Assembly: GCA_025210805.1 (NCBI GenBank)
Contig: JAOAQX010000011.1
Coordinates: 673-64,672 of the forward strand
DNA length: 64,000 nucleotides
Direction: 5' to 3'
Source of the DNA: Flavobacteriales bacterium
GTDB lineage: Bacteria > Bacteroidota > Bacteroidia > Flavobacteriales > CAJXXR01
Shown: positions 1 through 64,000 of the stretch, piece after piece
Numbering within the stretch: the first letter of the stretch is position 1
How the letters are laid out: each line of letters begins with the position of its first letter
Notes under the pieces: generated by a model
Seen by the model: the letters and a program-made list of their open reading frames with translations, nothing else
What the model was told of the DNA's origin: nothing
The model's database searches: none
Position numbers and translations under genes: made by a program

Positions 1-828
1 TTTGATATTATTTAGATTCCAATCTTTTCCAACAGGAATAGAGAATTTTGATAATTCAAAAGTTTCTTTGTCAGAATAATTAGTTTTTGATTCACCTAGT
101 GTATATCCAAAGGCATCAAGATGCGTATATCTCAAGATATGATTGTGTTCATAATTCGGATTCTCTTTTGGGTCCCCTTTATAATCTAATTGCCAATTGA
201 TAATTCCATTTTCAACCACAAAAACATTATAGTTTAATGCACCTGAATAATCATCGAGCATTTTTACTCTTAAAGAAGCACAGATTTCTTCATTAGAAAG
301 CTTTGAAGCGACCATATTTATAGACATTTTTGGACTTTTACTCAATTCCTGATCCAGAAAATTCTTCCATGAAGATGCAGGTAAAATCGTGAATCCATCA
401 AAATCTTTACGATTAATTAATCCCGCAGGAATTCCATCGTCTGTTACTCCAAAGTGCGCGTCTAATTTTTTTCCAATTTCTGTTCTGAAATCATAACGAT
501 ATTTCTCTCCAGACGGTTCTGGCTGGTTAAAAGCAATAGAATTTCCATGGATAGCAACTACCACAAGATTTTCGTTATAAGGAGCCTCCTTCAACAATGC
601 CTTTGCTTCTTTTGCTGCACTCGGGCAATTCCCACATTTATGCCCTGTATATTCTTCCAAGAGGACATTTCGTTTGGTTTGCTCTTCAGAATCCAAATAC
701 TGAGGTTCTGGACAGTTAGCATTGGTTTTTAACTCAGGTAAATAATCATCTTTATCTACTTCATCACAAGAAGTAAACAATGTCGAAAATGCAAGTGCCA
801 AAGACACCGTGTATATTGTTTTTTTCAT
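1..828 (-). CDS. thioredoxin-like lipoprotein (Omp28-related-like); start codon at 826-828, 3' end runs off the window
   Basis: Reverse-strand translation from ATG 828-826 gives MKKTIYTVSLALAFSTLFTSCDEVDKDDYLPELKTNANCPEPQYLDSEEQTKRNVLLEEYTGHKCGNCPSAAKEAK... This is a signal peptide plus lipobox (LFTSC) followed by a CxxC motif (HKCGNCP). It is not in the ORF track because it has no in-window stop. Confidence 0.5.
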   Translation of the reverse strand, partial: MKKTIYTVSLALAFSTLFTSCDEVDKDDYLPELKTNANCPEPQYLDSEEQTKRNVLLEEYTGHKCGNCPSAAKEAKALLKEAPYNENLVVVAIHGNSIAFNQPEPSGEKYRYDFRTEIGKKLDAHFGVTDDGIPAGLINRKDFDGFTILPASSWKNFLDQELSKSPKMSINMVASKLSNEEICASLRVKMLDDYSGALNYNVFVVENGIINWQLDYKGDPKENPNYEHNHILRYTHLDAFGYTLGESKTNYSDKETFELSKFSIPVGKDWNLNNIK

Positions 829-829
829 A

Positions 830-2512
830 TTAGAATGTACTTGTAATCGTTAGTGTAAGACCATCAGATGCAGGAACAGCTCTACAAACTCCACCTACAC
901 AGAAAATCCCTTCTCTTTGTTTTCCATAAGTTGCAGAAATACTCGTTTTTCCATTTCTGTAACCTGCTGATAGAGTAGTATAGTGTTCTTTATTCGTGTT
1001 ATTTCCGTAATTATACAGATCTTGAAGGGCTACAAAATATTTTTTGGTAGAAAATTCTACTAACCCCATTGCCCAGCTTCCCTCACTCAAACCACCTGTT
1101 TGGTCACTTGATAGATGCTGTAACTCTACACGAATATTTTTCTTTCTGTTTATTTTATATTTTGTTTCTAGGATTACTGTTTGTGCAGAGATAATCCCTT
1201 TTTTAGTCTCATCGGTAGTGGCAATTCCTGCATTTTGAGCGGTATTGTACTTGGTATTCATAAAAGCTAGAGTTGACTTCCATTTTTTATTAATCTTCTT
1301 TGTGGCTTCTATATAAAACTCATCAAATAATACTTTATTTTCTCCCGTAGTTTTATCTTTTGCAAATCCAAACCAATCTGCTTGACGATGGGTGATAAAA
1401 TGACCTCCTTTTCCTTTATCTTCCACTGAATCTATGGCAATTCTATCAATTGCAAATGATTTTGAATAATTTGCTGAAATATACATTTTTCCTATTCCAG
1501 GAACAGATTTTGGCACTTTATAATTCAGCTCTGCCATATATCCTGCCTCTCCTATATTATTCACAGCATAGGGGAAAAACGTTGCCAATGCCCAAGTTTG
1601 TGGACGTGTTAAAGAAGGGTTGAAATTCACCAGTAAATTTTGACCTGAGGCATTTCTATCTGTTCTGAAATCCATATTGTCTATGTGCTTAGCACTTATT
1701 GTGGCTCCAAAACCTTTGGTTGAATATGAAACATTTGCCAAAAGTGCTCTTCCATCACTTAGTTCATTGTTGTTATGAACAGATGGATCTGCGGTTTTTC
1801 CTGCGAGTTCAACATTGGCTTGTATTCCTTTATGACTTATTCCTAATCTATATGAATATGCTCCCACATTTTCTGGGATATTCAAAATATTGTCATTCTT
1901 TTGATAACGAGAAATAAAAGAAGCTGCAAGGTTTATTTGTGGGAATCCTTCTTTTAATTCCAATGCTTCATTTAAATTAAAATCGGCATCCATTCCTCTT
2001 AAATAACCTGGGCTATACTCCCAAAAAATTCTTTGTTTTCCTACAAAAGCTTTTAAGTTAATTCCTGCTTTTGGGCTATACTTTACGCGTACTCCATCCA
2101 TGGCATTGTCATATCCAAGATCACGCTCTTCATAACTTCTAAAAATCAATCCGCTACCAAATTGATCATAGAAATTCCCTACGGTAATGTCAAATCCTTT
2201 GTCTTTAAAATTCACATATCTATAGGCAATTCCTGCACCTTCATACCCTGGGGCAATCCCTAAAATTGGGGGTGAATAGTACTCAAATCGTAAACCTGCA
2301 GTAAAGTTTTTATATGCCATATTCACATTCGAGAATCCATTCATTAGGATTTTTTCGGGAACGTCTTTTGCTCCAATCGCTTCATTTTCCTTAGAGTGTT
2401 GAAAAACGGATTGAAAATTCCCTGAGATACTCAATTTATCAGTTTGAGCCATTGATTTCTCGCTCAAAAAAAGAAAGCAAGCCAATGAGCTTGCTATTAT
2501 TTTGTTTTTCAT
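830..2512 (-). CDS. outer-membrane beta-barrel protein (porin-like, unknown family)
   Basis: 560 aa with N-terminal signal peptide (MKNKIIASSLACFLFLSEKSMAQ). Alternating amphipathic Y/G/N-rich strands throughout and a C-terminal aromatic (…LTITSTF) typical of OMP barrels. Confidence 0.6.
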   Translation of the reverse strand: MKNKIIASSLACFLFLSEKSMAQTDKLSISGNFQSVFQHSKENEAIGAKDVPEKILMNGFSNVNMAYKNFTAGLRFEYYSPPILGIAPGYEGAGIAYRYVNFKDKGFDITVGNFYDQFGSGLIFRSYEERDLGYDNAMDGVRVKYSPKAGINLKAFVGKQRIFWEYSPGYLRGMDADFNLNEALELKEGFPQINLAASFISRYQKNDNILNIPENVGAYSYRLGISHKGIQANVELAGKTADPSVHNNNELSDGRALLANVSYSTKGFGATISAKHIDNMDFRTDRNASGQNLLVNFNPSLTRPQTWALATFFPYAVNNIGEAGYMAELNYKVPKSVPGIGKMYISANYSKSFAIDRIAIDSVEDKGKGGHFITHRQADWFGFAKDKTTGENKVLFDEFYIEATKKINKKWKSTLAFMNTKYNTAQNAGIATTDETKKGIISAQTVILETKYKINRKKNIRVELQHLSSDQTGGLSEGSWAMGLVEFSTKKYFVALQDLYNYGNNTNKEHYTTLSAGYRNGKTSISATYGKQREGIFCVGGVCRAVPASDGLTLTITSTF

Positions 2513-2558
2513 ACTTTTTGTGATTTACAAAAAATTAGGTTAAGATTTTTAGTATGAT

Positions 2559-3050
2559 TTATTTAAGTAGTTTTTCTACTTCTTCCACAAGTTCGTCTTC
2601 ATCACCGTCGCTATATCCATTATGACTATAAACGATTTCTCCTTTGCTGTTAACCACAAATGTGTGTGGAATAGAACCTACATTCATGGCTCTTTTAAAG
2701 TCTTGGTTTTTATCTAACAATACATTGAATTCCCAAGCTTTTCCATTAACCAATGGCTTTACTCTAGAGGCGGCTCTTGCGTCATCTATAGAAATGGCAT
2801 AAAGCTCTACTCCTGTTTCTTCATTCCATTCTTCATACATCTCATTTATTGCATCAAGTTCTCTTTGACATGGTTTACACCATGTTGCCCAAAAACTAAT
2901 TACAACTGGTTTATCTGAAACTAAAGAGGCGGTATTTACAGTTTTCCCATTCATATCTTTGATATCTACACTTGGAAGTTTTTTTTGTGCCACAGCTACA
3001 AATCCAAATGCTAGAAACAACATTGATAGTAATACTTTTTTCATAATCAT
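2559..3050 (-). CDS. TlpA-like thioredoxin / redoxin family thiol:disulfide oxidoreductase
   Basis: Signal peptide plus the FWATWCKPCQRE motif (WCxxC thioredoxin active site). Confidence 0.8.
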   Translation of the reverse strand: MIMKKVLLSMLFLAFGFVAVAQKKLPSVDIKDMNGKTVNTASLVSDKPVVISFWATWCKPCQRELDAINEMYEEWNEETGVELYAISIDDARAASRVKPLVNGKAWEFNVLLDKNQDFKRAMNVGSIPHTFVVNSKGEIVYSHNGYSDGDEDELVEEVEKLLK

Positions 3051-3164
3051 TCTTTAAGTGTTAATAATTAACTATTGCAAGGTACTAAATTAATCCCTTT
3101 GGGTGTGTGGTATTCAAATTATATACCATTCATCCTGAAAGTTAAAATTTCTTAACTCGTTTTT

Positions 3165-4571
3165 TTAATAATGAATCAATTTTGAAACAGAATTACCTTT
3201 AGCATGGTGATAATTCAAATAATAAACTCCCATAGGGAAGTTACCCAAATTCATTTCTACAAAAGAAGATTCTACTTTTTTTGAGATCAAAGTTCTTCCT
3301 TGTACATCTTGAAGGGTTATTATTCCTCCTGAGGATAAATTCTCTAAACTAATCATTCCTGATTGGTACGTATATTCAAGTTCTGGGATATTTTCTTCTT
3401 CTACTTCCAAGTCATATCTTCTATAAAATTTCCTTCTGGCTTTATGCTCAAACTGATGATCGGTAAGTAAGCTGTCGCCTTGATCTGTTGTTACTAATAG
3501 ATCTCCCATAGCATAACCATCGGGTGTATTTCCTGATAGTATCCCATTTCCTGTTTTGTCTTCTACTACTATTTCATAGCATTCAAAACCTCCGTATCCT
3601 ACAAAAGCGGTATATTTATATTCTTTGTTTTCTTCCGTATATTTCGGACTTTTCACAAGGGTATCTCCATTTTCTCTAATGATTGACCAAGAAATTTCTT
3701 GTGGATAATAATCTGTCGTTAAGGTGATGAAAATTTTCTCAAAAACATCTCTACCTTCTCTCAAAATCTGATTAAAAGTATTGTTCTCTGGGTAAGGATC
3801 TTTTATATTATTGATGCTATCAATTTCAAATTCTAATAAATCATACCCTGAAATTCCATCTAAATCCATAAAAATGGTATCCACCTGATAAGGCGACAGA
3901 AAACCATTCCAATAAGTAACACCTCTAACAATTCCTGCTTCTTTAGCAGTAATTTTTGCTTTTGTTAATGGAAGTGTCTGTGAGTAGTTTTGGATATAAA
4001 ATTGTGCTTGATGTGATTTATTACAATATTGATCATCGGCAATAAAGTTATAGATCTTTGCATCTAAAATTCGGTTTGAAAGTGGAGCACATTGTCCCGA
4101 TAATGCTGTGATATAAGATGTATCGTCAAAAATAGACCCTTTTCTCACCATCCATCCTTTATCTGGACAAATAATTACAAACATCGGTTCGCTCAAGTCC
4201 CAATTATAAGCATCAAAGTCTTGAACATTTGAAACTACTGGGTATAAAATGTTATGGGTATTTGCAAAAGCAGACTCATTATTTGTTAAAGTATCCATGT
4301 CTATGGAAATTAAAATATGAGAGGCATTCCCAAAAAGTCCGTGTGTGTTATTGAGATCATTCATTCCTGGTCTTGAACTGATACTTGCAGGATGACTGGA
4401 ATTATAAAACTCGAGAACTACCGTTCTATTTTGAGATAAATAGGTGTAGATATTATGAGAAACCCCGCTAATATCATCAAAAACCACATTGGGAGCCACT
4501 GGATGTGTAGGCTGTGCCGATAGTGGTATCAAAAACATAAGATAAACAGAAAATAAAATACTTCTTAGCAT
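3165..4571 (-). CDS. secreted protein with T9SS type A C-terminal sorting domain
   Basis: N-terminal signal peptide. The C-terminal ~80 aa (…GIITLQDVQGRTLISKKVESSFVEMNLGNFPMGVYYLNYHHAKGNSVSKLIHY) match the Por/T9SS CTD pattern. Confidence 0.65.
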   Translation of the reverse strand: MLRSILFSVYLMFLIPLSAQPTHPVAPNVVFDDISGVSHNIYTYLSQNRTVVLEFYNSSHPASISSRPGMNDLNNTHGLFGNASHILISIDMDTLTNNESAFANTHNILYPVVSNVQDFDAYNWDLSEPMFVIICPDKGWMVRKGSIFDDTSYITALSGQCAPLSNRILDAKIYNFIADDQYCNKSHQAQFYIQNYSQTLPLTKAKITAKEAGIVRGVTYWNGFLSPYQVDTIFMDLDGISGYDLLEFEIDSINNIKDPYPENNTFNQILREGRDVFEKIFITLTTDYYPQEISWSIIRENGDTLVKSPKYTEENKEYKYTAFVGYGGFECYEIVVEDKTGNGILSGNTPDGYAMGDLLVTTDQGDSLLTDHQFEHKARRKFYRRYDLEVEEENIPELEYTYQSGMISLENLSSGGIITLQDVQGRTLISKKVESSFVEMNLGNFPMGVYYLNYHHAKGNSVSKLIHY

Positions 4572-4676
4572 ATTGCTTCGGTTTAGAATAGATCAAAACC
4601 AAAGATAATAAAATTGTGATGGATTTGATGTTCTTTACTTATTTTCTAAAAGATATCCTTGGAATTGTCTCCATTT

Positions 4677-6686
4677 CTATACCTCTTTTCCGAGTTTTTT
4701 CTGAAGAATCTGGATAAAAATTAATAGATTTTTATATTCGTTCATTATTTCATTCCTTTTCTCAGTTTCGGTACAGGCTTTTATTCGTTCTTGTATATTC
4801 TTGATATTTCCTTTGGCAAGTTCAAGTTGATATCGCCAGATATATTGATTAATTTTTTTCTCTAAAATTGTAGTTTCTTCTTTTACAAAAATATCATGTT
4901 TTTCCCAGTTCGCTAGTTGATGTCTTTCATGCAAAAGCTCACTTACATATTTCACTATTTCTTGATTTTCGCCTCTTAAAAGTGCACTAATAAAGTCTAT
5001 TTCTTCCTCTTTATCTGATTGTTCTACACAGAAATTGTAAATTTCTCTATGGATTGGGAACTGAAAGGAAAATTCTTCTTCTTCCACACTATGCTCAATA
5101 AATTCGGCAACAGATATTTCTATAAACTCTTTCTTTTCTTCCTCAGATTCTATTTCTATGTGTAGAATCTCCTTTGAAAATTTCAAATAAATCTTCAAAA
5201 GGTTATATTCCAACTCTGTGGCTAGATCACTAAATTCTGCAAATGTTTTAGTAGTATCTACTACTGGAGTAGTAACTTCTTGGGCATATTCTGGATAAAT
5301 TTCCAAATGTGCTTGCTGCTGTTGACGACTTTCTAATTTCTCTTTTCGCTCGGCTTCCTTTATATCGTCTTTTACCTTTTGTTTAAGCTGAGTTTGAAGT
5401 TCATTAAAAAGAACCTTTTCGTCTAGTTCAAGTTTTGGAGCAGCATTTTGTATAAAAACGGTTCTTTTTAGCGGATCAGGAACTTTGGCTATAGACCTAA
5501 TAATACTCCTGAGCCAATTCGTTTTTTCTACAATCGTTTGGTTCTCTCCGTTTTTAAACAACTTGATCTTAAAATCTATAAAGGATACTGAATGCTCTTT
5601 GATGTAATTTTGAAGTTCTTCAGTTGTTTTTTGTTTTGAAAAGGAATCGGGATCTTCTCCATCGGGCAGAAGCAATACATTCACATTGAGCCCATACTCC
5701 AATATAATATCAATCCCTCTTAATGAAGCTTTAATTCCAGCAGCATCTCCATCAAAAATAACGGTAAGATTTTCTGTAAATCTTTTTATTAATCTTACTT
5801 GATCTGGTGTTAGGGCAGTTCCTGAAGAAGCAACGGCATTTTCTATTCCAGCTTGGTGTAAGCTAATTACATCTGTATATCCTTCTACAAGGATACAATT
5901 ATCTTTTTTTACAATACTCTTCTTGGCTTGATAAATTCCGTAGAGCACTTGTGATTTATGGTAAATGTCACTTTCAGGCGAATTGACATATTTTGCTACT
6001 TTTTTATCGTTTCTTAAAATTCGAGCTCCAAAACCAATAACTCTTCCTGACAAGCTGTGTATTGGGAATATTAAACGGTCTTTAAAACGATCATAAACAG
6101 AACCATTGTCTCTAAAAACACTCAGTCCTGATTCTTGTAAATGTTCTCTTTTGTATCCCTTTTTTAAGGCAAACTGAGCAAAAGCATCCGATTTATTTGG
6201 GAGAAATCCTATTTTAAAAGTTTCTACACTTGCCGAAGATATTTTTCGGTCTTCTAAATAGGGCTGAGCAATCAGTCTTCCGTCCTGACTTTCTTTCAGC
6301 TGATTTACAAAGTACTCTTGTGCAAATTCCGTTAATAACAATAAGCTCTCTCTTTTGTTATAACGTTCTTTTTGTTCTTGGCTTACCTCTTCTTCTTCTA
6401 CTTCAATATGGTATTTCTTTGCCAGTTGCTTTAGAGCTTCAGGATATGAAAGATGTTCGATATCCATAATAAAGCTAATAGAACTTCCTCCTGCAGAACA
6501 ACCAAAGCATTTATAAATTCCTTTTGCTGGCGAAACACTAAAAGAAGGCGTTTTTTCATTATGAAAAGGACAAAGTCCTTGATAATTTGTACCTCTTTTT
6601 TTGAGATTCACATAATCACCCACCACTTCTTCTATGCGTACTGCATCATAGATTTTATCAATTGTTTGTTGGGTAATTTTTGCCAT
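4677..6686 (-). CDS. dnaG: DNA primase
   Basis: CHC2 zinc finger (CPFHNEKTPSFSV…CFGCSAGG) and a Toprim region (VEGYTDVISLHQAG, DGDAAG). Confidence 0.9.
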   Translation of the reverse strand: MAKITQQTIDKIYDAVRIEEVVGDYVNLKKRGTNYQGLCPFHNEKTPSFSVSPAKGIYKCFGCSAGGSSISFIMDIEHLSYPEALKQLAKKYHIEVEEEEVSQEQKERYNKRESLLLLTEFAQEYFVNQLKESQDGRLIAQPYLEDRKISSASVETFKIGFLPNKSDAFAQFALKKGYKREHLQESGLSVFRDNGSVYDRFKDRLIFPIHSLSGRVIGFGARILRNDKKVAKYVNSPESDIYHKSQVLYGIYQAKKSIVKKDNCILVEGYTDVISLHQAGIENAVASSGTALTPDQVRLIKRFTENLTVIFDGDAAGIKASLRGIDIILEYGLNVNVLLLPDGEDPDSFSKQKTTEELQNYIKEHSVSFIDFKIKLFKNGENQTIVEKTNWLRSIIRSIAKVPDPLKRTVFIQNAAPKLELDEKVLFNELQTQLKQKVKDDIKEAERKEKLESRQQQQAHLEIYPEYAQEVTTPVVDTTKTFAEFSDLATELEYNLLKIYLKFSKEILHIEIESEEEKKEFIEISVAEFIEHSVEEEEFSFQFPIHREIYNFCVEQSDKEEEIDFISALLRGENQEIVKYVSELLHERHQLANWEKHDIFVKEETTILEKKINQYIWRYQLELAKGNIKNIQERIKACTETEKRNEIMNEYKNLLIFIQILQKKLGKEV

Positions 6687-6717
6687 ATTTTTAAGTAAAA
6701 GAGAGAGGTGCTGCTAT

Positions 6718-7599
6718 TTAATTTCGTCTATCAAGTCCCCAAAGGAGTTTATTTCTTAGCGTAGAAGGATAATCATGATCTTCAAGCTCCACCATTTTGA
6801 GTGTCACGTCAGATTTTTTTAATTTAATTTCGGCACCCAATGAAACTGAATATATTCTTGAATCTAAACCAATCAAATACTCTTCTTCTCTTCCTTGAAC
6901 GTGAACGGTAAGTTCATGTCCATCATCAATCACCAATGGGCGAACATTTAAGTTATGCGGAGCTATTGGAGTTATTACAAGGTTTTTGGATCCTGGCATA
7001 ATAATCGGTCCTCCACAGCTTAATGAATATCCTGTGGATCCTGTGGGAGTAGAAATTATGAGTCCATCTGCCCAATAGGTATTTAGATATTTTCCGTCAA
7101 TACACACTTTCACACTGATCATGGAAGTCGTATCTTTTCTATTGATGGTAATTTCATTTACCGCAAAATTCAACTCTCCAAAGATTCGCTGCATATTTTG
7201 CACAGCAATCAAGGTTCTTTCTTCTATCTTATAGCGTCCCTTTTTGAGCTGAAAGAGTGTTTTTTGGATATGATGTTTTGAAATATTCGCCAAAAAACCA
7301 AGCCTTCCTGTATTAATTCCCAAAATAGGAATTCCAAGGTCTCTCACTATTGTGGCAGCAGAAAGTATGGTTCCGTCGCCTCCAATGGTGATCATAAAAT
7401 CAAACTCATCTTTTTCAAGATCTTCATAGTCTCTAAAAGTGGTGTATGAATTTTTAAGATCTATATTGATTTCCAAAGCCTCAGCCAAATCACTGTAAAT
7501 AACCAGTTCACATTGATGTTTTTTGAGTTCATCAAACAATAATTGGATATAGTCTTTAGCTTGTTCGTAAAATCGAACTCCGTAAATAGCAAATTTCAT
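6718..7599 (-). CDS. nadK: NAD+ kinase
   Basis: GGDGT motif (ITIGGDGTILSAA) and overall NadK/PpnK architecture at 293 aa. Confidence 0.85.
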   Translation of the reverse strand: MKFAIYGVRFYEQAKDYIQLLFDELKKHQCELVIYSDLAEALEINIDLKNSYTTFRDYEDLEKDEFDFMITIGGDGTILSAATIVRDLGIPILGINTGRLGFLANISKHHIQKTLFQLKKGRYKIEERTLIAVQNMQRIFGELNFAVNEITINRKDTTSMISVKVCIDGKYLNTYWADGLIISTPTGSTGYSLSCGGPIIMPGSKNLVITPIAPHNLNVRPLVIDDGHELTVHVQGREEEYLIGLDSRIYSVSLGAEIKLKKSDVTLKMVELEDHDYPSTLRNKLLWGLDRRN

Positions 7600-7608
7600 A
7601 TTGGCTTA

Positions 7609-8277
7609 TTAAGGATTTAAGAATTTAAGAAATGATTGTAAACGATCATCAAGATCGTCATCATATTGATTTCGAGAATAGGTAAAAGCTACCTCATAGT
7701 TAAAGCGTTCTAAAGTGTGTAACGCTCTAGAGACTTCTTCTTTATTTAATTTCAAATGAACCAAAAGATAATCCGTTTCATCAATTTCCTGATAATATAC
7801 AGAAGTGACAAGAAAACCATCAGCTTCCAATAGTCTAGTTAATTCATGTAATGAATAATCTCGACGATGCATTCTAAGAGAAAGAATACTCCCTTTCTCT
7901 GCAAAGCTCGTACTTTTATACAGTGCTGATATGATATCTTGAGGTTTGTAATAACCCAATAGTTGTTCCTGTTCATTAATCACAGGAAGTAAACTTAATT
8001 GATACTTTCCAATTGTTTTTATGACCTCAAAAATATGTGTTTGCGGAAATATTGAAATTCTAAGAAAGGGATGATTATTTTCTCCTACACTTTTACTTTC
8101 TGTATAATATTCAAACACGGCTCGATCCTCAATAAGACCCAAGTATTTGTTTTTATCAGAGATAACAGGTAAGTGAGAAACTTTGTTTTCTTCAAAAAGT
8201 TCCATAACTCGATATAGGGAATCATGAAGTCTCACTTCAATATCTTCGCAAGTGTGGTATTTTGTATTGGTAATCAA
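7609..8277 (-). CDS. CBS domain-containing protein
   Basis: Two CBS-like repeats in a 222-aa protein (HLPVI…, LLPVINEQ…). Confidence 0.55.
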   Translation of the reverse strand: MITNTKYHTCEDIEVRLHDSLYRVMELFEENKVSHLPVISDKNKYLGLIEDRAVFEYYTESKSVGENNHPFLRISIFPQTHIFEVIKTIGKYQLSLLPVINEQEQLLGYYKPQDIISALYKSTSFAEKGSILSLRMHRRDYSLHELTRLLEADGFLVTSVYYQEIDETDYLLVHLKLNKEEVSRALHTLERFNYEVAFTYSRNQYDDDLDDRLQSFLKFLNP

Positions 8278-8464
8278 TTTTTATCGACTGCTTTTTTACA
8301 AAGCTAAGTTATTTGAGATAATAATTTGCATGGAATAGAGCTCAGTCCTATACATTTCTAATAGAAAGTTTAATTCTCGTTCATTCATATGATAGATGAA
8401 TTGTAAAATTAATGATAAAACTAGATTTCTAATGCCATAAATATATTGATATGAAAATCATTTA

Positions 8465-8499
8465 AACAAAAAAACCACTTCAAAAAATTGAAGTGGTTC
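8465..8499 (-). terminator. rho-independent terminator of the actABCDEF-coxBA operon
   Basis: Perfect inverted repeat AACCACTTCAA-AAAA-TTGAAGTGGTT (8473-8498) followed on the minus strand by a T-run (A7 at 8466-8472 on the plus strand), about 30 nt downstream of the coxA stop. Confidence 0.65.
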
Positions 8500-8527
8500 T
8501 ATAAACTCTATAATAAACGTCCTAATT

Positions 8528-10309
8528 CTAATGATCAGGTTCGTTATCTAATTTTGGTTGCGTTTGTGGTGTGTAATCTTGCCCTGCAATTAAGTAGTCG
8601 CTACCTTCTGCATTCATTTTAGAATAATCATAAGGCCAACGGTGTACTTCTGGTATTTCTCCTGGCCAGTTTCCATGAATTCTTTCTACTGGTGTAGTCC
8701 ACTCTAGAGTGTTTGAATTCCATGGGTTTTGACCCGATTTTGTTCCGTTCCAAATGCTGTAGAAGAAGTTGAACAAGAAAATAACTTGAGCCAATCCTCC
8801 AATAATAGCGAAAACAGTGATCACTTCGTTGATTTCTACTAAATCATCAAACATTGGGAATGCTGAGTTTGAGTAATAACGTCTTGGAAGTGCTGCCAAA
8901 CCTAAATAATGCATTGGGAAGAATGTTCCATAAGCAGTGATGATTGTGATCCAGAAATGTAGATAACCTAATTTCTTGTTCATCATTCTACCAAACATTT
9001 TTGGGAACCAATGATACACTCCTGCCATCATTCCAAATACTGCTGAAAGTCCCATTACAATATGGAAGTGACCAACAACGAAATATGTATCGTGAACATT
9101 AATATCCAATGTAGAATCTCCTAATACTAAACCTGTAAGTCCTCCTGTGATAAACGCAGATACTAATCCGATAGAGAAAAGCATTGCTGGTGTCATCTGT
9201 AGGTTACCTTTCCAAAGTGTAGTAAGGTAGTTGAAGGCTTTTACTGCCGATGGGATAGCGATCAATAATGTTGTAAAAGTAAATACCGAACCTAAGAATG
9301 GAGACATTCCAGATACAAACATGTGGTGAGCCCATACGATAAACGATAGGAAGGCAATACCAACGATAGATCCGATCATGGCTTTATATCCAAAAATTGG
9401 TTTACGTGCACTTGTAGAAATAACCTCTGAAGTTAATCCTAAAGCAGGAAGTAGTACGATATATACTTCAGGGTGTCCTAAGAACCAGAAAAGGTGTTCG
9501 TATAATACTGGAGAACCTCCATCATATCCTAGAACTTCTCCTCCAATAAGGATATCTGAAAGGTAGAATGATGTTCCGAAACTTCTATCGAAAATCAATA
9601 ATAATACCGCTGCAAAAAGAACTGGGAAAGAAAGAACTCCGATAACTGCTGTTACGAAGAAAGCCCAGATTGTCAATGGTAAACGAGCCATAGACATTCC
9701 TTTTGTTCTTAAGTTTAACACGGTTACGATATAGTTCAATGAACCAATAGTTGATGAAGCAATGAACAAAGCCATTGAGGTCAACCAAATATTCATTCCT
9801 AATCCAGATCCTGGAATTGCTTGTGGTAATGCAGAAAGTGGTGGGTAAATAGTCCATCCCGCTGAGGCAGGTCCTGTTTCTACAAAAAGACCAATAAGCA
9901 TTAAAACACTAGAGACAAAGAACATCCAGTATGAAAGCATATTCATAAAGGCTGAAGCCATATCTCTTGCTCCAATTTGCAATGGAATTAATAGGTTTGA
10001 AAAAGTTCCACTTAATCCTGCTGTAAGAACAAAGAATACCATAATAGTACCGTGGATGGTTACTAATCCTAAGTACATATTTGGATCCATTTGCCCATCA
10101 GGAGCCCATTTTCCAAGGAAAGTTTCTAATACAGGAAAGGCTTCATCCGGCCATGCAATTTGCAAGCGGAAAAACAATGACAAAGCCATTCCCACGAAAG
10201 CCATTAAGATTCCTGTAATCAAGAATTGCTTGGCAATCATTTTGTGATCCATACTGAAGATATACTTCGAGATGAAAGTTTCTTCATGGTGGTGTCCGTC
10301 GTGTGACAT
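8528..10309 (-). CDS. ctaD: cytochrome c oxidase subunit I
   Basis: 593 aa with 12+ TM helices and canonical heme-copper oxidase histidines (…WFFGHPEVYI…, HHMF). Confidence 0.95.
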   Translation of the reverse strand: MSHDGHHHEETFISKYIFSMDHKMIAKQFLITGILMAFVGMALSLFFRLQIAWPDEAFPVLETFLGKWAPDGQMDPNMYLGLVTIHGTIMVFFVLTAGLSGTFSNLLIPLQIGARDMASAFMNMLSYWMFFVSSVLMLIGLFVETGPASAGWTIYPPLSALPQAIPGSGLGMNIWLTSMALFIASSTIGSLNYIVTVLNLRTKGMSMARLPLTIWAFFVTAVIGVLSFPVLFAAVLLLIFDRSFGTSFYLSDILIGGEVLGYDGGSPVLYEHLFWFLGHPEVYIVLLPALGLTSEVISTSARKPIFGYKAMIGSIVGIAFLSFIVWAHHMFVSGMSPFLGSVFTFTTLLIAIPSAVKAFNYLTTLWKGNLQMTPAMLFSIGLVSAFITGGLTGLVLGDSTLDINVHDTYFVVGHFHIVMGLSAVFGMMAGVYHWFPKMFGRMMNKKLGYLHFWITIITAYGTFFPMHYLGLAALPRRYYSNSAFPMFDDLVEINEVITVFAIIGGLAQVIFLFNFFYSIWNGTKSGQNPWNSNTLEWTTPVERIHGNWPGEIPEVHRWPYDYSKMNAEGSDYLIAGQDYTPQTQPKLDNEPDH

Positions 10310-10343
10310 ATCTATCTGCTAATTTCTTTATTAAACAATCCTT

Positions 10344-11492
10344 TTATAAACTTGAGATAAGTGTTTTTTGTTCACTTAACCACTTTTGGTATGAAGCTTC
10401 ATCTTCAACTACCACTTTGATTTGCATATTGTAGTGAGCTGCACCACAAATTTTGTTACACATCAAAACGTACTCGAATTTATCGTCTCCTGTTTCTGCT
10501 TTCATATCAGCAGTTGTCTTTGTTGGTGTGAAAGTAAATAATGTTTCAGCACCAGGAACACAGTTCATCTGCACTCTAAAGTGTGGCATATAAGCCGAGT
10601 GAATGATATCTTGTGAGCGGAATCTCATTTGAACCTGTTTATTTACTGGTAAATGAATTTCTTTTACTTGGATATCGTCTTCTCCCATCATTAGAGCCTC
10701 TTCAGTTGATTGAAGAGCAATTGCTTGTACAGATTTTTTCATTTTCATCAATTTCTTGATGTTTTCTTCTGCGTTTTTTACCTTGAAAGCGTTTTTACTT
10801 GTTTCGGCTATTTTTTGTGCCGAAGCAATATCTTCACTCAAAGATTTCAAGCGTGCATCTGTTGTAGTTTTTGATACCAATCCTGTGATATTATTTCCTC
10901 CAACATATCGTACATTTCCTTTACCTAGCTTATTGTCTGCCCCAGCATAACGAGCTGTCCAGTCAAATTGCTTAGCATAAACTTCCATATAAATTGTTTC
11001 CTTATCCTTTGTATTTGGAAACATTACATCATTCCAAATGCTTAATCCGTAGGTAATCAAAACGGCAAGTGCAACAGCAGGAATTACCGTCCAGATAAGT
11101 TCTAATTTATTGTTATGCGAAAAGAATGTAGCTTTTCTACCTTTTACTCCTCTGTATTTAAATGCAAACCAGAACAACATTGGTTGTGTTATTAGGAATA
11201 CCAAACAGATAATAATCATGGTAATTTGCATCAATCCATCATACTCTACACCATGCTCAGATGATGCAGGGGGTAGCATTACGTCCCACCAGCGGTAGGT
11301 CATATAGAAAACCGATACCATGAAAAGGATCATGAAAATAAGGAAATTAGTTCCTTGACGGTTGTTATCTCCAGTTGTAATATCGTCCGCGTTCTTACCT
11401 CCTAACTTAGAAGAAAGATTTAATAAACGAATGATCTGTGCTACTGTAAGCACAGCCAATACGATTACTGCTATTAACAAAAAGTTCATCAT
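10344..11492 (-). CDS. coxB: cytochrome c oxidase subunit II (with periplasmic insertion)
   Basis: Two N-terminal TM helices and CuA ligands (…HSAYMPHFR…CNKICGAAHYNMQ). Confidence 0.9.
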   Translation of the reverse strand: MMNFLLIAVIVLAVLTVAQIIRLLNLSSKLGGKNADDITTGDNNRQGTNFLIFMILFMVSVFYMTYRWWDVMLPPASSEHGVEYDGLMQITMIIICLVFLITQPMLFWFAFKYRGVKGRKATFFSHNNKLELIWTVIPAVALAVLITYGLSIWNDVMFPNTKDKETIYMEVYAKQFDWTARYAGADNKLGKGNVRYVGGNNITGLVSKTTTDARLKSLSEDIASAQKIAETSKNAFKVKNAEENIKKLMKMKKSVQAIALQSTEEALMMGEDDIQVKEIHLPVNKQVQMRFRSQDIIHSAYMPHFRVQMNCVPGAETLFTFTPTKTTADMKAETGDDKFEYVLMCNKICGAAHYNMQIKVVVEDEASYQKWLSEQKTLISSL

Positions 11493-11511
11493 TGTCTTGA
11501 ATTATTTGTCT

Positions 11512-13059
11512 TTAGTGAATTGTGTGATGTTTACTCTCTTCGTGCATAGGATGGTTTTCTTGAACCAATTTACGCTTAGAAAGCGAACGTAATGTTACGA
11601 ATATAAATAGTCCCATGAATCCAAGGAATAATCCGATCTCGGTAAACCCGATATGCCAATGAGCACCAACAGATCCTGGCATGATCAACATATATGTATT
11701 CAGTGCATGACCTAATAACATGAAGATACCAGCGAAAGTAATCATCCCCATAGAACGTTTTGAATCTCTACTCATCAAGAATAGAATTGGAACTCCCCAG
11801 TTTAATACTACGGTTAATAAGAATGGTACTTTATATTCTTCAAATCTGATCCAATAGTATGTTACCTCTTCAGGAATATTGGCATACCAAATAAGCATGA
11901 ATTGAGCAAACCAAAGGTAAGTCCAAAGATTTGAGAAAGCCAACATCATTCTTCCGTAATCATGGAAATGGTTTTCATTTACTTGTGGAAGGTATCCTAG
12001 TTTCTTTAAGAAAACAGTAATTAATGCCATTACAGTAATTGCCGAAACCCAGTATCCTGAGAATACAAACCATCCGTATAAAGTAGAGAACCAGTGTGGA
12101 TCAATTGACATTGTGAAATCCCAAGCCATCATAGAAGATGTTACGGCAAAGAATACAGCAAATACAGCTGATCTTTTAAATGCTTTCTTATACCATTTTG
12201 TTCCACCTTCGTTGTCTTCTCGAATAGAGAATTTTGTTAATGCTCTACCAAAAAGAATCCATCCAACAATGTAGATAACTGCTCTTAGCAAAAAGAAAGG
12301 ATTGTTTAGATATCCTGCCTTTCCTGCGATAAGTTTATCGTAATCTGGGTTTACAACGGCTCCAGCAACAGTATCATCATTAGTATATTCTAAAGCTCCT
12401 TCAGCTCCTGGAATCAGGTGAGTAAATCTCAAAGATTCATCCATCCAGTGATATAGGTGGTGTTTGTGCATTACTGCCATTACAATAATGAAAAGCATTA
12501 CTCCACCCCCAACAACTAAGTAAGAATACATTGCTTGAGGAATTCTCAAGATTAGTGCAGACCAACCTGATTGTGATACGTATTGAATTGCATAGAAGAA
12601 CAAAGCTCCTAAGGCAATGGTAAAGAAGAAGAAGTTTGCAAACATAAGTCCAGACCAAGGTCTTTGATGCTTGGCGTGGAAATAATGAATTGCGATATCG
12701 CTAACTCTCTCAACGGAGTCTGCGTCCTTCATTTCTTGTTCTGTAAAATGTGCATGATAATGATCCGCAAGTTTTTCGAAAAGTGGAGCGTAAACACCGA
12801 AATAGTGTGCATGCTCGCTATGAGGTAAATCGGCATCTTTTAGCGCTTGTGCTTTAATGTTTGCCTTAATCTCTTTTTCTGAAAATTGCTTATGCATATC
12901 AAATCCAAGTTCTTTAGCAAAAACTTCGACTTGGTGTTTTATTTCTTCATCGGTATGATGCTCAGAATTTGCAGACATAAACCCAAGGGTTCCCGCAATA
13001 ACTCCAATAGCTATAAGGATGAAAGAAAAAACTTTTGCTTTTTGTGAAAAAGTATACAT
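11512..13059 (-). CDS. actF: alternative complex III subunit ActF (NrfD-like quinol-interacting membrane subunit)
   Basis: 515-aa polytopic membrane protein sitting between actE and coxB, as in Flavobacterial ACIII-oxidase operons. Confidence 0.75.
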   Translation of the reverse strand: MYTFSQKAKVFSFILIAIGVIAGTLGFMSANSEHHTDEEIKHQVEVFAKELGFDMHKQFSEKEIKANIKAQALKDADLPHSEHAHYFGVYAPLFEKLADHYHAHFTEQEMKDADSVERVSDIAIHYFHAKHQRPWSGLMFANFFFFTIALGALFFYAIQYVSQSGWSALILRIPQAMYSYLVVGGGVMLFIIVMAVMHKHHLYHWMDESLRFTHLIPGAEGALEYTNDDTVAGAVVNPDYDKLIAGKAGYLNNPFFLLRAVIYIVGWILFGRALTKFSIREDNEGGTKWYKKAFKRSAVFAVFFAVTSSMMAWDFTMSIDPHWFSTLYGWFVFSGYWVSAITVMALITVFLKKLGYLPQVNENHFHDYGRMMLAFSNLWTYLWFAQFMLIWYANIPEEVTYYWIRFEEYKVPFLLTVVLNWGVPILFLMSRDSKRSMGMITFAGIFMLLGHALNTYMLIMPGSVGAHWHIGFTEIGLFLGFMGLFIFVTLRSLSKRKLVQENHPMHEESKHHTIH

Positions 13060-13080
13060 CGTTCCTAAGTAATTTTTCTA

Positions 13081-13674
13081 TTATTTTTTCCCTTGTTGTA
13101 AAACGTGAACATATCCTGTGATCTTCCATCTTTCTTCAGCCGTAAGTTGTGAGGCATGAGGTCCCATGGCATTGAGTCCATAAGTGATGGTGTGATAAAT
13201 ATGTCCGTCTGTCAAATTCTTCATAGTGGATCCACTACGTCTTGCTTGTGCATCATCGGCATAAGATGGAACAGCTCCGTAGATAGGATTTTTAATAGAT
13301 CCTTTCCCGTCTCCTTTCTTTCCATGACAATGGGCACAAAACTGAAGATAAAGTTTTTTTCCTTCCTTCGTTTCTTTTTCATTCATCTCGAAAGGGTTCT
13401 TCATTTCTTCACCTGCTTTTTTGTATCCCTCAAGATTGTTTTCATACTCAAATGGCATGAATCCTCTTGGAATGGTATTTTCTACAGGGGTTCTTGCAGC
13501 CATATTGTCCTCATAGATTTTATTTTCTCCATAAGTTTCATAAGATGGGCTACGGTACATATTTGGCATATACTCATATCCTGGATCATCTTTCCCGGCA
13601 CCACAAGATGTAAGGGCGAAAGCGATACCCAAAGAAGCTACTATGGGCTTGGCTATGTTGGTAATAATCTTCAT
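13081..13674 (-). CDS. actE: alternative complex III subunit ActE (monoheme cytochrome c lipoprotein)
   Basis: Lipobox (ALTSCGAG) and a single CxxCH (CAHCHG). Confidence 0.8.
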   Translation of the reverse strand: MKIITNIAKPIVASLGIAFALTSCGAGKDDPGYEYMPNMYRSPSYETYGENKIYEDNMAARTPVENTIPRGFMPFEYENNLEGYKKAGEEMKNPFEMNEKETKEGKKLYLQFCAHCHGKKGDGKGSIKNPIYGAVPSYADDAQARRSGSTMKNLTDGHIYHTITYGLNAMGPHASQLTAEERWKITGYVHVLQQGKK

Positions 13675-13685
13675 ATCTTCCTTAC

Positions 13686-14207
13686 TTATTCTTCAGTTTG
13701 AATTTTTACTTCTTCTGCTCCAGTTTCAAGCATCATAGCCTTCAACTCTTCTTCATTTCCATGAGCATGGATTTCCATCAAAAACTTATCATCTGTTGTT
13801 CTTGGATCTGGTGAAGTTGCATTCGAACCTGGATACAGTTTACAACGAATAAGATAAGTAATAATCATCAAGTGGGCAGCAAACATTACTGTTAGCTCAA
13901 ATGTGATTGGGATAAAAGAAGGTAAGTTATCAATTAAGCTAAAGCTTGGTTTACCTCCAATATTTTGTGGCCAATTATAAATCATAATATACCACATCAT
14001 CCACAAGGCGAAGATGGCTCCGATCACTCCATAAATAAATGAAGCAATTGCCAAACGGCTGTGTTTTAATCCAAGTGCATGATCGAGTCCGTGCACTGGG
14101 AAAGGTGTATAAACTTCATCGATATGAACGCCTTTTCCGCGGATATCTTTAACGGCATCCATTAGGATATCGTCGTCACCGTAAATTGCATATACTTTAT
14201 TACTCAT
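13686..14207 (-). CDS. actD: alternative complex III subunit ActD
   Basis: 173 aa with one TM segment, overlapping actC by 8 nt. The position is conserved in ACIII operons. Confidence 0.7.
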   Translation of the reverse strand: MSNKVYAIYGDDDILMDAVKDIRGKGVHIDEVYTPFPVHGLDHALGLKHSRLAIASFIYGVIGAIFALWMMWYIMIYNWPQNIGGKPSFSLIDNLPSFIPITFELTVMFAAHLMIITYLIRCKLYPGSNATSPDPRTTDDKFLMEIHAHGNEEELKAMMLETGAEEVKIQTEE

Positions 14208-15585
14208 GATGATCTCCTCCTTTTTTGTATTGTGAACCTGAAGACTTAACGATAGATTTTAGTTCGGCCTGTGCAATTACAGGGAATGTTCTTGCATACA
14301 ATAAGAAAAGTACGAAGAAGAATCCGATAGTACCAAGGTACACTCCTACATCAATAAATGTTGGTGAAAACATTGACCAAGAAGATGGCAAGAAATCACG
14401 GTGTAGAGAGGTTACGATGATTACAAATCGCTCAAACCACATTCCAATGTTTACAAAGATTGAAAGTACAAATGTAAACACGATGTTTGTTCTCAATTTT
14501 TTAGACCACATAAACTGTGGTGAGAATACGTTACAAGTCATCATTGACCAGTACGCCCACCAGTAAGGTCCTGTTGCTCTGTTTAGGAAAGCGTATTGTT
14601 CATATTCTACTCCAGAATACCAAGCAATAACAAGCTCCGTGATATAAGCAACCCCTACGATAGATCCTGTAACCATAATGATGATATTCATTAACTCGAT
14701 ATGTTGCATCGTGATATATGCTTCCATATTGGTTACTTTTCTCATTACAAGTAAAAGGGTTTGTACCATGGCAAATCCTGAGAAGATCGCTCCTGCAACA
14801 AAGTAAGGAGGGAAAATCGTGGTGTGCCATCCTGGAATTACAGAGGTAGCAAAGTCAAAAGATACAATGGTGTGTACCGAAAGTACCAGTGGCGTTGCAA
14901 GTCCTGCAAGAACCAAAGAGATTAATTCAAATCTTTGCCAGTCTTTAGCCTTTCCAGTCCATCCGAATGCAAGGATTTTATAAATTCTCTGTGTGTATTT
15001 TCCTACTCTTGCTCTGTCACGGATCATGGCAAAATCAGGAATTAATCCCATATACCAGAATACCAATGATACAGAAAGGTAAGTAGAAATTGCAAATACA
15101 TCCCATAGTAGTGGCGAGTTGAAGTTTACCCAAAGGGTTCCCAACTCATTTGGGATTGGCATTACAAAATAAGCGAGCCAAGGACGTCCCATGTGAATGA
15201 TTGGGAAAAGTCCGGCTTGGACTACCGCAAAAATGGTCATGGCTTCCGCAGAACGGTTGATTGACATTCTCCATTTTTGACGGAATAATAAAAGTACGGC
15301 TGAGATAAGGGTTCCGGCGTGACCGATTCCTACCCACCATACGAAGTTGGTGATATCCCAAGCCCAGTTAACGGTTTTGTTTAGACCCCAAACACCGATT
15401 CCCTCTGAAATGGTGTAAACAATGGATCCTATTCCCCATAGGAATGCTACAAGGGAAAAGCTGAAAAGAATCCACCAATGTTTATTGGCTTTTCCTTCTA
15501 TCGGACGAGCGATATCCTCTGTGATTTCATGGTAAGTCTTATCTTCCAGAATAAGAGGTTCACGTATAGGTGATTCGTAATGCAT
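14200..15585 (-). CDS. actC: alternative complex III subunit ActC (NrfD/PsrC-like quinol oxidation subunit)
   Basis: 461-aa polytopic membrane protein of the NrfD/polysulfide-reductase membrane-anchor type. Confidence 0.85.
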   Translation of the reverse strand: MHYESPIREPLILEDKTYHEITEDIARPIEGKANKHWWILFSFSLVAFLWGIGSIVYTISEGIGVWGLNKTVNWAWDITNFVWWVGIGHAGTLISAVLLLFRQKWRMSINRSAEAMTIFAVVQAGLFPIIHMGRPWLAYFVMPIPNELGTLWVNFNSPLLWDVFAISTYLSVSLVFWYMGLIPDFAMIRDRARVGKYTQRIYKILAFGWTGKAKDWQRFELISLVLAGLATPLVLSVHTIVSFDFATSVIPGWHTTIFPPYFVAGAIFSGFAMVQTLLLVMRKVTNMEAYITMQHIELMNIIIMVTGSIVGVAYITELVIAWYSGVEYEQYAFLNRATGPYWWAYWSMMTCNVFSPQFMWSKKLRTNIVFTFVLSIFVNIGMWFERFVIIVTSLHRDFLPSSWSMFSPTFIDVGVYLGTIGFFFVLFLLYARTFPVIAQAELKSIVKSSGSQYKKGGDHHE

Positions 15586-15612
15586 AATAAACTGTTTATA
15601 CTATCGCTAAAA

Positions 15613-18600
15613 TTATAGGTTTCTTACTTTTGTTTGATACCACACAGATGGCTGTGTGTTCAATTGTTCTAGAGAGTGATAAGCTCTTGGTGATTCTTTC
15701 AACTCTGCCACTTCGTGGTCTTTGTTCATTGAATCTCCAAACACCATTGCTCCTGTGTCACACGCTAAAGTACAAGCGGTTTGTGCTTCGTGATCCTTCA
15801 CTTGACGACCTGCTTTCTTGGCGTCTAGTTTTGTCTTTTGGATCATGTGTACACACATAGAACATTTTTCAATAACTCCTCTAGATCTTACAACTACATC
15901 TGGGTTCAATACCATTCTTGAGTATTCGTCATTCATTACGAAATCGAAATCATCATTTTGTGAGTATTGGAACCAGTTGAAACGTCTTACTTTGTAAGGA
16001 CAGTTGTTTGCACAATATCTTGTTCCGATACAACGGTTATAAGCCATGTGGTTCAACCCTTCACGTGAGTGTGAAGTTGCAGCTACTGGACATACATTCT
16101 CACATGGAGCATGATTACAGTGCTGACACATTGTTGGTTGGAATACCACTTGTGGAGTTTCTGAAGGAATTTCCATGTCTAAATACATGTCAATTACATC
16201 CATCAATCCATCTGTATTGGCATTTTCTTTTGTTGTATCAGATGAGTAATAACGGTCGATACGCAACCAGTGCATCTCACGTCCTACTCTTATTTCTTCT
16301 TTTCCTACAACTGGTACATTGTTTTCTGCATGACAAGCTACCACACAGGCTGCACAACCATTACATTTTGTAAGGTCGATGCTCAAATTCCAGAAATGTA
16401 CATCTCTTTCAAATTCTTGCCAAAGGGTTACTTTTTCTACATGCTTCTTTCCTTTATGAGTATCAAGGAAAATATGATCGGTTCCAGCAGTTGGGTCTTT
16501 TTGGAATTCAGCAAAAGTAGTTTCTTTGATGATTTCCGAACGATCCATAGCAGTTGAAGCAACTTGTGTAAGGGCAAATTCGTGACCTCCACTTGCTCCA
16601 GAAGTTTTTTCAATTTTGAAGTTATCGCTTGTCAATGAGAAGTTGTTGTACAACTCATAAGCATTGATTCCAAAATTAAATACTTCTTTACCTGCATGGG
16701 TTCTACCATATCCTACAGCCAATCCTACTGTACCTCTTGCTTGTCCTGGTTGAACAAGTACTGGTACTTTTTCAATAGTTGTAGATCCGTTGCTCAATGT
16801 TACATAAGCTCCGTTGATAGATCCGTTTGATTGCATTTCGTTTTCAAGTCCCCATTCTTTAGCATCTGAAGCGTTTACCGTAAGGTAGTTGTCCCAAGTT
16901 GCTTTAGAAATTGGATCTGGAAGTTCCTGTAACCAAGGGTTGTCAGCATGACTTCCGTTTCCGATACCAGACTTTGTATAAAGAGTCATTTCAAGTCCAG
17001 AAGCTTTTCCTGCATTAGCCTTAATCGCATTGGCAATAGCCATAAAATCAACAGCTGATGAAGTTGCCGTTTCTGGTGTTTCTGTTTCTGCTGCTACTAC
17101 TGGTGCTTCTTCTGTTGGAAGAACAGCTGCCGCTTTCGTATCTGCTAAGAAACCATCATGAAGACATTGATTCCAGCTTTGTCCGTTTAACAAATTGGTA
17201 TCCCAATAAGTTTTTAGGGCTGTGTAGGCATCAGTCTCTTCACCTAACCATTTCAATAATGATACATTCCATTGGCGTGTATCAAATAATGGTGAAATAG
17301 TAGGTTGGATTAATCCAATATAGTTTTTTGTTGGTTGTGCATCTCCCCAAGATTCAAACAAATGATTATCTGGAGTGATATACTCACACAAAGCTGTAGT
17401 TTCGTTTTCTTTTAATGTAAAAGAAACAGTGAGTGCTACTTTTTTAATAGCATCTGCAAATTTAAGGCTCGATGGAAGTGTGTAAGCTGGGTTTACATTG
17501 TGAAGCATTAAAGCTCCAACTTTTCCAGCGTTCATATCTTTGATAAGTTGAGCAACATCTGCGTCATTTCCTTGTCTTTGGAAAGATACATTGTCCATAT
17601 CAATAGTAGATCCATAAGAAGCAATCAATTCGTTGATCTTATTGACTACCATTTGGATATTTTTATCACTTGAACCAGAAACAACCAATGATTTCCCTTT
17701 GGCTACCCAAAGTTCATTGGCTACAGTTTTTAGTTGCTCATCAAGATTAGATTTTTTTGAACTGTAGGTTTGAGCACCTGCTTTTTGAGCAAGCATATTG
17801 TACAAGTTCAAAAGTAAAAGTCCTTCTTGTGATGGTTTGATTGGGAATCTATAATCGGCATTGGAACCTGTTAGAGACATATTTGCCTCAAACTGGTAAT
17901 GCTTATTCATTCTTCCTGACTCTGGATTTCTTCCTTTGGCATAATCGGCACCAAATTCATTTTCTGTCCAGTCTTGGATAAAATCGGCTCCGAAAGAAAC
18001 GATGATATCTGCTTTATCAAACTTATAAGTAGGTAAAACTCTTTTTCCAAACATTTCTTTGTTTGCATCTAGCATGGCACTGTAAGAAACAGCATCGTAG
18101 GTTACATGCGAAAAGTTTGTATAAGTTGTTTTGTATTTTTCAATAACTGCTTTTATTGATGGTGAGATGATTGTTGAAGTCATCAATACCATTCTTTTAT
18201 CGGCAGAAAGTGCTTTTAGTTTTGAAGATATTTCTTTGTCAACTGTTTCCCAGTTTGAGTCTTCTCCCCCTTTCATTGGGTTAATTACTCTTCCTGAATC
18301 ATACAAAGAAAGTAGTGATCCCATCACACGAGCCGAAAGACCTTTTCCGTAGGCTGCATCTGGGTTTGCTTTTAAGAAAATAGGACGACCTTCTCTGTTT
18401 TTTACTAAAACAGATGCGTAGTCATGTCCATCAAAGTAAGTAGATGCATACCAGTTGGCTTCTCCAGCAACTACTTCTTCTGGTTTTACAACATAAGGAA
18501 TTGCCTTGTAAACAGGAGCTTCACATGAAGCAATTGTTGCCGCAGCGGTACTAAATCCTACAAACTTCAAGAAATCACGTCTTGATGTTGATGATTCTTC

Positions 18601-18717
18601 TACCTTTTCCGTTGTTTCCTCAGGAGATTCTTGAAACTCTCTTGACTGTATTTCCTCGATTGCAGGATGTTTTTCTAACTCCTGAATACTTGAATAATAT
18701 ATTTTTTTACTAGCCAT
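15613..18717 (-). CDS. actB: alternative complex III subunit ActB (fused molybdopterin-oxidoreductase-like plus 4Fe-4S ferredoxin domains, Tat signal)
   Basis: Tat motif (SRRDFLKFVGFSTAAA). Cysteine clusters at the C-terminus (CNGCAACVVACHAENN, CQHCNHAPCENVCP, CIGTRYCANNCPY). 1034 aa. Confidence 0.85.
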   Translation of the reverse strand: MASKKIYYSSIQELEKHPAIEEIQSREFQESPEETTEKVEESSTSRRDFLKFVGFSTAAATIASCEAPVYKAIPYVVKPEEVVAGEANWYASTYFDGHDYASVLVKNREGRPIFLKANPDAAYGKGLSARVMGSLLSLYDSGRVINPMKGGEDSNWETVDKEISSKLKALSADKRMVLMTSTIISPSIKAVIEKYKTTYTNFSHVTYDAVSYSAMLDANKEMFGKRVLPTYKFDKADIIVSFGADFIQDWTENEFGADYAKGRNPESGRMNKHYQFEANMSLTGSNADYRFPIKPSQEGLLLLNLYNMLAQKAGAQTYSSKKSNLDEQLKTVANELWVAKGKSLVVSGSSDKNIQMVVNKINELIASYGSTIDMDNVSFQRQGNDADVAQLIKDMNAGKVGALMLHNVNPAYTLPSSLKFADAIKKVALTVSFTLKENETTALCEYITPDNHLFESWGDAQPTKNYIGLIQPTISPLFDTRQWNVSLLKWLGEETDAYTALKTYWDTNLLNGQSWNQCLHDGFLADTKAAAVLPTEEAPVVAAETETPETATSSAVDFMAIANAIKANAGKASGLEMTLYTKSGIGNGSHADNPWLQELPDPISKATWDNYLTVNASDAKEWGLENEMQSNGSINGAYVTLSNGSTTIEKVPVLVQPGQARGTVGLAVGYGRTHAGKEVFNFGINAYELYNNFSLTSDNFKIEKTSGASGGHEFALTQVASTAMDRSEIIKETTFAEFQKDPTAGTDHIFLDTHKGKKHVEKVTLWQEFERDVHFWNLSIDLTKCNGCAACVVACHAENNVPVVGKEEIRVGREMHWLRIDRYYSSDTTKENANTDGLMDVIDMYLDMEIPSETPQVVFQPTMCQHCNHAPCENVCPVAATSHSREGLNHMAYNRCIGTRYCANNCPYKVRRFNWFQYSQNDDFDFVMNDEYSRMVLNPDVVVRSRGVIEKCSMCVHMIQKTKLDAKKAGRQVKDHEAQTACTLACDTGAMVFGDSMNKDHEVAELKESPRAYHSLEQLNTQPSVWYQTKVRNL

Positions 18718-18737
18718 TTTTTTTAGTAATTAGGAAA

Positions 18738-19964
18738 TTAGTAGTGACATTTTCCACATTCTAAACCACCAATTTTATCGACAGTCATCTTCTCTCCATG
18801 GAATTTTTCTGCCCAACGCTTATTGAGGTTTTCGTAATAAGGGTTATCCGTATTGATTTCTGTCTTTCTATGACACTCAACACACCATCCCATAGTAAGT
18901 GGGGCATGTTGTTTTACTTCTTCCATAGTCTCGATAGGACCGTGACATGTTTGACATTCAATTCCTCCTGCGCTTACGTGCTGAGAGTGGTTGAAATATG
19001 ATAAATCTGGCAAATTGTGGATTTTCACCCATTCAATTGGCTTTTGATCATAGTTTTCTTTATATGAACGTACTTCAGGGTCGTATCCTATTGCTTCGTA
19101 AATCTTACTGATTTCTTTGGTTCCTGTGTTTGTTCCTTCGTTAATATAAGTATGACAATTCATACAAACATTAGCAGAAGGAATTCCTGCCGTTTTTGAG
19201 TGACGAGCACCCGAGTGACAGTAATTACAGTCGATTCCATTATCTCCAGCGTGAATTTTGTGTGAGAAAGCTATGGGCTGTTCTGGCTGATATCCTTGGG
19301 CTACCCCAATGGTATCAAAAACGCCTTCCCAAGTATCTTTTACTCCTAAAATAACCAAAACTGAAACAATTACAATGGTAACACCTGGATTTCTTTTCAG
19401 CCAAGCTTTCACTTGATTGAGCATCGTTGGTGTTTCGTCATCCATTGCTTCTTTTACAGCGTTTTTAGCCTTTACAGCCGCCATAAAACTTGCCAACAAG
19501 ATTACCAAAGCAGCGATAATGGCAATTATTCCGCCACTTCCGTTGTCTTCTTCCACTGCACCACCGTTGGTAGTAGCAGCTGCTTCTTGTTTCTTTACTG
19601 GTGGATTTTCGATATAAGCCAATACATCGTTTATTTGCTCGTCTGAGAAGTGAGCAAATGCCGTCATCGGTGACTTATTGTACTCTTCGAAGATAGCAAC
19701 CGCATCAGGATCTCCTGCTTTGATCATATCTTGTGAGTTTCTAATCCAGCTAACGAGCCATTCTTTTTCCCTCTTTTCTGTAACTCCAGAAAGAGCGGGA
19801 CCTACTAGTTTTTTGTTTAAGGCGTGACAAGCCGCACAATTCGCTTTAAAAAGCTCCTCTCCTTTGGCTGCATCTTGGGCATTAGCAGGCGTACTCATTA
19901 AAAATGAGAACCCTGTGAATACCACAGCAAAAACTAGCAGTTGTAAAGACTTCAATTTTGTCAT
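18738..19964 (-). CDS. actA: alternative complex III subunit ActA, multiheme cytochrome c (6 CxxCH motifs)
   Basis: Heme-binding motifs CAACH, CNYCH, CMNCH, CQTCH, CVECH, CGKCH. Signal peptide and TM helices between the N-terminal monoheme and the C-terminal pentaheme parts. Confidence 0.85.
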   Translation of the reverse strand: MTKLKSLQLLVFAVVFTGFSFLMSTPANAQDAAKGEELFKANCAACHALNKKLVGPALSGVTEKREKEWLVSWIRNSQDMIKAGDPDAVAIFEEYNKSPMTAFAHFSDEQINDVLAYIENPPVKKQEAAATTNGGAVEEDNGSGGIIAIIAALVILLASFMAAVKAKNAVKEAMDDETPTMLNQVKAWLKRNPGVTIVIVSVLVILGVKDTWEGVFDTIGVAQGYQPEQPIAFSHKIHAGDNGIDCNYCHSGARHSKTAGIPSANVCMNCHTYINEGTNTGTKEISKIYEAIGYDPEVRSYKENYDQKPIEWVKIHNLPDLSYFNHSQHVSAGGIECQTCHGPIETMEEVKQHAPLTMGWCVECHRKTEINTDNPYYENLNKRWAEKFHGEKMTVDKIGGLECGKCHY

Positions 19965-20222
19965 TACTTTTTGAGTCAGTTTATCTTAATTCAACTAAGC
20001 CTTAACACCTGATAATCAATTAACTACGTGATTTATAGCGCTTTCCTCTCAGATCTAAGGTTCTTCCATCACTTGCAAAAATAAAATTTTCATTGCTTTA
20101 ACTTTTATTAAGAAACCTTTTTTTTTGCAGTTTAAAACGATTCTAAATAAGATAGTTTTTAAGTTTTTTTTCAATAATGAAAATTCGGCTTCACAAATGA
20201 ATTGATTAAGGGGGTTTTAGCA

Positions 20223-20978
20223 CTAGTTCTCTCTTCCCACTAATTCCAAAACTAGGGTATTTCCGCTTCTATTTTTCATTTCCATTTTTAGAAATCCGTA
20301 TTTAGGATGATAGGTATATTTTCCTTTTCCAAACTTATTCGTCCCTTGTAAAAGAAAAACAAGCTTTTTTCCATAAAAAGTATTTCGATACACTTGTGCT
20401 GTGGTTTGAAATTTTACTCCTTGGTATTCCCATTTCTGACCAACAAATATGTTCTTTGAAGCATTGGGAGGGGGAATTTTAGAAAATTCTTCCATAAAAT
20501 AGGCTTGAGGGAATTCCATATTTAACGCCTCCTTGTCCTCAAAAACATGGTGTTTTTCAGAGATCCCTAGTTTTCCATGTGGTCTATTCCAGAATTCCCA
20601 CCGAACTTCCGTATTGAGCGTATTTGTATGTTCTGTATTCTCATGACTCACCAAAACCACTTTATCTATCGGGTATATATTTTCTATACCTTCGGCTCTG
20701 TCTCCTTTTCTTTCTTTTCTCCAATCGAATTGTTTTTTAGTCGCATCCCATACTATCACAATTTGACTTTTCACTTTATTTGCATCTTGAATCCAAATAT
20801 TATAAGTGTACTTTTTTCCAGATGGAAAAACAGTGTTATCCTCATTGGCTTTGTTAGGCGCTCCACTGTCTTTTATCACCTCCTGATTATCCTTATAAAG
20901 ATCTGGCACTGAATCGCAAGAAAAAAAACTCATTAAAATAAAAAGTACAAAAAGCCGTTTTGTAAGCATCATAATCAA
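20223..20978 (-). CDS. hypothetical lipoprotein
   Basis: Signal peptide with lipobox (LMSFFSCDS). No recognisable catalytic motif. Confidence 0.5.
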   Translation of the reverse strand: MIMMLTKRLFVLFILMSFFSCDSVPDLYKDNQEVIKDSGAPNKANEDNTVFPSGKKYTYNIWIQDANKVKSQIVIVWDATKKQFDWRKERKGDRAEGIENIYPIDKVVLVSHENTEHTNTLNTEVRWEFWNRPHGKLGISEKHHVFEDKEALNMEFPQAYFMEEFSKIPPPNASKNIFVGQKWEYQGVKFQTTAQVYRNTFYGKKLVFLLQGTNKFGKGKYTYHPKYGFLKMEMKNRSGNTLVLELVGREN

Positions 20979-21075
20979 ATAATTTTAGGCTTAAAGATAA
21001 AAATACCTCAGTAAAAATGAGTTTATTTTTGGTTTTTATGTTTGTGGAGCTTATATTTCTAGATAGTTATCCTGT

Positions 21076-21093
21076 AAAAAAAAAAAAAAAAAA
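21076..21093. repeat. poly(A)18 homopolymeric tract in divergent promoter region
   Basis: 18 consecutive A between the start of 20223..20978 (-) and the start of 21310..22401 (+). Confidence 0.9.
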
Positions 21094-21309
21094 TCAAAGC
21101 AATCACCCTACCTGTTTAACCGACTATTATAGCCTGTCACGACTTTTTGTGATGTGAATTCTTTGTACAGAAATAATGTATTGGTGAAAATCTATATTAT
21201 TAAAAATCAACGCTTCAATCTTATATTTAACATAGATTTAGTAACTTGTACCTGAATTAGTTCATTCCATTTCGGAATACACGAATAATTAACCTAAATT
21301 TATTTACTT

Positions 21310-22401
21310 ATGAAAAAGCTATTTTTTATCACCACATTTCTATTCTACTGTACGAGTATGATTGCTCAAGTTGGAGCATTCAAAATTAGGAACGATGCCG
21401 CCATTCAACTTGGATATAGTAATTATAGGTATCTCACCTTTGGTATTGGAGAAGACCCAAATAACAATAATGGATCATGGTCTATCGAACATTGGAATCA
21501 TGGACTTAATTTTTGGAAACCTTGGAATTCTTGGCATTCTGGAAATTATAAAATGTTTATCCACGATGCTGGTTTTGTAGGAATCAATATGAAACCCAAT
21601 GAAGGCTATGTCCAACAAGTCGCAACAGGTTCTTTTCTCTGGTGGTCCACCTACAGTACGCAAAGCAACTTTCGTCTCCAAGTACGAGGTAACACTATAT
21701 CTCATGGGAATTATGTATGGAGTGGGCAGAGCATGAAAAAGAACATTAATAGCCTAGATCATGGGTTGTCCAGTATTATGAAAATGAGACCCGTTAGTTA
21801 TCATTATGATTTGACCGTTTCACCTGGAGACTCTTTACCTCTATCTGATAGCGACCCTGTTAAAAACGCAACTCTTCAAGCCGAAAAAAATAGAAGTTTA
21901 CCTGAGGCTACAGAGCCTAAACATTTTGGTTTTATTGCAGAAGAGATAGATACCGTTTTCCCTAATATTGTTTCTCAAATTCAAGGTATAGAAGGTGTAA
22001 ATTATACAGAAATCATCCCTGTTTTAGTCAAAGGGATACAAGAACAGCAACAAATCATTGAGAGTCTAAAATCTGAAGTCAACAGGCTGAATGATTTAGT
22101 AGAAAGTATCAATACCGATATTATCAATGAAAAAGGAATTACTGCCAGTTTAGGACAAAACACTCCAAATCCCTTTAATGCCACAACCTCTATCTCCTAT
22201 GATATTCAGTCTGCTTTCACTGAAGCCCAAATAGTCGTTTATGATTTTTGGGGACAACAAAAAGACGAATATGATATATACTCCACAGGAGCAGGAACCT
22301 ATACTTTGGATGCCTCATCGTTGCCTGCCGGAACTTATCACTATGTCCTGATAGTTGATGATTATGTGGTTGATTCCAAGCTAATGCTCATCATTCACTA
22401 A
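21310..22401 (+). CDS. tail-fibre/peptidase S74 (intramolecular chaperone) domain protein with T9SS C-terminal sorting domain
   Basis: Signal peptide. The central segment …HFGFIAEEIDTVFPNIVSQIQGIEGVNYTEIIPVLVKGIQEQQQIIESLKSEVNRLND… resembles the endosialidase-chaperone/S74 autoproteolytic domain of phage tail fibres. The C-terminal ~90 aa (…GTYHYVLIVDDYVVDSKLMLIIH) are CTD-like. Confidence 0.55.
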   Translation: MKKLFFITTFLFYCTSMIAQVGAFKIRNDAAIQLGYSNYRYLTFGIGEDPNNNNGSWSIEHWNHGLNFWKPWNSWHSGNYKMFIHDAGFVGINMKPNEGYVQQVATGSFLWWSTYSTQSNFRLQVRGNTISHGNYVWSGQSMKKNINSLDHGLSSIMKMRPVSYHYDLTVSPGDSLPLSDSDPVKNATLQAEKNRSLPEATEPKHFGFIAEEIDTVFPNIVSQIQGIEGVNYTEIIPVLVKGIQEQQQIIESLKSEVNRLNDLVESINTDIINEKGITASLGQNTPNPFNATTSISYDIQSAFTEAQIVVYDFWGQQKDEYDIYSTGAGTYTLDASSLPAGTYHYVLIVDDYVVDSKLMLIIH

Positions 22402-22417
22402 TTCTAAAGTATAGGAT

Positions 22418-23782
22418 ATGAAACCACTGAAGATACACATATTATTGTTTGTGCTACTACTCTCCACTTCGTCAGGGACAGTAGCACAGAGTTTACCTAT
22501 AGGGGAGAATTATCATCTAGTTTTTAATGATGAATTTAGTGATAGTCTCATCAATACAGACAAATGGGAACAAAAAACACCATGGAACACCGCTACTAAT
22601 CTATTCATTGACTATTACGATGATGGAACAATTAAAAAAATATATGAACTGGCTTATCATAAATGGAGAGACCAAACAACCGATTACCGACCAGATACCA
22701 CAAACTGCAAGGTCTCTAATGGTACGGTAAAACTATATACCCGAAAAGAAAATTACGATGGTAATATCTGGGTTTGGGCACCATGCTACGCCAATGGAAT
22801 AACCATAGACGGTGATTCTTGTGATGATATGGTATATGGCCCTGGGGAAGATATTTCATCCTCTACTGGGTATAGATGCTTTGTAAGTAGCCGATATTTA
22901 CCTTATAAGTACACTACAGGAATGCTCTTTTCCAAAAAAAGCTTTAAATATGGCTATTTTGAAATCCGTTTTCGCCTTCCTCCGCCCCCTACTGCCCCCA
23001 AAAGACATATTGGGTTTGGACCCAATTTTTGGCTCTATAGTGCTGATAAAGATGGATCAAATTTCGGGTACGAAAATCACTGGAGTGAGATCGATATTTT
23101 TGAAATTGGCTATGACCAAGAGAACAATCTAAGCAATCTTTATACTACCAATGTGCATTATAGACCAATAGGTAGTGCTAGTAGTCATATCTCTAAAACA
23201 GGAAGACATGGCTATATCAGCTCAAACGAATGGCACACAGCTGGTATGCTTTGGACTTCGTCCGAAATAGAATTTTATCTGGACGGAGTAAAAATCAGAG
23301 ACTTTGAGCAAGAAATATCTATGCCAACAGACTCCCTCGTTCCTATGCCTCTTTGGATAGATATCTATTCTCCCAATAGAAATTTTGGAATCGATTTTGA
23401 CACACTAAGCACCAACGGAACTGCATTCCCTTATGTATATGAACTAGACTATGTGAGGGTATATCAGCTAAAACAAGCTTGTGAAATATCCAAACAGTAT
23501 TGTTCTGTTTTTGATGCAAGCACTTATGATGAACAACTCTATAAAAATATTGAATTTGGAGGGCTAGGTTGCCAACTAAATCTCGATAATTCGGAAGAAG
23601 TCACTTTTATGAGCGCTGAGGATATCGTATTTCACAATCAGGTGGAATTAAAACCTCAGGCAACCACCATTTTTGGAACACATATTTGTGAGCCTTATGA
23701 CCTTATACCAAAAATAGAACCCGACACCACAGTGGAACCCCCTCTATATTCTAAAATAAAATTTCTATCCGATGAAAACTAA
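22418..23782 (+). CDS. glycoside hydrolase family 16 (laminarinase-like) protein
   Basis: Signal peptide and the GH16 catalytic motif E-I-D-I-F-E (WSEIDIFEIG). Overlaps the next gene by 11 nt. Confidence 0.7.
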   Translation: MKPLKIHILLFVLLLSTSSGTVAQSLPIGENYHLVFNDEFSDSLINTDKWEQKTPWNTATNLFIDYYDDGTIKKIYELAYHKWRDQTTDYRPDTTNCKVSNGTVKLYTRKENYDGNIWVWAPCYANGITIDGDSCDDMVYGPGEDISSSTGYRCFVSSRYLPYKYTTGMLFSKKSFKYGYFEIRFRLPPPPTAPKRHIGFGPNFWLYSADKDGSNFGYENHWSEIDIFEIGYDQENNLSNLYTTNVHYRPIGSASSHISKTGRHGYISSNEWHTAGMLWTSSEIEFYLDGVKIRDFEQEISMPTDSLVPMPLWIDIYSPNRNFGIDFDTLSTNGTAFPYVYELDYVRVYQLKQACEISKQYCSVFDASTYDEQLYKNIEFGGLGCQLNLDNSEEVTFMSAEDIVFHNQVELKPQATTIFGTHICEPYDLIPKIEPDTTVEPPLYSKIKFLSDEN

Positions 23783-24464
23783 TTTATCATTAATTCTTCT
23801 TCTTTTGAGTATAGCAATTCACAATTCCTACGCTCAAATAACACCGGATTCGCTTTTGGGTGTTTATGTTGGGAAGTACTATAATAATCATAATGCTAAT
23901 TCTGACAATTGGTATATCGTTTCTGAGAATTGGACTGTACCCATCAAGGATTTAGATACACTAAATTGTCTTTCAAATAAAAGCATCACTCCATCTGGGA
24001 GTCAGCCATTTGTTTTCACTACTCCTTATGATTTTTGTAATTCAGATTTTGAGTATCAAGAAAACAATCCCGACTACTATAGATTTAATAGATTTTACGG
24101 AAAAGACAGTCTATGGGGCAATAATGAATTCATTCCAGGTCCACCACCTACAGGAACTCCATATTCCACAAGATTTATCGGGAAAAAGATGTATGAAATA
24201 GGAACAACAGAGCTGGAAAACATGCTTGCTATTCAAGTATATCCTAACCCAGCCAAAGAACTACTCAATATCCGTACAGAAGAAGATATACAGGCGGTGG
24301 ATATTCATATCTTTAATAGCAGAGGGCAAAGAGTGAAAACTTTTATAGAAAAGTACCATAAAAACTGGCTACAGGTAGATGTTTTAGATCTTCCCAAAGG
24401 AATTTATTATATCAAAATAACTTCCTTTGGAAGGGTATTTCATCAGAAATTTATTAAGATATGA
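23772..24464 (+). CDS. secreted T9SS-CTD protein, tandem paralog 1
   Basis: Signal peptide, variable middle, and a C-terminal block (…QVYPNPAKELLNIRTEEDIQAVDIHIFNSRGQRVKTFIEKYHKNWLQVDVLDLPKGIYYIKITSFGRVFHQKFIKI) with a T9SS type A CTD pattern. The stop overlaps the next start (ATGA). Confidence 0.65.
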   Translation: MKTNLSLILLLLSIAIHNSYAQITPDSLLGVYVGKYYNNHNANSDNWYIVSENWTVPIKDLDTLNCLSNKSITPSGSQPFVFTTPYDFCNSDFEYQENNPDYYRFNRFYGKDSLWGNNEFIPGPPPTGTPYSTRFIGKKMYEIGTTELENMLAIQVYPNPAKELLNIRTEEDIQAVDIHIFNSRGQRVKTFIEKYHKNWLQVDVLDLPKGIYYIKITSFGRVFHQKFIKI

Positions 24465-25150
24465 AACATATTTTTTTAATCCTTCTTCTTTTGAGTATAG
24501 CAATTCACGATTCCTACGCTCAAATAACACCGGATTCGCTTTTGGGTGTTTATGTTGGGGATCGTTTCAAAAAAACCAATGCCTATTCAAATGAATGGCT
24601 TCTGACTTCTAAGAATTGGGTAGTCACAGTGGACAAATTGGACACTACAACCTGTATTATTAGTGAAACCGTTACCCCTTGGGGTAATGCTACAATATAT
24701 CTTTATACATCTTATGATTTTTGCTTTGCAGATTTTAATTATCAAGAAAATGACCCCAACTATTATAAGTTTAGTTGGTTTTATGGAAAAGACAGTCTTT
24801 GGGCTAATAATGAATTCATTCCAGGCCCTCCTCCAAGTGGAACCCCATACTCTTTAAGATTTATCGGGAAAAAGATGTACGAAATAGGAACAACAGAGTT
24901 GGAAAATATGCTCGCTATTCAAGTATATCCTAACCCAGCCAAAGAACTGCTCAATATCCGTACAGAAGAAAACCTAGAGGCGATGGATATTCATATCTTT
25001 AATAGCAGAGGGCAAAGAGTGAAAACTTTTATAGAAAAGTACCATAAAAACTGGCTACAGGTAGATGTATTGGACCTACCCAAAGGGATCTATTATATCA
25101 AAATAGCTTCCTTTGGAAGGGTTTTTCATCAGAAATTTATTAAAATATGA
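24461..25150 (+). CDS. secreted T9SS-CTD protein, tandem paralog 2
   Basis: Near-identical first ~35 codons and last ~100 codons to 23772..24464, with a diverged middle. The ATGA overlap with the next ORF is also present. Confidence 0.65.
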   Translation: MKHIFLILLLLSIAIHDSYAQITPDSLLGVYVGDRFKKTNAYSNEWLLTSKNWVVTVDKLDTTTCIISETVTPWGNATIYLYTSYDFCFADFNYQENDPNYYKFSWFYGKDSLWANNEFIPGPPPSGTPYSLRFIGKKMYEIGTTELENMLAIQVYPNPAKELLNIRTEENLEAMDIHIFNSRGQRVKTFIEKYHKNWLQVDVLDLPKGIYYIKIASFGRVFHQKFIKI

Positions 25151-25362
25151 AAAGAACAATAATCTTGCTTTCAACTGTCATCCTATTATTCATCGGATAT
25201 TATATTTTGAACAATAAAGACGAAAAGGACATACAGAACCCCCTAAAAACTCAAACAAAACCGAGCAAAAAAGAAATTCCAAAGGATATCAACCTTTCAG
25301 ATTTCCTTACCGAGTATAAACAAGGGGAAATCAACCTAGATATTGAAGCTAAACTAACGTGA
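25147..25362 (+). CDS. small signal-anchored ORF (possibly the N-terminal fragment of a disrupted TlpA-like gene)
   Basis: 71 aa with an N-terminal hydrophobic anchor (MKRTIILLSTVILLFIGYYIL). Translationally coupled (ATGA) to the upstream paralog. Confidence 0.35.
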   Translation: MKRTIILLSTVILLFIGYYILNNKDEKDIQNPLKTQTKPSKKEIPKDINLSDFLTEYKQGEINLDIEAKLT

Positions 25363-25630
25363 GTTCGACGTAAGAATCGAGCTACACTTCGACGCTATCG
25401 CTTTGATTTTCTTTCTTTTGCCTTGAAGCAAAAAAAGAAACAAAAAAAGTTCAAGACTTATTTTTAAGAATCACAAAAACCTTTGTAAAACTTAAGTGCA
25501 ACCCCTGGATCTCCAGAAGCCTCTGGAGCTAAGGGGTTTTACTAAAGTTTTACCGTGATTTCCGTAATCCTTAAAAATAGGTCGATTTTAAAATTACCTA
25601 TTCGATACTTTATAAAACTCAAATAACATA

Positions 25631-26026
25631 TTGAAATCAAGTATTAAAATTAATCCCTTACATCGAACTTACGTTAAACTAGAATATTTGGATGGGAGTC
25701 CATTTTCTTATCAAGATCTTAAAACCAAAACGTATATCGTGTCATTTTGGGCGACTTACTGCTCTCCGTGTATTGAGAAATTTCCTTTACTCAATGAGAT
25801 TGCTCAAAGCAATGAATCTTTAGAAATAATCATGATTTCAGATGAAAAAACAGACTTATTAAAAACATTCTTGCAGCATCGAGAAGATATTTCCGAACTC
25901 CATTTTTTAAAACATCAAGGAAAAAATGCGGATATTGGAATAAATTTACTTCCCACTACCCTATTTGTGGAGAATGGAATACACAAAATAATATCCAATA
26001 AAGACTTGGAAAGTTTTTTGGAGTAA
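25631..26026 (+). CDS. TlpA-like thioredoxin-fold protein lacking ATG start and signal peptide (TTG start; possible truncated/pseudogene remnant)
   Basis: VSFWATYCSPCIEKFP thioredoxin motif. The ORF starts at TTG and has no signal peptide, although TlpA-family proteins are extracytoplasmic. Confidence 0.45.
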   Translation: MKSSIKINPLHRTYVKLEYLDGSPFSYQDLKTKTYIVSFWATYCSPCIEKFPLLNEIAQSNESLEIIMISDEKTDLLKTFLQHREDISELHFLKHQGKNADIGINLLPTTLFVENGIHKIISNKDLESFLE

Positions 26027-26048
26027 AAAAAACATAAATACTTTAATA

Positions 26049-27311
26049 ATGAAACAGCTTTCTTTACTACTAAGCCTCATAACACTCTTTAGTTGTACAA
26101 GATCAGAAAGTGAATTATCTAAAGTTTCTAAACATTTCACGGCATACCAAAGAAATGAGAAACGACAATTATTTGAAGACATTCAAGAATCTTTACAAGG
26201 AAAAAGAATTTTGTTATTAGGCGAAACTGGACATGGAGACGGTTCAGCCTTCGAATTAAAGTCAGAGATTGTGGACTATTTAAATAAACATGATAATTGG
26301 GAAATACTTGCACTAGAAGGTGGATCATTATTTAGTTTATACCTTGCAGACAATAACTTACCTATTCATAAAAAAATTGGTGTTCCCACGTTAGAACAAA
26401 GCTGGTTCTATATTTGGTCTAATAGCAACGAAGTTTCTCAATTAAAAGAAATAGCTAAAAACCAATCGATGAATATTCTTGGTATAGAACCCATATTTGA
26501 TTTCTATTCAGCAGCATACTTCTATCCATTTATTATAAAAAACGTGGAGATTTCTCCAGATTACAAGAAGAGATTGAAAGCTCTTCGCAAAATACAAACA
26601 CAATTGTTTAAATCTACTAAAAACAAATCTTTGGTTAGTATAGATGAGTTAATAGATTTTGAAAAAGGAATTAATAATCTTAAAGACTCTGTAATTACAT
26701 GGGATATTGCTCATCAAGCCATGATACTTCAGCAAATTTCGAATATTGAATCTAATCTACCCAAATACAAAAACTATATTCTAAATCAATATACTTTCGA
26801 AAACGAAAGCATAGCCATTGAAAAAAGAGATGCTCAAATGTTCTCAAATCTAGAATGGATTCTAGAGCAGTATCCGAATAAAAAGATTATCATTTGGGGA
26901 GCCAATTTCCATATCACAAAAGATATCAGTGAATTTGAATACAACAAACCTGAAGACAAAAACTGGTATCAGCGAGCCCAATTATTCGGTATGTATGTCA
27001 ATCAAAAATATGGTAATGAATCTTTTTCTCTCGGTCTGATAAAAGGAGAAGGAACTAGTGGCACAGTATTTAGGAGTCAAGTTGATACATTCTCTGCAAA
27101 TGAAACTAGTTTAGAATATGAGCTTCTCAAAAACAAAAGCATGTACTATGGATTACTGAATACCTCAACACTTTCTTTGCCCTATAAAAATATGGAAATA
27201 GAATCCTCCGTATTGGGCACTAAAAAAGGAAAGTTATTTAAAGGATTTGATGGCATACTTTTCCAAAGAAATATGAAAGCTGCAACCAATCAGCAAAAAA
27301 ATAGACAATAA
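26049..27311 (+). CDS. Tiki/ChaN/erythromycin-esterase superfamily-like lipoprotein
   Basis: Lipobox (LFSCTRS). The motif LLLGETGHGDGSAFEL…ILALEGG resembles the GExHG…E signature of erythromycin esterase/ChaN/Tiki proteins. Confidence 0.45.
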   Translation: MKQLSLLLSLITLFSCTRSESELSKVSKHFTAYQRNEKRQLFEDIQESLQGKRILLLGETGHGDGSAFELKSEIVDYLNKHDNWEILALEGGSLFSLYLADNNLPIHKKIGVPTLEQSWFYIWSNSNEVSQLKEIAKNQSMNILGIEPIFDFYSAAYFYPFIIKNVEISPDYKKRLKALRKIQTQLFKSTKNKSLVSIDELIDFEKGINNLKDSVITWDIAHQAMILQQISNIESNLPKYKNYILNQYTFENESIAIEKRDAQMFSNLEWILEQYPNKKIIIWGANFHITKDISEFEYNKPEDKNWYQRAQLFGMYVNQKYGNESFSLGLIKGEGTSGTVFRSQVDTFSANETSLEYELLKNKSMYYGLLNTSTLSLPYKNMEIESSVLGTKKGKLFKGFDGILFQRNMKAATNQQKNRQ

Positions 27312-27383
27312 ACGAAGATCTATCACCAAATGAAACATCTCAAAACGGTGTTATTTATCCATAGTTTTTTTTAGAAGTATTCC

Positions 27384-27443
27384 GTTGTAGAACATCCCCC
27401 TTCAAAGCCCTTCAAAGGGGGCTTACAATAGTACTCTACAAAC
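27384..27443. terminator. nested hairpin between convergent genes (putative bidirectional terminator)
   Basis: Inner stem CCCCCTT…AAGGGGG (27396-27421) with duplicated CCTTCAAAG in the loop. Outer stem TTGTAGA…TCTACAA. Confidence 0.3.
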
Positions 27444-28086
27444 CTTTCATCAAAGCTTCCAAACGTTTTACTCGTTCTTCCAAACTTTCCTCTGCCACTT
27501 CGGCTTGCTCCTGAGCTATAGATATACTCAAAACAGCATTTATATAAACGGCATCATCTCTTAGTTCTTTCGAAAAAGTCAATTCATCTTCCGCATTTAA
27601 ATACAAACAAGCCGTGCTATCATCGTTCTGATGATAAGTACAAAAAAGCCAATCTCCAGACTGAAACTGCCCGAGAGAAGCTTCTAGCTTCAAAACAAAA
27701 TCAAAAGGAAAATGAGCAAAAGGGAAAACCATTTTTTTAGATTGCTCGATGCTCTCCTGCCAATCCGAAATGGAAATTCCATGTAATAAATTGGAAAAAA
27801 GCACGGGGGCTTCATTCTCTACCGAAATGGAAGATAGTCCATGCACCAATAAATCGTCGGTAATATTGGACAACTGATTAATAGTTACTTCCTGTGTCAA
27901 CAAAATATCGATAGAAATGCCAAAATGATTAGCAATACGTATCACCGTATCAATTTTCGGCATCGAACGATCTTCCTCATAAGCACCCAAAGTAGGTCTT
28001 TTGAGGTCAAAAAGCTCGGCAAAAGCCAATTGACTAAGATTTTTGGCCTTTCTAATTTTCTTTATGTTCTTACCAAAAGTTGACAT
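27436..28086 (-). CDS. XRE-family helix-turn-helix transcriptional regulator
   Basis: N-terminal HTH_3 pattern (IKKIRKAKNLSQLAFAELFDLKRPTLGAYEEDRSMPKIDTVIRIANHFGISIDILL). Confidence 0.7.
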   Translation of the reverse strand: MSTFGKNIKKIRKAKNLSQLAFAELFDLKRPTLGAYEEDRSMPKIDTVIRIANHFGISIDILLTQEVTINQLSNITDDLLVHGLSSISVENEAPVLFSNLLHGISISDWQESIEQSKKMVFPFAHFPFDFVLKLEASLGQFQSGDWLFCTYHQNDDSTACLYLNAEDELTFSKELRDDAVYINAVLSISIAQEQAEVAEESLEERVKRLEALMKGL

Positions 28087-28243
28087 TTTGCTAATTTTAT
28101 TTGCATAATTAAAAAATAGTTGTATATTTGAGCTATCAATATGAGCAAAGATAGTTTTATTTTAAATAAAAATGCACAAAAAGCTCATAAAAGTAGAATT
28201 ATAAACGCAAATAATATTTGCATAAACAAAAAAAAATAACGAA

Positions 28244-28564
28244 ATGATACTTACTACGACTCCTTCTATTGAAGGTAAACACATTGTACAATACCATGGG
28301 ATAGTGACGGGCGAAACCATCATTGGAGCCAATATATTCAAAGATTTCTTCGCCTCGATCCGAGATGTAGTTGGAGGAAGAAGCGGCTCTTATGAAAAAG
28401 TTTTGAGAGAAGCAAAAGACACTGCACTCAAAGAAATGGAAGAATTGGCAAGACAATTAGGTGCCAATGCTGTAGTGGGTATAGACCTCGACTACGAAAC
28501 TGTTGGAAATGGTGGTGGAATGCTGATGGTCACGGCAAGTGGAACAGCCGTTTCTATAAGATAA
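28244..28564 (+). CDS. YbjQ/UPF0145 family protein
   Basis: 106 aa. [13 protein letters not shown]…[14 protein letters not shown] is characteristic of YbjQ. Confidence 0.8.
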
Positions 28565-28730
28565 ACGGAAAACAGAATAGTGAGTTTGACGAATAATTGA
28601 AACTAATTTATAAAGCTGTATTAATTAACCTAATTGAGCATACTCAGATTAATTATCACTACTGAACAAAGAATAATTTCTGAATTATATTAAACTAAAT
28701 TTTTTCCCCACAAACTCACTTTATTACCAT

Positions 28731-28948
28731 GAGTTCTCGATACAATTTTTGATTCCATTGCATTCCATCAAAAACCACTCGAACTGACAAATCGAGATAC
28801 AATTTTTGACTCCACTGCATTCCATCAAAAACCACTTCCCGATGGGTCTCCCGAGATTATCGGGACTGAACTGACAGGGTTGTATCGAGTATGTCACTTC
28901 AAGTGATTTCTTTGGAGAGAAACGGAAAAGAAATTGTATCGAGAACAC
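28731..28948. repeat. cluster of hairpin-forming intergenic repeat units (family shared with 56287-56660)
   Basis: Two direct copies of TCGATACAATTTTTGA(T/C)TCCA(T/C)TGCATTCCATCAAAAACCACT… plus a reverse copy of GTTCTCGATACAATTTCTTTTCCG…CTCCAAAGAAATCACTTGAAG. The same units occur in the opposite orientation at 56.3-56.7 kb. Confidence 0.7.
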
Positions 28949-29035
28949 ACACAACAAAAATTGATTTAATTTTCTGTAAATTGAACTTTAAATCATACAA
29001 AATAACTACTTTAACAAAAATTTTTTAACCGAAAT

Positions 29036-29437
29036 ATGAAAAGCAATAGCTTCTTAAAAGTAAAAAATTACCTCCTTGATTTGAAATACGATATTTCTTA
29101 TCAAAATGAAAAAGATGGAATTCTGATGATACAGAATGAACCAGAGGGAATCAAAAATCTGCTCATAGGATTAGCAGATCCTATTTTGATTATGGAACAA
29201 TACCTCTGTACCATTCCTAGCCCTACGGCAGAAATCTATTCAGAATTGCTCAAAAAAAACCGAGACATGGTACATGGCGCCTTCGTGTTGGATGAATCTA
29301 AAACGAAGCTGATTTTTAGAGATACACTTCAGTTAGAAAATTTGGATCAAAACGAACTCGAAGCCTCCATCAACTCATTAAGTCTCCTACTAAGCGAGTA
29401 TTCCAATGAGATACTCAAGTATTCATCAAAAAAATAA
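29036..29437 (+). CDS. hypothetical soluble protein (possibly YbjN-like), first gene of the PspA-flotillin module
   Basis: 133 aa with no TM segment, 7 nt upstream of pspA. Confidence 0.5.
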   Translation: MKSNSFLKVKNYLLDLKYDISYQNEKDGILMIQNEPEGIKNLLIGLADPILIMEQYLCTIPSPTAEIYSELLKKNRDMVHGAFVLDESKTKLIFRDTLQLENLDQNELEASINSLSLLLSEYSNEILKYSSKK

Positions 29438-29443
29438 AAGATT

Positions 29444-30154
29444 ATGAATTTTTTTAAACGACTTTTCAAAATCGGGCAAGCAGAAGCCAACTCTGCCGTT
29501 GATAAAATGGAAGACCCGATAAAAATGACGGAACAAGGTATCCGTGATATGAAAGAAGAATTGGCAAAAAGCCTAGAAGCTCTTGCTGAAGTAAAAGCTA
29601 CGACAATAAGAGCCCATAAGGACTACGAAAGTTACCTTGCCAAAGCCGAGGAATACCAAACCAAAGCCTTACTCCTGCTCAAAAAAGCACAACAAGGCGA
29701 AATGGAAATGGCTGAAGCCGAAAATTTGGCTACTCAATCCTTAGTAAAAAAGGAACAGCAAACAGAACATGCCGAAGGTGCCAAAACAGAACATACCAAA
29801 CTTTCGCAATCTGTTTCTAATTTGGAAGGAAATATCAGCGAGCTAAGAAGCACCATCGAAAAATGGGAAAATGAACTCAAAACGCTTAAAGCTCGTGTAA
29901 AAGTAAGTAGTGCAACCAAAAAAATCAACAAAGAAATGGCAAGAATCGATCAAGATTCTACTGTTGAAATGTTAGAACGCATGAAAGAAAAAGTAGCTCA
30001 GGAAGAAGCCATGGCAGAAGCTTATGGTGACATTGCCGAAAAAGGAAAATCGATTGATAAAAAAATTGATAAAGCCATTGATACGCAAAAAGAATCGGCA
30101 AAAACTGAACTAGAAAAACTAAAAGATCAGTTAGGAATGACGGAAAATGAATAA
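29444..30154 (+). CDS. pspA: PspA/IM30 (Vipp1) family protein
   Basis: N-terminus MNFFKRLFKIGQAEANSAVDKMEDPIKMTEQGIRDMKEEL matches the PspA/IM30 start (FxRL…DKxEDPxKMxxQxIRDM). The whole 236 aa are a predicted coiled coil. Confidence 0.85.
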   Translation: MNFFKRLFKIGQAEANSAVDKMEDPIKMTEQGIRDMKEELAKSLEALAEVKATTIRAHKDYESYLAKAEEYQTKALLLLKKAQQGEMEMAEAENLATQSLVKKEQQTEHAEGAKTEHTKLSQSVSNLEGNISELRSTIEKWENELKTLKARVKVSSATKKINKEMARIDQDSTVEMLERMKEKVAQEEAMAEAYGDIAEKGKSIDKKIDKAIDTQKESAKTELEKLKDQLGMTENE

Positions 30155-30212
30155 GTTTACTGTTCAATAGTAAATTTTCCACAAAACAATACCTTAAAAC
30201 AAAGTAATAAAG

Positions 30213-30929
30213 ATGATCGATATTTTATTCTCCCCAGTCAATATGACGCTCACCATTTTACTGATAATTCTAATTTTATATTGGGTGATCTCTATGCTTA
30301 CGGGAACGGACTGGGATGTGGATGTAGATATCGACGTTGACGTAGATATTGATATAGATATTGATGCCGATATTAATCATCAAATTCCCACACAAGATTT
30401 TGAGTTTGGAGAACTTTCCAATACTGAGATTAACAAGGAAGATATTTTGTCCAAAAGACTTCCCAGAAAGCTCAAATGGTGGCAAATAGTACTCATTCAT
30501 TTCAATTTTGTGGGACTTCCTTTTATGTTCACTTTTACCTGTTGGATTTTCTTCTGGTGGTTTACCACGCTTTTATCCACCTATATCACGGGGAGTTATG
30601 ACAATTCCTTTGGATTCATTCTTTTCTTTATTCTGTTGATTCCTTCTTTGTATCTCACAAAATTGTTCACCATTCCTTTTAAAGCATTTTTTAAAAACAT
30701 CAACAAAGATGGTGACCAAGCCATCAATTTTGAAGGTAGGCTTGGACATATCAAATCGAGTATTTCGGGAGAAAAACTCGGCACGGCAGAACTCATCATT
30801 GAAGGCAACCCTTATATATTGAATGTAAAAGCATTCGAAGGACAGAAGATTGAATACGGACAACAAATTTTGGTCATTATTCAAGATTCCTCCAAAACTT
30901 TTTATTTAGTAAAACCATATTCCAATTAA
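30213..30929 (+). CDS. NfeD-like/YqiJ-like membrane protein with acidic (DV/DI)n repeat
   Basis: TM helices, a DWDVDVDIDVDVDIDIDIDADINH repeat, and a C-terminal OB-fold-like segment (GRLGHIKSSISGEKLGTAELIIEGNPYILNVKAFEGQKIEYGQQILVI) typical of NfeD partners of SPFH proteins. Confidence 0.6.
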   Translation: MIDILFSPVNMTLTILLIILILYWVISMLTGTDWDVDVDIDVDVDIDIDIDADINHQIPTQDFEFGELSNTEINKEDILSKRLPRKLKWWQIVLIHFNFVGLPFMFTFTCWIFFWWFTTLLSTYITGSYDNSFGFILFFILLIPSLYLTKLFTIPFKAFFKNINKDGDQAINFEGRLGHIKSSISGEKLGTAELIIEGNPYILNVKAFEGQKIEYGQQILVIIQDSSKTFYLVKPYSN

Positions 30930-30950
30930 TTAAACCTTAAAAATAACACT

Positions 30951-33050
30951 ATGACAGATGAAATTTTATCCATTGTAGGAATAGGAGTAGGAGTCATACT
31001 CTTTTTGGTGATTGTATATTTCGCCATTATCGCCATGTTCTACCGAAAAATCCCACAAGGAAAAGCCTTGGTGAGAACAGGTTTCGGGGGAACCAAAGTA
31101 GCTACGGACAAAGGACTTTATGTAGTTCCCGTATTCCACAAAGTAGAAATCATGGATATTTCGGTAAAAAAGATTGATATCGAACGTATTTCGTCGGATG
31201 GTCTTTTGTGTAAAGACAACCTGAGAGCGGATATCAAAGTAGCCTTTTTTGTAAGAGTAAACAATGAAGTGGAGCATATCAAAAAGGTAGCTCAAACCAT
31301 TGGGTGTACCCGTGCCTCAAGCCATGCTACTTTAGAAGCACTTTTTGAAGCCAAGTTCTCGGAAGCCTTAAAAACAGTAGGAAAAAAATTCGATTTTATT
31401 GAACTTTACGAAGCTCGTAGAGAGTTTAGAGACGAAATTATCAATATTATCGGAACCGATCTAAATGGATATATTTTAGATGATTGTGCCATCGATTATT
31501 TAGAACAAACTTCTATCGGACATCTAAAACCTGATAATATTTTGGATGCCGAGGGAATCAAAAAGATTACCGAGTTAACGGCTATTCAAAACAAAAAAGC
31601 CAATTTGATCAAAAGAGATGAAGAAAAAGTCATCCGCAAGCAAGATGTTGAAGCTCGTGAAGCTATTTTGGAACTCGACAAACAACTGGCTGAAAAAGAA
31701 GAACAACAGGCTCGTGAAATTGCCAATATTAAAGCTAGAGAACAAGCTGAAATAGACAAGGTAGCTTCAGAAGAAAGGCTTAAAGCAGAAAATGCTCGAA
31801 TTGCATCGGATGAGAAAATTGCTATTGCCGAAGAAAACAAAGATCGCCAAATCATTGTAGCTCAAAAAAACAAAGAACGTACAGACGCTGTCGAGACCGA
31901 AAGAGTGGAAAAAGACCGTGCTTTGGAAGCTACCGAAAGAGAACGCATAGTTACACTCGCTCAGATCGAGAAGGAAAAAGTAGTGGAAGTAGAAAAGAAA
32001 AATATCCAAGACGTAATCCGAGATCGTGTGGCGCTTGAAAAAGGAGTTGTAGAAGAACAAGAAAACATCAAAGACCTGGAAGCTTTTAAGGAAGCCGAAA
32101 GAGAAAAACAAGTAGCGATTACCCATGCAGAAAAAGCTGCCGAGGAAAATATGATTCAGCAAATAAAAGTAGCTGAGGCCGAAAAAGAAGCTTCGAAACA
32201 AAAAGCAGAACAACTGCAAATAGAAGCTCAGGCACAAAAAGATGCTGCCGTAAAAGAAGCAGATGCCCGTAAAACCATTGCCGAAGCGAGAGCCAAAGAA
32301 GAAGCTGCCATTGGTATTTCGGAAGCTCAAGTAATGCATGCCAAAGCAGAAGCCAGCGAAAGACAAGGATTTGTGGAAGCCAATGTAACAGAAAAACAAG
32401 CCTTAGCGGAAGCTATCGGAATTAAAGCCAAAGCCGATGCACTCAAGGAACAAGGTCTTGCAGAAGCAGAAGTGATTCGTCAAAAAGGAGAATCGGAGGC
32501 CGATATCATCAAACAAAAAGCCTTTGCAGAAGCCGTAGGAATAGACGAAAAAGCAGAAGCCATGAAGAAATTTGATGGTGTAGGTAGAGAACACGAAGAA
32601 TTTAAACTGAAACTGGATAAAGAACTTCAAGTGGACTTGGCACAAATTAATATTCAAAAAGAAATTGCTGATGCACAAGCTATGGTAATTGCCGAAGCCC
32701 TAAAAGCTGCTAATATTGATATTGTAGGTGGAGAGACCATGTTCTTTGACCAGATTATCGGGCAAGTAACTAGAGCCAAAGGATTCGATCGTTTGGTAGC
32801 ACATTCTGAAACCGTAACCGATGTAAAAGACGCTATTTTAGGTTCTGATGACGTAAAAGGAAATCTTTTAGAAAAAGTACGAGATATGGCAATCAAATAC
32901 GGAGTCTCTTCAGAAGATCTTAAAAACCTAAGTATTGCCCAGCTTATTTTTAAACTGCAAAGCGAAGCTTCTTCTGATGAAAAACAAGGAATCAGTGGAT
33001 TATTAGGATTAGCGAAAGCTTTAGGTTTGGACCAAAATAAATTGTCCTAA
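30951..33050 (+). CDS. flotillin family protein (SPFH/band-7 domain plus long E/A/K-rich coiled coil)
   Basis: N-terminal TM, SPFH core (…GFGGTKVATDKGLYVVPVFHKVEIMDISVKKIDIER…), then ~400 aa of EA-repeat coiled coil as in YqiK/FloT. Confidence 0.85.
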   Translation: MTDEILSIVGIGVGVILFLVIVYFAIIAMFYRKIPQGKALVRTGFGGTKVATDKGLYVVPVFHKVEIMDISVKKIDIERISSDGLLCKDNLRADIKVAFFVRVNNEVEHIKKVAQTIGCTRASSHATLEALFEAKFSEALKTVGKKFDFIELYEARREFRDEIINIIGTDLNGYILDDCAIDYLEQTSIGHLKPDNILDAEGIKKITELTAIQNKKANLIKRDEEKVIRKQDVEAREAILELDKQLAEKEEQQAREIANIKAREQAEIDKVASEERLKAENARIASDEKIAIAEENKDRQIIVAQKNKERTDAVETERVEKDRALEATERERIVTLAQIEKEKVVEVEKKNIQDVIRDRVALEKGVVEEQENIKDLEAFKEAEREKQVAITHAEKAAEENMIQQIKVAEAEKEASKQKAEQLQIEAQAQKDAAVKEADARKTIAEARAKEEAAIGISEAQVMHAKAEASERQGFVEANVTEKQALAEAIGIKAKADALKEQGLAEAEVIRQKGESEADIIKQKAFAEAVGIDEKAEAMKKFDGVGREHEEFKLKLDKELQVDLAQINIQKEIADAQAMVIAEALKAANIDIVGGETMFFDQIIGQVTRAKGFDRLVAHSETVTDVKDAILGSDDVKGNLLEKVRDMAIKYGVSSEDLKNLSIAQLIFKLQSEASSDEKQGISGLLGLAKALGLDQNKLS

Positions 33051-33098
33051 GCAAGAGAAATAGTTTAGTTTTTTCAACAAAATGGAGTTGTACCAAAA

Positions 33099-33539
33099 GT
33101 GATACATTGCTTTTGGTACACAAAACTCCTATCAGGAATTTTATCAATAAAAAGGATGTTTACTATCATCATATACAGCATATTGTCAGGATTATTTTCC
33201 TATTTTCTCTATATGCTTTTTAGCTCCAAGAATATTGGATGGAATGCAGATACTCTGCTCCCCATCTTAATTATGAGTGCGGTAAGCGTTTTGATGATCA
33301 GCCTTTTGTTTTCACAAGAATACCTACTTACAGATCAAACTTCTACCGAAACTAAAAAGCCCGTATTTATGGAGCGCATTGATTCTATTTCGTATATAAG
33401 TTCGAAAAAAGATTCAGCACTTCTCCCAACAGATTCCACTATTTCGGAAGCTTATCATCCGTCTTTTGACAAGCTCTTTATCACTCCAAGACGAGCCCAT
33501 TTTTTTACACAAGAAATCATCAAAAGTCAGATTAAATAA
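33099..33539 (+). CDS. small predicted membrane protein (uncertain)
   Basis: 146-aa ORF filling the flotillin-giant gap, with two hydrophobic helices. The annotated start lies inside a 10-bp-stem hairpin (33094-33123), so the real start may be the internal Met. Confidence 0.3.
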   Translation: MIHCFWYTKLLSGILSIKRMFTIIIYSILSGLFSYFLYMLFSSKNIGWNADTLLPILIMSAVSVLMISLLFSQEYLLTDQTSTETKKPVFMERIDSISYISSKKDSALLPTDSTISEAYHPSFDKLFITPRRAHFFTQEIIKSQIK

Positions 33540-33569
33540 ACCTACCCCACACTAGAAATACAATAATAT

Positions 33570-36500
33570 ATGAGCCTAGAAACTGGTACATACGAAATCA
33601 TACAAGGAAGATTAGAAAAGCAAAAAAAAGATCTATTAGAAAGACTGGAAAAGCTCAATAATTCCAGAAAAGAAGTCTTTGGTGCTGTAGATCTAAAAAT
33701 TATTGCCAATAAAAGGATCAATACGGATAATAATTGTATTGCTCGAGATATTATTTCTTTTGGAAATACCTGTCTTTTGGGGTATAATGTACATATAGGT
33801 CTGCGATCGCAAATTAAACTTTCCGATGTTTTTTCTGCCTACCAATTTGAGAATGGAAATTTTAAAGCCATTGATTTAACACTCATTAATGATGAGGCTT
33901 TTATTAATGATTTCGAGAACCTATACAAATACTATCGAGATACTATTTTTGCTCGTTTTGCCATTATTGGGAATTATGTCCACATGGTTTTTCAGATTTC
34001 GGATAAAATTCATGATATAAAAACCTTCAAATGGCTCTTGAATGACAATCAATTGCGTTATATCGATAATCGATCTGATTTTGAATATGGTTTTCCAAAC
34101 CAACATGAATTTGAATGGAAAAAACCAGTAAGAGAAATGCACCGATACGGTACACATGCCCATGTTTCTATTCTAGATAAAGTATTTGTAGAAACCATTG
34201 GTGGCGATCTTACGATAAAGATAGAAGACAATACCGACATTGGACAAGGGATCTTTTCGGAACCTGTAGAATTTCAAGATCAAACCCTAGATGATGCCGA
34301 GTATTTCTATGCAGATTTAGGTAATCTGATTATCCTAAAAATTAAACCCTACCAAGAAGATTTTCGATATTTTGTGTATAACCACAAAGTACAAGAAGTC
34401 TATAAAATAGACAGCATCAAAGATGCAACTGTTTTGCTTCCCGAAAATCAAGGAATTTTATTTCCAAACGGTTATTATCTTCAAACTGGAACTTACAAAC
34501 TCTTTGAAAAAAGCATTGAGCAGGTTAAGTTCTTAAAACGACTTGCAGCTCCCAATGGAGAGGATTTTATCTTTGTATTCTACGAAGAAGCCAAAGGGGA
34601 TTTTGTTTTGATATTTTATAATATTATCGATCAAGAAATAAAAACACCCATTATTTGCAACGGATACACCGTTTTTCCCGATGGAGAACTTTCTTATTTT
34701 AAAGCCGAAGAAGACGCTACCAAACACCATGTAATCCAAATTTGGCAAACGCCATTTACCAAGAAAACACTCGTTCAATCGGAACATTCAGATCGTTTGA
34801 TTTATAAAATTGGGAATAAAGACCTTGTAAAAGCCATGGCAGAAAGTAGGGAACTCATTGGCTTGCTCAATAAAGAGGATTCTTACGATGGGCTTTATGA
34901 TGATATTGCCAAGCTTTCTGGAGATATAGTTGATTCCTACTATTGGATACATGAGCCCGAAACCGCACAATTATCGGTTCCTTTATCAGAAATTCAAAAC
35001 ACGGCAAATACTGCCATAGACGAGTTTGAAAAAGTCATTCAACTCAAAAAACAGGCAAAAGAAAAAACCGACGCACTTTCTCAAGAAGCCAAACAACTTT
35101 TTGATGAAATAAAACACGCACGTTTTCAAGATATTCAGGAATTCGTGGAAGTTTTAGCTAATCTGAGATTACTCAGAGGAAATACAATTGGACTCAAAGA
35201 TATTCGCTACACCGAAAATGCCTTTATTGAAGCGCTAGAAAACGAAATCGTTGAAAAAACAGGACATATTTCTACTCGCTGTGTAGATTTCTTGATGAAT
35301 GCGGAAGCCTTGCTTCCTTACACCCAAGCCGTAAAAGAAAAAGAGGCAAATATTGAAGCCGTCAAAAAAGTAATTGATGGGAAAAAGCTTCACGAAGAAT
35401 TGGAAAAAATTAGTGCAGATCTAGAACTTCTCATTGATATTGTGAATAATTTGGAAATTGAAGATACGGCACATTCTACGCAAATAATAGATGGTATTTC
35501 GGTCATTTTTGCGGAACTCAACCGTGTAAAAGCCTCCTTAAAAAGAAGACTTTCTAATCTTGGGACTGCCGAAGCTCAAGCAGATTTTACGGCACAAATA
35601 AAACTTTTTGATCAGTCTGTGCTCAATGCTTTGGATCTTTCACAAACACCCGAAAAATGTGATGAATACCTCACTAAACTATCAGTTCAACTAGAAGAAA
35701 TAGAAGGGAAATTTGCCGAATATGACGAATTTGTCAACCATATTTTAGAAAAAAGAGAAGAAATTTATTCGGCATTCGAAACCCGAAAAAATGCCTTAAT
35801 TGAAAAACGCAACAAAAGATCTCTGACACTTTCCAACTCGGCAGATAGAATCTTGAAAGGCGTACGTAAGAAGGCCCAAACCTTTAGAACTGCCGAAGAA
35901 ATACACGCTTACTTTGCTGCCGATATTATGGTTGCCAAAATCCATGATATCATCCAAAACCTCAACGATCTGGAAGATTCTGGAAAAGCAGAACAAATTG
36001 CTTCCAAATTAAAGATAAGCAAAGAAGAAAGTCTCAGAAAACTTAAAGATAAACTAGAATTATACGAAGAAGGTGATCATATCATCCGTTTTGGAAATCA
36101 TCGTTTTGGGGTGAATCAACAACCGTTAGATTTAAGTATTGTAGAGCAAGATCACCAACTATTTTTTCATCTTTCTGGTTCAGACTTTTATGAGCAGGTG
36201 AAAGACGAAAATATCCGAAATCACCAATCTCTTTGGAATGCGGAATATGTTTCGGAAAACACACATGTTTACCGCAGTGAGTATTTAGCTTTTCAAATGC
36301 TAAAAAAATATACTTCGGAACAATTACTCAAACCAGATTTTCTAAAAAAAATCATCAAAGAATATACTTCAAAACACTATACCGAAGGATATACCAAAGG
36401 TGTGCACGATAGTGATGCCGAAACTTTAGTAACTGCCTTAGCGCAGATTCAACAGAGTATGGGATTGTTAAAATTCTCTCCTGAAATAAGAGGTAAAGCC

Positions 36501-38384
36501 TTATGGTTTTGGAAGAGTTTGAATCCTCAAAAACATCAAAGTTGGCAAGAAAAAATATCCGCTGCTCAGCAAGTGCTCCAACTGTTCCCAAAATCGGAAA
36601 ATTTCACTTTTCTAATTGATGAGCTAGAAGAAGCTGTAGCTCATTTCTATTCTGACTGGAAAGGATGGAAAACAACAGAGAACCGAACCATTGCCTTATA
36701 TCTTTTTGAGGAGTTTCAAAAAGAAGACTCAATCATAATCAGCCGAAAGGCAGAAAAAATCTATCAAGAATTTATAGCGCATCTCCAAAACAATCAAGCA
36801 AAAAGCACTTTTACTAAGCGTATAGAAAAGATGGAAAACTTGGAAGAGAAAGTTGCCTACTGCCAATATTGGTTATCGGCTTTCATACAAAATAGCCAAG
36901 ACCCAGATACACTCTTCTATATTTATGAAATTATCGCTCTAATTCTCTTCGATTTTTCTTCATTTACCCATGTCAATACAACTGAAACGCTAAAAGAAAT
37001 TGCTCTCATTGGAGCACATCCTTCGATAAAAAACGGGAGCTACACCTTAAATTATCATAGCTTCTTTGACAAACTCACCCGTTTTGAACAAGAATATATT
37101 CCGCAGTTTTTAGCTTTTAAAAATGCTAAACAAACCCTTTTACAAGAGAAAAAAGCGAGTTTAAAACTAAATGAATTTAAACCCAAAGTTTTGGCTTCGT
37201 TTGTTAGAAATAAACTTATAGACCAAGTATATCTTCCACTTTTTGGGAGCAATCTTGCCAAACAACTAGGTACCGTTGGCGACAACAAAAGAGTGGATCG
37301 GATGGGAATGCTCTTACTCATCTCTCCGCCTGGATACGGAAAAACGACCCTGATGGAATATATTGCCAACCGTATGGGGATGACTTTTATGAAAATAAAC
37401 GGACCCGCCATTGGGCATGAAGTTACTTCAGTGGATCCAATGTCTGCCAACAACTCGGCCGCCAGAGAAGAGCTCAAAAAACTTAATCTCGCCTTTGAAA
37501 TGGGAAATAATGTGATGCTTTACCTAGACGATATTCAGCATTGCAACCCAGAATTTTTACAAAAATTTATTTCCCTTGCCGACGGACAAAGAAAAATAGA
37601 AGGAGTCTATAATGGTCAACCTAAGACTTATGATTTTAGGGAGAAAAAATTCTGTATCATCATGGCAGGAAATCCTTATACCGAAAGTGGAGAAAAATTT
37701 CAAATTCCCGATATGCTCACCAACCGATCAGACATTTATAATCTGGGAGACATTATCGGAGAATCGGCACAGTTGTTTGAACTAAGTATGGTAGAAAATG
37801 CTTTGAGCTCAAATACTATTCTAAGGAATCTGAGTACACAAAGCATGGACGATCTGTACGAAATCATCCATTTTATTGAAGGAAACAAACAAGGAACCTT
37901 AAACCTAAAGGGCAACCACAGTAAGAGTGATATAGAAACCTATGTAGCTACCTTAGAAAAACTATTGAAGATAAGAGATATTGTTCTCCAAGTAAACAAA
38001 ACCTATATCGAATCGGCTTCTATGGATGATGCTTACCGTACCGAACCTTCTTTTAAACTCCAAGGGTCTTACCGAGACATGAATAAACTAGCCGAGAAAA
38101 TACTCCCCATCATGAATGCTAAAGAATTAGAAATATTAGTCAATACGCATTATGAAAATGAATCTCAAACTTTAACCTCTGCCTCAGAAGCCAATTTATT
38201 AAAGTATAAAGAACTCACGAAACAACTCACAGAAGATGAAATAGAAAGGTGGAAAAGCATCAAGCAAACGTTTAAAGAAAATCAATCGACTCAATCGGAT
38301 AGTTATATGCAATCACTTTTGGAAGAATTGGCAAAATTGACCGATGGTTTAGATGGGATAAAAGGTGTGCTGGGAAAAAGATAA
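33570..38384 (+). CDS. 1604-aa protein with C-terminal AAA+ ATPase domain of the AAA_5 (MoxR/dynein/McrB-like) class; N-terminal ~1250 aa of unknown function
   Basis: Walker A LLISPPGYGKTTLMEY (nt 37332-37349 encode GYGKTT). Walker B VMLYLDDIQH. Sensor-1 region FCIIMAGNPYTESGEKFQIPDMLTNRSDIY matches the MoxR-type pattern. Long predicted coiled-coil stretches in the middle. Uninterrupted ORF. Confidence 0.8.
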   Translation: MSLETGTYEIIQGRLEKQKKDLLERLEKLNNSRKEVFGAVDLKIIANKRINTDNNCIARDIISFGNTCLLGYNVHIGLRSQIKLSDVFSAYQFENGNFKAIDLTLINDEAFINDFENLYKYYRDTIFARFAIIGNYVHMVFQISDKIHDIKTFKWLLNDNQLRYIDNRSDFEYGFPNQHEFEWKKPVREMHRYGTHAHVSILDKVFVETIGGDLTIKIEDNTDIGQGIFSEPVEFQDQTLDDAEYFYADLGNLIILKIKPYQEDFRYFVYNHKVQEVYKIDSIKDATVLLPENQGILFPNGYYLQTGTYKLFEKSIEQVKFLKRLAAPNGEDFIFVFYEEAKGDFVLIFYNIIDQEIKTPIICNGYTVFPDGELSYFKAEEDATKHHVIQIWQTPFTKKTLVQSEHSDRLIYKIGNKDLVKAMAESRELIGLLNKEDSYDGLYDDIAKLSGDIVDSYYWIHEPETAQLSVPLSEIQNTANTAIDEFEKVIQLKKQAKEKTDALSQEAKQLFDEIKHARFQDIQEFVEVLANLRLLRGNTIGLKDIRYTENAFIEALENEIVEKTGHISTRCVDFLMNAEALLPYTQAVKEKEANIEAVKKVIDGKKLHEELEKISADLELLIDIVNNLEIEDTAHSTQIIDGISVIFAELNRVKASLKRRLSNLGTAEAQADFTAQIKLFDQSVLNALDLSQTPEKCDEYLTKLSVQLEEIEGKFAEYDEFVNHILEKREEIYSAFETRKNALIEKRNKRSLTLSNSADRILKGVRKKAQTFRTAEEIHAYFAADIMVAKIHDIIQNLNDLEDSGKAEQIASKLKISKEESLRKLKDKLELYEEGDHIIRFGNHRFGVNQQPLDLSIVEQDHQLFFHLSGSDFYEQVKDENIRNHQSLWNAEYVSENTHVYRSEYLAFQMLKKYTSEQLLKPDFLKKIIKEYTSKHYTEGYTKGVHDSDAETLVTALAQIQQSMGLLKFSPEIRGKALWFWKSLNPQKHQSWQEKISAAQQVLQLFPKSENFTFLIDELEEAVAHFYSDWKGWKTTENRTIALYLFEEFQKEDSIIISRKAEKIYQEFIAHLQNNQAKSTFTKRIEKMENLEEKVAYCQYWLSAFIQNSQDPDTLFYIYEIIALILFDFSSFTHVNTTETLKEIALIGAHPSIKNGSYTLNYHSFFDKLTRFEQEYIPQFLAFKNAKQTLLQEKKASLKLNEFKPKVLASFVRNKLIDQVYLPLFGSNLAKQLGTVGDNKRVDRMGMLLLISPPGYGKTTLMEYIANRMGMTFMKINGPAIGHEVTSVDPMSANNSAAREELKKLNLAFEMGNNVMLYLDDIQHCNPEFLQKFISLADGQRKIEGVYNGQPKTYDFREKKFCIIMAGNPYTESGEKFQIPDMLTNRSDIYNLGDIIGESAQLFELSMVENALSSNTILRNLSTQSMDDLYEIIHFIEGNKQGTLNLKGNHSKSDIETYVATLEKLLKIRDIVLQVNKTYIESASMDDAYRTEPSFKLQGSYRDMNKLAEKILPIMNAKELEILVNTHYENESQTLTSASEANLLKYKELTKQLTEDEIERWKSIKQTFKENQSTQSDSYMQSLLEELAKLTDGLDGIKGVLGKR

Positions 38385-38419
38385 TTCCTAAACAAGCAAT
38401 GTTTTCAGAAAGATAAATT

Positions 38420-38427
38420 TATTTTTG
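38420..38427 (+). promoter_or_regulatory. Bacteroidetes-type -7 promoter element (TAnnTTTG) for rnpB
   Basis: TATTTTTG lies 4-6 nt upstream of the predicted RNase P RNA 5' end. Confidence 0.35.
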
Positions 38428-38430
38428 CAC

Positions 38431-38792
38431 CACACGGGAAGGTTATCGCTTTTTGGCTTTGAGCCAAAAAGAGGAAAGTCCGGACTGCACAGAGCACCAT
38501 ACTTCCTAACGGGAAGGCTTCAGGAAACTGGAGACAGCTAGTGTTACAGAAAACAACCGCCAATTCTGTTGGTAAGGGTGAAAAGGTGAGGTAAGAGCTC
38601 ACCAGTGCATTATGCAAATAGTGTAGCTGAACAAACCTTATGGGCAGAAAGATCATGTAAACCGAAGCTTTGTAGCAATACAAAAAAAGTCTGCTCGGCT
38701 GATTCGGAGGGTAGATCGATGGATTCCAAAAGTGATTTTGGAACTAGAGAAATGATAATCTAGATACAGAATCCGGCTTATTACCCGTGTAT
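38431..38792 (+). ncRNA. rnpB: RNase P RNA (bacterial type A)
   Basis: Universally conserved P4 strand GAGGAAAGTCCGGACT at 38481-38496 and the complementary-strand element ACAGAATCCGGCTTA at 38766-38780. A P1 helix forms between ACACGGG (38433-38439) and CCCGTGT (38784-38790) and is followed by a T-run. Length ~360 nt. Confidence 0.85.
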
Positions 38793-38811
38793 TTTTTATA
38801 AACAAAGACAA

Positions 38812-39858
38812 TTGAAAATGAAAAAATATAGAATTCTAACTTTCGTGATTCTTATTTTAACAGCGGTCGTTATCGCTACAGGTTGGCATTTTTATAATCA
38901 AATCTTCAGAGCCACTGTTTCCACCTCAAAAGTAATTTATATCCCTAAAGGTGCCCATGTGGGAAAAGTGATTGAATTACTCGAAGGAGAAGAGATTATC
39001 AACAATCCTGAATTTTTTAAATTTTTAGCGGAAACTAAAAAATTCACAGACAATAGAGTGGTTGGGGGAAGATATGAATTTAAGAAAGGAAGCTCTCTCA
39101 ATGACATCATTAATAAATTAAGAATAGGAGAAAGAACTCCGATAAAACTTAAATTTAACGAAGTCAAAGATATTTATGAAATTGCTTCGGAGATCGCTGC
39201 ACAAATGGAACTAGATTCTACGGAATTTATTGATGCTATTACTGATATAGATTTTCTTCAAAAAAATAATTTGACCCAAGAACAACTTCCCGCTATTTTT
39301 ATACCCAATACTTATGAAGTATATTGGAACCAAAGTGCCAAAACTATTAGAGATCGTTTGCTAAAAGAATATCATCATTTTTGGAATGAAAAAAGATTAG
39401 CAAAAGCTAAAAAACTTAAACTTACCCCAATAGAGATTACCACTCTGGCATCTATTGTAAAGAAAGAAACTTATGTGAAATCGGAGTTTAGAACTGTTGC
39501 AGGATTATACTATAACAGAATCCGAAAAGGAATGCTTTTACAATCTGACCCGACCGTCATTTTTGCAATACAGCAAAAAAATCCTGGTAAAAGAATAAAG
39601 CGAGTGCTTTACAAAGATTTGAAAATAAACTCGCCTTATAATACGTATTTAAACCCAGGGCTTCCTCCTGGGCCTATTGCTATTCCTAATAGCGTGATTA
39701 TAGATGCCGTTTTAAGACTTGAACGCCATAACTATATCTATATGTGTGCAAAACCTACACTTGATGGATCTCATAACTTTGCAATCTCCAGTTCCGAGCA
39801 TTCTAAGAATGCCGCTGCTTACAGAAAAGCATTGGATGAAAGACGTGTTTTGAGATAA
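38812..39858 (+). CDS. mltG: endolytic murein transglycosylase MltG (YceG-like)
   Basis: N-terminal TM anchor and a YceG-like domain (…TVAGLYYNRIRKGMLLQSDPTVIFAI…NTYLNPGLPPGPIAIP). Confidence 0.8.
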   Translation: MKMKKYRILTFVILILTAVVIATGWHFYNQIFRATVSTSKVIYIPKGAHVGKVIELLEGEEIINNPEFFKFLAETKKFTDNRVVGGRYEFKKGSSLNDIINKLRIGERTPIKLKFNEVKDIYEIASEIAAQMELDSTEFIDAITDIDFLQKNNLTQEQLPAIFIPNTYEVYWNQSAKTIRDRLLKEYHHFWNEKRLAKAKKLKLTPIEITTLASIVKKETYVKSEFRTVAGLYYNRIRKGMLLQSDPTVIFAIQQKNPGKRIKRVLYKDLKINSPYNTYLNPGLPPGPIAIPNSVIIDAVLRLERHNYIYMCAKPTLDGSHNFAISSSEHSKNAAAYRKALDERRVLR

Positions 39859-39868
39859 AAGAGGCTTA

Positions 39869-40201
39869 CTATTTACAAATAGTCTTTTGCTCAACGATAA
39901 GGGCAATTCCACCACCGCTGTATTTATCTAAATTGATATGTGCCTTTGTTTGAAATGTCGTATCTCTATGAATACTTTCTCCTCCACTTGGTAAATTAGG
40001 ACCACAAAGTTCCCCTATATGAAAAGTATCAATTTTTGTTTTAAACAAAGGATTTGTTTTAAATTCATACGATGGAATTTTTGACAAACTTGGGATATTG
40101 TGATAATATGTTTTTCGCTGCCTTTCACAGTCTTGACACTTATCGCAAGAAACAAGAGAAAGACTGAGTCCAACAAATGCAATGATATAAGAAAGTTTCA
40201 T
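39869..40201 (-). CDS. hypothetical small lipoprotein
   Basis: Lipobox (SLSLVSCDKC). 110 aa. Confidence 0.45.
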   Translation of the reverse strand: MKLSYIIAFVGLSLSLVSCDKCQDCERQRKTYYHNIPSLSKIPSYEFKTNPLFKTKIDTFHIGELCGPNLPSGGESIHRDTTFQTKAHINLDKYSGGGIALIVEQKTICK

Positions 40202-40313
40202 AAATGGTATTTTAAAAGTCCAATTTATTAAATTCTTGAATTATTTGGCGTATAATTAGTAAAATTTGTTGATAAACTTTACTTTTGTTATCCATTATTC
40301 TTAAAGACAGCCC

Positions 40314-41147
40314 ATGAGCGAAGAGCTGAGAGAGCGAGAGGACAATTTCAAATTCATTCAAGAATTTGGCAAGAAAAACCAGGAAGACCGAATCATATTT
40401 AGTCTAAAGAGAAAACAATTGATTAGAGTAATCATTGGTGCTTTTGCATTGATTTTTATTCTCATCAGCTTATTGTATTTTCTTACCCCTATGAAACAAC
40501 TCATCCCAGGATTTCCTGATAAAAAAATGTATCGTAATTTGTATGAAGTACAGTTTACAATAGACAGTTTAAAAAACATCAATAGAATTAATCAGCAATA
40601 TTTTGAGAATATCAATGCCATTGCTTCAGGAGAAATTAATTCAATAATGCCTCAAGAGCAATCTGATAGCATCAAACTAGGAGATCCTAATGTAAAGAAA
40701 AATGAGCTAAAACTACGCAAAAGAGTAGAACAAGAAGAAGCACATAATACCTTGGATATTGAAACTAAAAACAACCTAAATTACAGTTTCCTGAAACCGA
40801 TAGAAGGAATCGTAACAGAACGTTTCAACCCTAGTACACAACATTTTGGAATAGACATAGTGGCTACAGAGAATGCTCCCATAAAAGCTATTCAAGGAGG
40901 GACGGTCGTTTTTTCTGGCTGGACAAGCGAAGATGGATACGTTATCTTTATTCAACATTCTGAAAATTTACTGAGTATCTACAAACACAATTCTAGCTTA
41001 TTAAAATCTATTGGAGAAAATGTATTACCTGGGGAAGTCATTGCATTAATTGGGAATACAGGAGAACTAAGCCAAGGAATTCATTTACATATAGAGCTTT
41101 GGCAAAATGGTTATCCTATTGACCCCGAAAAGTTGATTAATTATTAA
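40314..41147 (+). CDS. M23 family metallopeptidase
   Basis: HFGIDIVA…GNTGELSQGIHLHIELW, i.e. the HxxxD and HxH motifs of LytM/M23. Confidence 0.8.
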   Translation: MSEELREREDNFKFIQEFGKKNQEDRIIFSLKRKQLIRVIIGAFALIFILISLLYFLTPMKQLIPGFPDKKMYRNLYEVQFTIDSLKNINRINQQYFENINAIASGEINSIMPQEQSDSIKLGDPNVKKNELKLRKRVEQEEAHNTLDIETKNNLNYSFLKPIEGIVTERFNPSTQHFGIDIVATENAPIKAIQGGTVVFSGWTSEDGYVIFIQHSENLLSIYKHNSSLLKSIGENVLPGEVIALIGNTGELSQGIHLHIELWQNGYPIDPEKLINY

Positions 41148-41460
41148 TATTGAGTTAAAATTATATACCACTGACATAAAATCCTTTTTTAATATTTTTT
41201 CTAGCATTTTTGATATTTATTCGCATAAACTGATAGGTAAATAAATGCTAAAAATGAATCAAAATAACTCCATATACAAAACTCATAATCATCAAAATAA
41301 ATTATCTAATTTTAAAAATATTCTTGATAAAGTACGATAAATAAAAGGTGCTAATAATCACATTAAGACCTAGTTTATCTGAAGCAAAACACAAATCACA
41401 CTACAAAATTTAATATTTTTTTATTACGTTTGCACGCACAAACAAAAAAACTCGCACAAA

Positions 41461-42825
41461 ATGACCCACTACTCAAAAGTGATAATGGCTATTGCCTTAT
41501 CATTATTTTCCTATAAGCTTACAGCTCAGTATGGAATAGGAACTCTCACTCCAGATGCTTCAGCTATAGTTGATGTAAGCAGTACTACCAAAGGTTTTTT
41601 ACCTCCTAGACTTTACAAAGGCGTTATAAACAATATCCAATCCCCTGCAGAAGGACTTACAGCATATTGTATCAATTGTTGTACAGGTGGAACTCTCACC
41701 TTTTATAATGGAGATAAATGGGTTTATTTGAGAGAAGATTGTATGTCTGATGTAGATGGGGATCATATTAGTGATCAAACAGATATTGATGCTGATAACG
41801 ACGGCATTATTGACACTAATGAAACTGCCAATATTGCTTTCTTTGAGGATCCATTTGGATCTGCCTCATCCCTATCTGGAGGATGTGCTCGAGCACCACT
41901 TAGTGCTCCAAATTATTCGGGAATTAGTTATGCAGGAACTGGTAACGTTACTGACGGACATTATGCCCTTATAAACAAGACTTCCTGCGGAGCTCCATTC
42001 TGGCCATCATCACCTATTCAAAGTGATAATTCATCTTCAGGAAATAATGGTTATTTTATACTCGTAAATGCACCAAACAACGGAAATGAAGTTGTTTATG
42101 GAAGGGAAATAACCAATATCCCACATAATTCTACTTTGAATGTTAGCCTATTCATTGCCAATATTGCACCTAATCTAGTAGATAAACCAGACCTGAAGTT
42201 TCGATTCGTTAAGACAAATGGAGTTGTCCTAGATAGTGTAAACACTGGTGATATCACCAACGGGAATTGGCAAAAATACACTTTGAAGCTTGATACAAAG
42301 ACAGATGACACACTTAATTTCGAAATCGTAAACAACTGTGCTTGTGGGCAGGCTGGTAATGACTTTGCCATTGATGATTTAGAGATTCGTATCAAATATG
42401 GAGATTTAGATGGAGATAATATTCCAGACAACCGAGATCAAGACTCGGATGGAGATGGTATTCCAGACATAATAGAAGCTCAAGGACATCCTTTTAATTT
42501 ACCAACAGGCAATGACTCAGATGGAGATGGACTGGATGATGCTTACGAAACTGCGGGAATTATTAATCCACCAAATACTGATGCAGCTAGTGAAAATAGC
42601 TCAGGAACTTACCCAAATTATTTAGATACAGACTCTGACAATGATGGAATTTCTGATACTCAAGAAGCTGGTCTTACCTTGACAGGCAATGACTCAGATG
42701 GAGATGGACTAGATGATGCGGTAGATAATACAGTGGGGCCAGATAATCCCTATGGAATATTCCAAAATTACACTTTTCCAGACTCAGACAGCGATGGAAC
42801 ACCAGATTATATAGACAACAACTAA
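41461..42825 (+). CDS. secreted protein with thrombospondin type 3 (Ca-binding DxDxDGxxDxxD) repeats
   Basis: Signal peptide plus repeated DSDGDGIPD / NDSDGDGLDDA / DSDNDGISD motifs in the C-terminal third. Confidence 0.65.
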   Translation: MTHYSKVIMAIALSLFSYKLTAQYGIGTLTPDASAIVDVSSTTKGFLPPRLYKGVINNIQSPAEGLTAYCINCCTGGTLTFYNGDKWVYLREDCMSDVDGDHISDQTDIDADNDGIIDTNETANIAFFEDPFGSASSLSGGCARAPLSAPNYSGISYAGTGNVTDGHYALINKTSCGAPFWPSSPIQSDNSSSGNNGYFILVNAPNNGNEVVYGREITNIPHNSTLNVSLFIANIAPNLVDKPDLKFRFVKTNGVVLDSVNTGDITNGNWQKYTLKLDTKTDDTLNFEIVNNCACGQAGNDFAIDDLEIRIKYGDLDGDNIPDNRDQDSDGDGIPDIIEAQGHPFNLPTGNDSDGDGLDDAYETAGIINPPNTDAASENSSGTYPNYLDTDSDNDGISDTQEAGLTLTGNDSDGDGLDDAVDNTVGPDNPYGIFQNYTFPDSDSDGTPDYIDNN

Positions 42826-42903
42826 ACACAAGGAACTGTACTTTGCATGGTTGTACGAGGCTTTTCAAAGTACGTTTTAACTCTGTTCAGTTGATTCCTA
42901 AAA

Positions 42904-42931
42904 AAGCTACCAAAATCGGTAGCTTTTTTTG
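42904..42931 (+). terminator. rho-independent terminator
   Basis: AAGCTACC-AAAATC-GGTAGCTT followed by TTTTTT, 80 nt after the stop of 41461..42825. Confidence 0.6.
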
Positions 42932-43016
42932 GGACAATTACAAAATGGATCTACCTCATTTAAGTTTGTCTGTTTTTTGATAAGATTGTATCTTCGCACG
43001 AGAAAACTAATACAAT

Positions 43017-44600
43017 ATGAAAAAGAACGGTTGGGTACTTTCTTTTATCCTTATTATTAAACTTATTATTGTTTTATCAATATTCAATAAGCCTTATAAT
43101 TTTCAAGAAGCCGAAAAAGTTACCATTAGTGTAGCAAAAGGGATGTCTGATGTTCGAGATATCAAACCTTGGGTACTTCCAGAAGAATTTCAAATTGATC
43201 ATAAACCAATCAATAAACCCTTCTTTCGTAGTACAGATTGGGATCATTTTAATACGATTGATCAAGTTATAAAAGCTAATGCACTAGATGGCGGTAATGC
43301 CATTGGTTATAATATCATCATCCATTATTGGGTCAATTTGTTTGGGGTACAAGGAAAATCTTTACACTTTTTCCACCTAATTTTTATTCTACTCGGAATT
43401 ATTTATTCTATAAAAATAGCGAAACTATTCACTTCAAACCCTTGGATTATTGGTCTATTGGTTGTTTTACTCACTTTTAATCCTTTCAACCAGTATCACG
43501 AGTTTAATCTCCGTGCCTATAATATTGTGATCACTTTTGTGATTATGCAATTATTCTATTTTTTTAGGATGATTAAGAACAAGGATCATGTGCTTTGGAA
43601 AGATTTTATTGCCTTTTTGATATTAGCGATTTTAATGGTCTTTAGCCATTATTTGAGTTTAGGAATTATCGGTTTACAAATGGCTGTTCTACTCTTTTAT
43701 TTCTTCAAAAATAAAACTTTTGTAATCGCCAATATTGTCTCGGGAATCGTACTTCTATTTTCATTTTCTCTGTGGTTTTCTTATGTAGGGAAAACTTCAG
43801 GAGGCTTGGGCGAAATGTATGTTACCTACAAGCTTATTAACACCTTTATGCCCGATAATGATTTCTTTTTTAAGTACGTTACTTTAAAAGATCTTATCAT
43901 GTCTGTACCTCAAAATCTCTTATACTTTTTTGGGATAGGACTACAAGATTTTGAAGGTTTTAGATATCGTCATTTCTTTATTTTCTTTTTACCCTTTGCA
44001 TATACTTTATTTTTAAGCTATAAAAACAGAAATAAAAACAGTATTTTTCTTTGGATCACTTTGGGCTTTTTGGTTTTAATTCAAATATTTATGTTGGCTT
44101 TAGCAGTCTATCAAAATGCTTGTTCTACTCTAAAACCTATTTATCAAGTTATTTTTTATCCTTTGGGTCCATTAGTTCTTTTCTTTATTGTACTCCATCT
44201 TCAAAAACTCAAAAAACTCAACCAAATAATTTTGTTAGCCATTCCTTTGGGTTCTATGGTTTACTTCACTTATTTAGTGAATACAAAAAAGTTTAAACCC
44301 AGAACTGCTACATTAGAATTAAATGAGTTGATTCAAGAAATAAGCCCTCAATTAAATAGCAAGGATACCATTCTGTATTCAAATTGGGATGATGCTCATT
44401 TTGCAAATTTCTTTATTTCAAACAATCAAGTTGTCCAAAAGGTGGACACAAGATTAAGCGCTCACAATAAATTGTTGATACGTTCCTCTGAAGGGGAAAT
44501 GGAATATAACTATATCCCTGCTCCAAAATCATTTGAAAATATGGTAGATAAAGATTGGATGAATAAAATCAGGAAAGAGAATCCCCATTTAAGAGATTAA
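43017..44600 (+). CDS. polytopic membrane protein (possibly a GT-C-like glycosyltransferase; uncertain)
   Basis: 527 aa with >10 hydrophobic helices and a large first extracytoplasmic loop. No definitive motif. Confidence 0.5.
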   Translation: MKKNGWVLSFILIIKLIIVLSIFNKPYNFQEAEKVTISVAKGMSDVRDIKPWVLPEEFQIDHKPINKPFFRSTDWDHFNTIDQVIKANALDGGNAIGYNIIIHYWVNLFGVQGKSLHFFHLIFILLGIIYSIKIAKLFTSNPWIIGLLVVLLTFNPFNQYHEFNLRAYNIVITFVIMQLFYFFRMIKNKDHVLWKDFIAFLILAILMVFSHYLSLGIIGLQMAVLLFYFFKNKTFVIANIVSGIVLLFSFSLWFSYVGKTSGGLGEMYVTYKLINTFMPDNDFFFKYVTLKDLIMSVPQNLLYFFGIGLQDFEGFRYRHFFIFFLPFAYTLFLSYKNRNKNSIFLWITLGFLVLIQIFMLALAVYQNACSTLKPIYQVIFYPLGPLVLFFIVLHLQKLKKLNQIILLAIPLGSMVYFTYLVNTKKFKPRTATLELNELIQEISPQLNSKDTILYSNWDDAHFANFFISNNQVVQKVDTRLSAHNKLLIRSSEGEMEYNYIPAPKSFENMVDKDWMNKIRKENPHLRD

Positions 44601-44637
44601 TGCCAAATGATATTCGAAAAAAGGATTAGAGATGGTA

Positions 44638-46176
44638 TTATTTACCAAAAATCCACCAAGCGTCTCTTAGCTTATTTATAGATCCGTTGAGCATGCCTTG
44701 TTGATACACAAAAGGAACCACAAAACGCATAGGATAAAGGTCTTTGGGCGACTGAAACGCTGAATTCGCAAAAATATTTTGATCTAATTTAGGGAGTTTC
44801 TTTGCAAAAGATTTTACCAGTTTTTCTAGAGCTTTATTGTTTGTATAGAGTATTTGATAATCACTGATTCTTGCCTGATTATTCAGTTGGATTTCTAGTA
44901 GTACGATTGCCCTATCTTTTGTATCGCCAAACTTCACTCTCCTACCCTTAAAGTAGGTATAGCAAAATTCTTTATATTTTTTTTCTAATTTCTTTCTTAC
45001 TGTTTTCTTGAAAAAAGGAATAAAATTTTGATCTTCTCCTGTATAAAATTCACTTTCGACTGGGTATCTTGTCTTCAAAATTTTTCCATCATAAATATAG
45101 TTAGGATCTCTATAAAGTCCTTCCCAAAGTATGGAATCCTGAGATTGTCCTAAAGTCAAAGTAGTTTTTTTGTTATCAAAGTCATAAAGAGAATTAATGG
45201 TGTGTTTCTTTTGAGAAGTATAGATTTTTTGCTGTTTAAGATCCTCAGGGATCGGATAAACTAAATACCAATCTAGAAGACTATTACTAGGTTTTCTCAT
45301 GGTGGGTAAGAATTGTATTTTTTGGTATTTATTTCTTTTTTTCAAATAGTTTGTTTGCGTATTATTGAGCTGAAAAATTTTCGTTTGCTCCTTTTTTACA
45401 ACTCCTTTTTTATCCAGAAAAACAAGCTTTACCTCTTGAGCATCAATAGATTTTATTTTTAATTGATATTTATAATTCTGAAGCTTAGAATATATTTCAC
45501 CAAACTCATCTATCCACAAATTCATCTTAGAGTCTTTGGCATACAAGAGCTGTATTTTTTCCAATAGATATTTTATACCCGCCCTCTTTAATTCTTTTTC
45601 AGAGAAGTATTCTTGATAATTAGATTCTTGAATATAATTAGCAATGGTTGTTTTTCTCAACTCTCCTTTATGCGTTTTTTTCAATAGTCTAATTTCGTGC
45701 TTTTTATCTTTTATGATCCATCTTTGCCTAAGCTCTGTTCTGTCTTTATAATAATAATAGGGTGCTTCATAAATAGTGATATTTTCAAGACTGTAATGCT
45801 CTCTTGCCACCATAGCCATTTTTGTTTTAAACAAACCCCTTGTACCTTTTATTCCGTTTAGCAAAAACCAATCGGGATTAGAAAATTTGATATTTCTTAG
45901 GGAAGTGGTGGGAATTTTCTTTTTCTTTTTAGGATCATAAATCTCATTTTCTAACAAGCGAACACAAATAGCCCTTTTTTTGCCATCTAAAAACTCCAAA
46001 TGCACTGGCGTACATATTTTTGAGTTATATGTATTTAGAGCAAAATCATAGTGATACACCTCAGTTGAATCCCAAATTACTGGGTAGGAGGCAATATCAA
46101 AATGAATATTCTGAGCCGTGATATTCAGACTCAAAAACAATAGTACGATTAAGTAGTAAATCCTATAAACTAACAC
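44638..46176 (-). CDS. hypothetical secreted protein
   Basis: N-terminal signal peptide (MLVYRIYYLIVLLFLSLNITAQ). Lys-rich, 512 aa. Confidence 0.5.
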   Translation of the reverse strand: MLVYRIYYLIVLLFLSLNITAQNIHFDIASYPVIWDSTEVYHYDFALNTYNSKICTPVHLEFLDGKKRAICVRLLENEIYDPKKKKKIPTTSLRNIKFSNPDWFLLNGIKGTRGLFKTKMAMVAREHYSLENITIYEAPYYYYKDRTELRQRWIIKDKKHEIRLLKKTHKGELRKTTIANYIQESNYQEYFSEKELKRAGIKYLLEKIQLLYAKDSKMNLWIDEFGEIYSKLQNYKYQLKIKSIDAQEVKLVFLDKKGVVKKEQTKIFQLNNTQTNYLKKRNKYQKIQFLPTMRKPSNSLLDWYLVYPIPEDLKQQKIYTSQKKHTINSLYDFDNKKTTLTLGQSQDSILWEGLYRDPNYIYDGKILKTRYPVESEFYTGEDQNFIPFFKKTVRKKLEKKYKEFCYTYFKGRRVKFGDTKDRAIVLLEIQLNNQARISDYQILYTNNKALEKLVKSFAKKLPKLDQNIFANSAFQSPKDLYPMRFVVPFVYQQGMLNGSINKLRDAWWIFGK

Positions 46177-46330
46177 TTCTATAAATTCAAAATAGTGAGT
46201 AATTTAAGAAATATTCAAGAGTTTGAACACTATTTTCTATGAAAACTCCCTTAATAGCGATTTTCTGCTTGAATCGATTCTTTCAACTGGTATTATTTTT
46301 GTTGTAATATCCCAATAAATAACTGATCTT

Positions 46331-47311
46331 ATGAAAAATACATTGATAATAATCTTTTCATTTGGAATTTTAATTTCCTGCAATTCTTTTTACACTCAGT
46401 ACACAGGAGATAAAAGAATGGATACAAAAAAAATGAATTTCCCTACACGGCCTCAGGAAAAAGAAATTCAAGTATTTTATCCTGAACTCAAAAATCTACC
46501 AAAAGAAGACTATTACCTTGTTATGGAAATGAAGACATCCTGCTGTCAAAATAACCAAGCAAAAATAAATCGTTTAAAAAGTATTGCTGCCCAAAATGGT
46601 TTAGATGCCATAATAATCACAGGTACGACAACAATAAATGGCTCTTATGAAAAAAGCCAAACAACTTTGCTAGATGTCCTCTCGAATTCAGATACACCTC
46701 CTCCCACAGTTCATCATTACACCGATGAAGTCCCTCATGCTAAAGGAATTAAATTCAGATCGAATATTGGACAACAAAAGCTGATTAAATCATATACATT
46801 ATTTGAAAAGAAGAAAAACGAGCGTAGCTTCATTGAAACTCTTTATCCAATAAACAATCAAATGCCTTTTTCTAAACAGCCAGTACTCTATGATCTTAAA
46901 ATAAACTCATTGGATTTCCTTGTTGAAGATACCTCCAGAAGGTGGTTCTACCTAAAAGAAAATAGTCAAGAGAAAAGATTCTGTGAAAAGCCTGAAAAAT
47001 TAAAATTTGAAATCTTTCGTGATGATCAAAATCGTGTTGTAGAACTAAAAGGAAGAAAAAAGTTTCATGTAACAGTCCTCTACAAAGCAGATGGAAACAT
47101 TCAACAAAAAGTAATTTTCAGAAATCGCATTCGCTATACAGAAAACTATGAATACCATCATAGTGGTCTCTTAAAAAAAATCAAAATCCATGAAGAGTAT
47201 CTTGATAATGATGAAGAGAAAGAAGCGAATTTTGAATTGGATATTGAATATTACCAAGACAATTCTGATTATACAGAATTCACGAATCTTTTGATTTCTG
47301 TGGAAAATTAA
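46331..47311 (+). CDS. hypothetical lipoprotein
   Basis: Lipobox (GILISCNS). 326 aa. Confidence 0.5.
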   Translation: MKNTLIIIFSFGILISCNSFYTQYTGDKRMDTKKMNFPTRPQEKEIQVFYPELKNLPKEDYYLVMEMKTSCCQNNQAKINRLKSIAAQNGLDAIIITGTTTINGSYEKSQTTLLDVLSNSDTPPPTVHHYTDEVPHAKGIKFRSNIGQQKLIKSYTLFEKKKNERSFIETLYPINNQMPFSKQPVLYDLKINSLDFLVEDTSRRWFYLKENSQEKRFCEKPEKLKFEIFRDDQNRVVELKGRKKFHVTVLYKADGNIQQKVIFRNRIRYTENYEYHHSGLLKKIKIHEEYLDNDEEKEANFELDIEYYQDNSDYTEFTNLLISVEN

Positions 47312-47343
47312 TACCATTTATGGTGTTAATTTACTCATAGGTA

Positions 47344-47690
47344 TAATGCCGATACATTGCTAAAAGCCAGCTATGAACGCAGTGAAATTGGACTTCACCT
47401 TTTTGTCTAATGCCGATATATTGGTAAAAATCAATTACGAACGAAGTGAAGTAAGTGATTATTTAACAAATAATCGGTATAAGTGGGTAATTTTAGCCAG
47501 TAATCGGTATAAGTGATTTGTAGAACAAAAAAATCCCCAAAATAAAATATTAATTTGGGGATATAAAAGTGATCTTGAAGCGTTTATTATACCATTTGTG
47601 GCGTTAATTTACCCTTAGGTATATGCCGATACATTACTAAAAATCAATTATGAATGAAATAAGAGCGTAACTTTAGTAAGTAATCGGTAC
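47344..47690. repeat. three imperfect direct copies of a ~65-bp unit (TGCCGATAyATTrnTAAAArnCArnTAyGAAyG…), plus duplicated AGTAATCGGTATAAGTG
   Basis: Copies start near 47345, 47409 and 47621. The longer blocks at 47318-47343 and 47590-47619 (ACCATTTrTGGyGTTAATTTAC…) are also duplicated. Confidence 0.6.
47524..47562 (-). terminator. rho-independent terminator (minus strand) downstream of the SPFH gene
   Basis: ATCCCCAAA…TTTGGGGAT, a 9-bp stem, followed on the minus strand by T7. Confidence 0.45.
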
Positions 47691-48604
47691 TACTCTTCTA
47701 ATTTATTTTTGTTTGCTTCACTAATAGTCTGTGCTGCACTAAAAGATGTTACCATATTCGTTAACATATCTGAAGCTGCTGTTGGAGAATTTGGAAGTAA
47801 AATCAAATTAGAATTTGTACTTTCTCCTACTGCTTGTAGCGTATCATAGTGTTGGGTAATTACAATAAGTGCTGAGGCTTCTTGGGAATTAATCCCTACT
47901 CCATTTAGCACCTCTACAGACTCTTCAAGACCTCTTGCTATTTCACGTCTTTGGTCTGCAATACCCTGTCCTTGTAATTTTTTACTTTCGGCTTCTGCCT
48001 TAGCTTTTGCTACTATTCTAATTCTTTCTGCTTCTGCTTCATACTCTGCTGCCAATTTTTCTCTTTCGGCTGCATTAATACGGTTCATGGCTTCTTTTAC
48101 AGACAAATCTGGCTCGATATCCGTCACCAGTGTTTTGATGATATCATAACCGTATTCTCTCATAGCTTCTTTAAGCTCATTTTTTACGGCAATGGCTATA
48201 TCATCTTTTCTTTCGAAAACATCGTCAATTTTCATTTTAGGAACTTCGGCTCTAACGGTATCAAATACATAAGAAGTGATCTGAGAACCTGGGTTTTCTA
48301 GCTTATAAAATGCTTCAAAAACTTTATCTGCCAATACTTGGAACTGTACAGATACTTGGAGAATAACGAATACATCATCTTTGGTCTTCGTTTCAATCCT
48401 TACATCCAACTGTTGAATTCTCATACTGAGTGTTCCTGCTTTTCTATCGATCAATGGAATTTTCATTTGAAGTCCTGAACGGCGAACAGATACAAATTTT
48501 CCGAAACGTTCTATAATTACGGCTGTTTGTTGTTTTACCACAAAAAATGCAGCAAAAAACAAAATCAAAACTATAGGGAGTAAAATAAATAATCCTGGGG
48601 TCAT
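47690..48604 (-). CDS. SPFH/band-7 (stomatin/slipin-like) family protein
   Basis: N-terminal TM followed by an SPFH core (QQTAVIIERFGKFVSVRRSGLQMKIPLIDR…). Confidence 0.8.
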   Translation of the reverse strand: MTPGLFILLPIVLILFFAAFFVVKQQTAVIIERFGKFVSVRRSGLQMKIPLIDRKAGTLSMRIQQLDVRIETKTKDDVFVILQVSVQFQVLADKVFEAFYKLENPGSQITSYVFDTVRAEVPKMKIDDVFERKDDIAIAVKNELKEAMREYGYDIIKTLVTDIEPDLSVKEAMNRINAAEREKLAAEYEAEAERIRIVAKAKAEAESKKLQGQGIADQRREIARGLEESVEVLNGVGINSQEASALIVITQHYDTLQAVGESTNSNLILLPNSPTAASDMLTNMVTSFSAAQTISEANKNKLEE

Positions 48605-48645
48605 ATTTCTATATTTTTTGGTTAATAATATTTGTAACGAATATA

Positions 48646-48676
48646 CTAAAAAGCCCGTAAGAATTTCTTACAGGCT
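48646..48676 (-). terminator. rho-independent terminator downstream of rho
   Basis: The minus strand reads GCCTGTAAGAA-ATTCTTACGGGC with one G-U pair, then TTTTT. Confidence 0.45.
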
Positions 48677-48701
48677 TCGTTAATTATCTTTAACAATTCT
48701 G

Positions 48702-50546
48702 TTAATTTCCGTTCATTGAAAGGATAAACTGATCATTATCTTGTGTAGATTCTATTTTGTCTTTAAAAAACTCCATCGCTTCCAAAGCATTCATATCTGC
48801 CATATATTTTCTCAAAATCCACATTTTTTGGGTTACATTGTCTCCCAATAATAGGTTTTCTTTTCTTGTTCCTGAGCTCATCAAATCAATTGCAGGATAG
48901 GTTCTTCTTTGGGCAATTTTTCTATCTAATTGCATTTCCATATTTCCTGTTCCCTTGAATTCTTCAAAGATGATATCATCCATTTTTGAACCTGTATCTA
49001 CTAAAGCCGTTGCGATAATTGTTAGAGAACCTCCATCTTCAATATTTCTTGCAGCTCCAAAGAATCTTTTCGGTTTATGAAGTGCATTGGCATCAATACC
49101 TCCTGAAAGGATTTTCCCTGAGGCTGGAGAAACGGTATTATAAGCTCTTGCCAAACGTGTAATAGAATCTAAAAGAATCACAACATCATGACCACATTCT
49201 ACCATTCTCTTAGCTTTTTCGAGCACAATATTGGCAACTTTCACGTGCTTTTCTGCAGGTTCATCAAAGGTAGAAGCTACTACTTCACCTTTAACGGTTC
49301 TTGCCATATCTGTTACCTCTTCAGGTCTTTCATCTATCAACAATACAATCATATAAGCTTCAGGATGATTGGCTGCAATAGCATTTGCCACTTCTTTTAA
49401 CAAGGTGGTTTTACCTGTTTTTGGTTGAGCTACAATCATTCCTCTTTGCCCTTTCCCTATTGGGGAGAATAGGTCGATGATTCTTGTTGCTGTTGTTGAT
49501 TTTTTGCTAATTATGTCAAACTTTTCGTTTGGGAAAAGTGGAGTAAGGTGTTCAAATGGTACACGATCTCGGATATATGCAGGATCTTGTCCATTGATTT
49601 TTTCAACTTTTACAAGTGGGAAATATCTTTCTCCTTCTTTTGGCGGTCTAATAGTTCCTCTAACGGTATCTCCTGTTTTTAGTCCAAACAGTTTTATTTG
49701 AGATTGAGAAACATAAATATCATCTGGTGAATTCAGGTAATTATAATCTGCTGATCTTAGGAATCCATATCCATCAGGGATCAGTTCCAATACTCCTTCG
49801 CTCACGATTTCTCCAAGAAAATCATATTGCTCTTTTTGGCGTTTCTGATTTTTATTTCTTAGGTTTTTGTTATTATTTCTAGAGTCTTGTTGTCTATTAC
49901 TACTTACAGGGTTAGGCTCTCTTTTTGTTGGATTCTGACTGCGTTGTTCACTTGATTGCTCTTCATTCACATGCTGGTTTTTCGTCCTTGGAGTCGCCCG
50001 ATTTTTACGATTGTTTAATCGTGGTTTTCTTTCTTCACGCTCTGTTTTCTCTTCCGCAGTGTCCTTTTTTAAAGAAGCGGCTTCCATTCTTGCCAAAATT
50101 TCAGGATTTATATTGGAAGAAATCCTTGGTTTTGGTTTTTTATTTGGCTTGGCAGGCTTTGTTTCTGGGGCTTTTTCAGCTTCCTTAGCTGGGGCTTTTT
50201 TCGCCTCAACAATTTTTTCAGGACTTTTTCTTTCCCTTTTTACTTTTGGCTCCTTGCTTTTCACAGGTGCTTTTTCATTTTTTGAATCTTTCATTTCAAC
50301 TTTAATCTCCTCTTTTTTGGGAGTAGGTTTTGGAGCTTTTGGAGCTTCTTTTTTCTCATCAGAAGTATTTGCTTCTAACTTCTTAAAAAGTTCTTTAGCG
50401 ATTTTGGGCTCAGCAGCTTGCTGATCTAATATTTGATATATCAGTTCTTGTTTTTTAAACTGACGGTATTTCGAAATTTTCATTTCTTTAGCAATCTGTT
50501 GCAAATCAGGCAACAATTTGCTTTTTAAAAGCATGATATCGTACAT
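48702..50546 (-). CDS. rho: transcription termination factor Rho with ~250-aa low-complexity N-terminal insertion
   Basis: Conserved N-terminus ([31 protein letters not shown]). K/E/P/R/N-rich insertion. OB-fold and RecA-like ATPase with [18 protein letters not shown]. Confidence 0.9.
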
Positions 50547-50878
50547 TGAGAATAAAAGTAAGGTCTAAATAAAAGTCTGGGTTAGATATTTAAGATTTTT
50601 TGTAAGAGTCCACCAAATTGAGAAAATAATTTGGTTTCAAAAGGCATGTAGCTGAAAATCAATCTTCGATTTTCTATCCTTCTAATGCAATGATACATTA
50701 TTTTTTGGAATAATCCAAAGTATCCTTATTGAAAACACCCTATTTCACTAGTTTTTCAACAGATTAATCTATTTTTTCGACTTCTTTTTTTTTGGAATTA
50801 TTTGATTTAATCCACCAAAAGTAATTTTCACTTTAGGAGTTATTCCGTTCCTCGTGTTAACTTAACATATAATCGAGA

Positions 50879-51493
50879 TTACATCATGCTCCAAAGAGCC
50901 AAGGCGTAGATCAAAAATCTTAAATAACGTAGTAATCCTACTACTAGTAAAATTCTAAAAGGGAAACGGGTTGTTCCACTAATCAAGGTAATTAATGAAA
51001 AAGGAATGGGTAATAATGCTGCAACACCTATGAGAAAACCGCCCCATTTTCTAAGTTTATTGAATAAATCGGAGTGTTTAAGCTGAATCCATTGTCTGAT
51101 ACTTTCTTTACTTTGGAGTGCGTAACCTATTCCATAAGCAGCAATTCCTCCAAGGTAACTCATAGTGGCAAGTATTCCCAATAAAACCCATTTAGATGCA
51201 TCAATATCACCACTCAGAGTTTTTGCCCACATGATAAATAGATCTGGTGGAATCAAACCCAAAATGGTCTCTGAAATTCCAAATAGCACAAAAACATATT
51301 GGTATGCTACATTATTGATAATCATTTGGAAGATTTCGTCCATTGTGATAAACTGCTGGATAATCATCATAACGGCTACAAAGCCAATAATGATATACAA
51401 CAGCTTAAGCATGTTTTCACTTAAGTAGGAAAACAAACCTGTTCTTCTCAAATAATGATAATATAATCTACTGCTATGGGCTATTCTTTTCAA
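50879..51493 (-). CDS. DedA/VTT (SNARE-associated) family membrane protein
   Basis: 204 aa. ISETILGLIPPDLF and a G-rich re-entrant segment (GGFLIGVAALLPIPFSLITLISGTTRFPF). Confidence 0.55.
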   Translation of the reverse strand: MKRIAHSSRLYYHYLRRTGLFSYLSENMLKLLYIIIGFVAVMMIIQQFITMDEIFQMIINNVAYQYVFVLFGISETILGLIPPDLFIMWAKTLSGDIDASKWVLLGILATMSYLGGIAAYGIGYALQSKESIRQWIQLKHSDLFNKLRKWGGFLIGVAALLPIPFSLITLISGTTRFPFRILLVVGLLRYLRFLIYALALWSMM

Positions 51494-51658
51494 AGTCTTT
51501 TGGGGTTTTCTTGTTGCAAGAGTGGCAAATATAATTAATAAACACGCCCGAATGGTAGAAAATACTGTACCATTATGAGCGTGTTTAACATTTTTTATTA
51601 TAAAAGTGGAATTATGTGATATTTATCCAAAAGAAAATAATGTTATTAAACTTACTGA

Positions 51659-53557
51659 TTAATAAGCTCTCACATTCTTTCCTTCTACGTAATTGATCAA
51701 TGCTTGATTCACAACACGCATTCCTCCTGGAGTAGGATAATTTCCTGTAAAATACCAATCTCCTTTGTCATTTGGACAGGCTTCATGTAGAGCTTCTACG
51801 GATTGGAAAATGATATCTACTCGTGATTTCATTCCATTAGGCACTAATAACTCAGTGACTTTATCTGAAATCTCCTGATAATCAAAAGGTTCATAGACTT
51901 CTTTTACGAAATTCTGAATTTGATCATCTGGCAAATTGGCTTGTTTTTTACATTTTTCGTAAACCGAATCTAACACATAGGTCATTCCTCTTTCCTTCAA
52001 TAGTGCTATAGCTGCCTTAAAGGCTACAAAATCTCCTAATTTTGCCATGTCTATTCCATAACAATCTGGGTATCGTATTTGCGGTGCCGAAGAAACGACA
52101 ACAATATGCTTCGCATTTAATCGGTCTAATATCTTCAATACAGACTGTTTTAAAGTCGTCCCTCTAACGATACTATCATCAATTACCACCAAGTTATCAG
52201 TAGGTTTCACTTCTCCATAAGTAATATCATATACCTGTCCTACCAAGTCATCTCGGTTGTTATCGTTAGTAATAAAGGTTCTTAACTTAGCATCTTTTAT
52301 GGCAATTTTTTCTATTCGAGTTGTCGTCTCGATGATATTGGTAATCAGTTCTGGTGTTGCTGAATTACCTAAAGCAGAAATTTCTTTTATTTGTTTGCTT
52401 TTCAAACGACTTTCCACTTCCTTTACCATTCCATAGAAACAGGTTTCGGCAGTATTTGGAATATAGGTGAAAACCGTATTTCGGATATCATCATTTACAC
52501 AATCCAAAATTTGTTTGGTCACTAATTCTCCAAGCTTCTTACGCTCTTTGTATATTTCGGCATCATTTCCTCTTGAGAAATAAATTCTTTCAAAAGAACA
52601 AGATAAATGATCTTTTTGTTCCAAAATCTGCTCATGAGAAACCTCTCCGTTTCTTTTTACGATGATAGCGGAACCTCTTGCAACTTGATTAATTTCTTCA
52701 AAAGGAACATTAAAAGCTGTTTGAATAACCGATCTTTCTGAAGCTGCCACAAAAATTTCTTCATCTTGGTAATAGAATGCTGGGCGGATTCCATTTGGAT
52801 CTCTCATGATAAATGCATCTCCATGACCCAAAAGACCTGAGATTACATATCCTCCATCCCATCTTTTTGATGATTTCTTCAAGATTTCATCTACTCGTAC
52901 AGAACGTTCTATTACTTTAGACATCTCTTTTTTAGAATCATATTGATCTCTCATATTATAATACAAGTCATCAACTTCTTCATCTAAAAAATGTCCTATT
53001 TTCTCCAAAATAGTAATCGTATCCGCTTTTTCTTTTGGATGCTGCCCAAGATCTACAAGTGCTTGAAATTGTTCATCGACATTGGTCATATTAAAATTCC
53101 CAGCCAAAACTAAATTTCTACTTTTCCAGTTGTTTTGTCTCAAAAAAGGGTGACAATGTTCTATATTATTCCCTCCATAAGTTCCATACCTCAAGTGAGC
53201 CAAAAACAATTCTCCTGTAAAAGGAGCGTGTTTTTTAAGCCATTCGGCATCATTGGCATATTCTGGGTTTGCATCTATTATTTCTTGCAATCTTGTATTG
53301 ATATGCGTCATGATTTGTTTTACCGATTCATTTCCCACCGCTCTTTTTCGGCTGATATATCGATACCCTGGAGGTAAATCAAATTTGATATTTGCGATTC
53401 CTGCTCCATCTTGTCCTCTATTTACTTGCTTTTGCATAAGCATAGACATTTTCTGGAGTGCCCAAAAAGGATTTTGGTATTTCTCGATATAGTATTCCAT
53501 GGGCTTCAAAAGCCTTAGCATGGCAATACCACATTCATGATGCAATGATTCTGTCAT
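51659..53557 (-). CDS. purF: amidophosphoribosyltransferase (long Bacteroidetes form)
   Basis: N-terminal Ntn Cys (…HHECGIAM), a glutamine amidotransferase class II domain and a PRTase domain (VVIDDSIVRGTT). Confidence 0.85.
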   Translation of the reverse strand: MTESLHHECGIAMLRLLKPMEYYIEKYQNPFWALQKMSMLMQKQVNRGQDGAGIANIKFDLPPGYRYISRKRAVGNESVKQIMTHINTRLQEIIDANPEYANDAEWLKKHAPFTGELFLAHLRYGTYGGNNIEHCHPFLRQNNWKSRNLVLAGNFNMTNVDEQFQALVDLGQHPKEKADTITILEKIGHFLDEEVDDLYYNMRDQYDSKKEMSKVIERSVRVDEILKKSSKRWDGGYVISGLLGHGDAFIMRDPNGIRPAFYYQDEEIFVAASERSVIQTAFNVPFEEINQVARGSAIIVKRNGEVSHEQILEQKDHLSCSFERIYFSRGNDAEIYKERKKLGELVTKQILDCVNDDIRNTVFTYIPNTAETCFYGMVKEVESRLKSKQIKEISALGNSATPELITNIIETTTRIEKIAIKDAKLRTFITNDNNRDDLVGQVYDITYGEVKPTDNLVVIDDSIVRGTTLKQSVLKILDRLNAKHIVVVSSAPQIRYPDCYGIDMAKLGDFVAFKAAIALLKERGMTYVLDSVYEKCKKQANLPDDQIQNFVKEVYEPFDYQEISDKVTELLVPNGMKSRVDIIFQSVEALHEACPNDKGDWYFTGNYPTPGGMRVVNQALINYVEGKNVRAY

Positions 53558-53623
53558 TTTTAGTAGGTATGATTGCTTTGCGCAAATTTAATTGAATGTT
53601 TTGTATAAAATGTGGAATTCTCC

Positions 53624-54436
53624 TTACAATTCATCTTGAATAAATGGAAATTTTTCTCGGAAATCATGTTGAGTATTTTTTTCTAATTCACAAATCAAAA
53701 TCTGTTCTTGAAAATCTTCTGCCTGAACCATGGTGTTTCCAAAGTAGTCCACAACAATTGAGTTTCCATTATACTTGATCTCGTTGGGCTCTTCTCCCAC
53801 TCTATTCACTCCAATAACGTAAGATTGATTTTCTATGGCTCTTGCTTTCAAAAGAGTTTCCCATGCTTGAATTCTCCTTTCTGGCCAATTTGCTACATAT
53901 ATTAATAGATCATAAGGGTTTTGATGATCGTTCCTAGATTCCCTTGGGAATCGTAAATCATAACATACTTGGGGTTTTATTTTCCAGTTTTTATAATTCC
54001 AAATGGGATTTTCGAGCCCAGATGAAAGGTGTTTTTCTTCCCCAACTAAAGAGAATAAATGTCTTTTATCGTAATCCAAAACTTCACAAGGAGTGATCCA
54101 TAATAAACGATTATAATATTTACCCGCTTCTAAAAACCAAACAGAACCGCCAATGGCACAATCAAAACGCTTGGATAATTTTTGCAAATCCTTTATTTCT
54201 TTTGAAGATTTACTCCAAGCAAATCTCTGTGCTTCCATGGAAAAACCAGTAGTAAACATTTCGGGAAGCAGGAAAATATCAAAATCAAATTTTGAATGTG
54301 TCTCAGTGATTGCTTTTTTGACATTTGCCAAATTTCCTTGTGGATTTTCCCAAAGGAGATCCATTTGAAAAAGAGCTATTTTTAGCTTGTTATTATTCTC
54401 GGATAGATTCATAATGTGTGGAACTTTAATCGGCAA
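53624..54436 (-). CDS. carbon-nitrogen hydrolase (nitrilase superfamily, omega-amidase/YafV-like)
   Basis: The KIALFQMDLLWE…E…K…C(CYDLRFPE) layout matches the E-K-C triad of CN hydrolases. Confidence 0.75.
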   Translation of the reverse strand: MPIKVPHIMNLSENNNKLKIALFQMDLLWENPQGNLANVKKAITETHSKFDFDIFLLPEMFTTGFSMEAQRFAWSKSSKEIKDLQKLSKRFDCAIGGSVWFLEAGKYYNRLLWITPCEVLDYDKRHLFSLVGEEKHLSSGLENPIWNYKNWKIKPQVCYDLRFPRESRNDHQNPYDLLIYVANWPERRIQAWETLLKARAIENQSYVIGVNRVGEEPNEIKYNGNSIVVDYFGNTMVQAEDFQEQILICELEKNTQHDFREKFPFIQDEL

Positions 54437-54473
54437 GGTAATTTTACTTATTTTTGACTAAAATATACACAAA

Positions 54474-54890
54474 ATGAGCTCAGAAAAATTTAACGCTTCA
54501 GAAGCGCCAGAACCAGTAGGTTTATATCCACATGCTCGTCAAGTAGGAAATTTATTGTTTCTTTCGGGAGTGGGTCCTAGAGAAAAAGGAACCAAGAAAA
54601 TTCCAGGAGTAGAACTGGATGAAAATGGAGAAATTCTTTCTTATGACATCGAAAAGCAATGTCACTCTGTTTTCAAAAACGTGAGAACCATTGTGGAAGC
54701 CAGTGGAAGCAATTGGGATAAAATTGTAGATGTTACTGTTTTTCTCACCAATATGAAGGATGATTTCAAAACTTACAATCGTATTTATGCAGAGTATTTT
54801 AAGGATAATCAACCCTGTAGAACTACTGTTGAAATAAAAAGCCTTCCTACTCCAATAGGGATTGAATTGAAATGTATTGCTACTATCTAA
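54474..54890 (+). CDS. ridA: RidA (YjgF/TdcF) family reactive-intermediate deaminase
   Basis: 138 aa with a chorismate-mutase-like fold signature (…DVTVFLTNMKDDFKTYNRIYAEYF…RTTVEIKSLP). Confidence 0.85.
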   Translation: MSSEKFNASEAPEPVGLYPHARQVGNLLFLSGVGPREKGTKKIPGVELDENGEILSYDIEKQCHSVFKNVRTIVEASGSNWDKIVDVTVFLTNMKDDFKTYNRIYAEYFKDNQPCRTTVEIKSLPTPIGIELKCIATI

Positions 54891-55130
54891 AAAGTTTCCA
54901 CATCCAAGTTCAATACCAATTACTTGTTAATACAACACGTCTCGATTATTTCAGACGTGTTTTTTTATGAAAATTAAACAGAGAATAATACCTGTGATTT
55001 TTTCTCCATCAGAATTTCGTTTATCTTCCTAAAGTAAACATCAAAACAAAAGACACTCAACAAGTTTACGATCTACAAATTATTGTTAGAAGAGATAAAT
55101 TTGTGATAACTTTTTAGAACAAACATTATT

Positions 55131-56252
55131 ATGAAACACCTCAGTATTTTTATTTTTTTAATTTTTCTTGTCTCTTGTGACAAAGATGATATTTCTCAAA
55201 AAGAAGAACCTGAAACGAATATTGAATACCAACATGAAACACTCCATACTGGTTTTCAAAATCCTTGGGCTTTAGACTTCCTGCCCAATAACGAAATATT
55301 AATCACCGAAAGACCTGGGAAATTATCCATTTTCTCAAACGGACAAATCTTATCTGTATCTGGACTACCTTCTACCATAAAAAGCACTGGACAAGGTGGT
55401 TTGATGGATATTTTAGTTCATGAATCCAATGGAAATAACCATACTCTTTTCTTTAGTGCCACCAATGAAGTAAATGGACAATGGTCCACCGCCATATTTA
55501 GAGGAAATTTAGATCGTGAAAACCTCAATCTTAACAATATTTCCAAAATATACCAAGTAGCACAAATGACCACTACTTCTTATCATTTTGGAAGTAGAAT
55601 TTGGATAGAAAACAACCAATATATTTATCTTACTTTAGGCGAAAATGGAATGCAAAATGAGGCTCAGGATAATTCTAATGCGCTCGGAACAATTGTTAGA
55701 CTTAATCTCGATGGAAGCATTCCTGCAGACAATCCATTTGTAGGAAACAATTCTGCTTTGAATGAAATATGGTCCTACGGACATAGAAATATTCAAGGTT
55801 TGGCAATTCATCCCGAGACTAACGCCATCTGGACACACGAGCATGGACCGCTTGGTGGAGATGAAGTCAATATCATACAAAAAGGCGGAAATTACGGTTG
55901 GCCAATTGCCACTTATGGAAAAAACTATAACGGTACAACCATTACAGACTCAACCCATATACAAGGAACTATTCAGCCCGAAATTTATTGGACACCTTCT
56001 ATCGCACCATGTGGTATGACTTTCTGCACGGGGAAAGCATTTCCTCAATGGAAAAACCATGTGTTTGTAGGTGCACTAGCAAAACAACATATTAACCGCT
56101 TGGCAGTTGAAGGTGGAAAACTGGTTGAAAAAGAAAGAATGTTTCAAGACTTCGGAAGATTTAGAGCCATTAAAGAAAGCCCAGAAGGGCATCTCTATAT
56201 CCTTTCTGAAGGAAATGGAGGAAAACTCAGTAGAATTATCCCGAAAAAGTAA
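55131..56252 (+). CDS. PQQ-dependent soluble sugar (aldose/sorbosone) dehydrogenase, beta-propeller
   Basis: Lipoprotein signal. GLAIHPETNAIWTHEHGPLGGDEVNIIQKGGNYGWP is typical of YliI/SGDH-family enzymes. Confidence 0.8.
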   Translation: MKHLSIFIFLIFLVSCDKDDISQKEEPETNIEYQHETLHTGFQNPWALDFLPNNEILITERPGKLSIFSNGQILSVSGLPSTIKSTGQGGLMDILVHESNGNNHTLFFSATNEVNGQWSTAIFRGNLDRENLNLNNISKIYQVAQMTTTSYHFGSRIWIENNQYIYLTLGENGMQNEAQDNSNALGTIVRLNLDGSIPADNPFVGNNSALNEIWSYGHRNIQGLAIHPETNAIWTHEHGPLGGDEVNIIQKGGNYGWPIATYGKNYNGTTITDSTHIQGTIQPEIYWTPSIAPCGMTFCTGKAFPQWKNHVFVGALAKQHINRLAVEGGKLVEKERMFQDFGRFRAIKESPEGHLYILSEGNGGKLSRIIPKK

Positions 56253-56286
56253 TTTTTTCTTGAACTATGGGAAGGTAATATACAGC

Positions 56287-56660
56287 ATATAATGTCCTTG
56301 GATGAAGTTCTCGATACAATTTCTTTTCCGCTTCCCTCCAAAGAAATCACTCGAACTGATACACTTGATAAAAATTGTATGGCTTTTGTCAGTTCGAGTG
56401 ATTTTTGATGGAATGCAATGGAGTCAAAAATTGTATCGAGAATGGCATTCGATAATCAAAAAATTTCCCGATAAAATTTCTTTTCCGTTGCCCTCCAAAG
56501 AAATCACTCGAACTGACATACTCGATACAACCCTGTCAGTTCGAGTGAATTTTCTGAAGAGTAACGAAAGAAAATTTTTATCGAGAACCCGCTTCTCTAC
56601 AAAGAAATCACTCGAACTGACATACTTGATAAAATTTCTTTCGGAGCGAAGTATTTTCCA
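56287..56660. repeat. cluster of hairpin-forming intergenic repeat units (same family as 28731-28948)
   Basis: Three direct copies of …TTTCTTTTCCG(C/T)T(T/G)CCCTCCAAAGAAATCACTCGAACTGA(C/T)A… and a reverse copy of the TCGATACAATTTTTGACTCCATTGCATTCCATCAAAAA unit. CACTCGAACTGACA / TGTCAGTTCGAGTG form inverted repeats. Confidence 0.7.
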
Positions 56661-56714
56661 TCATTGAGTTTTTTTACTTAAATTACTGGTTTAATAATCA
56701 AATATTTAAGTGAA

Positions 56715-59213
56715 ATGAATTGGAGATTCACCTTTCTATTCTTTTCCTTAACTCTTTCAACTCTTGCTCAAACGACTTCTATTACCGATAATTTTTCTGA
56801 TGGAGATTTTGTCCAAAACCCAACATGGAAAGGAGATACCGCTTTATTCCAAGTAGATAATTACCAATTGCGTTTAAATGGTAATTCTGCATTAGCTCCA
56901 TCCTTTTTAGGACTTTCGTCCGAAATTATTGATTCTGCTCATTGGCAGTTTTATACCCAAATGGATTTCAATCCTTCATCTTCAAACTTTTTGGAGATTA
57001 TCTTATATTCAGAAGATTCTTTACACACTATTGAGAACAATCAATTAATTGTAGAAGTAGGTAGAAGTTCCGACAAAATTCGTGTTCTAAAGGTATTGAA
57101 CGGACAAAAAGAAACAGTAACAGAAACTACTTCGGGAATATTCAGCGGAAATTATCAAACCATTTGGTGGAATATAGAACATGAAAATCAAACATGGCAA
57201 ATAAACTATAGTTTAGATAGTCTGAATTGGCAAAGTCTTCCCCATTTTTCATTTGCGGCAAATCAAAATAAGCTTTTTGGTTTTAGATGCCGTTATACAT
57301 CTACCCGAAAAGACAAATTTTGGTTTGATAATATAAACATTCAGGGGAGCCCTTTTCAGGATAAAACCCCACCAAAAATCACCCACTTCACTTCAGAATC
57401 CAATCAATATATTCATCTAAAATTTTCGGAAAAAATACTGATTACTTCTGCTGAAATTAAAACCCAAGCAGGAGCTGTTCCCAAAGGACAGCAACACTAT
57501 GGAGATAGTTTAATTCTTGATTTTACGAATCTTGAATACAACAAAAAGCATCTTCTAAATCTAAAAAACATTCAGGATTTAAAAGGAAACTCATTGGACA
57601 CCAGTTTTACCGTTTTATGGTCTAGAATCAAAGCTTATGATATCCTGATTTCAGAAATTCTCCCAACCATAAACACAGCAACAAAACCCGTTTCAGACCC
57701 TTGCATTGAACTCTATAATCCAAGTGAATTTGGGATTCAATTATCAGAGTTCACACTAAAAATTGACCAGAAAGAATATCTACACCCCTCTTTTTGGCTT
57801 GAGCCCAATGCTGTGGTTTTAGTTTATGACAAAGAAGCTAAGAATTTCAAAACGGGAAAATCCAAAATAGTTTTAGACAAAACCTTTTATCTAAAGAAAA
57901 CAGGGAGCAGTCTCTCTATTTGGGAATCCGACCACCCAATTCATTGGGTTTCTTATACAGATGATTGGTTTCAAACAGATTTTAAAAAAGACGGAAATTG
58001 GAGTCTAGAACTTATTAAGCCCAACAAAGCTTGCTTAGGAAAATGGGCTTGGGAAGAATCAACCGCTCCAAGTGGAGAGACTTTAGGTGAAATAAACTCT
58101 GAACATGAGATGATACTGGATAAACTAGATCCGCTATTTTTATATTGCCCTACTGATAGTGTCTTAGAAATCACTTTTCCTGTTTTGACACTTGAGAATT
58201 TGTTTGTGAACGACACGTTTTACACCATTAGTAAAGCCATAAAATATATAGAAAGAATCAATGGGAATTCTTTTAGAATAAATTTTAAAAAACCACTTAA
58301 AAATGGAGAATTAGAGCAAATTTCATTTGAAAATTTACCCTTTTGTGATGAAAATGTCCATTTTCCGCAAAAGGAATTTTTCTACAATTCTTCAAAACCA
58401 CAAGAAGGAATCATAATCAATGAGATTCGTTTTGAAACCACAGAAAATCATGTAGAATATATCGAAATATATAATCAAAATGAATATCCTATTGAAAGTT
58501 CTCAACTGGTTTTGGGTGTTTATACAGACCAATGGAATTATCAAAATCTCCCTGAAAAAAATCAATATATCTCAGCAAAGTCTTATGCCGTTCTTACGAA
58601 GAATAAAAAATTATTAGAAGTAGAATATGACCTTCCAGAAGAATCAAACCTCATAGAAATGCACGATTTTCCTAACTTGAATAATACGGGAGGAAAAATA
58701 GGTTTTTTTAATACTTCCATACATCAAATAGACCAAGCTTGTTATGAATCTTCCTGGCATTCTTCTGGTGTTGAAAACACAGAAAATAAAGCCTTAGAAA
58801 AAATCGATTTTGAGCTGAATGGATGTCAATCAAACACTTGGGCTACGGCAAGTAGCACACAAAATTATGGAACTCCTGGAAGAATCAACAGTCAGGTATT
58901 CATAGGAAAAACAGAAGATTTCATGGAACTTTTCACTCCCAATGGTGATGGCGATCAGGATTTTTGGAATTATTATAAGACTTTTTCTAGTCCAGAAAAT
59001 TTATTGGATGTTCATATTTATTCTCTAAATGGTGTATTGAAAAAAAGCTTTTTCACAAAAAAGTTAATCGGAAATCAAATAAAGATACAATGGAATGGGG
59101 CAGATGAAAATGGGAACCAATTATCAACAGGCACCTATATTTTTTGGTTAAAAAACTACTCTACTGGTGAAGAAGTAAAAAAAGCAATCAACTTAATTGT
59201 TGAAATTAATTAA
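56715..59213 (+). CDS. large secreted protein with two lamin-tail-like domains and a T9SS type B (CHU_C) sorting domain
   Basis: Signal peptide. LTD-like segments (ILISEILPTIN…DPCIELYNPSEF…; IIINEIRFETTENHVEYIEIYNQNEYPI). C-terminal FTPNGDGDQDFWNYY…NLIVEIN matches the type B CTD hallmark (ftPNGDGxNDxf). Confidence 0.7.
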   Translation: MNWRFTFLFFSLTLSTLAQTTSITDNFSDGDFVQNPTWKGDTALFQVDNYQLRLNGNSALAPSFLGLSSEIIDSAHWQFYTQMDFNPSSSNFLEIILYSEDSLHTIENNQLIVEVGRSSDKIRVLKVLNGQKETVTETTSGIFSGNYQTIWWNIEHENQTWQINYSLDSLNWQSLPHFSFAANQNKLFGFRCRYTSTRKDKFWFDNINIQGSPFQDKTPPKITHFTSESNQYIHLKFSEKILITSAEIKTQAGAVPKGQQHYGDSLILDFTNLEYNKKHLLNLKNIQDLKGNSLDTSFTVLWSRIKAYDILISEILPTINTATKPVSDPCIELYNPSEFGIQLSEFTLKIDQKEYLHPSFWLEPNAVVLVYDKEAKNFKTGKSKIVLDKTFYLKKTGSSLSIWESDHPIHWVSYTDDWFQTDFKKDGNWSLELIKPNKACLGKWAWEESTAPSGETLGEINSEHEMILDKLDPLFLYCPTDSVLEITFPVLTLENLFVNDTFYTISKAIKYIERINGNSFRINFKKPLKNGELEQISFENLPFCDENVHFPQKEFFYNSSKPQEGIIINEIRFETTENHVEYIEIYNQNEYPIESSQLVLGVYTDQWNYQNLPEKNQYISAKSYAVLTKNKKLLEVEYDLPEESNLIEMHDFPNLNNTGGKIGFFNTSIHQIDQACYESSWHSSGVENTENKALEKIDFELNGCQSNTWATASSTQNYGTPGRINSQVFIGKTEDFMELFTPNGDGDQDFWNYYKTFSSPENLLDVHIYSLNGVLKKSFFTKKLIGNQIKIQWNGADENGNQLSTGTYIFWLKNYSTGEEVKKAINLIVEIN

Positions 59214-59244
59214 AGAATGGTTTAATTGCCTTACCCCCTATTTT

Positions 59245-60327
59245 CTATCTATTAATTTTATTTCCCTTCCATTTTGGTCGATAAAAAAGTGCACTAAAGC
59301 CAATCCAAATTAAGATTATAGGATGAAAAACAATCATCATTAAATAAATGTCTATCTCAAATTTCTGTTGATATTTTTTATAAAACAACCCTAATGCTAT
59401 GCCGTCTATTATAAATTTAGCAAACAAAATATAATTCCAATAAGTTGTTCCATACGTCATCTGAACCCAAAGTAGAATGAGTGTTAAAATTCCCCATAAG
59501 CCAAAAAAGAAGCTCCAGAATTGTAGATTACTACTTTTATAGTATTGAGATTTCGCAAACCAACGCACCCTTTGATCCACAAACTCCTTAAAAGTCTCTA
59601 CTTGATTTGTAAATACTTTTGACTGAGAATTCCAGGATATTTTTTGTTTGTTTTTAATGGCAAAATCAAGCAAAAACATATCGTCTCCACTACTCCTGTT
59701 TTGGTTTTCGTCATGGAAAAGGTAATGAGAAAACAATTCTCTATGCACCATCATATTGGCTGCCGAAGCCAAAAATGGTTTTTCTTGCTCTACGCAAGCC
59801 TTTGCTGTCATTTGCATAGCTGCAAATTCCATTCTTTGTATTTTTCCAAAAAGACCTTGATCAGTAATCCAAACAGCCCCTAACTGCATTTTGGCATTTT
59901 TGGAAATTTTCATCATAGATTGTAACCAATTGTTCTGCGGACGGCAATCTGCATCGGTAAACAAGAGCCAGTTTTTATTAGATTTCTCAAACAATTTTTT
60001 GATACTTGCTTTTTTACCCAAAGCTTCTGTATTTCTTAATATTTTCACCTTATAATTGGTCTCTTTCTGCCATTTTTCGGCTAAAGCCAAGGAATGATCT
60101 TCAGAAGCATCATCTATCAAAAGAATATTGACTTGTGATTCAGAAATGCCTTCTTGCTCATCTAAATACTGAAAAAGATATGGCAAATTTTTCTCTTCAT
60201 TTCGAAAAGGAATAAGTAACTCCAATCCTGTTACCTTAAACATTTCCTCCACATTTTTTTTTGGTGCAAAAAACATCCATGCAGCAGTGAAAATAAGAAT
60301 GACAAAAATAAGAAAGTAGAAGCTCAT
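59245..60327 (-). CDS. glycosyltransferase family 2 (with C-terminal TM helices)
   Basis: GT2 signatures (LLIDDASEDHS; FTDADCRPQNNWL; QRVRW). 4-nt overlap with the upstream membrane gene. Confidence 0.75.
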   Translation of the reverse strand: MSFYFLIFVILIFTAAWMFFAPKKNVEEMFKVTGLELLIPFRNEEKNLPYLFQYLDEQEGISESQVNILLIDDASEDHSLALAEKWQKETNYKVKILRNTEALGKKASIKKLFEKSNKNWLLFTDADCRPQNNWLQSMMKISKNAKMQLGAVWITDQGLFGKIQRMEFAAMQMTAKACVEQEKPFLASAANMMVHRELFSHYLFHDENQNRSSGDDMFLLDFAIKNKQKISWNSQSKVFTNQVETFKEFVDQRVRWFAKSQYYKSSNLQFWSFFFGLWGILTLILLWVQMTYGTTYWNYILFAKFIIDGIALGLFYKKYQQKFEIDIYLMMIVFHPIILIWIGFSALFYRPKWKGNKINR

Positions 60328-61202
60328 GGTTTTAGTTTTAAAAAGAGTCCAACAATTGAGGGGATAAAAATATTAAGAATCCAAAGAATGACGAGGGACA
60401 TACTAAACAATTTGAAATCAATTCCTAATTTAAGAAAAGACTGTAATGCGGTTTTGAAAATGATATCTGTTCCTGCAAAATGAGGTAAAAAACTAGAGGC
60501 ACTGTGCACTAATCCGATGGGTTTTAACAACTCTAGAAATACAATATCAGGAAGCATCAAAGATAAAATGAAAGTATGAATTCCAAAATAGGCTAAAACT
60601 CTCAACAGATTTATGATCCAGATATCCCAGAATTTCTGCTTCTGAAATAGAAAAATGGTAGCAAAAATCGAGACGAGTAGAAAAAAACAGCCCAAAATCA
60701 CCCAAATTCCTTGAAAACTGAATAGTAAGACTGTACCTAGAACAAATACATAAAACAAAGGTTTTATAAAAAACAATTGTAAAACCGATTGATATTGTGA
60801 TTTCTGAATCCCTAAACTTTCTAAATACTTTTTTCTGAAAGGGATTTCAGCTACTCTAAAAGGAGTTGATAAAGACATAACAAGTGCTTTCCAATTCATT
60901 ACCAAGGCTTGTTTAAAGGAAAGCGTTTTTCTTGAACTTTTTTTCACAACCGCTATCCAGAGATAAGTTTCTAAAGCATGATGAATCAGCCAAAAAAATC
61001 CGATAAAGAAAAAAATGCTAAAACTCGGACTCCAGTTAATTTTTGTCTGTTCCCATTTGTTCCAAGCTTGATCAAAATATTGATAAAAAAGAAAAAAACT
61101 TAATGCCAATAGAATCCACTGAATCCATTTAACATTTTTGGAGAACAGCCTATCAAAAGAATGTAGATATTTGTAAAAAATATTCATTTGAAAAAGGAGC
61201 AA
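60324..61202 (-). CDS. polytopic membrane protein (flippase-like/LPG-synthase TM-region-like; uncertain)
   Basis: 292 aa, ~8 TM helices, translationally coupled to the GT2 gene. The start overlaps ruvC on the opposite strand, so the true start is probably the internal Met. Confidence 0.45.
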   Translation of the reverse strand: MLLFQMNIFYKYLHSFDRLFSKNVKWIQWILLALSFFLFYQYFDQAWNKWEQTKINWSPSFSIFFFIGFFWLIHHALETYLWIAVVKKSSRKTLSFKQALVMNWKALVMSLSTPFRVAEIPFRKKYLESLGIQKSQYQSVLQLFFIKPLFYVFVLGTVLLFSFQGIWVILGCFFLLVSIFATIFLFQKQKFWDIWIINLLRVLAYFGIHTFILSLMLPDIVFLELLKPIGLVHSASSFLPHFAGTDIIFKTALQSFLKLGIDFKLFSMSLVILWILNIFIPSIVGLFLKLKP

Positions 61203-61742
61203 ATTATTTTAGGTGTGGATCCAGGAACCACCATTATGGGATTCGGGATTTTAAAAGTTTCTGGGACGAAGTTAGAAGTTTTGGAGCTAAACACCGTTAT
61301 GTTGCACAAATTAAATAATCATTATTTAAAATTACAGAAGATTTTTGAACGGAGTCTTCAAATAATTGATGAGTATAATCCTGATCACTTAGCCATAGAA
61401 GCACCTTTTTTTGGAAAGAATGTGCAATCTATGTTAAAGCTTGGAAGAGCTCAGGGAGTTGTGATGTCTGCAGCTTTATACCGAGATATTCCAATAACTG
61501 AATATGCCCCTAAGAAGATTAAGCAATCTATCACAGGAAAAGGAACTGCCAGTAAGGAGCAGGTGAGTTTTATGCTCCAGCAAATGCTGAATTTAAAGAC
61601 GGTTCCTAAAGATTTTGATGCCACTGATGGGCTTGCAGCAGCAGTTTGTCATCATCTTCAAAGTAAAAATCCACTACAACAAGGTAAGTCATACTCTAGC
61701 TGGGATGCCTTTTTGAAAGCGAATCCTGAAAGAAAAAAATGA
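61188..61742 (+). CDS. ruvC: crossover junction endodeoxyribonuclease RuvC
   Basis: IILGVDPGTTIMGFGI…LAIEAPFFGKNVQSMLKLGRAQG, with the catalytic D/E residues in place. Confidence 0.9.
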   Translation: MKKEQIILGVDPGTTIMGFGILKVSGTKLEVLELNTVMLHKLNNHYLKLQKIFERSLQIIDEYNPDHLAIEAPFFGKNVQSMLKLGRAQGVVMSAALYRDIPITEYAPKKIKQSITGKGTASKEQVSFMLQQMLNLKTVPKDFDATDGLAAAVCHHLQSKNPLQQGKSYSSWDAFLKANPERKK

Positions 61743-61778
61743 TCTAAAAAAAGCCCCCTATTTGGTGGCTTTTTAGTT

Positions 61779-62171
61779 CTAAAGAAAAGATTTTATTTGA
61801 TTTTGAATTTTTTCAAATTCTTCTTTTTCGAAGCTTAATTTTGGTCGATTAAAGTCCATGTCCCCAACAGAATTAATTGGAATTAGATGGATATGTGCAT
61901 GTGGCACTTCTAGCCCTACAACGGACATCCCTATTTTAGTACAATCAAAATTTTGCTCCATGGCTTTTGCCACTTTTTTAGCAAAAATATGGAGTGCACT
62001 TAATTCATCATCACTTAAATCGAAAATATTATCAATTTCTTTTTTAGGAATAACCAATACGTGTCCTTCTGTAATAGGAAACACATCTAAAAATGCTAGA
62101 CACTCTTCAGATTCTGCAATAATGTATGCAGGAATTTCTCGATTGACTATTTTAGTAAAAATACTCGCCAT
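61779..62171 (-). CDS. HIT (histidine triad) family protein
   Basis: HxHxHxx motif (VPHAHIHLIP). 130 aa. Confidence 0.85.
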   Translation of the reverse strand: MASIFTKIVNREIPAYIIAESEECLAFLDVFPITEGHVLVIPKKEIDNIFDLSDDELSALHIFAKKVAKAMEQNFDCTKIGMSVVGLEVPHAHIHLIPINSVGDMDFNRPKLSFEKEEFEKIQNQIKSFL

Positions 62172-62174
62172 AAT

Positions 62175-62651
62175 TTATCCTCGGGTAATTTCCAAAATTT
62201 CTAGTTGTAATATTCCTGCAGGAACTTGAGCTTCTACGATATCTCCAACTTCTTTACCTAACAATGCTTTCCCTATTGGAGAAGTTACAGAAATTTTCTT
62301 TTGTGCCAAATTCGCCTCAGATTCCGCAACAAGCGTATATGTCATTTCACGATTCATCTTTAAGTTTTTAATCTTTACATTAGAAAGAATATAAACTTTG
62401 GAGTTATCCAATTGACTTTCGTCAATAATACGTGCATTCGCCACATGAGATTCCATTTGGGCAATCTTCATCTCAAGCATTCCTTGAGCCTCTTTTGCGG
62501 CATCATATTCTGCATTTTCAGACAAATCACCCTTATCTCTTGCTTCGGCAATTTGTTTAGATATTTCGGGTCTTTTTACGAATTTCAGGTGATCTAATTC
62601 TTCTTTAAGTTTTTTCAGACCTTCTTCTGTATAATAAGATATATTACTCAT
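62175..62651 (-). CDS. greA: transcription elongation factor GreA
   Basis: 158 aa with an N-terminal coiled coil (YTEEGLKKLKEELDHLK…) and an FKBP-like C-terminal domain (…VTSPIGKALLGKEVGD). Confidence 0.9.
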   Translation of the reverse strand: MSNISYYTEEGLKKLKEELDHLKFVKRPEISKQIAEARDKGDLSENAEYDAAKEAQGMLEMKIAQMESHVANARIIDESQLDNSKVYILSNVKIKNLKMNREMTYTLVAESEANLAQKKISVTSPIGKALLGKEVGDIVEAQVPAGILQLEILEITRG

Positions 62652-62878
62652 ACTAATACTTTTTTATCAAATGCAATTAAGCATCTGGGATTATCAATTA
62701 ACTGCTAGAAACCACCATTTACAATTAAAGTAAAATTTTGTTAGTAATAGTAGTCCTAGGAATATTGTGTCTCATGGCTTTTTATTTAAACCATACTCAG
62801 TGATCTGAGTTTTGACCAATGAAAAAAGAAGCTCAGTTTGAGCTTCTTTTACAAATATACTAAATTTTGTTTTTTCTT

Positions 62879-63955
62879 TTAAAACTGAAAATTCAGTGAG
62901 AAAGCATGTATTCCACTAAGTGGATTTGCTGTTCTATAAGAATAAGCAATAGATACTTTGTCTAACGATTCCGATTTAAAAGGCATTACCTCAAAACCTG
63001 CTGCAAGACCTGTTAAAGCAGTATTTCTACCACTTCCTATGTCACTTGTTATCCCGTCTTGGTAATCAAAACCAGCATGAAGTCTTAAAAGACTTTTATA
63101 TTGGTATTCTGCTCCTAGCGAAAGGATATCAGCACCAAATGCATTTGATGTAAATGAAAATGCTGGAGTTACTCTGTGCATGTCTTCAGCAAAATAGAAG
63201 TCGTATGAGGCAGCTAATTCCATCTGCGTAGGCAATTCAAAACCTCTCATACGTGCATCAAAGTTTTGGAAAAACGCTGGATGTTCTTGAGATTCATAGA
63301 TTAGACGAGTATCGTCACCATCTCCTGAGAAGGTCATTTTTGATCCGACATTTTTAAGTGCAATACCGAACTTAAATTCGTCTTTATCTCCGGCATAGTA
63401 CTGTACTCCCATATCAATTGCGAAACCAGAAGCAGACATATCTGCCATTCCTTCGTTGATCATTTTAATTCCTAGTCCCCCAGAAATAGATTGGGTAAAT
63501 TTCTTAGAATATTGTAGTCCAAGAATAGTAGTTGCAAATGAGAATGAAATATTCTCATTTGGATCAGGGTTCTCTACCGTAGTTCTTAGGATATCTCCAA
63601 AGGATACTGAAGTTAAAGAAACTCCCAATACACTTCCCTCTGACATCTGAAATCCAAGTCCTAAAGAATTTACATAAGAGTCAGCAAACCACAATGTGCT
63701 TGATAATCCAACTTCTATCTTTGCATCTGAGCGTGAAAGTCCAGCAACGTTGCTCCAAGCAGATTCCAATCCTTGCACATTCGCCATAGATGCTCTACCC
63801 CATCCTGAGGTTGCAGCCCATGGATTGATAAGGATTTCTGTTGCTCCAGCTTGCCCTATACGTTGGTCATTACCAGCGAAGACTGAAGTCATCGCTAGTA
63901 ATCCCAAACCAATCGTTGTAAACTTTTTGTTGATATATTTTTTGATATTCATCAT
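62879..63955 (-). CDS. porV: T9SS-associated outer-membrane beta-barrel protein (PorV-like; family assignment tentative)
   Basis: Signal peptide. The N-terminal …GQAGATEILINPWAATSGWGRASMANVQG… resembles the PorV/FadL-like motif (…LLISPDARAAGMGDAGVA…). Terminates in …FSLNFQF (C-terminal Phe). Confidence 0.5.
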   Translation of the reverse strand: MMNIKKYINKKFTTIGLGLLAMTSVFAGNDQRIGQAGATEILINPWAATSGWGRASMANVQGLESAWSNVAGLSRSDAKIEVGLSSTLWFADSYVNSLGLGFQMSEGSVLGVSLTSVSFGDILRTTVENPDPNENISFSFATTILGLQYSKKFTQSISGGLGIKMINEGMADMSASGFAIDMGVQYYAGDKDEFKFGIALKNVGSKMTFSGDGDDTRLIYESQEHPAFFQNFDARMRGFELPTQMELAASYDFYFAEDMHRVTPAFSFTSNAFGADILSLGAEYQYKSLLRLHAGFDYQDGITSDIGSGRNTALTGLAAGFEVMPFKSESLDKVSIAYSYRTANPLSGIHAFSLNFQF

Positions 63956-64000
63956 TTTTCGTTTCTACTTTTGTTAACAATTAGAATGTATCGAGGTCAA

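Follow-up and report, generated by a model that had tools for sequence, protein, structure and literature searches.

In phages, long virion proteins end with the S74 intramolecular chaperone, as seen in phage profiles and IMG/VR relatives. Cells can use such fibres as well: a study of Bdellovibrio bacteriovorus gives experimental support for self-cleavage of S74-terminated trimeric fibres, and describes the use of S74 fibres in prey recognition (PMC10769870). The protein examined here differs from the phage arrangement in that its S74 domain is internal, being followed by about 93 residues that comprise a linker and a T9SS type A CTD. Its gene, at 21310 in the window (the whole 64-kb stretch of DNA analysed), is followed by genes for a GH16 glycanase and two secreted CTD paralogs, parA and parB (Table 1). 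We read the locus as encoding a trimeric surface fibre, MAT-like or tail-fibre-like and adapted to the T9SS, with a functional link to the glycanase, within a secreted operon module that recurs in Bacteroidota, and assign this reading a probability of about one half.

Table 1 Coordinates of the S74-CTD/GH16 locus and its features (window positions; residues refer to the protein named).
Feature	Position	Strand	Remarks
Upstream intergenic region	20979..21309	+	331 nt; divergent from minus-strand lipoprotein gene
-7-like boxes TAnnTTTG (Bacteroidota type), two	21024-21031, 21037-21044		in upstream intergenic region
A18 tract	21076-21093		in upstream intergenic region
Fibre-like S74-CTD protein	21310..22401	+	363 aa
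Signal peptide of S74-CTD protein	21310-21369	+	residues 1-20
Beta-rich N-domain of S74-CTD protein	21370-21720	+	residues 21-137; 117 aa
Predicted autoproteolytic motif S138-G-Q-S-M-K143	21721..21738	+	canonical form SDxxxK
S74 chaperone with coiled coil	21721-22119	+	residues 138-270; linker follows
T9SS type A CTD of S74-CTD protein	22159-22398	+	residues 284-363
Divergent GH16 glycanase	22418..23782	+	454 aa
Signal peptide of GH16 protein		+	residues 1-24
GH16 catalytic motif E224-I-D226-I-F-E229 (ExDxxE)	23087..23104	+	intact
Cys-bracketed beta module of GH16 protein	23549..23689	+	residues 378-424; GGLGC + 38 residues to C424; C-terminal
parA, secreted CTD protein	23772..24464	+	230 aa; 11-nt overlap with GH16 gene
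Most diverged stretch of parA	within about 23871-24071	+	residues 34-100; peak divergence at residues 41-80
parB, tandem paralog of parA	24461..25150	+	229 aa
71-aa ORF	25147..25362	+	N-terminal hydrophobic segment; 4-nt overlap with parB stop

The S74-CTD protein begins with a Sec signal peptide, MKKLFFITTFLFYCTSMIAQ, recognised by eye from the sequence and conserved in the family alignment. A profile search gave a significant match to PF13884 (Peptidase_S74) over residues 141-221 (37.3 bits, E 3.4e-9; gathering cutoff 22 bits), confirming the S74 chaperone resemblance noticed in the first-pass annotation. Eighteen PHROG tail-fibre or tail-spike families also match the protein, and a profile of its family finds the long tail fibre of phage S16 (6f45, E 9e-13) and the MyRF ICA (7dc3, E 1e-6). 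The latter was likewise the best PDB fold match of the AF2 model, which is of a monomer (E 1e-4, TM 0.70 on target), and the model places a helix at residues 232-269, C-terminal in the S74 domain. The CTD that had been proposed downstream is matched by TIGR04183 over residues 285-359 (28.9 bits, cutoff 23); PF18962, with a cutoff of 27, reached only 22.1 bits, and the Ig-like fold matches for this region include the PorU CTD. A CTD is carried by 109 of 120 cellular homologs, and at least 147 Bacteroidota protein clusters combine S74 with a CTD, under the automatic NCBI name 'tail fiber domain-containing protein'. The architecture is thus widespread, and its earlier description as unusual is overstated; our literature search nevertheless found no paper on it.

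The putative autoproteolytic dyad is preserved. S138 and K143 are invariant in 35/35 aligned sequences and in 118/118 relatives, and in the profile alignment S138 falls on the residue with which the cleaved GA-1 chaperone (3gud) begins, as well as on the mutated S587 of MyRF (7dc3). The predicted cut site lies between W137 and S138, and self-processing of the protein is plausible. The Asp of SDxxxK is present in 116 of the 118 relatives and is replaced by Gly solely in this protein and its nearest relative; because Gly replaces a near-universal Asp, cleavage of this copy may be impaired. The architecture would also be paradoxical if cleavage took place in the periplasm, since the N-domain would then be parted from the CTD before export.

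The open reading frames lie where they had been placed, and the genes after the first are, as claimed, a GH16 and two CTD paralogs. The five ORFs are separated, in order from 21310, by 16, -11, -4 and -4 nt, a spacing that fits one operon of four genes, possibly five. The fifth, the 71-aa ORF, accounts for the end of the operon at 25362 in the first-pass annotation; it showed no conservation in related loci and is an uncertain member of the module. Across the whole window TAnnTTTG occurs 78 times against 89 expected and is therefore not enriched, so the two boxes upstream of 21310 represent only a candidate promoter. No phage or eCIS structural genes were found in the window, where the neighbours are respiratory and housekeeping genes; the context of the module is chromosomal. 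No T9SS components were found within the 64 kb either; the same Flavobacteriales genome encodes further CTD proteins of both type A and type B.

The GH16 protein, named 'GH16 protein [Flavobacteriales bacterium]' by NCBI, matches PF00722 at 57.1 bits (cutoff 22), and its AF2 model (pLDDT 85) is a beta-jelly-roll that retrieves GH16 structures with Foldseek E of about 1e-17. All of 45 homologs keep E224, D226 and E229, and EIDIFE aligns with EIDFPE and EIDILE in solved GH16 enzymes. The proposal that this enzyme is a laminarinase-type GH16 was not borne out. Its best sequence match is a kappa-carrageenase (E 1.5e-10, with a laminarinase at 2.4e-8), kappa-carrageenases and laminarinases tie among the fold matches at ~20% identity, and every NCBIfam equivalog model scored far below its cutoff; since carrageenases and laminarinases match equally weakly, we do not assign a specificity. 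The claim of joint export through the T9SS was not supported either: the GH16 protein has a signal peptide but no match to the type A or type B CTD models PF18962, PF13585, TIGR04183 or TIGR04131. Because it has no CTD, it might act in the periplasm.

At its C-terminus the GH16 protein carries a Cys-bracketed beta module followed by a 30-aa tail, and C355 and C424 are invariant among homologs. We regard this module as a probable diverged positional homolog of the 3-coathanger stack (GCX_COOH) domain of its orthologs. The NF045639 (GCX_COOH) profile gave no significant match to the window protein; it matched the orthologs P0168, P0196 and P0175 at 37.5, 34.8 and 28.3 bits (cutoff 26) and gave sub-threshold scores at the homologous position in those of loci L046, L049, L050 and L051. 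The GGxxC-38 aa-C spacing of the window protein is the same as in the L046 ortholog. For the domain itself, our search found neither a function nor a publication.

In parA, a signal peptide precedes an N-domain of some 130 aa, which leads into a T9SS CTD of type A; the CTDs of both paralogs are strong (about 55 bits). The proteins are 76% identical overall, with identities of 80-100% per 20-residue block in the CTD and 35-40% in a hypervariable central patch of the N-domain.

The coupling proposed between the fibre gene and its neighbours gains support from conserved linkage as well as from the tight and overlapping spacing. An S74-CTD gene adjoins the GH16 gene for every one of six orthologs examined (32-45% identity), in either gene order, with different flanking genes and in unrelated genomic contexts, and in four of the six (L048-L051) a parA-like CTD gene directly follows the GH16. 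Adjacency conserved in unrelated contexts indicates that the pairing is not accidental, and the linkage suggests a shared cell-surface function. A wider pattern is also apparent, in that S74/fibre genes in Bacteroidota adjoin variable secreted hydrolases with GCX_COOH, namely S8, M43, C13, trypsin-like, zincin and GH16 enzymes. GCX ORFs were enriched next to the fibre gene, at 10/73 adjacent positions versus 12/319 elsewhere in the fetched loci (odds ratio 4.1, p 0.003), where the background consists of the flanks of the fetched fibre loci and the iterated HMM may have drifted.

We propose a mechanism in which the S74-CTD protein would be a cellular counterpart, in miniature, of the end of a phage tail fibre, with one fibre unit and an S74 intramolecular chaperone. 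The four proteins would enter the periplasm via Sec, where the S74 domain and coiled coil would trimerise and template an N-domain trimer, which the CTD would then take through the T9SS. In a step resembling that of phage fibres and Bdellovibrio MAT fibres, the Ser138-Lys143 dyad would cut between W137 and S138, leaving the fibre tip exposed or released; such a cut would make the S74-CTD cassette a disposable folding-and-export device. Finally, the divergent GH16, as an endo-glycanase, would act on a glycan at the cell surface together with the fibre and the small, hypervariable CTD proteins. The data show which domains are present, that the catalytic residues are intact and that the genes stay linked; trimerisation, cleavage and its timing relative to export, physical association and the substrate are inferred.

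Several other readings were weighed against this one. The D139G change raises the possibility that the S74 domain of this copy is a trimerisation module alone, cleavage having been lost, and that the intact trimer is a short surface adhesin tethered by its processed CTD. The confinement of the Gly to this protein and its closest relative would agree with this, and the paradox over whether export or cleavage comes first would vanish if the protein stayed uncut; however, Ser and Lys are strictly kept even in both Gly sequences, and the Asp may not be essential. We consider this explanation unlikely. In a docking arrangement, the 3-coathanger module of the CTD-less hydrolase would bind the S74-CTD fibre, either in the periplasm or at the surface; the hydrolase would then be taken along through the T9SS or be displayed on the fibre, much as in cohesin-dockerin systems. 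Such docking would account for the distribution of CTDs. Just one partner has a CTD in most fibre/enzyme pairs: the fibre in L002, L004, L005, L007, L009, L012, L046-L051 and the window, and the enzyme in L006, L036 and L038. The C-terminal position of the GCX module in otherwise unrelated enzymes beside fibre genes, and the constancy of S74-CTD where the N-part varies between fibre types, are also consistent with docking. Yet the one-CTD rule is broken in L010 and L015, enzymes with their own CTD still keep GCX, and the module of the window GH16 is diverged; moreover, we know of no precedent for piggy-back export by the T9SS. We therefore think docking improbable, and are similarly doubtful of its generalisation, a widespread two-component T9SS cargo system of Bacteroidota in which a trimeric, S74-chaperoned fibre with a CTD carries or displays GCX-docked, CTD-less hydrolases and S74 autocleavage serves as programmed release. 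If true, the T9SS would gain its first example of piggy-back secretion or of enzyme display of the cohesin-dockerin kind, and the GH16, S8, M43, C13, trypsin-like and zincin enzymes would be exchangeable, as would the small hypervariable partner proteins.

The variability of the neighbours could instead reflect an antagonism or predation cassette, in which the hydrolase is the effector, the fibre targets other cells and the small diversified neighbours provide immunity, inhibition or specificity. The enzymes beside fibre genes are indeed highly variable (proteases, a lipase-like protein, GH16), the small neighbour proteins show great diversity, often as tandem pairs that have diversified (parA/parB in the window; L031; L002), and Bdellovibrio uses its S74 fibres to recognise prey (PMC10769870). 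GH16 is nevertheless atypical as a toxin, parA and parB have CTDs and would thus be exported and not retained as immunity proteins, and neither toxin domains nor T6SS/eCIS genes were found nearby, so that we hold this reading to be quite unlikely. The idea that the S74 gene is what remains of a decaying prophage or eCIS tail fibre, with unrelated neighbours, draws on the S74 and N-domain units that it shares with phage tail fibres and on eCIS loci that can carry S74 genes (PMC8213781). It is largely refuted by an intact ORF with signal peptide and CTD, by the same architecture in at least 147 clusters, by the conserved GH16 synteny, and by a window of respiratory and housekeeping neighbours devoid of phage or eCIS structural genes, and we regard it as very improbable.

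The reading as a T9SS-adapted surface fibre can be set beside the known systems. With the phage S74 chaperones (K1F endoNF 3GW6, T5 pb1 4UW8, GA-1 3GUD, S16 6F45) the protein has in common the Pfam domain, Ser and Lys spaced i, i+5 and a coiled-coil helix after the domain, and in both the S74 domain is preceded by a beta-rich fibre unit that bears a motif of the VGI..P...L type. On phage contigs, this N-domain unit and S74 end fibres of 966-1329 aa that have no CTD. In contrast to phage fibres, the protein has a Sec signal peptide, just 117 residues before S74, Gly for the Asp of SDxxxK, and no phage context.

The S74 subgroup of Bdellovibrio MAT fibres (Bd3182) is likewise cellular, Sec-exported and tail-fibre-like, with a self-cleaving S74 chaperone at the end, and the MAT capping-loop motif V-G-x-pi-x-x-P-x-x-x-L is recognisable in relatives of the protein (PMC10769870). 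The profile of the protein's family matches the MAT Bd2133 beta-helix weakly (E 0.054). MATs are about 1000 aa long, begin with a conserved domain of some 130 aa and lack a T9SS CTD, whereas the protein has 363 aa and its Bacteroidota family usually 240-420 aa, which places it outside the MATs; the available text reports no hydrolase-gene linkage for MAT fibres (PMC10769870).

The best structural match, the MyRF ICA (7DC3), offers an analogous topology. In MyRF, a cut at the equivalent Ser parts an N-terminal trimer from an anchored C-terminal piece, corresponding to the order of fibre N-part, S74 and anchoring or sorting domain here; MyRF differs in being a eukaryotic membrane-bound transcription factor of about 20% identity and unrelated function. 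Like type A T9SS cargo (TIGR04183/PF18962), the protein starts with a signal peptide and ends in an Ig-like CTD that contains a PNPF motif; to our knowledge, known cargo has not been described as S74-chaperoned trimers that cut themselves off their own CTD. Like marine Bacteroidota kappa-carrageenases and laminarinases (SfGH16 9XKT, ZgLamA 4BQ1), the GH16 protein has a beta-jelly-roll and ExDxxE; it differs from them in its about 20% identity, extra Cys-rich insertions, C-terminal coathanger-type module, Pro-rich tail and location outside a PUL. GCX_COOH (NF045639) occupies the same C-terminal position in the orthologs of this enzyme and in the hydrolases beside other fibre genes.

The product of the first gene of the locus (the fibre protein) matched Peptidase_S74 (PF13884) over residues 141-221 with 37.3 bits (E 3.4e-9, Pfam cutoff 22) and the T9SS type A sorting domain TIGR04183 over residues 285-359 with 28.9 bits (cutoff 23); the Pfam model of the T9SS C-terminal sorting domain (CTD) scored below threshold (22.1 vs 27). 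Eighteen PHROG tail-fibre, tail-spike and baseplate families were also matched, each through the final residues of the phage profile. Searching the PDB with the single sequence gave a marginal match only, and a profile of 35 homologs was required. This profile matched the S16 long-tail-fibre distal subunit (6f45, E 9e-13), the MyRF ICA (7dc3, E 1e-6) and, weakly, the Bdellovibrio Bd2133 beta-helix (E 0.054). The GA-1 neck-appendage chaperone (3gud) was matched as well, its chain starting exactly at the Ser of SDERHK, which aligns with S138. The MyRF ICA was also the best PDB match of an AlphaFold2 model of the fibre protein (mean pLDDT 80.8; E 1e-4, TM 0.70 normalised to target), the other matches being Ig-like domains, that of PorU among them, aligned to the CTD. 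The first-pass annotation had proposed an S74-type chaperone domain upstream of a T9SS CTD, and the PF13884, TIGR04183, 6f45 and 7dc3 matches bear this out.

Features of the fibre/GH16 locus, segments of the fibre protein, and gene arrangements in related loci (L handles, fetched contigs)
Feature	Position or locus	Strand	Remark
Fibre gene	21310-22401	+	ORF, 363 aa
GH16 gene	22418-23782	+	ORF, 454 aa
parA	23772-24464	+	ORF, 230 aa
parB	24461-25150	+	ORF, 229 aa
Small ORF with N-terminal hydrophobic segment	25147-25362	+	71 aa, overlaps parB stop
Signal peptide	fibre protein residues 1-20		
Beta-rich N-domain	fibre protein residues 21-137		
Predicted cut	between W137 and S138 of fibre protein		
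S74 chaperone with long helix (232-269)	fibre protein residues 138-270		
T9SS CTD	fibre protein residues 284-363		linker between S74 chaperone and CTD
S8 subtilases beside fibre gene	L007, L012		Pfam match
S8 subtilases beside fibre gene	L008, L010		sequence resemblance to L007, no profile scan
M43 beside fibre gene	L009		
C13 beside fibre gene	L014		
Trypsin-like beside fibre gene	L005		
Zincin beside fibre gene	L004		weak M12-type match
Zincin beside fibre gene	L015		HExxH-type motif read, no Pfam match
GH16 beside fibre gene	L002		different one from the window's
M36 with own CTD beside fibre gene	L006		
GH16, then fibre gene	L046, L047		
Fibre gene, GH16, then CTD protein of 218-229 aa	L049, L050, L051		
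Contig-end-cut gene, GH16, then 216-aa parA homolog	L048		cut gene: only CTD visible, matches S74-family CTD model
252-aa protein, then 226-aa CTD protein	L048		beyond parA homolog

The four + strand ORFs encoding the fibre protein, the hydrolase and the tandem paralogs parA and parB are packed in an operon-like manner, with spacings of 16, -11 and -4 nt; a 71-aa ORF trails parB with a spacing of -4 nt and accounts for the end of the locus at 25362. A 331-nt region separates the fibre gene from a divergent minus-strand gene, and a 268-nt gap follows the 71-aa ORF. Beyond this gap, in a different frame, lies a thioredoxin/TlpA-like ORF (25631-26026, TTG start), annotated by JGI in a shorter form of 95 aa. 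The two ORFs could be a broken membrane-anchored thiol-disulfide oxidoreductase, which, if true, would bear on the Cys-rich GH16. The locus neighbours include genes for alternative complex III and cytochrome oxidase, thioredoxin-like and erythromycin-esterase-like proteins, an XRE regulator, PspA, Rho, DnaG and PurF. A search with the window matched it to a JGI metagenome contig of 125 kb. Elsewhere in the window, positions 29036-38384 encode a CesT-like chaperone, PspA/IM30, a 699-aa unannotated protein and a 1604-aa protein with DUF3686, DUF7902 and AAA ATPase domains, a cluster with no relation to the fibre/GH16 locus. In an 832-aa protein (56715-59213), a Lamin Tail Domain is combined with a T9SS CTD of type B (CHU_C, 31 bits, cutoff 27); the genome therefore encodes both CTD classes.

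A scan for sigma-70 promoters and terminators was uninformative, since the promoters of Bacteroidota differ, and it returned hairpins in coding regions only. Two boxes resembling the Bacteroidota -7 element (TAnnTTTG) lie 5' of the fibre gene at 21024-21031 and 21037-21044; they are candidates only, as the motif is not enriched across the window. About 32 nt downstream of both boxes, the intergenic region contains an A18 homopolymer (21076-21093), which could be a slipped-strand, phase-variable tract governing the operon.

The hydrolase, named 'MAG: glycoside hydrolase family 16 protein [Flavobacteriales bacterium]' at NCBI, matched PF00722 with 57.1 bits, and its E224, D226 and E229 (EIDIFE) are invariant across 45 homologs. 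Its AF2 model (pLDDT 85, pTM 0.86) matched GH16 structures at E ~1e-17. The first-pass annotation had called the enzyme laminarinase-type, a label left unsupported because the top fold matches alternate between kappa-carrageenases (9xl7, 9xkt, 5ocq) and laminarinases (4bq1, 4dfs, 8xph) at 15-21% identity, with kappa-carrageenase marginally best by sequence. The enzyme has a signal peptide, and domain profile searches found no T9SS CTD in it. The subfamily conserves a C-terminal module, GGxGC...DYVLLNEGFSID..SNVLLNV..C; C355 and C424 are invariant. The curated NCBIfam model of the '3-coathanger stack domain', GCX_COOH (NF045639), scored above its cutoff of 26 in three subfamily members (P0168, 37.5 bits; P0196, 34.8; P0175, 28.3) and below threshold, at the same position, in four orthologs. 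None of three models (a GCX HMM of our own, the iterated form of that HMM, and NF045639) scored the C-terminus of the window's enzyme, a copy too diverged for them. Its GCX homology is assigned tentatively because orthologs match and the Cys-to-Cys spacing is equal to that of the ortholog in L046, the BLAST alignment with which spans the module. Beyond the coathanger-type module, proteins of the subfamily close with a conserved Pro-rich tail, PPPPxSFxxR/K (orthologs P0122-P0150). This tail reads ...VEPPLYSKIKFLSDEN in the window (23690-23779) and may act as a peptide for sorting or docking.

Linkage was examined starting from GH16, on the contigs of six orthologs with 32-45% identity. An S74-CTD gene directly adjoins GH16 in 6/6 of these loci, in L048 as seen by the CTD only, so across them the linkage of the module with a GH16 glycanase is strict. 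The parA homolog in L048 is 30% identical to parA (E 4e-22). The genes flanking the module differ in every ortholog locus, and the module is thus self-contained. The N-terminal parts of the fibre proteins vary by locus, with a 'TPDYTWW..GIFHP' repeat in L046-L051 in place of the N-domain seen in the window, and the S74-CTD part is constant. Packing and conserved synteny uphold the functional coupling of the fibre gene with GH16 that the first-pass annotation had read as a secreted system; its joint T9SS export is not supported, the GH16 having no CTD.

In other Bacteroidota, many kinds of signal-peptide hydrolase adjoin S74/fibre genes. A C-terminal GCX_COOH module is common to these hydrolases (28.5 bits in L007, at or above cutoff; 22.1 bits in L002) and was detected by our own HMMs too. 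Within the fetched loci, GCX ORFs made up 10/73 of those beside a fibre gene vs 12/319 of the others (odds ratio 4.1, p 0.003), a conservative within-locus comparison whose background is not genome-wide and whose iterated HMM may have drifted. The 3-coathanger domain is uncharacterised, and a literature search for 'coathanger stack' found nothing relevant; this linkage offers a first clue to its function. Fibre and enzyme genes are often separated by a small, very diverse signal-peptide or lipoprotein ORF (125-220 aa). Tandem diversified small secreted proteins directly follow the fibre gene in L031 (2105-3080; 160 and 154 aa, 78% identity) and L002 (7076-7938; 142 and 144 aa, 25% identity), pairs that mirror parA/parB. 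As no similarity was detected across loci among the small fibre-adjoining proteins, parA and parB are not unified with the small lipoproteins elsewhere.

ParA and ParB each comprise a signal peptide, a ~130-aa N-domain and a strong type A CTD (~55 bits), and are 76% identical overall. A word-indexed search for parA homologs returned the two paralogs only; an exhaustive search of 1.8 billion proteins was needed to reach a small family of 27 representatives, mostly 205-233 aa. The CTD is 80-100% identical per 20-residue block, and conservation is lowest in a central N-domain patch (alignment residues 41-80; 35-40% protein and 53-57% nucleotide identity). These residues form the core of a hypervariable patch with sharp bounds (parA 23871-24071, parB 24557-24757): the signal peptide and N-terminal start before it are near-identical, and the CTD after it is well conserved. 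This pattern of divergence suggests diversifying selection or segmental exchange.

A homology search with the fibre protein returned 147 clusters, almost all with PF13884, and our own HMM detected a CTD in 109 of the 120 listed homologs. The few that are named are 'tail fiber domain-containing protein' in Muribaculaceae and Brumimicrobium. A GTDB genome scan with a 12-sequence alignment found relatives in Flavobacteriaceae, Microscilla, Saprospiraceae, Bacteroidales, Sphingobacteriales, Crocinitomicaceae and Chitinophagaceae MAGs. Relatives in IMG/VR are fibre proteins of 966-1329 aa, in which a terminal S74 directly follows an N-domain-like unit and no CTD is present. Because this unit and terminal S74 end viral fibres that have no CTD, the fibre protein is read as a refitted phage-fibre end: the final ~250 residues of a phage-type fibre, with a Sec signal in front and a T9SS tag behind. 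The N-domain unit is also repeated in much bigger Bacteroidota proteins (L020-L045, e.g. L034 626-4135 and L021 2934-5366), which reach 1169 aa in these loci and 1648 aa in L018; a few carry S74 and most lack it by our own HMM, and GCX-domain proteins come after many of their genes. The proteome of Tannerella forsythia outer-membrane vesicles (OMVs; PMC10682907) includes WP_046825792.1, a 'tail fiber domain-containing protein' of 362 aa, which may be an expressed family member in a cultivable T9SS organism.

In analogy to S74 domains (K1F endoNF, T5 pb1, MyRF, Bd3182) and type A T9SS cargo, we propose that the fibre protein would trimerise in the periplasm, templated by its S74 domain and coiled coil, be exported as a trimer by the T9SS through its CTD, and cut itself between W137 and S138. 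This would make the S74-CTD part a disposable cassette for folding and export, with the fibre tip exposed or released, and the fibre would act upon a glycan together with GH16 and the small CTD proteins. The main weakness of this mechanism is order, since cleavage preceding export would uncouple the N-domain from the CTD. The catalytic residues of both S74 and GH16 are intact: S138 and K143 are invariant in the 35-sequence alignment, and in an alignment of 118 S74 domains drawn from the 120 listed homologs the Ser and Lys occur in 118/118 and the Asp in 116/118. Gly replaces Asp in two sequences only, SGQSMK of the fibre protein and SGLNMK of its nearest relative, and this substitution (D139G) also weakens the self-cleavage model; a rival is that an uncleaved trimer remains tethered to the cell surface.

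The export route of GH16 is a further weakness, as three of the four signal-peptide-bearing proteins carry a CTD and GH16 has none. A rival here is that the hydrolase docks, or hitch-hikes, by way of its coathanger module. Fibre/enzyme pairs usually have one CTD-bearing partner only (L002, L004-L012, L036, L038, L046-L051), on the fibre in most loci and on the enzyme in L006, L036 and L038, with L010 and L015 as exceptions. The locus could instead be an antagonism cassette, with the small proteins as specificity or immunity-like factors. A prophage remnant is largely excluded: no phage or contractile-injection genes occur among the window's genes, and prophage and eCIS origins were both rejected on this lack of structural genes. 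The module fits best among cellular tail-fibre-like proteins that end in S74, here in a form adapted to the T9SS and with genetic coupling to a hydrolase.

Chaperone domains of the S74 type have been described in the fibres of phages, in MyRF and, recently, in surface fibres of Bdellovibrio, and T9SS cargo is usually pictured as monomers that retain the CTD until its removal by the sortase. The family described here is a large one in Bacteroidota, in which a predicted self-cleaving trimerisation chaperone is set right before a T9SS tag. Our literature searches found no paper on S74/PF13884 combined with T9SS or Bacteroidetes, and nothing relevant on MAT fibres in Bacteroidetes; the architecture is widespread and auto-annotated, yet undescribed and mechanistically puzzling. 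It raises a testable question on the sequence of folding, export and cleavage, and on the capacity of the T9SS for trimers, and the fibre-hydrolase linkage suggests that Bacteroidota of marine and gut habitats organise secreted enzymes in a manner not yet described. Among published cellular proteins, the closest analogue of the fibre protein is the MAT fibre family of Bdellovibrio: S74 with SDxxxK closes 13 of its 21 members, and Bd3182 cleaves itself at S782 (PMC10769870).

Follow-up and report, generated by a model that had tools for sequence, protein, structure and literature searches.

What are the short, hairpin-forming repeats that lie between a YbjQ-family gene and a YbjN/CesT_Tir_1 gene in this flavobacterial genome, and which protein, if any, do they serve? 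The window, that is, the whole 64-kb stretch of DNA analysed here, holds six full and two damaged copies of one ~57-nt unit, gathered in two intergenic clusters (table 1). The tandem type-A pair of cluster 1 (28739-28779 and 28796-28836) is 95% identical at a spacing of 57 nt and makes up direct repeat family D15, and types A and B of this cluster are present again, inverted, at 56305-56590; the inverted pairs that repeat finding places between the clusters (I1-I3) measure 58-78 nt and are 88-97% complementary. The initial annotation had described this arrangement, with two tandem units and an inverted second unit at the first locus and the same unit types in opposite orientation at a second, and on both counts the sequence bears it out. 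Its account of the units was less complete: the two types it recognised are real, but a third hairpin type (C, in unit 7) was missed, as were the interrupted R box of unit 2 and the mutated R box of unit 3. The string CACTCGAACTGACA occurs nine times in the window at up to three mismatches, against 3.3 +/- 1.7 times in shuffled sequence (none of 100 shuffles reaches nine), and seven of its seven good copies fall within the two clusters; the L box shows the same excess over shuffles and the same confinement of good copies to both clusters. Likewise, a covariance model of the unit (R1), run with filters off over the 64 kb, recovers the six full units at 49-63 bits (E 2e-16 to 3e-12) and two further partial units, all within clusters 1 and 2, and no unit in the rest of the window. 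Two open reading frames (ORFs), of 77 and 121 aa, lie wholly on repeats and are best read as artefacts, as had been proposed for the repeat-spanning frames from the outset.

Table 1. Repeat clusters, their units and the adjoining features of the window
Feature	Coordinates	Strand	Description	Evidence
YbjQ-family gene	28244..28564	+	flanks cluster 1	
ORF, 77 aa	28724..28957	-	wholly on repeats	
Cluster 1	28731..28948			
Unit 1	28731..28791	+	hairpin type A; GTTCTCGATACAA / TTTTTGAT-TCCATTGCATTCC-ATCAAAAA / CCACTCGAACTGACA	R1 62.7 bits, E 2e-16
Unit 2	28792..28877	+	type A, degenerate; L box ATCGAGATACAA; R box split (CCACT ... CTGAACTGACA) by inserted hairpin	R1 partial (28797-28836), 19 bits; D15
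Hairpin inside unit 2 R box	28837..28867	+	~31 nt, G+C-richer, TCCCGAT...ATCGGGA	terminator-like score on minus strand
Unit 3	28890..28948	-	type B (TTTCTTT-TCCGTTTCTCTCC-AAAGAAA); R box mutated to CACTTGAAGTGACA; tail to tail with unit 2	R1 54.0 bits, E 8e-14; I1/I2 with cluster 2
YbjN/CesT_Tir_1 gene	29036..29437	+	flanks cluster 1	
Glucose/sorbosone dehydrogenase gene	55131..56252	+	flanks cluster 2	
ORF, 121 aa	56302..56667	+	wholly on repeats	
Cluster 2	56305..56640			
Unit 4	56305..56363	+	type B	R1 60.5 bits; direct repeat family D3
Unit 5	56385..56445	-	type A, 97% identical to unit 1	R1 60.0 bits; I3
Unit 6	56462..56520	+	type B; L box TTCCCGATAAAA	R1 49.1 bits
Unit 7	56532..56590	-	type C (ATTTTCT-TTCGTTACTCTTC-AGAAAAT)	R1 61.1 bits
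Truncated unit	56590..56640	+	L-box remnant and intact R box, without hairpin; then a further L-box-like remnant, TACTTGATAAAATTTCTTTC	R1 17.2 bits, E 0.011
LTD/CHU_C type-IX-secreted protein gene	56715..59213	+	flanks cluster 2	

In each unit, a hairpin whose stem varies stands between an L box (GTTCTCGATACAA) and an R box (YCACTCGAACTGACR), the latter reading (T/C)CACTCGAACTGAC(A/G) in the units of the window. The hairpins of these units have an A/T-rich stem of 7-8 bp and a 13-nt loop, and come in three types: A (TTTTTGAT / ATCAAAAA), B (TTTCTTT / AAAGAAA) and C (ATTTTCT / AGAAAAT). The three stems differ in sequence and each is self-complementary; types A and B occur in both clusters. Units 6 and 7 together form a 123-nt near-palindrome (inverted repeat I4, 80% complementary with a 15-nt gap). 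CCCGA/TCGGG hairpins like the one inserted into unit 2 form the distal stem of units in three other loci (L025, L037 and L066), and the insert may have come from another unit, as a nested fragment or by recombination. Read on the complementary strand, the unit is 5'-YGTCAG-TTCGA-GTG-(variable A/T-rich stem of 7-10 bp with a loop of 11-13 nt)-TTGTA-TCGA-GAAC-3', and the loop is semi-conserved (TCRTTnCAYT). The YGTCA tag of this strand lies directly 5' of the stem foot, a directional layout that includes the GTCA tag typical of the Ssn/SRM repeats discussed below.

R1 was built from 24 equal-length units of other genomes, and covariation was measured on the 150 best R1 units, in an alignment that is fitted to the model and so favours structure, although the margin is large. 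In these units, 93.4% of stem cells are paired versus 76.5% in shuffles; stem cells changed on both sides number 248, whereas shuffles give 70 and slid controls no more than 46, and covariation is seen in all seven stem pairs. The P1 pairing (TCGA/TCGA, or GTTC/GAAC) is invariant and thus draws no support from covariation. Among non-Watson-Crick stem pairs, A.C (23) exceeds G.T (8), which means that wobble is tolerated on the YGTCAG strand; this excess is as expected if the complementary (YGTCAG) strand is the one that folds, and weakly hints at it. Single units fold feebly (about -5 kcal/mol, z about -1), so that the support for structure is comparative, not energetic. Since units alternate in orientation, inverted neighbours together form long hairpins (z -6 and -12).

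How far does this family extend? An exact-pattern scan (TCGATAMAA-N24-36-CACTCGAACTGA) over a collection of species-representative genomes returned at least 120 loci in more than 35 named genera. Among the matches listed, 118 of 120 belong to Flavobacteriales or unclassified Bacteroidota, with Flavobacteriaceae, Weeksellaceae, Crocinitomicaceae and others as the families represented, and several genomes carry the repeat on 3-5 different contigs each. The outliers among these matches are one locus labelled Chitinophaga and one from a Planctomycete; the latter, which is without GTTC, looks like a chance match. Features that the scan did not require recur all the same: in the distinct units among the matches listed, GTTC stands just 5' of the pattern in 125 of 142, and a C directly follows the pattern in 138 of 142. 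Over 853 kb of element loci taken from these matches, R1 finds 275 + 60 units. Not one of 297 units lies inside an ORF of at least 200 aa, versus 68% of bases that do, and 189 of 239 neighbouring unit pairs (79%) are in inverted orientation (both among the matches listed). The hairpin subtypes A, B and C of the window were absent from all other loci examined. A search of plasmids with the consensus unit gave no match, and a literature search by sequence, with the boxes and with the second repeat type described below, returned unrelated primer matches only. Against Rfam, the whole window at gathering score and both clusters at E up to 10 matched no family; low-scoring matches to plant or animal miRNA-precursor models are spurious, as these match any long hairpin. 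A hammerhead or other ribozyme core was rejected by eye, there being no core match. A CRISPR-like reading of regular arrays (L004, L050 and similar) was likewise rejected, because the 'spacers' are themselves conserved and the arrays are thus tandem repeats.

With at least 120 loci across more than 35 genera, the dispersed, hairpin-forming extragenic family that the initial annotation had supposed is real, and the opposite case, a local segmental duplication of just two loci, falls away. The REP/BIME-like organisation it pointed to is also apparent in the inverted neighbours and the extragenic placement. The RAYT/IS200-like transposase that it named as a partner is not supported; the data point to another enzyme. 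When the 150 ORFs nearest to units are sorted by Pfam family, no Y1 transposase appears among the families with two or more members, and GIY-YIG ranks top with eight members, the other families having at most three each. Independently of any prior assumption, all ORFs of the 120 element loci (among the matches listed) were clustered; the second-largest cluster, and the only one that adjoins units, is a ~97-aa protein with a GIY-YIG signature. Its gene is present in 11-15 of the 120 loci among these matches, as counted by ORF clustering and tblastn, and nearly always lies less than 500 bp from a unit. The proteins, all from genomes other than that of the window, are 95-107 aa long, with PF01541 (residues 4-76) as their sole Pfam match. 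In an alignment of ten of these GIY-YIG proteins (A3), 49-68% identical across genera, Y7, Y17, R27, H31 and E65 are invariant, which we take to be the GIY-YIG catalytic set (cf. I-TevI). The layout is exemplified by locus L029, where the gene (3328-3618) is preceded by units at 3200-3258 (-) and 3266-3322 (+) and followed by units at 3718-3777 (-) and 3785-3841 (+).

The association holds in the reciprocal direction. Eighty metagenome loci were fetched through the protein alone (A3), with identity thresholds relative to one query, and in 23 of the 25 loci at 60% identity or above (~92%) R1 units abut the gene, usually on both sides. Unit density amounts to 1.42 per kb up to 500 bp from the gene versus 0.20 per kb farther out (nhmmer-based counts being less sensitive than the covariance model), and a median of 42 nt separates the gene from its upstream unit, 24 nt from its downstream one. 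In at least 27 of 33 cases the upstream unit lies on the strand opposite the gene, so that the usual module reads 5'-YGTCAG...GAAC - gene - GTTC...CTGACR-3'; the downstream unit is of mixed orientation. Tenacibaculum retecalamus (CP115916, about 81.7-84.5 kb) has a module of gene plus doublet between moeA and moaC, as a tandem duplication with a period of 481 nt. Homologues below ~60% identity are without R1 units and have another flanking inverted repeat instead. This second repeat type, GTCA-N2-5-TGAG-N4-9-CGAA, contains a short covarying stem (GTCA-stem-TGAG...CGAA-stem'); 33 of 80 loci have it close to the gene, where its density is 1.68 per kb versus 0.087 per kb far away (19-fold), and in the 80 gene-first loci it never shares a locus with the R1 type. 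Hanstruepera flava, in turn, has a canonical SsnA-like gene, 47% identical to gonococcal SsnA and flanked on both sides by the NTS-like TGTCATTCCTGCGAAAGCAGGAATCC, which is almost the Neisseria NTS. Different homologues being flanked by different repeats, each nuclease clade thus has its own.

Such pairing of a small nuclease with a repeat has a precedent in the Ssn family of ~94-aa single-domain GIY-YIG proteins (CDD cd10448; Chenal et al. 2025, Nat Commun, PMC11893778). Ssn proteins bind the NTS (CGTCATTCCCGCGMAVGCGGGAATCYRG), a hairpin repeat whose 5' flank is conserved, and cleave single-stranded DNA (ssDNA) only, on one strand only and upstream of the repeat; SsnA acts on ssDNA, not on RNA (PMC11893778). 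The ssn genes have the repeat on both sides, and it also occurs as hundreds of dispersed extragenic copies; the Neisseria system has a modulating effect on natural transformation (PMC11893778). For Neisseria and Wolbachia, the enzyme-repeat pattern was shown biochemically to be one of direct recognition, and the authors point out the IS-like architecture of NTS-ssnA-NTS and the parallel with RAYT and REP (PMC11893778). Neither Bacteroidota nor Flavobacteria are named in the main text of that paper. Our literature search found no follow-up of Ssn in Bacteroidota and, besides the Ssn paper, nothing specific on GIY-YIG proteins with REP elements or with Flavobacteria.

As gonococcal SsnA reference we used a 94-aa ORF from a N. 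gonorrhoeae chromosome mislabelled as a plasmid; this ssnA gene is accompanied by 16 NTS copies within 2.6 kb. Over 76 aa, the flavobacterial protein shares 43% identity with this reference (BLASTP E 5e-17; hhalign probability 98.4%). Judged by its sequence, the flavobacterial clade is an SsnA homologue that stands inside or beside cd10448. Counting against a firm place within cd10448, the A3 profile scores UPF0213 BH0048 (PDB 1zg2) at 71.8 bits, somewhat above SsnA at 54.9 bits, which places the clade about as near UPF0213/YazA as SsnA; the absence of a GIY-YIG gene from the 64-kb window speaks against the nuclease-site pairing proposed below. The likenesses are nonetheless several. Both nucleases are small, single-domain GIY-YIG proteins (94-97 aa), and each has its gene between copies of a hairpin repeat that recurs elsewhere in the genome; both repeats are directional, with a conserved tag 5' of the stem foot (YGTCA here, CGTCA in the NTS), extragenic and arranged in arrays of both orientations; and in both systems different nuclease clades have different repeats. 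The flavobacterial repeat differs in its length (~57 nt versus 28 nt for the NTS), in its two long conserved boxes and internal loop, and in a distal stem that varies freely beneath a semi-conserved loop of 11-13 nt. It also fails the published SRM search motif, HGTCWYN(0-2)YYVSBRHN(0-5)WNVSBRGN(0-2)RNCYNB, which has no match in the window, none around the gene in the 80 loci fetched through the protein and four in the 853 kb of element loci, versus nine in a Neisseria control locus. Moreover, the tags point outward around the flavobacterial gene, whereas the nearest NTS copies at the gonococcal locus point inward, and the link to natural transformation in Neisseria has no known counterpart in the flavobacterial clade. 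Since at least two repeat architectures of Bacteroidota escape the published motif, the true reach of the Ssn system is probably underestimated.

Overall, we consider it probable, if well short of certain, that the two clusters represent arrays of an extragenic repeat, spread across the Flavobacteriales, which is the cognate site of a small GIY-YIG nuclease homologous to SsnA. By analogy with SsnA and the NTS, the complementary (YGTCAG) strand would fold whenever the DNA is single-stranded, during replication, repair, DNA uptake or transfer. The nuclease would then recognise the folded strand by its tag, its stem foot and conserved bases of the internal loop, and would nick a few bases 5' of the YGTCA tag; its binding and cleavage of ssDNA, the choice of active strand and the way in which copies spread are all modelled on the Ssn precedent. 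In the autonomous form, the nuclease gene would lie between unit(-) and unit(+), their YGTCAG ends outward, and gene-less inverted doublets and arrays, as in the window, would be non-autonomous derivatives of this unit-gene-unit module, propagated or maintained in trans and accumulating between genes. The genome of the window presumably encodes the nuclease. With the gene in only ~10% of element loci among the matches listed, most copies are remote from it; this is expected for a dispersed site, yet is compatible with independent functions too. A nuclease-site pairing of this kind would extend the Ssn principle of tiny GIY-YIG nucleases with dispersed hairpin sites, now one year old, to the Flavobacteriales and other Bacteroidota. 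Every pair of enzyme and site is a candidate source of new specificity for tools that cut ssDNA, and there is the puzzle of how a ~97-aa protein recognises bipartite boxes, conserved order-wide, around a free-running stem.

A bolder version of this proposal has unit(-)-GIY-YIG-unit(+) as an autonomous mobile element that moves by an ssDNA route, with gene-less doublets and arrays as its MITE-like copies and hairpin types A, B and C as marks of lineages served by different paralogues. We regard it as speculative and, on balance, rather unlikely; if true, it would define a new class of bacterial insertion sequence, in which a GIY-YIG enzyme replaces the HUH or DDE transposase. A different relation between the two partners is also conceivable, one in which the repeat is an older site maintained by the host, such as one bound by a nucleoid or recombination protein, and the GIY-YIG gene is a selfish gene of homing type that inserts there. 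Here too the repeat would be the recognition site of the nuclease, and the difference lies in who depends on whom. At L126 the gene does sit inside pre-existing arrays, and both its presence in so few of the element loci and the mixed orientation of the downstream unit would fit an inserting gene. The clade-specific, mutually exclusive repeats are, however, more simply explained by co-evolving pairs of enzyme and site, and the same pattern in Neisseria and Wolbachia reflects direct recognition as shown biochemically (PMC11893778); we therefore hold a host-maintained site to be unlikely.

Could the units instead work as RNA, as a small RNA, a 3'-UTR stabiliser or terminator, or a cis-regulator, with boxes and stem acting in the transcript? 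The strong covariation of the stem, the conserved single-stranded boxes and the semi-conserved loop are what one would look for in a structured RNA. A subset of units, moreover, draws an extra outer stem from the flanks (mean anchored run 2.65 versus 2.15 +/- 0.10 in controls), which is statistically real yet present in only ~15% of units, so that we exclude it from the defining parts. On the other hand, units alternate within one spacer, so that half of them would be antisense; Rfam matches are lacking even at the most permissive E value used, and none of the units scores as an intrinsic terminator. An RNA function would also leave the tight bracketing of the nuclease gene unexplained, and SsnA acts on ssDNA. 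A structured RNA is thus quite unlikely as the primary explanation, although a secondary effect of inserted hairpins, at the RNA level, on neighbouring genes or transcripts is possible.

Having perfect, TIR-like ends and folding as long hairpins (z -6 and -12), the doublets could also pass for MITEs bounded by terminal inverted repeats and mobilised by a DDE transposase, that is, near-palindromic elements of 123-214 bp ending in GTTCTCGATACAATTT / AAATTGTATCGAGAAC, and presence or absence does differ between relatives, as described below. This we find very unlikely: 45 of 145 loci among the matches listed hold a single unit, which is not palindromic, doublets occur both head to head and tail to tail with variable spacers, no target-site duplication is seen at the window copies, the 150 ORFs closest to units show no enrichment of a DDE transposase, and conservation over more than 35 genera is atypical of MITEs. 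Correia/NEMIS elements, ERIC and pneumococcal BOX are short, intergenic, composite sequences that form long hairpins when transcribed or single-stranded, and the flavobacterial repeat is likewise short, intergenic, composite and hairpin-forming. To our knowledge, these families are restricted to a genus and are not flanked by a nuclease gene of their own; Correia elements are accompanied by TA target duplications. The flavobacterial repeat shows neither the genus restriction nor TA target duplications. Weakest of all, and to our minds scarcely credible, are REP or REPIN elements mobilised by a RAYT (Y1 HUH, IS200-like) transposase: the BIME/REPIN-like organisation in alternating inverted doublets, the strictly extragenic placement and the existence of RAYT subclasses 2.4 and 2.6 in Bacteroidetes suit them, but no Y1 transposase recurs in the 150 ORFs nearest to units or forms a cluster among the ORFs of element loci, the units begin with GTTCTCGATACAA or YGTCAG and are without a GT[AG]G foot, the Bacteroidetes REPs of subclass 2.6 are unrelated GC-rich, species-specific hairpins (PMC6006769 supplement), and REPs are usually species-specific whereas the boxes here are conserved order-wide. 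What the flavobacterial system shares with REP, BIME and REPIN elements is the form of extragenic hairpin repeats in alternating orientation, doublets and arrays, and with REP/RAYT pairs a gene for a nuclease (single-strand-specific by analogy) flanked by its own repeats, as well as inheritance mostly within a lineage. It departs from them in an enzyme of GIY-YIG rather than HUH/Y1 fold, in the missing GT[AG]G tetranucleotide and in conserved parts that are the flanking boxes, not the palindrome, and that extend over an order, not a species. In the RepRanger paper, Flavobacterium appears only as listed genomes.

Given a nuclease-site pairing as our preferred reading, when did the window acquire its copies? 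For cluster 1, the gene order HTH-YbjQ-YbjN-PspA is kept in three relatives, with YbjN proteins 84, 76 and 74% identical to that of the window. Their YbjQ-YbjN spacers measure 74, 189 and 176 nt versus 471 nt in the window, and R1, run on these spacers with filters off and E up to 1, finds no unit. The unit-free, shorter spacers of all three make cluster 1 most simply a gain; it was probably acquired in the lineage of the window, the alternative being a loss in each of the three relatives. The empty spacers of the relatives are too diverged to be aligned for an insertion junction of cluster 1. Repeats of this kind mark recently remodelled intergenic regions, generate spurious ORFs, such as the two of table 1, and break short-read assemblies of Flavobacteriales metagenome-assembled genomes: short-read contigs that carry an identical YbjN gene end inside the repeat, as expected of a multicopy sequence.

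The R1-type repeat family fragments assemblies of the window organism. This is shown by two Logan contigs from independent short-read assemblies (L201 and L202), both of which carry the YbjN gene in identical form and end at about window position 28917, inside unit 3 of cluster 1. In some genomes, R1-type units form long, regular tandem arrays, with periods of 110, 121, 183, 213, and ~270 nt across the five arrays listed in the table. These arrays resemble CRISPR loci only superficially: unique spacers are absent and the inter-unit segments are themselves conserved, and a CRISPR reading was rejected.

One Flavobacterial genome, that of Hanstruepera flava, appears to hold two Ssn-type systems with different sites. 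A canonical SsnA-like gene (47% identity to gonococcal SsnA) is flanked on either side by near-NTS repeats TGTCATTCCTGCGAAAGCAGGAATCC, and R1-type units lie in the same 8-kb stretch (locus L096), so that the two coexist there. The ssnA/NTS positive-control locus itself was taken from a mislabelled gonococcal chromosome in a plasmid collection; it was available because two gonococcal records carry a plasmid label in PLSDB. The records NZ_CP119140.1 (locus L203) and NZ_CP119142.1, both from Neisseria gonorrhoeae and 2.17 Mb each, are evidently chromosomes, not plasmids.

More distant GIY-YIG homologues are bracketed, within 500 bp of the gene, by repeats of a second type in Bacteroidota: TGTCA-[4-5 bp covarying stem]-TGAGC…TCGAAG-[stem']. 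The published SRM motif (Chenal et al., PMC11893778) fails to detect this repeat, and its sequences were not found in the searched literature.

Repeat-associated loci and other features (L-numbers, loci from other records; remaining coordinates, window positions)
Feature	Location	Strand	Remarks
Regular R1-type unit array	L004 6949-7871
Regular R1-type unit array	L050 83-589
Regular R1-type unit array	L126 2134-4631
Regular R1-type unit array	L010
Regular R1-type unit array	L038
SsnA-like gene with near-NTS repeats	L096 1690-2065
TGTCA…TGAGC…TCGAAG repeat	L143, L147, L150, L155, L160, L164		plus 27 more metagenome loci
Second intergenic family	47310-47700		spacer between ORF 46331-47311 (+) and ORF 47690-48604 (-)
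Second-family unit	47341, 47405, 47618		~46-70 nt (…GGTATAATGCCGATACATTGCTAAAAGCCAGCTATGAACGCAGTGAA), n=3
Short AGTAATCGGTATAAGTG repeats	47470-47520 and 47680		same spacer
RNase P RNA, bacterial class A	38430-38796	+	full length, 260 bits

The window also contains a further intergenic repeat family, unrelated to R1-type units, for which Rfam gave zero matches at gathering score. No tRNA genes occur across the whole window. A 38-nt segment is present twice at 42505-42719, within ORF 41461-42825 (97% identity, 177 nt apart); since it codes for Asp/Gly-rich repeats (…TGNDSDGDGLDD…), it is a repeat within the protein rather than a DNA element. Lastly, two paralogous genes of 230 and 229 aa lie side by side at 23772-25150, and their DNA identity of 72-86% with a period of 686 nt (repeat families D1/D2) marks a tandem gene duplication.

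Follow-up and report, generated by a model that had tools for sequence, protein, structure and literature searches.

A DUF3686 giant ATPase gene and its flotillin/NfeD partners in a Bacteroidota membrane gene cluster

On which of its neighbours would a 1604-aa AAA+ protein act when it is encoded behind genes for a PspA/IM30 family protein, an NfeD/YqiJ-like protein and a flotillin? This question is raised by a cluster in the Flavobacteriales bacterium GCA_025210805.1, for which we analysed a window of 64,000 nt (contig JAOAQX010000011.1, 673-64,672, forward strand). It bears on the way in which SPFH/flotillin assemblies form, open and are recycled, and on the functions of bacterial flotillins, which are vague. 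A conserved, operon-encoded AAA+ partner would offer a direct experimental handle on this question, and the Bacteroidota version would also link flotillin to PspA, the bacterial relative of ESCRT-III. The cluster in the window is a further member of a computationally known system, described by Ravi et al. (mSystems 2024, PMC11237479).

Gene content and layout of the cluster

Six co-directional ORFs occupy positions 29036-38384 of the + strand, with intergenic gaps of 6, 58, 21, 48 and 30 nt in order. No convincing + strand terminator was found inside the cluster, and rnpB starts 45 nt past the stop codon of the last ORF. The ORF calls and the rnpB match agree with a preliminary description of this DNA. 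With short gaps and no internal terminator, the six genes are an operon-like conserved module. The GC content of the cluster is about that of its flanks, and its housekeeping neighbours are rnpB, YceG and an M23 peptidase.

Features of the cluster and its surroundings (positions in the window; profile comparisons are with the family profiles A2 and A3)
Feature	Position	Strand	Basis
XRE-type (HTH_3) transcription regulator, 216 aa	27436..28086	-	Pfam HTH_3 6.9e-14
Back-to-back Bacteroidota-type promoter-like motifs TTTG...TAnnTTTG, regulator/ybjQ intergenic region	28100-28130; 28146-28180	+; -	pattern search
YbjQ_1 family gene, 106 aa	28244..28564	+	Pfam PF01906 2e-41
CesT/Tir-like putative chaperone, 133 aa	29036..29437	+	Pfam CesT_Tir_1 PF22550 7.6e-53, 178.4 bits (cut-off 27)
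PspA/IM30 family protein, 236 aa	29444..30154	+	Pfam PF04012 8.9e-43, 146.9 bits (cut-off 33.9), residues 3-229
YqiJ/NfeD-like membrane protein, 238 aa	30213..30929	+	A3 vs E. coli YqiJ: hhalign probability 95.7%, E 8.6e-9, full length
Long YqiK-type flotillin, 699 aa	30951..33050	+	A2 vs E. coli YqiK: hhalign probability 100%, E 2.4e-40, aa 21-435
Lineage-specific 2-TM protein	33156..33539 (ORF listed 33099-33539, 146 aa, GTG)	+	likely start Met20 at 33156
DUF3686 giant, 1604 aa	33570..38384	+	Pfam DUF3686 1.5e-175, DUF7902 3.6e-25, AAA_5 1.3e-8, AAA 1.5e-7
Beta-propeller domain of giant, aa 21-458 (DUF3686)	33630..34943	+	beta-strands aa 58-380 in AlphaFold model
AAA+ ATPase core of giant, aa ~1205-1400	37182..37769	+	motifs conserved in 66-67/67 diverse homologues
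Walker A GYGKT, giant aa 1255-1259	37332-37346	+	motif conservation
Walker B hhhhDD ending D1320-D1321	37527-37532	+	DD instead of DE in 66/67 homologues
rnpB (RNase P class A)	38430-38796	+	260 bits

The module reaches further in the 5' direction than these six ORFs, as the divergent XRE-type regulator gene belongs with the PspA part. In 32 Bacteroidota loci a homologue is found divergently 5' of the two genes for the CesT-like protein and PspA. Its C-terminal domain is poorly conserved, with no Ser or Lys column conserved at 80% or more in the C-terminal half; it is entered as 'cHTH+Protease' in Table S3 of Ravi et al. (PMC11237479). The regulator is a probable repressor of the module. The promoter-like motifs next to it come from a pattern that matched 7 times in the window where 5.6 matches were expected; each is therefore weak alone and singly no better than chance, and their position, and nothing else about them, is suggestive. 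YbjQ is a lineage-specific addition between regulator and chaperone gene. The gene has an equal position in the two closest relatives (loci L083 and L084), lies between the PspA and YqiJ-like genes in L004, and was not found at the remaining surveyed loci. Because a repeat element sits in the 470-nt gap 5' of the chaperone gene, co-transcription of ybjQ with that gene is uncertain.

The first of the six ORFs, previously described merely as a small protein, is by its Pfam match a member of the CesT/Tir chaperone superfamily and a putative chaperone; its gene accompanies PspA in 31 Bacteroidota loci. The second keeps its PspA/IM30 label, the family match being nearly full length. It is 27% identical to E. 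coli PspA (E 2e-12, N-terminal helix region included) and 24% identical to YjfJ (E 2e-4). The E. coli pair YjfI-YjfJ, a CesT-like protein and a PspA paralogue, likewise has a small chaperone-like gene directly 5' of a PspA family gene. However, the window chaperone belongs to PF22550 and not to DUF2170, with no detectable similarity to YjfI, and of the two E. coli proteins, PspA is nearer to the window PspA than YjfJ is. Polyamine genes, as in the polyamine-linked PspA operons, are absent here.

The NfeD/YqiJ and flotillin labels given earlier to the third and fourth ORFs also held in profile comparisons. In the YqiJ/NfeD-like protein, TM1 is followed by an acidic DxDxD loop and by hydrophobic segments; its C-terminal domain can be aligned to the soluble part of YuaF from the YuaF-FloT pair of B. 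subtilis (PDB 2k14, profile match E 0.0084). By itself the window protein has no Pfam match; among its family members 9/25 match YqiJ_N and 3/25 match NfeD. The flotillin has an N-terminal hydrophobic segment, an SPFH domain, an Ala/Glu-rich coiled coil and a conserved C-terminal region. Its homologues carry the database name 'flotillin family protein', and its family profile weakly matches QmcA (8z5g). Pfam Band_7 (PF01145) gave no match to the window flotillin at E 0.1 and matched 1 of 26 family members (2.6e-4), so that SPFH membership is assigned via the profile-profile result. Over 590 aa, the window protein shares 38% identity with the SPFH protein that adjoins the giant on the Pseudomonas plasmid pQBR103. 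Judged from these comparisons, the giant-linked flotillins are a distinct, divergent long subfamily, of 640-720 aa and with a conserved C-terminal part that distinguishes them from E. coli YqiK. The E. coli pair YqiJ-YqiK is homologous to the third and fourth ORFs and has the same order, NfeD-type gene first and flotillin second, but unlike in the window no giant follows yqiK.

The fifth ORF, a small TM ORF in the preliminary description, is a lineage-specific 2-TM protein with a revised 5' end: its start is likely Met20, where alignments to the proteins of L083 and L084 begin. These bPH_4 proteins are equally placed, match PF06713 and share 30-34% identity with the window copy (E 9e-12 and 3e-21), which itself does not match PF06713. 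No homologue was found in about 80 other loci (L001-L081). The window protein is related to, and has diverged from, the 2-TM + bPH_4 (bacterial PH-domain) proteins, which occupy this position only in the closest relatives.

Partners of the giant in other genomes

The family of the giant has at least 588 matches among species-representative genomes and comprises 925 clusters at 50% identity. It is conserved across Flavobacteriia genera with 57-71% identity (57-58% for the Dokdonia homologues). Gene neighbourhoods were surveyed for the best 80 tblastn matches of these at least 588, a sample biased to closer relatives, and counts refer to the 65 loci for which 3.5 kb or more of upstream DNA is available. 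Within this sample of the best 80 matches, 62/65 loci have a flotillin-like gene directly 5' of the giant and co-directional with it, and 61/65 a YqiJ-like gene. The exceptions for flotillin adjacency are L034, L044 and L057. The loci come from Bacteroidota, Planctomycetota, Verrucomicrobiota, Desulfobacterota, Kiritimatiellota and Bacillota; plasmid records add three phyla, with replicons from Pseudomonas, Streptomyces and Deinococcus that carry the trio in their annotation. No further gene family (VWA, repair or defence genes included) was conserved around the giant. Such an arrangement is far beyond chance. The core trio therefore consists of the YqiJ/NfeD-like protein, the long YqiK-type flotillin and the DUF3686 giant.

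The CesT/Tir-like chaperone, PspA and the divergent XRE-type regulator are Bacteroidota additions, to which the present lineage adds YbjQ and the 2-TM protein. PspA, chaperone and regulator accompany the trio in 31-32 of the 41 Bacteroidota loci and in none of the 23 loci of other phyla; PspA is missing from 9 of the 41. The constant partner of the giant is flotillin/NfeD, not PspA. The expectation that homologues of the giant would be syntenic with flotillin, NfeD and pspA alike was thus right for the first two, and for PspA it applies to 32 of the 41 Bacteroidota loci. A second, independent linkage of PspA to the trio is found on pQBR103, where a PspA gene lies about 4 kb 5' of the trio and a yjfJKLMC-like operon leads straight into it. 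Since E. coli YqiJK occur without a giant and align over the SPFH and coiled-coil parts only, the giant depends on the flotillin pair, but the pair does not depend on the giant. The slot between flotillin and giant is a variable insertion site, occupied from genome to genome by ORFs of transposase-like, DUF559, GIY-YIG or small membrane type.

This gene combination has been published by comparative genomics, in a preprint of 2020 and a paper of 2024, so that the idea of a flotillin-PspA-giant association is not new and the earlier statement that the giant ATPase partner had gone unreported was wrong. Ravi et al. (PMC11237479) describe an operon of CesT/Tir-PspA, YqiJ/YuaF, band-7/flotillin and a beta-propeller/coiled-coil AAA+ protein, list its context with a divergent HTH regulator in their Table S3 (Dokdonia donghaensis ANH61663.1), and note shorter flotillin + YqiJ (+ AAA+) operons outside Bacteroidota. 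All five families are present and co-directional in the window, with the divergent cHTH regulator; gene set, order and regulator are the same. The window adds YbjQ, the diverged 2-TM bPH-like gene and the repeat element. The same operon definition was reached independently in the two studies. The published description is comparative genomics only; it offers neither synteny counts nor structure models and does not analyse the ATPase motifs. Added here are synteny counts, flotillin rather than PspA as the constant partner, and motif and fold data. Our literature search found no experimental work on any member of the cluster and no paper mentioning DUF3686.

Domains of the giant ATPase

The giant begins with an N-terminal helix followed by a beta-propeller, about 400 aa of long helices, a mixed helical/beta middle part, the AAA+ module and a helical C-terminal region. 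Two AlphaFold models are of moderate confidence (pLDDT 71.6 and 70.9, pTM 0.35 and 0.52). Foldseek matched the propeller to the DCAF1 WD40 domain (E 5.5e-5, probability 1.00), prolyl oligopeptidase, tricorn and kelch structures in the PDB. Outside DUF3686, DUF7902 and AAA the protein has no Pfam match, with no MIT, DNA-binding, nuclease, HTH or Sigma54_activat domain. Its hydropathy peak (19-residue mean Kyte-Doolittle) of 1.61, essentially at the cutoff of 1.6 otherwise used for hydrophobic segments, falls at residue 1115 in a poorly conserved helical region. By hydropathy the giant has no clear membrane segment.

The AAA+ core is the best-conserved part of the protein (mean top-residue frequency 0.69-0.77 in 67 homologues). 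Degeneracy at the catalytic residues, raised before as a possible objection, was not found: Walker A, the sensor-1 Asn (N1368) and two arginines including R1386 are kept in 66-67 of the 67 diverse homologues. The Walker B motif reads DDIQ as in E. coli DnaA, and since DnaA is a working AAA+ protein, ATPase activity of the giant is plausible. The equivalent of pore loop 1 (consensus GPALGH) holds no aromatic residue, which makes a threading or unfolding mechanism doubtful.

The AAA+ core does not bear out the dynein/MoxR-class label proposed previously. Foldseek matched it to RuvB, ClpA, NorQ and p97, and hhalign gave probabilities of 94% for RuvB, 78% for FtsH and 7.5% for the MoxR protein RavA. 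The RuvB similarity is limited to the Walker A-Walker B core and the weak FtsH match lies around Walker A, a region in which the giant is also similar to VAT and p97, two classical AAA proteins. The Pfam AAA_5 domain match scores 35.3 bits (cut-off 22). Membership in MoxR/AAA_5 was rejected on the RavA and RuvB values and on the lack of a conserved VWA partner gene. Membership in the Vps4/CdvC group was likewise rejected, with no MIT match, no aromatic pore loop 1 and another architecture.

Proposed function and alternatives

From the observed set of genes, their families, their synteny and the conserved motifs we propose the following mechanism. The regulator would keep the operon repressed in the absence of envelope stress. 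An oligomeric scaffold would be built on the inner membrane by flotillin and its NfeD partner, and the giant could dock on it via its propeller and helical arm. With an ATP turnover that is regulated and probably slow (its Walker B DD is shared with DnaA), the giant would then assemble, remodel or release this scaffold or the clients bound for it. In Bacteroidota, the chaperone would keep PspA soluble until its delivery to the same membrane site, where PspA may act as a second protective polymer. We see about even chances that the conserved membrane module, represented here in its Bacteroidota form, works in this way, with the interactions, direction of action and inducing stress that we infer. 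A bolder version is offered tentatively: the DUF3686 giant may be a dedicated ATP-driven assembly/disassembly factor of flotillin/NfeD (SPFH) scaffolds, the SPFH counterpart of Vps4, wired in Bacteroidota also to chaperone-held PspA, so that two membrane-protecting polymers would meet at one damage site. We know of no nucleotide-driven remodeller of flotillin assemblies in any organism. SPFH assemblies working with an AAA protein at the membrane are known from HflK/C-FtsH and from prohibitin and the m-AAA protease. The pairing of an SPFH scaffold with an AAA-type ATPase in HflK/C-FtsH is similar to that in the window, which is known here from the genes. However, the giant is encoded in one operon with the SPFH protein, lacks the protease domain of FtsH and a clear membrane anchor, and has an unrelated architecture.

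Instead, the giant could disassemble or remodel polymers of PspA, the bacterial ESCRT-III, in the manner of Vps4, with flotillin and NfeD as accessories. As in ESCRT-III/Vps4 and CdvB/CdvC, a gene of the PspA/ESCRT-III superfamily adjoins an AAA-type ATPase gene; PspA shares the co-directional cluster in the window and in 32 Bacteroidota loci, its operon adjoins the trio on pQBR103, and the Walker A region is like that of VAT and p97. Ravi et al. (PMC11237479) propose ATP-dependent remodelling for PspA-AAA+ associations in general. The analogy is weakened because PspA occurs in 32/41 Bacteroidota loci and 0/23 others, a lineage-specific neighbour beside the nearly always present flotillin/NfeD. 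Moreover, the giant lacks the MIT domain and aromatic pore loop of Vps4/CdvC, and combines a propeller and long helices with one AAA+ domain. We regard this role as rather unlikely and as a weaker reading than the flotillin/NfeD partnership. PspA might also regulate the giant. PspA inhibits the AAA+ activator PspF in E. coli, where pspF is divergent from and adjoins pspA (the Psp system is summarised in PMC11237479); membrane damage would by analogy titrate PspA away and free the ATPase at flotillin sites. PspA and giant are co-encoded in Bacteroidota, but the giant has no sigma-54 activator features (Sigma54_activat match or HTH), outside Bacteroidota a linked PspA is missing for most giants, and the case is one of analogy only, which leaves this regulation improbable.

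A further alternative is an anti-phage or abortive-infection role, the latter suggested before, in which the cluster would damage or seal the membrane upon infection. The variable flotillin-giant slot and a few family members on megaplasmids would suit such a system. However, matches in PADLOC-DB 2.0 reached just 15-19 bits and lay in P-loop or coiled-coil regions, no homologue occurs among 50,697 phage records, and the family is present in just 13 of 72,556 plasmid records. Broad conservation across Flavobacteriia genera, native GC content, housekeeping neighbours and the lack of conserved defence genes nearby make a defence role very improbable. Finally, the databases name the giant 'DNA repair ATPase' (PGAP) and describe DUF3686 as 'ATPase involved in DNA repair' (Pfam), which would render the adjacency of membrane genes incidental. 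RuvB is indeed the top-scoring AAA+ relative tested, but this similarity is confined as stated above, Pfam detected no DNA-binding or nuclease domain, and the literature search found no mention of DUF3686. With a flotillin/NfeD linkage that is near-universal across phyla and no conserved repair genes nearby, a function in DNA repair is hardly credible. The name is contradicted by the genomic context, and its correction therefore has practical value for annotation.

Layout of the cluster and protein families

The six plus-strand ORFs of the cluster lie exactly where the preliminary description had placed them (Table), with intergenic gaps of 6, 58, 21, 48 and 30 nt. The GC content of the cluster is 35–37%, the same as that of its flanks, and the RNase P RNA gene (rnpB, 260 bits) is located 45 nt 3′ of the stop codon of the giant gene. 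No tRNA was found in the window. Long antisense ORFs occur within the flotillin and giant genes. Clustering between loci grouped them solely as shadows of the sense genes; conservation of the sense strand explains their recurrence, and they were rejected as genes.

Features of the cluster and its surroundings
Feature	Position	Strand	Remarks
Regulator gene	27436–28086	−	XRE, divergent
YbjQ_1 family gene (ybjQ)	28244–28564	+	between regulator and chaperone genes, likewise in the two closest relatives
Repeat element	28730–28949		~220 nt; 19-nt terminal inverted repeats (95% complementary) around two 41-nt direct repeats
ORF1	29036–29437	+	CesT-like chaperone, 133 aa
ORF2	29444–30154	+	PspA
ORF3	30213–30929	+	YqiJ/NfeD-like protein
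ORF4	30951–33050	+	flotillin
Antisense ORF (example)	31767–32399	−	rejected as a gene
Flotillin–giant spacer	33051–33569		variable slot
ORF5	33099–33539	+	small 2-TM protein; start most likely Met20 (33156)
ORF6	33570–38384	+	giant DUF3686 AAA+ protein, 1604 aa
rnpB	38430–38796		RNase P RNA
Further copy of the 41-nt unit	56397–56437	−	one mismatch

ORF1, initially listed simply as a small protein, is indeed present, but its family had been missed: it belongs to the CesT/Tir-like chaperones (Pfam PF22550, 7.6e-53). The assignment of ORF2 to PspA/IM30 is borne out by a Pfam match at 8.9e-43; the protein shares 27% identity with E. coli PspA (E 2e-12) and 24% with the E. coli paralogue YjfJ. Neither ORF3 nor ORF4 has a Pfam match of its own, and single-sequence searches of Pfam and PDB returned nothing usable; family profiles built from related loci were therefore used. 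The ORF4 profile matched E. coli YqiK over aa 21–435 (probability 100%, E 2.4e-40), and the ORF3 profile matched E. coli YqiJ (probability 95.7%, E 8.6e-9) and the soluble domain of YuaF (2k14, E 0.0084), which supports the earlier flotillin and NfeD/YqiJ labels. Pfam YqiJ_N is matched by 9 of 25 ORF3 relatives. The flotillins linked to the giant constitute a long subfamily of their own. E. coli YqiJK has no giant beside it.

An acidic DxDxD loop follows the first hydrophobic segment of ORF3 and is common to all phyla sampled. In the window protein the alternating Asp run (DxDxDxD) spans aa ~33–55, and its length varies across the family alignment (A3). Cation or polyamine binding by this loop is conceivable, given the polyamine genes associated with related PspA operons.

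ORF5 was at first held to be spurious because no homologue was found in 80 other loci. This was dropped when a bPH_4 homologue turned up at the corresponding position in the two closest relatives: ORF5 is 30–34% identical to these 2-TM plus bPH_4 proteins, and no longer matches the bPH_4 model itself. The flotillin–giant spacer is variable across the loci compared (L003–L072) and acts as an insertion hot spot, with unrelated genes in it from one genome to the next: DUF559, GIY-YIG, IS200/REP-type transposase-like ORFs, lipoproteins, bPH_4 proteins or other small membrane proteins.

Conservation of gene order around the giant

The giant family numbers 4,481 proteins within the candidate set that was scored; its N-terminal 700 residues form 925 clusters at 50% identity, and at least 588 matches were found among species-representative genomes. 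The best 80 of these at least 588 loci, and one more, were annotated by iterative profile searches that started from the window proteins, a sample biased to the closest relatives. Among the 65 loci whose sequence extends 3.5 kb or more upstream of the giant, drawn from Bacteroidota, Planctomycetota, Verrucomicrobiota, Desulfobacterota, Kiritimatiellota and Bacillota, a flotillin gene lies upstream of the giant on the same strand in 62 and a YqiJ-like gene in 61. PspA was likewise found upstream and co-directional in 32 of the 41 Bacteroidota loci that extend 6.5 kb or more upstream, the CesT-like chaperone in 31/41 and the divergent XRE regulator in 32/41, whereas loci from other phyla contained none of the three (0/23). 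The co-occurrence that the preliminary description proposed to check thus holds in nearly all of these loci for flotillin and the YqiJ-like protein, and for PspA in most of those from Bacteroidota. All-against-all clustering of the loci revealed no further conserved neighbour family around the giant. The constant unit is the trio of YqiJ-like protein, flotillin and giant; PspA with its chaperone, and the regulator, were added to it within Bacteroidota, and Pseudomonas provides a single independent parallel.

The trio is also present in annotated plasmid records of Streptomyces and Deinococcus. On plasmid pQBR103 of P. fluorescens SBW25 (L088, 85.4–97.6 kb), a PspA/polyamine-type operon (PspA, rhomboid, DUF2491, DUF350, DUF1190, glutathionylspermidine synthase) continues directly with genes for a hypothetical protein of 217 aa, an SPFH protein and a 'DNA repair ATPase'. 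Here a PspA system adjoins the trio for a second, independent time, and the host is amenable to genetics. In one Bacteroidota MAG without the upstream chaperone–PspA pair (L022), a PspA homologue (15964–16695, −) is encoded on the other strand immediately beyond the 3′ end of the giant gene.

The giant partner had been thought unnoted, which is incorrect: Ravi et al. (mSystems 2024, PMC11237479; bioRxiv 2020) describe the operon, in which 'CesT/Tir-PspA' is combined with three further components, including a YqiJ/YuaF-type protein, and also note shorter operons outside Bacteroidota. In their Table S3, Dokdonia donghaensis has this gene context too, with a divergent 'cHTH+Protease' gene. Judged from its sequence, the window locus is a further member of this computationally described system. 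Literature searches found no experimental study of any module member and no mention of DUF3686.

The giant ATPase and its possible role

Pfam assigns to ORF6 DUF3686 (1.5e-175), DUF7902 and one AAA-type domain. AlphaFold models of moderate confidence (pLDDT ~71) begin with a helix at the N-terminus, followed by a beta-rich domain (aa 58–380), a stretch of long helices (~400 residues), a region of mixed helix and beta structure, the AAA+ core and a helical C-terminal region. In Foldseek the beta-rich domain matches beta-propellers (DCAF1 WD40, prolyl oligopeptidase, tricorn, kelch). The peak 19-residue Kyte-Doolittle mean of 1.61, at residue 1115, sits right at the cutoff of 1.6 used elsewhere in the analysis for hydrophobic segments; no clear membrane segment was therefore found, though one may be present.

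In Foldseek the AAA+ core gives similarly weak matches to RuvB, ClpA, NorQ, Rubisco activase, p97 and MCM (E ~1e-3, low TM-scores). Profile comparison gave 94% for RuvB, 78% for FtsH and only 7.5% for the MoxR protein RavA, and in a PDB sequence search VAT/p97-type proteins matched around Walker A. These matches do not single out one AAA+ clade, and the 'dynein/MoxR' label originally applied is unsupported. Degeneration at the catalytic residues, a possibility raised earlier, is not indicated: among 67 diverse homologues, Walker A (GYGKT), sensor-1 N1368, R1386, R1490 and R1502 are each kept in 66–67, and Walker B reads DD followed by IQH in 66. These near-invariant motifs argue for strong constraint. 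The family Walker B is hhhhDDIQH rather than DE (aa 1316–1324 of the window giant); DDIQ also occurs in E. coli DnaA (LLIDDIQF). From its motifs, the giant may hydrolyse ATP slowly or under regulation. The pore loop 1 region contains no aromatic residue.

In the most economical model, the giant would work on, or at, a flotillin/NfeD scaffold, and PspA would join this system in some lineages. Within Bacteroidota it is possible that the giant is a Vps4-like ATPase acting on PspA; however, this cannot be the general function of the family, and the giant is without the defining features of Vps4. The abortive-infection-type defence role suggested in the preliminary description lacks support, with no meaningful PADLOC match or defence assignment, no phage homologues, a giant that is rare on plasmids, and housekeeping genes as neighbours. 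The database name 'DNA repair ATPase' is backed by neither domain nor gene context.

The region upstream of the chaperone gene

The regulator shows little conservation in its C-terminal domain; a LexA-like autocleaving regulator was rejected, as no conserved Ser/Lys pair was found. Promoter and terminator scanning of the window with the sigma-70 pattern, a promoter type that does not apply to Bacteroidota, gave counts equal to those of shuffles, and the Bacteroidota pattern showed no enrichment there (7 matches vs 5.6 expected). Two tentative promoter-like motifs of the latter type stand back to back in the regulator–ybjQ intergenic region. Recruitment of the YbjQ_1 gene to the module may be lineage-specific. 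In Aquimarina latercula (L004), a YbjQ_1 gene lies between the PspA and YqiJ-like genes.

The ~220-nt element resembles dispersed repeats of the MITE/REP type and seems to have inserted between ybjQ and the gene for the chaperone; its 41-nt unit recurs 27 kb away, with 0 occurrences expected by chance. The element accounts for the 470-nt gap before the chaperone gene, which measures only 75–190 nt in the closest relatives.

Follow-up and report, generated by a model that had tools for sequence, protein, structure and literature searches.

A DUF3686–DUF7902–AAA+ ATPase encoded with flotillin and PspA in a Flavobacteriales genome: a candidate remodeller of membrane scaffolds

Background

The closest described relative of the locus analysed here is an operon reported by Ravi et al. 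2024 (mSystems; PMC11237479) under the designation "beta-propeller + coiled-coil + AAA+ ATPase", with Dokdonia donghaensis (PspA ANH61663.1) as an example. In that operon, genes for a CesT/Tir protein, PspA, a three-transmembrane (3TM) protein named YqiJ-YuaF, a Band-7/flotillin protein and the ATPase follow one another, an element written "<-cHTH+Protease" stands at the HTH position in Dokdonia, and a role in ATP-dependent, chaperone-like membrane dynamics is proposed. The description does not assign the AAA+ module to a clade and includes neither a structure nor an experiment.

Bacterial flotillins and PspA/Vipp1 proteins are under intense structural study, yet their assembly cycle has no known driving ATPase. 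A 2025 review treats a Vps4-like ATPase as seemingly missing from bacteria (PMC7619361), and PspA of B. subtilis is reported to require an SPFH protein for membrane localisation (PMC8581546). Literature searches found no experimental work on any member of the DUF3686/PF12458 family to which the ATPase belongs, and searches on SPFH with MoxR, or on flotillin with AAA+ and PspA, found no experimental study. The name "DNA repair ATPase" is unsupported in the present analysis and is spreading to thousands of proteins.

Gene neighbourhood

The window analysed in the present work is a stretch of 64,000 nucleotides from contig JAOAQX010000011.1 of a Flavobacteriales bacterium, and the locus within it is an orthologue of the operon already known from comparative genomics, not a new kind of system. 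As an initial reading of the sequence by itself had stated, a protein of 1604 amino acids is encoded on the plus strand by a single ATG-to-stop open reading frame (33570..38384); its translation is 100% identical to a deposited MAG protein, and its Dokdonia orthologues are 57-58% identical to it along their full length. The protein has no convincing transmembrane (TM) segment and is soluble. Its gene is the last of a co-oriented string, with gaps of 6-58 nt between genes, that occupies one strand from 29036 to 38384 and reproduces the gene order of the published operon, including the divergent HTH gene, as well as the domain architecture of its ATPase.

The string begins with a CesT/Tir-like (YbjN-like) chaperone-fold protein of 133 aa (29036..29437, plus strand; PF22550, E 7.6e-53) and continues on the same strand with a 236-aa PspA/IM30 protein of the bacterial ESCRT-III superfamily (29444..30154; PF04012, E 8.9e-43), a 238-aa YqiJ/YuaF (NfeD-like) protein with three TM segments and an acidic D-V/D-I repeat loop (30213..30929), a 699-aa flotillin/YqiK-family SPFH protein with a TM segment at aa 8-26, an SPFH domain and a long coiled coil (30951..33050), and a small bPH_4-related protein with two TM segments (2TM; 146-aa ORF, 33099..33539). 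Relative to the published operon, the window adds this last gene, between flotillin and ATPase, and an upstream YbjQ gene. The position after flotillin that had been ascribed to the ATPase is correct in that a flotillin-family gene lies upstream, and the 2TM ORF separates the two.

The 2TM protein, whose true start is likely Met20 (nt 33156), matches by BLASTP genes with a bPH_4 annotation that occupy the corresponding position in loci L094 (E 3e-21) and L093 (E 9e-12); its gene is a variable insert between flotillin and ATPase and is missing in more distant loci. Neither the flotillin nor the 3TM protein was identified directly in searches of Pfam and of PDB sequences, and their probable identities are drawn from close homologues, which for flotillin are named "flotillin family protein/YqiK" and in some cases, at 75-79% identity, match PF01145, from a weak match of aa 172-223 of the 3TM protein to YuaF 2k14 (E 0.44, not significant alone), and from Ravi et al. 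2024. Because the flotillin has one N-terminal TM segment followed by basic residues, its bulk should be cytoplasmic by the positive-inside rule. A conserved C-terminal tail was sought in it as a ligand for the propeller described below, and the tail proved to be less conserved than any other part of the flotillin.

On the minus strand, an XRE-type HTH protein (27436..28086; 216-aa ORF, of which 215 aa were scanned; HTH_3, E 6.8e-14) is divergently encoded and is a candidate regulator of the string; homologues occupy the same divergent position at 25 other loci. A YbjQ gene lies upstream of the string, and housekeeping genes (RNase P RNA, YceG/MltG, M23 peptidase) adjoin it, the RNase P RNA beginning 45 nt past the ATPase stop codon.

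The ATPase gene is almost never found apart from the flotillin gene. Synteny was counted in loci that were obtained by a metagenome search with an alignment as the query and that had enough upstream DNA; a search of genome contigs with the single protein gave 7 loci only. A flotillin gene lies upstream on the same strand in 62/63 related loci and the 3TM gene in 61/63, and among the 51 loci with enough upstream DNA for the more distant positions, PspA is present in 27 and CesT or DUF2170 in 26, gammaproteobacterial loci having DUF2170 (YjfI) in place of the CesT-like gene. At one locus, L076, the ATPase adjoins two-component genes and has no flotillin gene. The same gene order recurs in Granulosicoccaceae, Teredinibacter, Wenyingzhuangia, P. 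fluorescens pQBR103, Deinococcus and Streptomyces. The conserved neighbours of the ATPase are all membrane or membrane-stress proteins.

These neighbourhoods bear on the suggestion, made initially from the size and single-ATPase architecture of the protein, that it resembles large defence ATPases and that its homologues might be enriched in defence islands. An anti-phage or conflict-system ATPase, such as a membrane-acting abortive-infection module, would be compatible with a large protein bearing a single ATPase and with the few megaplasmid copies (pQBR103, Hymenobacter, Deinococcus, Streptomyces), and PADLOC does give weak matches to mad8 (E 1.9e-4) and IetA (E 3.8e-3), confined to the P-loop region. 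However, none of the six proteins of the string has a significant PADLOC match (four of the five neighbours have none at all, and PspA has a weak coiled-coil match to JetC, E 9.5e-4), no copies were found in phage, and 13 of 72,556 plasmid records carry the ATPase, several of them chromosome-sized. The neighbours are moreover housekeeping genes, and gene order and full-length conservation are stable across four phyla, whereas defence islands are patchy and variable. The defence suggestion is consequently considered very improbable, and was rejected on the PADLOC, phage and neighbourhood results.

Family and N-terminal architecture

The 1604-aa protein is a true member of a widespread bacterial family that combines DUF3686, DUF7902 and a MoxR-like AAA+ module: DUF3686 is matched end to end, DUF7902 lies in the helical region, and there is a single C-terminal AAA+ module. 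A search at E<=1e-5 returned 4481 homologues, the best 120 of which are full length, with 100% query coverage and the same Pfam set, and a search seeded with a gammaproteobacterial homologue returned 5032 matches; homologues are found across Bacteroidota, Pseudomonadota, Actinomycetota and Deinococcota. The sequence-only reading had called the first ~1250 aa unrecognisable, which is contradicted by the Pfam matches to DUF3686 (aa 21-458) and DUF7902 (aa 579-661), and by the N-terminal 1200 aa, which align in one stretch to 399 cluster representatives at E<=1e-30. Its nomination of the protein as the prime candidate for a novel function survives in part, since the function has no experimental basis in the literature, but the operon had already been described by Ravi et al. 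2024 and the domains are in Pfam. Searches of PDB sequences, whether started from the single protein or from a 53-sequence profile, gave no match for the N-terminal 1240 aa; the only matches were of ~40 residues around the P-loop, to p97, VAT, Rix7 and RuvB.

The NCBI name of the homologues, "DNA repair ATPase", agrees with the Pfam label of PF12458, "ATPase involved in DNA repair", and these two names, together with the weak P-loop-only matches to RuvB, are what speaks for a DNA repair ATPase. The RuvB matches, however, span ~45 residues around Walker A and are equalled by those to classical AAA proteins; DNA-binding, nuclease and SMC/Rad50-type domains are absent from the Pfam and sequence searches, in which neither SMC_N nor AAA_23 is matched; the conserved neighbours are membrane-associated; and literature searches found no paper tying the family to repair. 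The name probably derives from coiled-coil similarity to SbcC-type COGs. A repair enzyme was rejected, given the single C-terminal AAA+ module in place of ABC-type heads split by a coiled coil and the membrane-protein neighbours, and a repair function is regarded as almost certainly wrong.

The DUF3686 domain (33630..34943; PF12458, E 1.5e-175, profile positions 1-448 of 448) is a divergent beta-propeller. In the AF2 model, an N-terminal helix (aa 2-37) precedes ~26 strands over aa 43-393, with pLDDT mostly 80-92, and the best Foldseek matches in the PDB are beta-propellers, headed by the DCAF1 WDR domain (E 1.5e-5, TM 0.41) and including Elp1, IFT-A, prolyl oligopeptidase and Vps18. The most conserved patch of the propeller, judged by column conservation in 81 full-length homologues, covers aa 194-242 (34149..34295), where G194, H198, F206, E208, G212, T215, K217, E219, N221, G225, G227, V233, Q238 and D242 are invariant; this conservation makes the patch a candidate partner-binding surface. 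The propeller is followed by a region of long helices arranged in antiparallel spectrin-like bundles (aa 469-830, 34974..36059; AF2 model), in agreement with the long coiled coils that had been predicted at roughly aa 470-800, and DUF7902 lies inside it (35304..35552; PF25472, E 3.6e-25). A small beta domain, recognised from AF2 secondary structure and conservation (aa 838-876, 36081..36197), has the invariant residues G842, F846, H867 and G870, and a second helical domain is modelled at aa 902-1127 (36273..36950). The least conserved part of the ATPase starts at about aa 960, mean column conservation being 0.29-0.42 over aa 961-1200. All of these features are on the plus strand.

AAA+ module

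The alpha/beta core of the AAA+ module (37305..37754, plus strand) contains Walker A GYGKTT (aa 1255-1260, nt 37332-37349), Walker B LYLDDI (aa 1317-1322, nt 37518-37535), a pre-sensor-1 beta hairpin that the AF2 model places between alpha3 and beta4 (model strands 212-217 and 220-225; aa 1342-1355, nt 37593-37634) and, within nt 37662-37727, sensor-1 N1368 (AGNPY) and a putative arginine finger, R1386 (QIPDMLTNR). A lid and a helical C-terminal extension, delimited by the model and by conservation, follow on the same strand (37755..38381), and the extension carries an invariant YRTEPSFKLQGSYRxM motif (aa 1489-1504, nt 38034-38081) in which R1490 and R1502 are putative sensor-2 arginines. The four motifs from Walker A to QIPDMLTNR are exactly those first read from the sequence. 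They cannot be put down to chance, since 81 full-length homologues with 39-60% identity to the window protein retain these motifs with at least 98% invariance. The AAA_5 assignment made at the same time is likewise borne out: the Pfam AAA_5 profile is matched nearly end to end (E 1.3e-8) and the pre-sensor-1 hairpin is modelled. The closest structural neighbours of the module are MoxR-type modules, and a position on the MoxR/AAA_5 side of the AAA+ superfamily is supported. The C-terminal part is modelled with moderate quality (pLDDT 76.6), and at the site of the helix-2 insert expected of the MoxR clade, 18 highly conserved residues between beta2 and alpha2 are modelled as a loop and a short helix, with no hairpin. 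No VWA/MIDAS partner was found in the gene string or among the gene clusters common to at least six loci; apart from the HTH regulator and the partners already known, no non-shadow gene cluster occurs in that many loci.

The Walker B motif is an invariant hhhhDD instead of DE, which hints at slow or partner-stimulated hydrolysis; a "DD" Walker B is also found in DnaA. This motif, the ~360 aa taken up by spectrin-like bundles, and the lack, as far as the residues can be read, of an obvious aromatic pore-loop motif between beta2 and alpha2 would fit an ATP-regulated tether or switch, in which the propeller and the spectrin-like arm join a flotillin cage to another structure and nucleotide sets oligomerisation only. 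Against such a tether, invariance extends to sensor 1, to the arginine finger and to the candidate sensor-2 arginines, suggesting that hydrolysis is important, and the MoxR relatives are active chaperone-like ATPases. A tether is accordingly judged quite unlikely.

Proposed function

The gene order suggests, as the most likely role and at about even odds (a probability of roughly 0.5), that the protein is a cytoplasmic, membrane-proximal, ATP-driven remodeller of flotillin and PspA assemblies. The ATPase would be a subunit of a conserved module on the cytoplasmic face of the membrane, together with the YqiJ/NfeD-like 3TM protein and flotillin, and this module would be extended here, as in about half of related loci, by the CesT-like protein and PspA. 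The ATPase may oligomerise through its AAA+ module, as MoxR proteins do, and may dock on a cytoplasmic flotillin/NfeD cage by means of its propeller and helical arm; ATP binding and hydrolysis would then cause the scaffold, with recruited PspA polymers, to be assembled, opened or disassembled during envelope stress. It would thus be a chaperone-like remodeller, and a functional analogue, from a different AAA+ clade, of Vps4 acting on ESCRT-III. Counting against the remodeller model are the absence of a VWA/MIDAS partner, the L076 locus that has no flotillin, the helix-2 insert modelled as a loop, and the moderate quality of the C-terminal model.

An alternative assignment of the substrate is that the protein is a dedicated disassembly ATPase for PspA, and hence a bacterial Vps4, with PspA as its direct substrate and flotillin as a mere platform. 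The tightly spaced, co-oriented string that PspA and the ATPase share, here and in 27/51 loci, favours this assignment, as do the apparent vacancy of the Vps4-like role in bacteria and the known binding of PspA to the AAA+ domain of PspF (both in PMC7619361); it is nevertheless rather unlikely. The fullest version of the remodeller model, in which a MoxR-clade ring with propeller and spectrin-like arms opens, closes or recycles cytoplasmic flotillin cages and PspA polymers and is an independently evolved counterpart of Vps4, is tentative and more likely wrong than right. If it is true, the ATP-driven engine that bacterial membrane-scaffold dynamics has so far lacked would be this family. A large, highly conserved family that is almost always linked to a flotillin gene is a concrete and testable candidate for a Vps4-like role.

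Comparison with known systems

The present work adds to the description by Ravi et al. 2024 the placement of the AAA module with the MoxR type. MoxR-family proteins such as CbbQ, NorQ and RavA are stand-alone proteins of ~300 aa that are paired with VWA/MIDAS partners, whereas the window ATPase, which is only 14-15% identical to them, has ~1240 extra N-terminal residues, no VWA partner and a DD Walker B. Midasin and dynein have six concatenated AAA modules per chain where the window ATPase has one, so that the resemblance to them noted in the sequence-only reading is confined to the individual AAA module; a multi-module motor of the dynein or midasin type was rejected, one AAA module being present in Pfam and in the models.

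Pairs of the FtsH-HflK/C type are similar in that an AAA+ machine is associated with an SPFH-family scaffold, often with an NfeD protein, but FtsH, a classical AAA protease anchored in the membrane, is enclosed in a periplasm-facing HflK/C cage, while the window ATPase is soluble and has no protease domain, and a cytoplasmic orientation is predicted for its flotillin. Membership of the Vps4 family itself was rejected, neither an N-terminal MIT domain nor a classical-clade best match for the AAA module having been found. The likeness to Vps4/CdvC lies instead in the genetic coupling of an AAA+ ATPase to a protein of the ESCRT-III superfamily, here PspA, and in the similar role that is proposed, the remodelling of membrane-bound polymers.

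Family membership and domain architecture

The ATPase encoded at 33570..38384 (+) is, by sequence comparison, an orthologue of a family already in Pfam and NCBI. In Pfam, aa 21-458 cover the entire DUF3686 profile (PF12458, E 1.5e-175), aa 579-661 hit DUF7902 (PF25472, E 3.6e-25), and hits to AAA_5 (E 1.3e-8) and AAA (E 1.5e-7) lie at the C-terminus, so the sequence-only reading was mistaken in treating the N-terminus as unrecognisable. A search of 5.8 billion proteins produced 4481 matches at E<=1e-5 among 8000 scored candidates; the best 120 of the 4481 are all 1604-1654 aa long with a Pfam set identical to that of the window protein, and one match, from a Flavobacteriales MAG and named “DNA repair ATPase”, is 100% identical to it. 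A second search seeded with a gammaproteobacterial homologue added 5032 matches with the architecture unchanged. When aa 1-1200 alone served as the query and 1.84 billion cluster representatives were scanned exhaustively with HMMER, 399 clusters passed a threshold of E<=1e-30 and 883 passed E<=1e-10, and full-length members typically aligned in one stretch from approximately residue 3 to 1199, which indicates that these 1200 residues are one conserved unit and not filler. Named members occur in Streptacidiphilus (Actinomycetota), Vibrio and Aureibacter, and tblastn located further copies in Deinococcus, Streptomyces, Proteus, Halomonas and P. fluorescens pQBR103.

The name “DNA repair ATPase” agrees with the Pfam description, and no supporting evidence for it was found. 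A repair function was rejected because the window protein has no DNA-binding, nuclease or SMC-type domain; RuvB matches are limited to some 45 residues at and around the P-loop. Such a role is scarcely credible, and the present analysis adds new evidence that the label is unfounded.

Catalytic motifs and predicted structure

The reading frame begins with ATG and runs uninterrupted for 1604 aa, and the motifs lie exactly where the sequence-only reading had placed them: GYGKTT at aa 1255-1260 (nt 37332-37349), LYLDDI at aa 1317-1322 (nt 37518-37535), and AGNPY (sensor-1 N1368) followed by QIPDMLTNR, which contains R1386. In an alignment of 81 full-length homologues which were recovered from public contigs and share 39-60% identity with the window protein, the blocks SPPGYGKTT, DDIQH, MAGNPYTE, IPDML.NR.D.YNLG and R.EP.F.LQGSYR.M are at least 98% invariant, so the site is real and strongly selected. 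Walker B is DD instead of DE. The Walker B of DnaA resembles this invariant DD, which by analogy suggests slow or partner-stimulated hydrolysis; the same feature speaks for a nucleotide-gated tether or switch, a role that we consider quite unlikely.

Two AlphaFold2 models were built from a 53-sequence alignment in which Bacteroidota and Gammaproteobacteria were mixed. The N-terminal model (aa 1-1150, pLDDT 82.1) contains an N-terminal helix (aa 2-37), approximately 26 beta strands (aa 43-393), long helices (aa 410-830), a small beta domain (aa 838-876) and a helical domain (aa 902-1127). Three points call for caution: the helix-2 insert of the AAA+ module has no hairpin in its model, Walker B departs from DE as described above, and PDB sequence searches gave matches confined to the P-loop region. 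The protein is soluble and combines a single intact AAA+ module of the MoxR clade with a large N-terminal part made of propeller and helices; both the structural placement in the MoxR clade and the domain boundaries are new predictions from the models. A dynein- or midasin-like motor, the comparison drawn earlier, was rejected because there is a single AAA module. Conservation in the N-terminal region peaks in the propeller at aa 194-242, where fourteen residues are invariant, and this patch is a plausible candidate for a partner-binding surface.

The gene string

The string comprises six closely packed, co-oriented genes, with the ATPase gene at the 3' end and 6, 58, 21, 48 and 30 nt between successive genes. 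The first encodes a CesT_Tir_1 protein (E 7.6e-53) and the second PspA/IM30 (E 8.9e-43). The third (30213-30929, +) encodes a 238-aa 3TM protein which matches YuaF weakly (E 0.44) and sits at the YqiJ/YuaF position of the operon of Ravi et al.; the first loop of this YqiJ/NfeD-like protein (aa 33-60) carries an unusual acidic dipeptide repeat, DWDVDVDIDVDVDIDIDIDADI, that might bind cations or PspA/flotillin. The fourth product (699 aa, a single N-terminal TM and a long coiled coil) has close homologues named flotillin family/YqiK, some of which match Pfam Band_7. The fifth (33099-33539, +) is a 146-aa 2TM frame. In the closest relatives this position is taken by genes annotated bPH_4, to which the frame is homologous (E 3e-21 and 9e-12); on this sequence evidence it encodes a divergent member of the bPH_4 (bacterial PH domain) proteins, with its true start probably at Met20 (nt 33156). 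This flotillin-ATPase slot is variable: two closely related loci (L093, L094) have one bPH_4 gene and other small ORFs, Wenyingzhuangia (L008) has Biotin_lipoyl-like, DUF2059 and DUF2339 genes, and in most distant loci it is empty.

A bacterial class A RNase P RNA (38430-38796, +; RF00010, 260 bits, E 1.9e-84) begins 45 nt 3' of the ATPase stop codon, so the string ends there, and the 92-aa ORF at 38405-38683 (-), which overlaps it, is spurious. Upstream, a divergent XRE-type HTH gene (27436-28086, -), with HTH_3 at aa 7-61 and approximately 140 further residues without a Pfam match, recurs at this place in a further 25 loci; it may be a regulator dedicated to the string, and its Dokdonia equivalent was labelled “cHTH+Protease” by Ravi et al. 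(PMC11237479). A YbjQ_1 (PF01906) gene (28244-28564, +) lies just 5' of the CesT-like gene, also adjoins CesT/PspA in four related loci (L011, L016, L084, L094), and may be an occasional extra member. Farther out, an ORF at 24461-25150 (+) carries Por_Secre_tail, the T9SS C-terminal sorting domain (E 7.5e-15), which together with the identical MAG protein is consistent with a Bacteroidota (Flavobacteriales) origin of the window.

Synteny across related loci

HMMs made from the window genes were used to search 90 related loci (7 from genomes, 80 from metagenomes and 3 from exact look-ups). Where more than 3.2 kb lies upstream of the ATPase gene, a flotillin gene is found upstream on the same strand in 62 of 63 loci and the 3TM gene in 61 of 63; where more than 5.2 kb is available, PspA is present in 27/51 and a CesT-like or DUF2170 (YjfI) gene in 26/51. 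The 3TM-flotillin-ATPase triad is also annotated in P. fluorescens pQBR103, Deinococcus and Streptomyces, and taken together these data identify the triad as the invariant core and CesT-PspA as a frequent add-on. That the constant partner is flotillin, not PspA, is new with this quantification. The sole exception of the 63, L076 (4111-9657), has neither flotillin nor 3TM gene; its ATPase has a PAS/response-regulator histidine kinase on one side and a LuxR-type response regulator on the other, and a giant multihaem cytochrome and genes for cytochrome c biogenesis are close by.

In Wenyingzhuangia (L008 12805-20818) a polyamine-linked PspA-type operon (DUF4178, DUF350, spermine synthase, AdoMet decarboxylase, ion channel) lies directly 3' of the ATPase gene, and in pQBR103 (L092 1-4110) the genes ahead of the flotillin-ATPase pair encode PspA, DUF2491, DUF350, DUF1190 and glutathionylspermidine synthase; a single locus can thus fuse the three PspA operon classes of Ravi et al.

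The suggestion of a large defence ATPase fared poorly. It was rejected on several grounds: none of the six genes has a significant PADLOC match, no phage copies of the ATPase were found, copies occur in only 13 of 72,556 plasmid records, several of them chromosome-sized, and the neighbours are housekeeping genes, all of which makes a defence role very improbable.

Proposed mechanism and relation to known systems

The ATPase gene is almost obligately linked to flotillin and NfeD-like genes, and links to PspA and CesT are frequent. The positive-inside rule predicts that the bulk of flotillin and the C-terminus of the 3TM protein face the cytoplasm, which would bring all partners together with the ATPase in one compartment. 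The most parsimonious model, to which we assign a probability of roughly one half, is that the ATPase is an oligomeric MoxR-like AAA+ remodeller whose propeller and arm would dock on a flotillin/NfeD cage and which would use ATP to assemble, open or recycle the cage and the PspA polymers recruited there. The linkage to flotillin (62/63) far exceeds that to PspA (27/51), and we therefore prefer flotillin over PspA as its main partner. A PspA-specific, Vps4-like role is possible but unlikely. According to a 2025 review of bacterial ESCRT-III systems (PMC7619361), bacteria appear to lack a Vps4-like ATPase.

In the literature searched, neither a mention of DUF3686 or PF12458 nor an experimental study was found. 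What the family as a whole does, our preferred reading being a remodeller of the flotillin/NfeD cage and PspA, is a question of real interest for work on flotillins and PspA and can be tested directly. The window protein itself is a member of a known Pfam/NCBI family in a published operon and not a new kind: exactly this operon was described by Ravi et al. (2024, PMC11237479), who reported a wider distribution for shortened versions that lack PspA and proposed an ATP-dependent, chaperone-like role in membrane dynamics. The example in their Table S3 is Dokdonia donghaensis, and orthologues from Dokdonia share 57-58% identity with the window protein.
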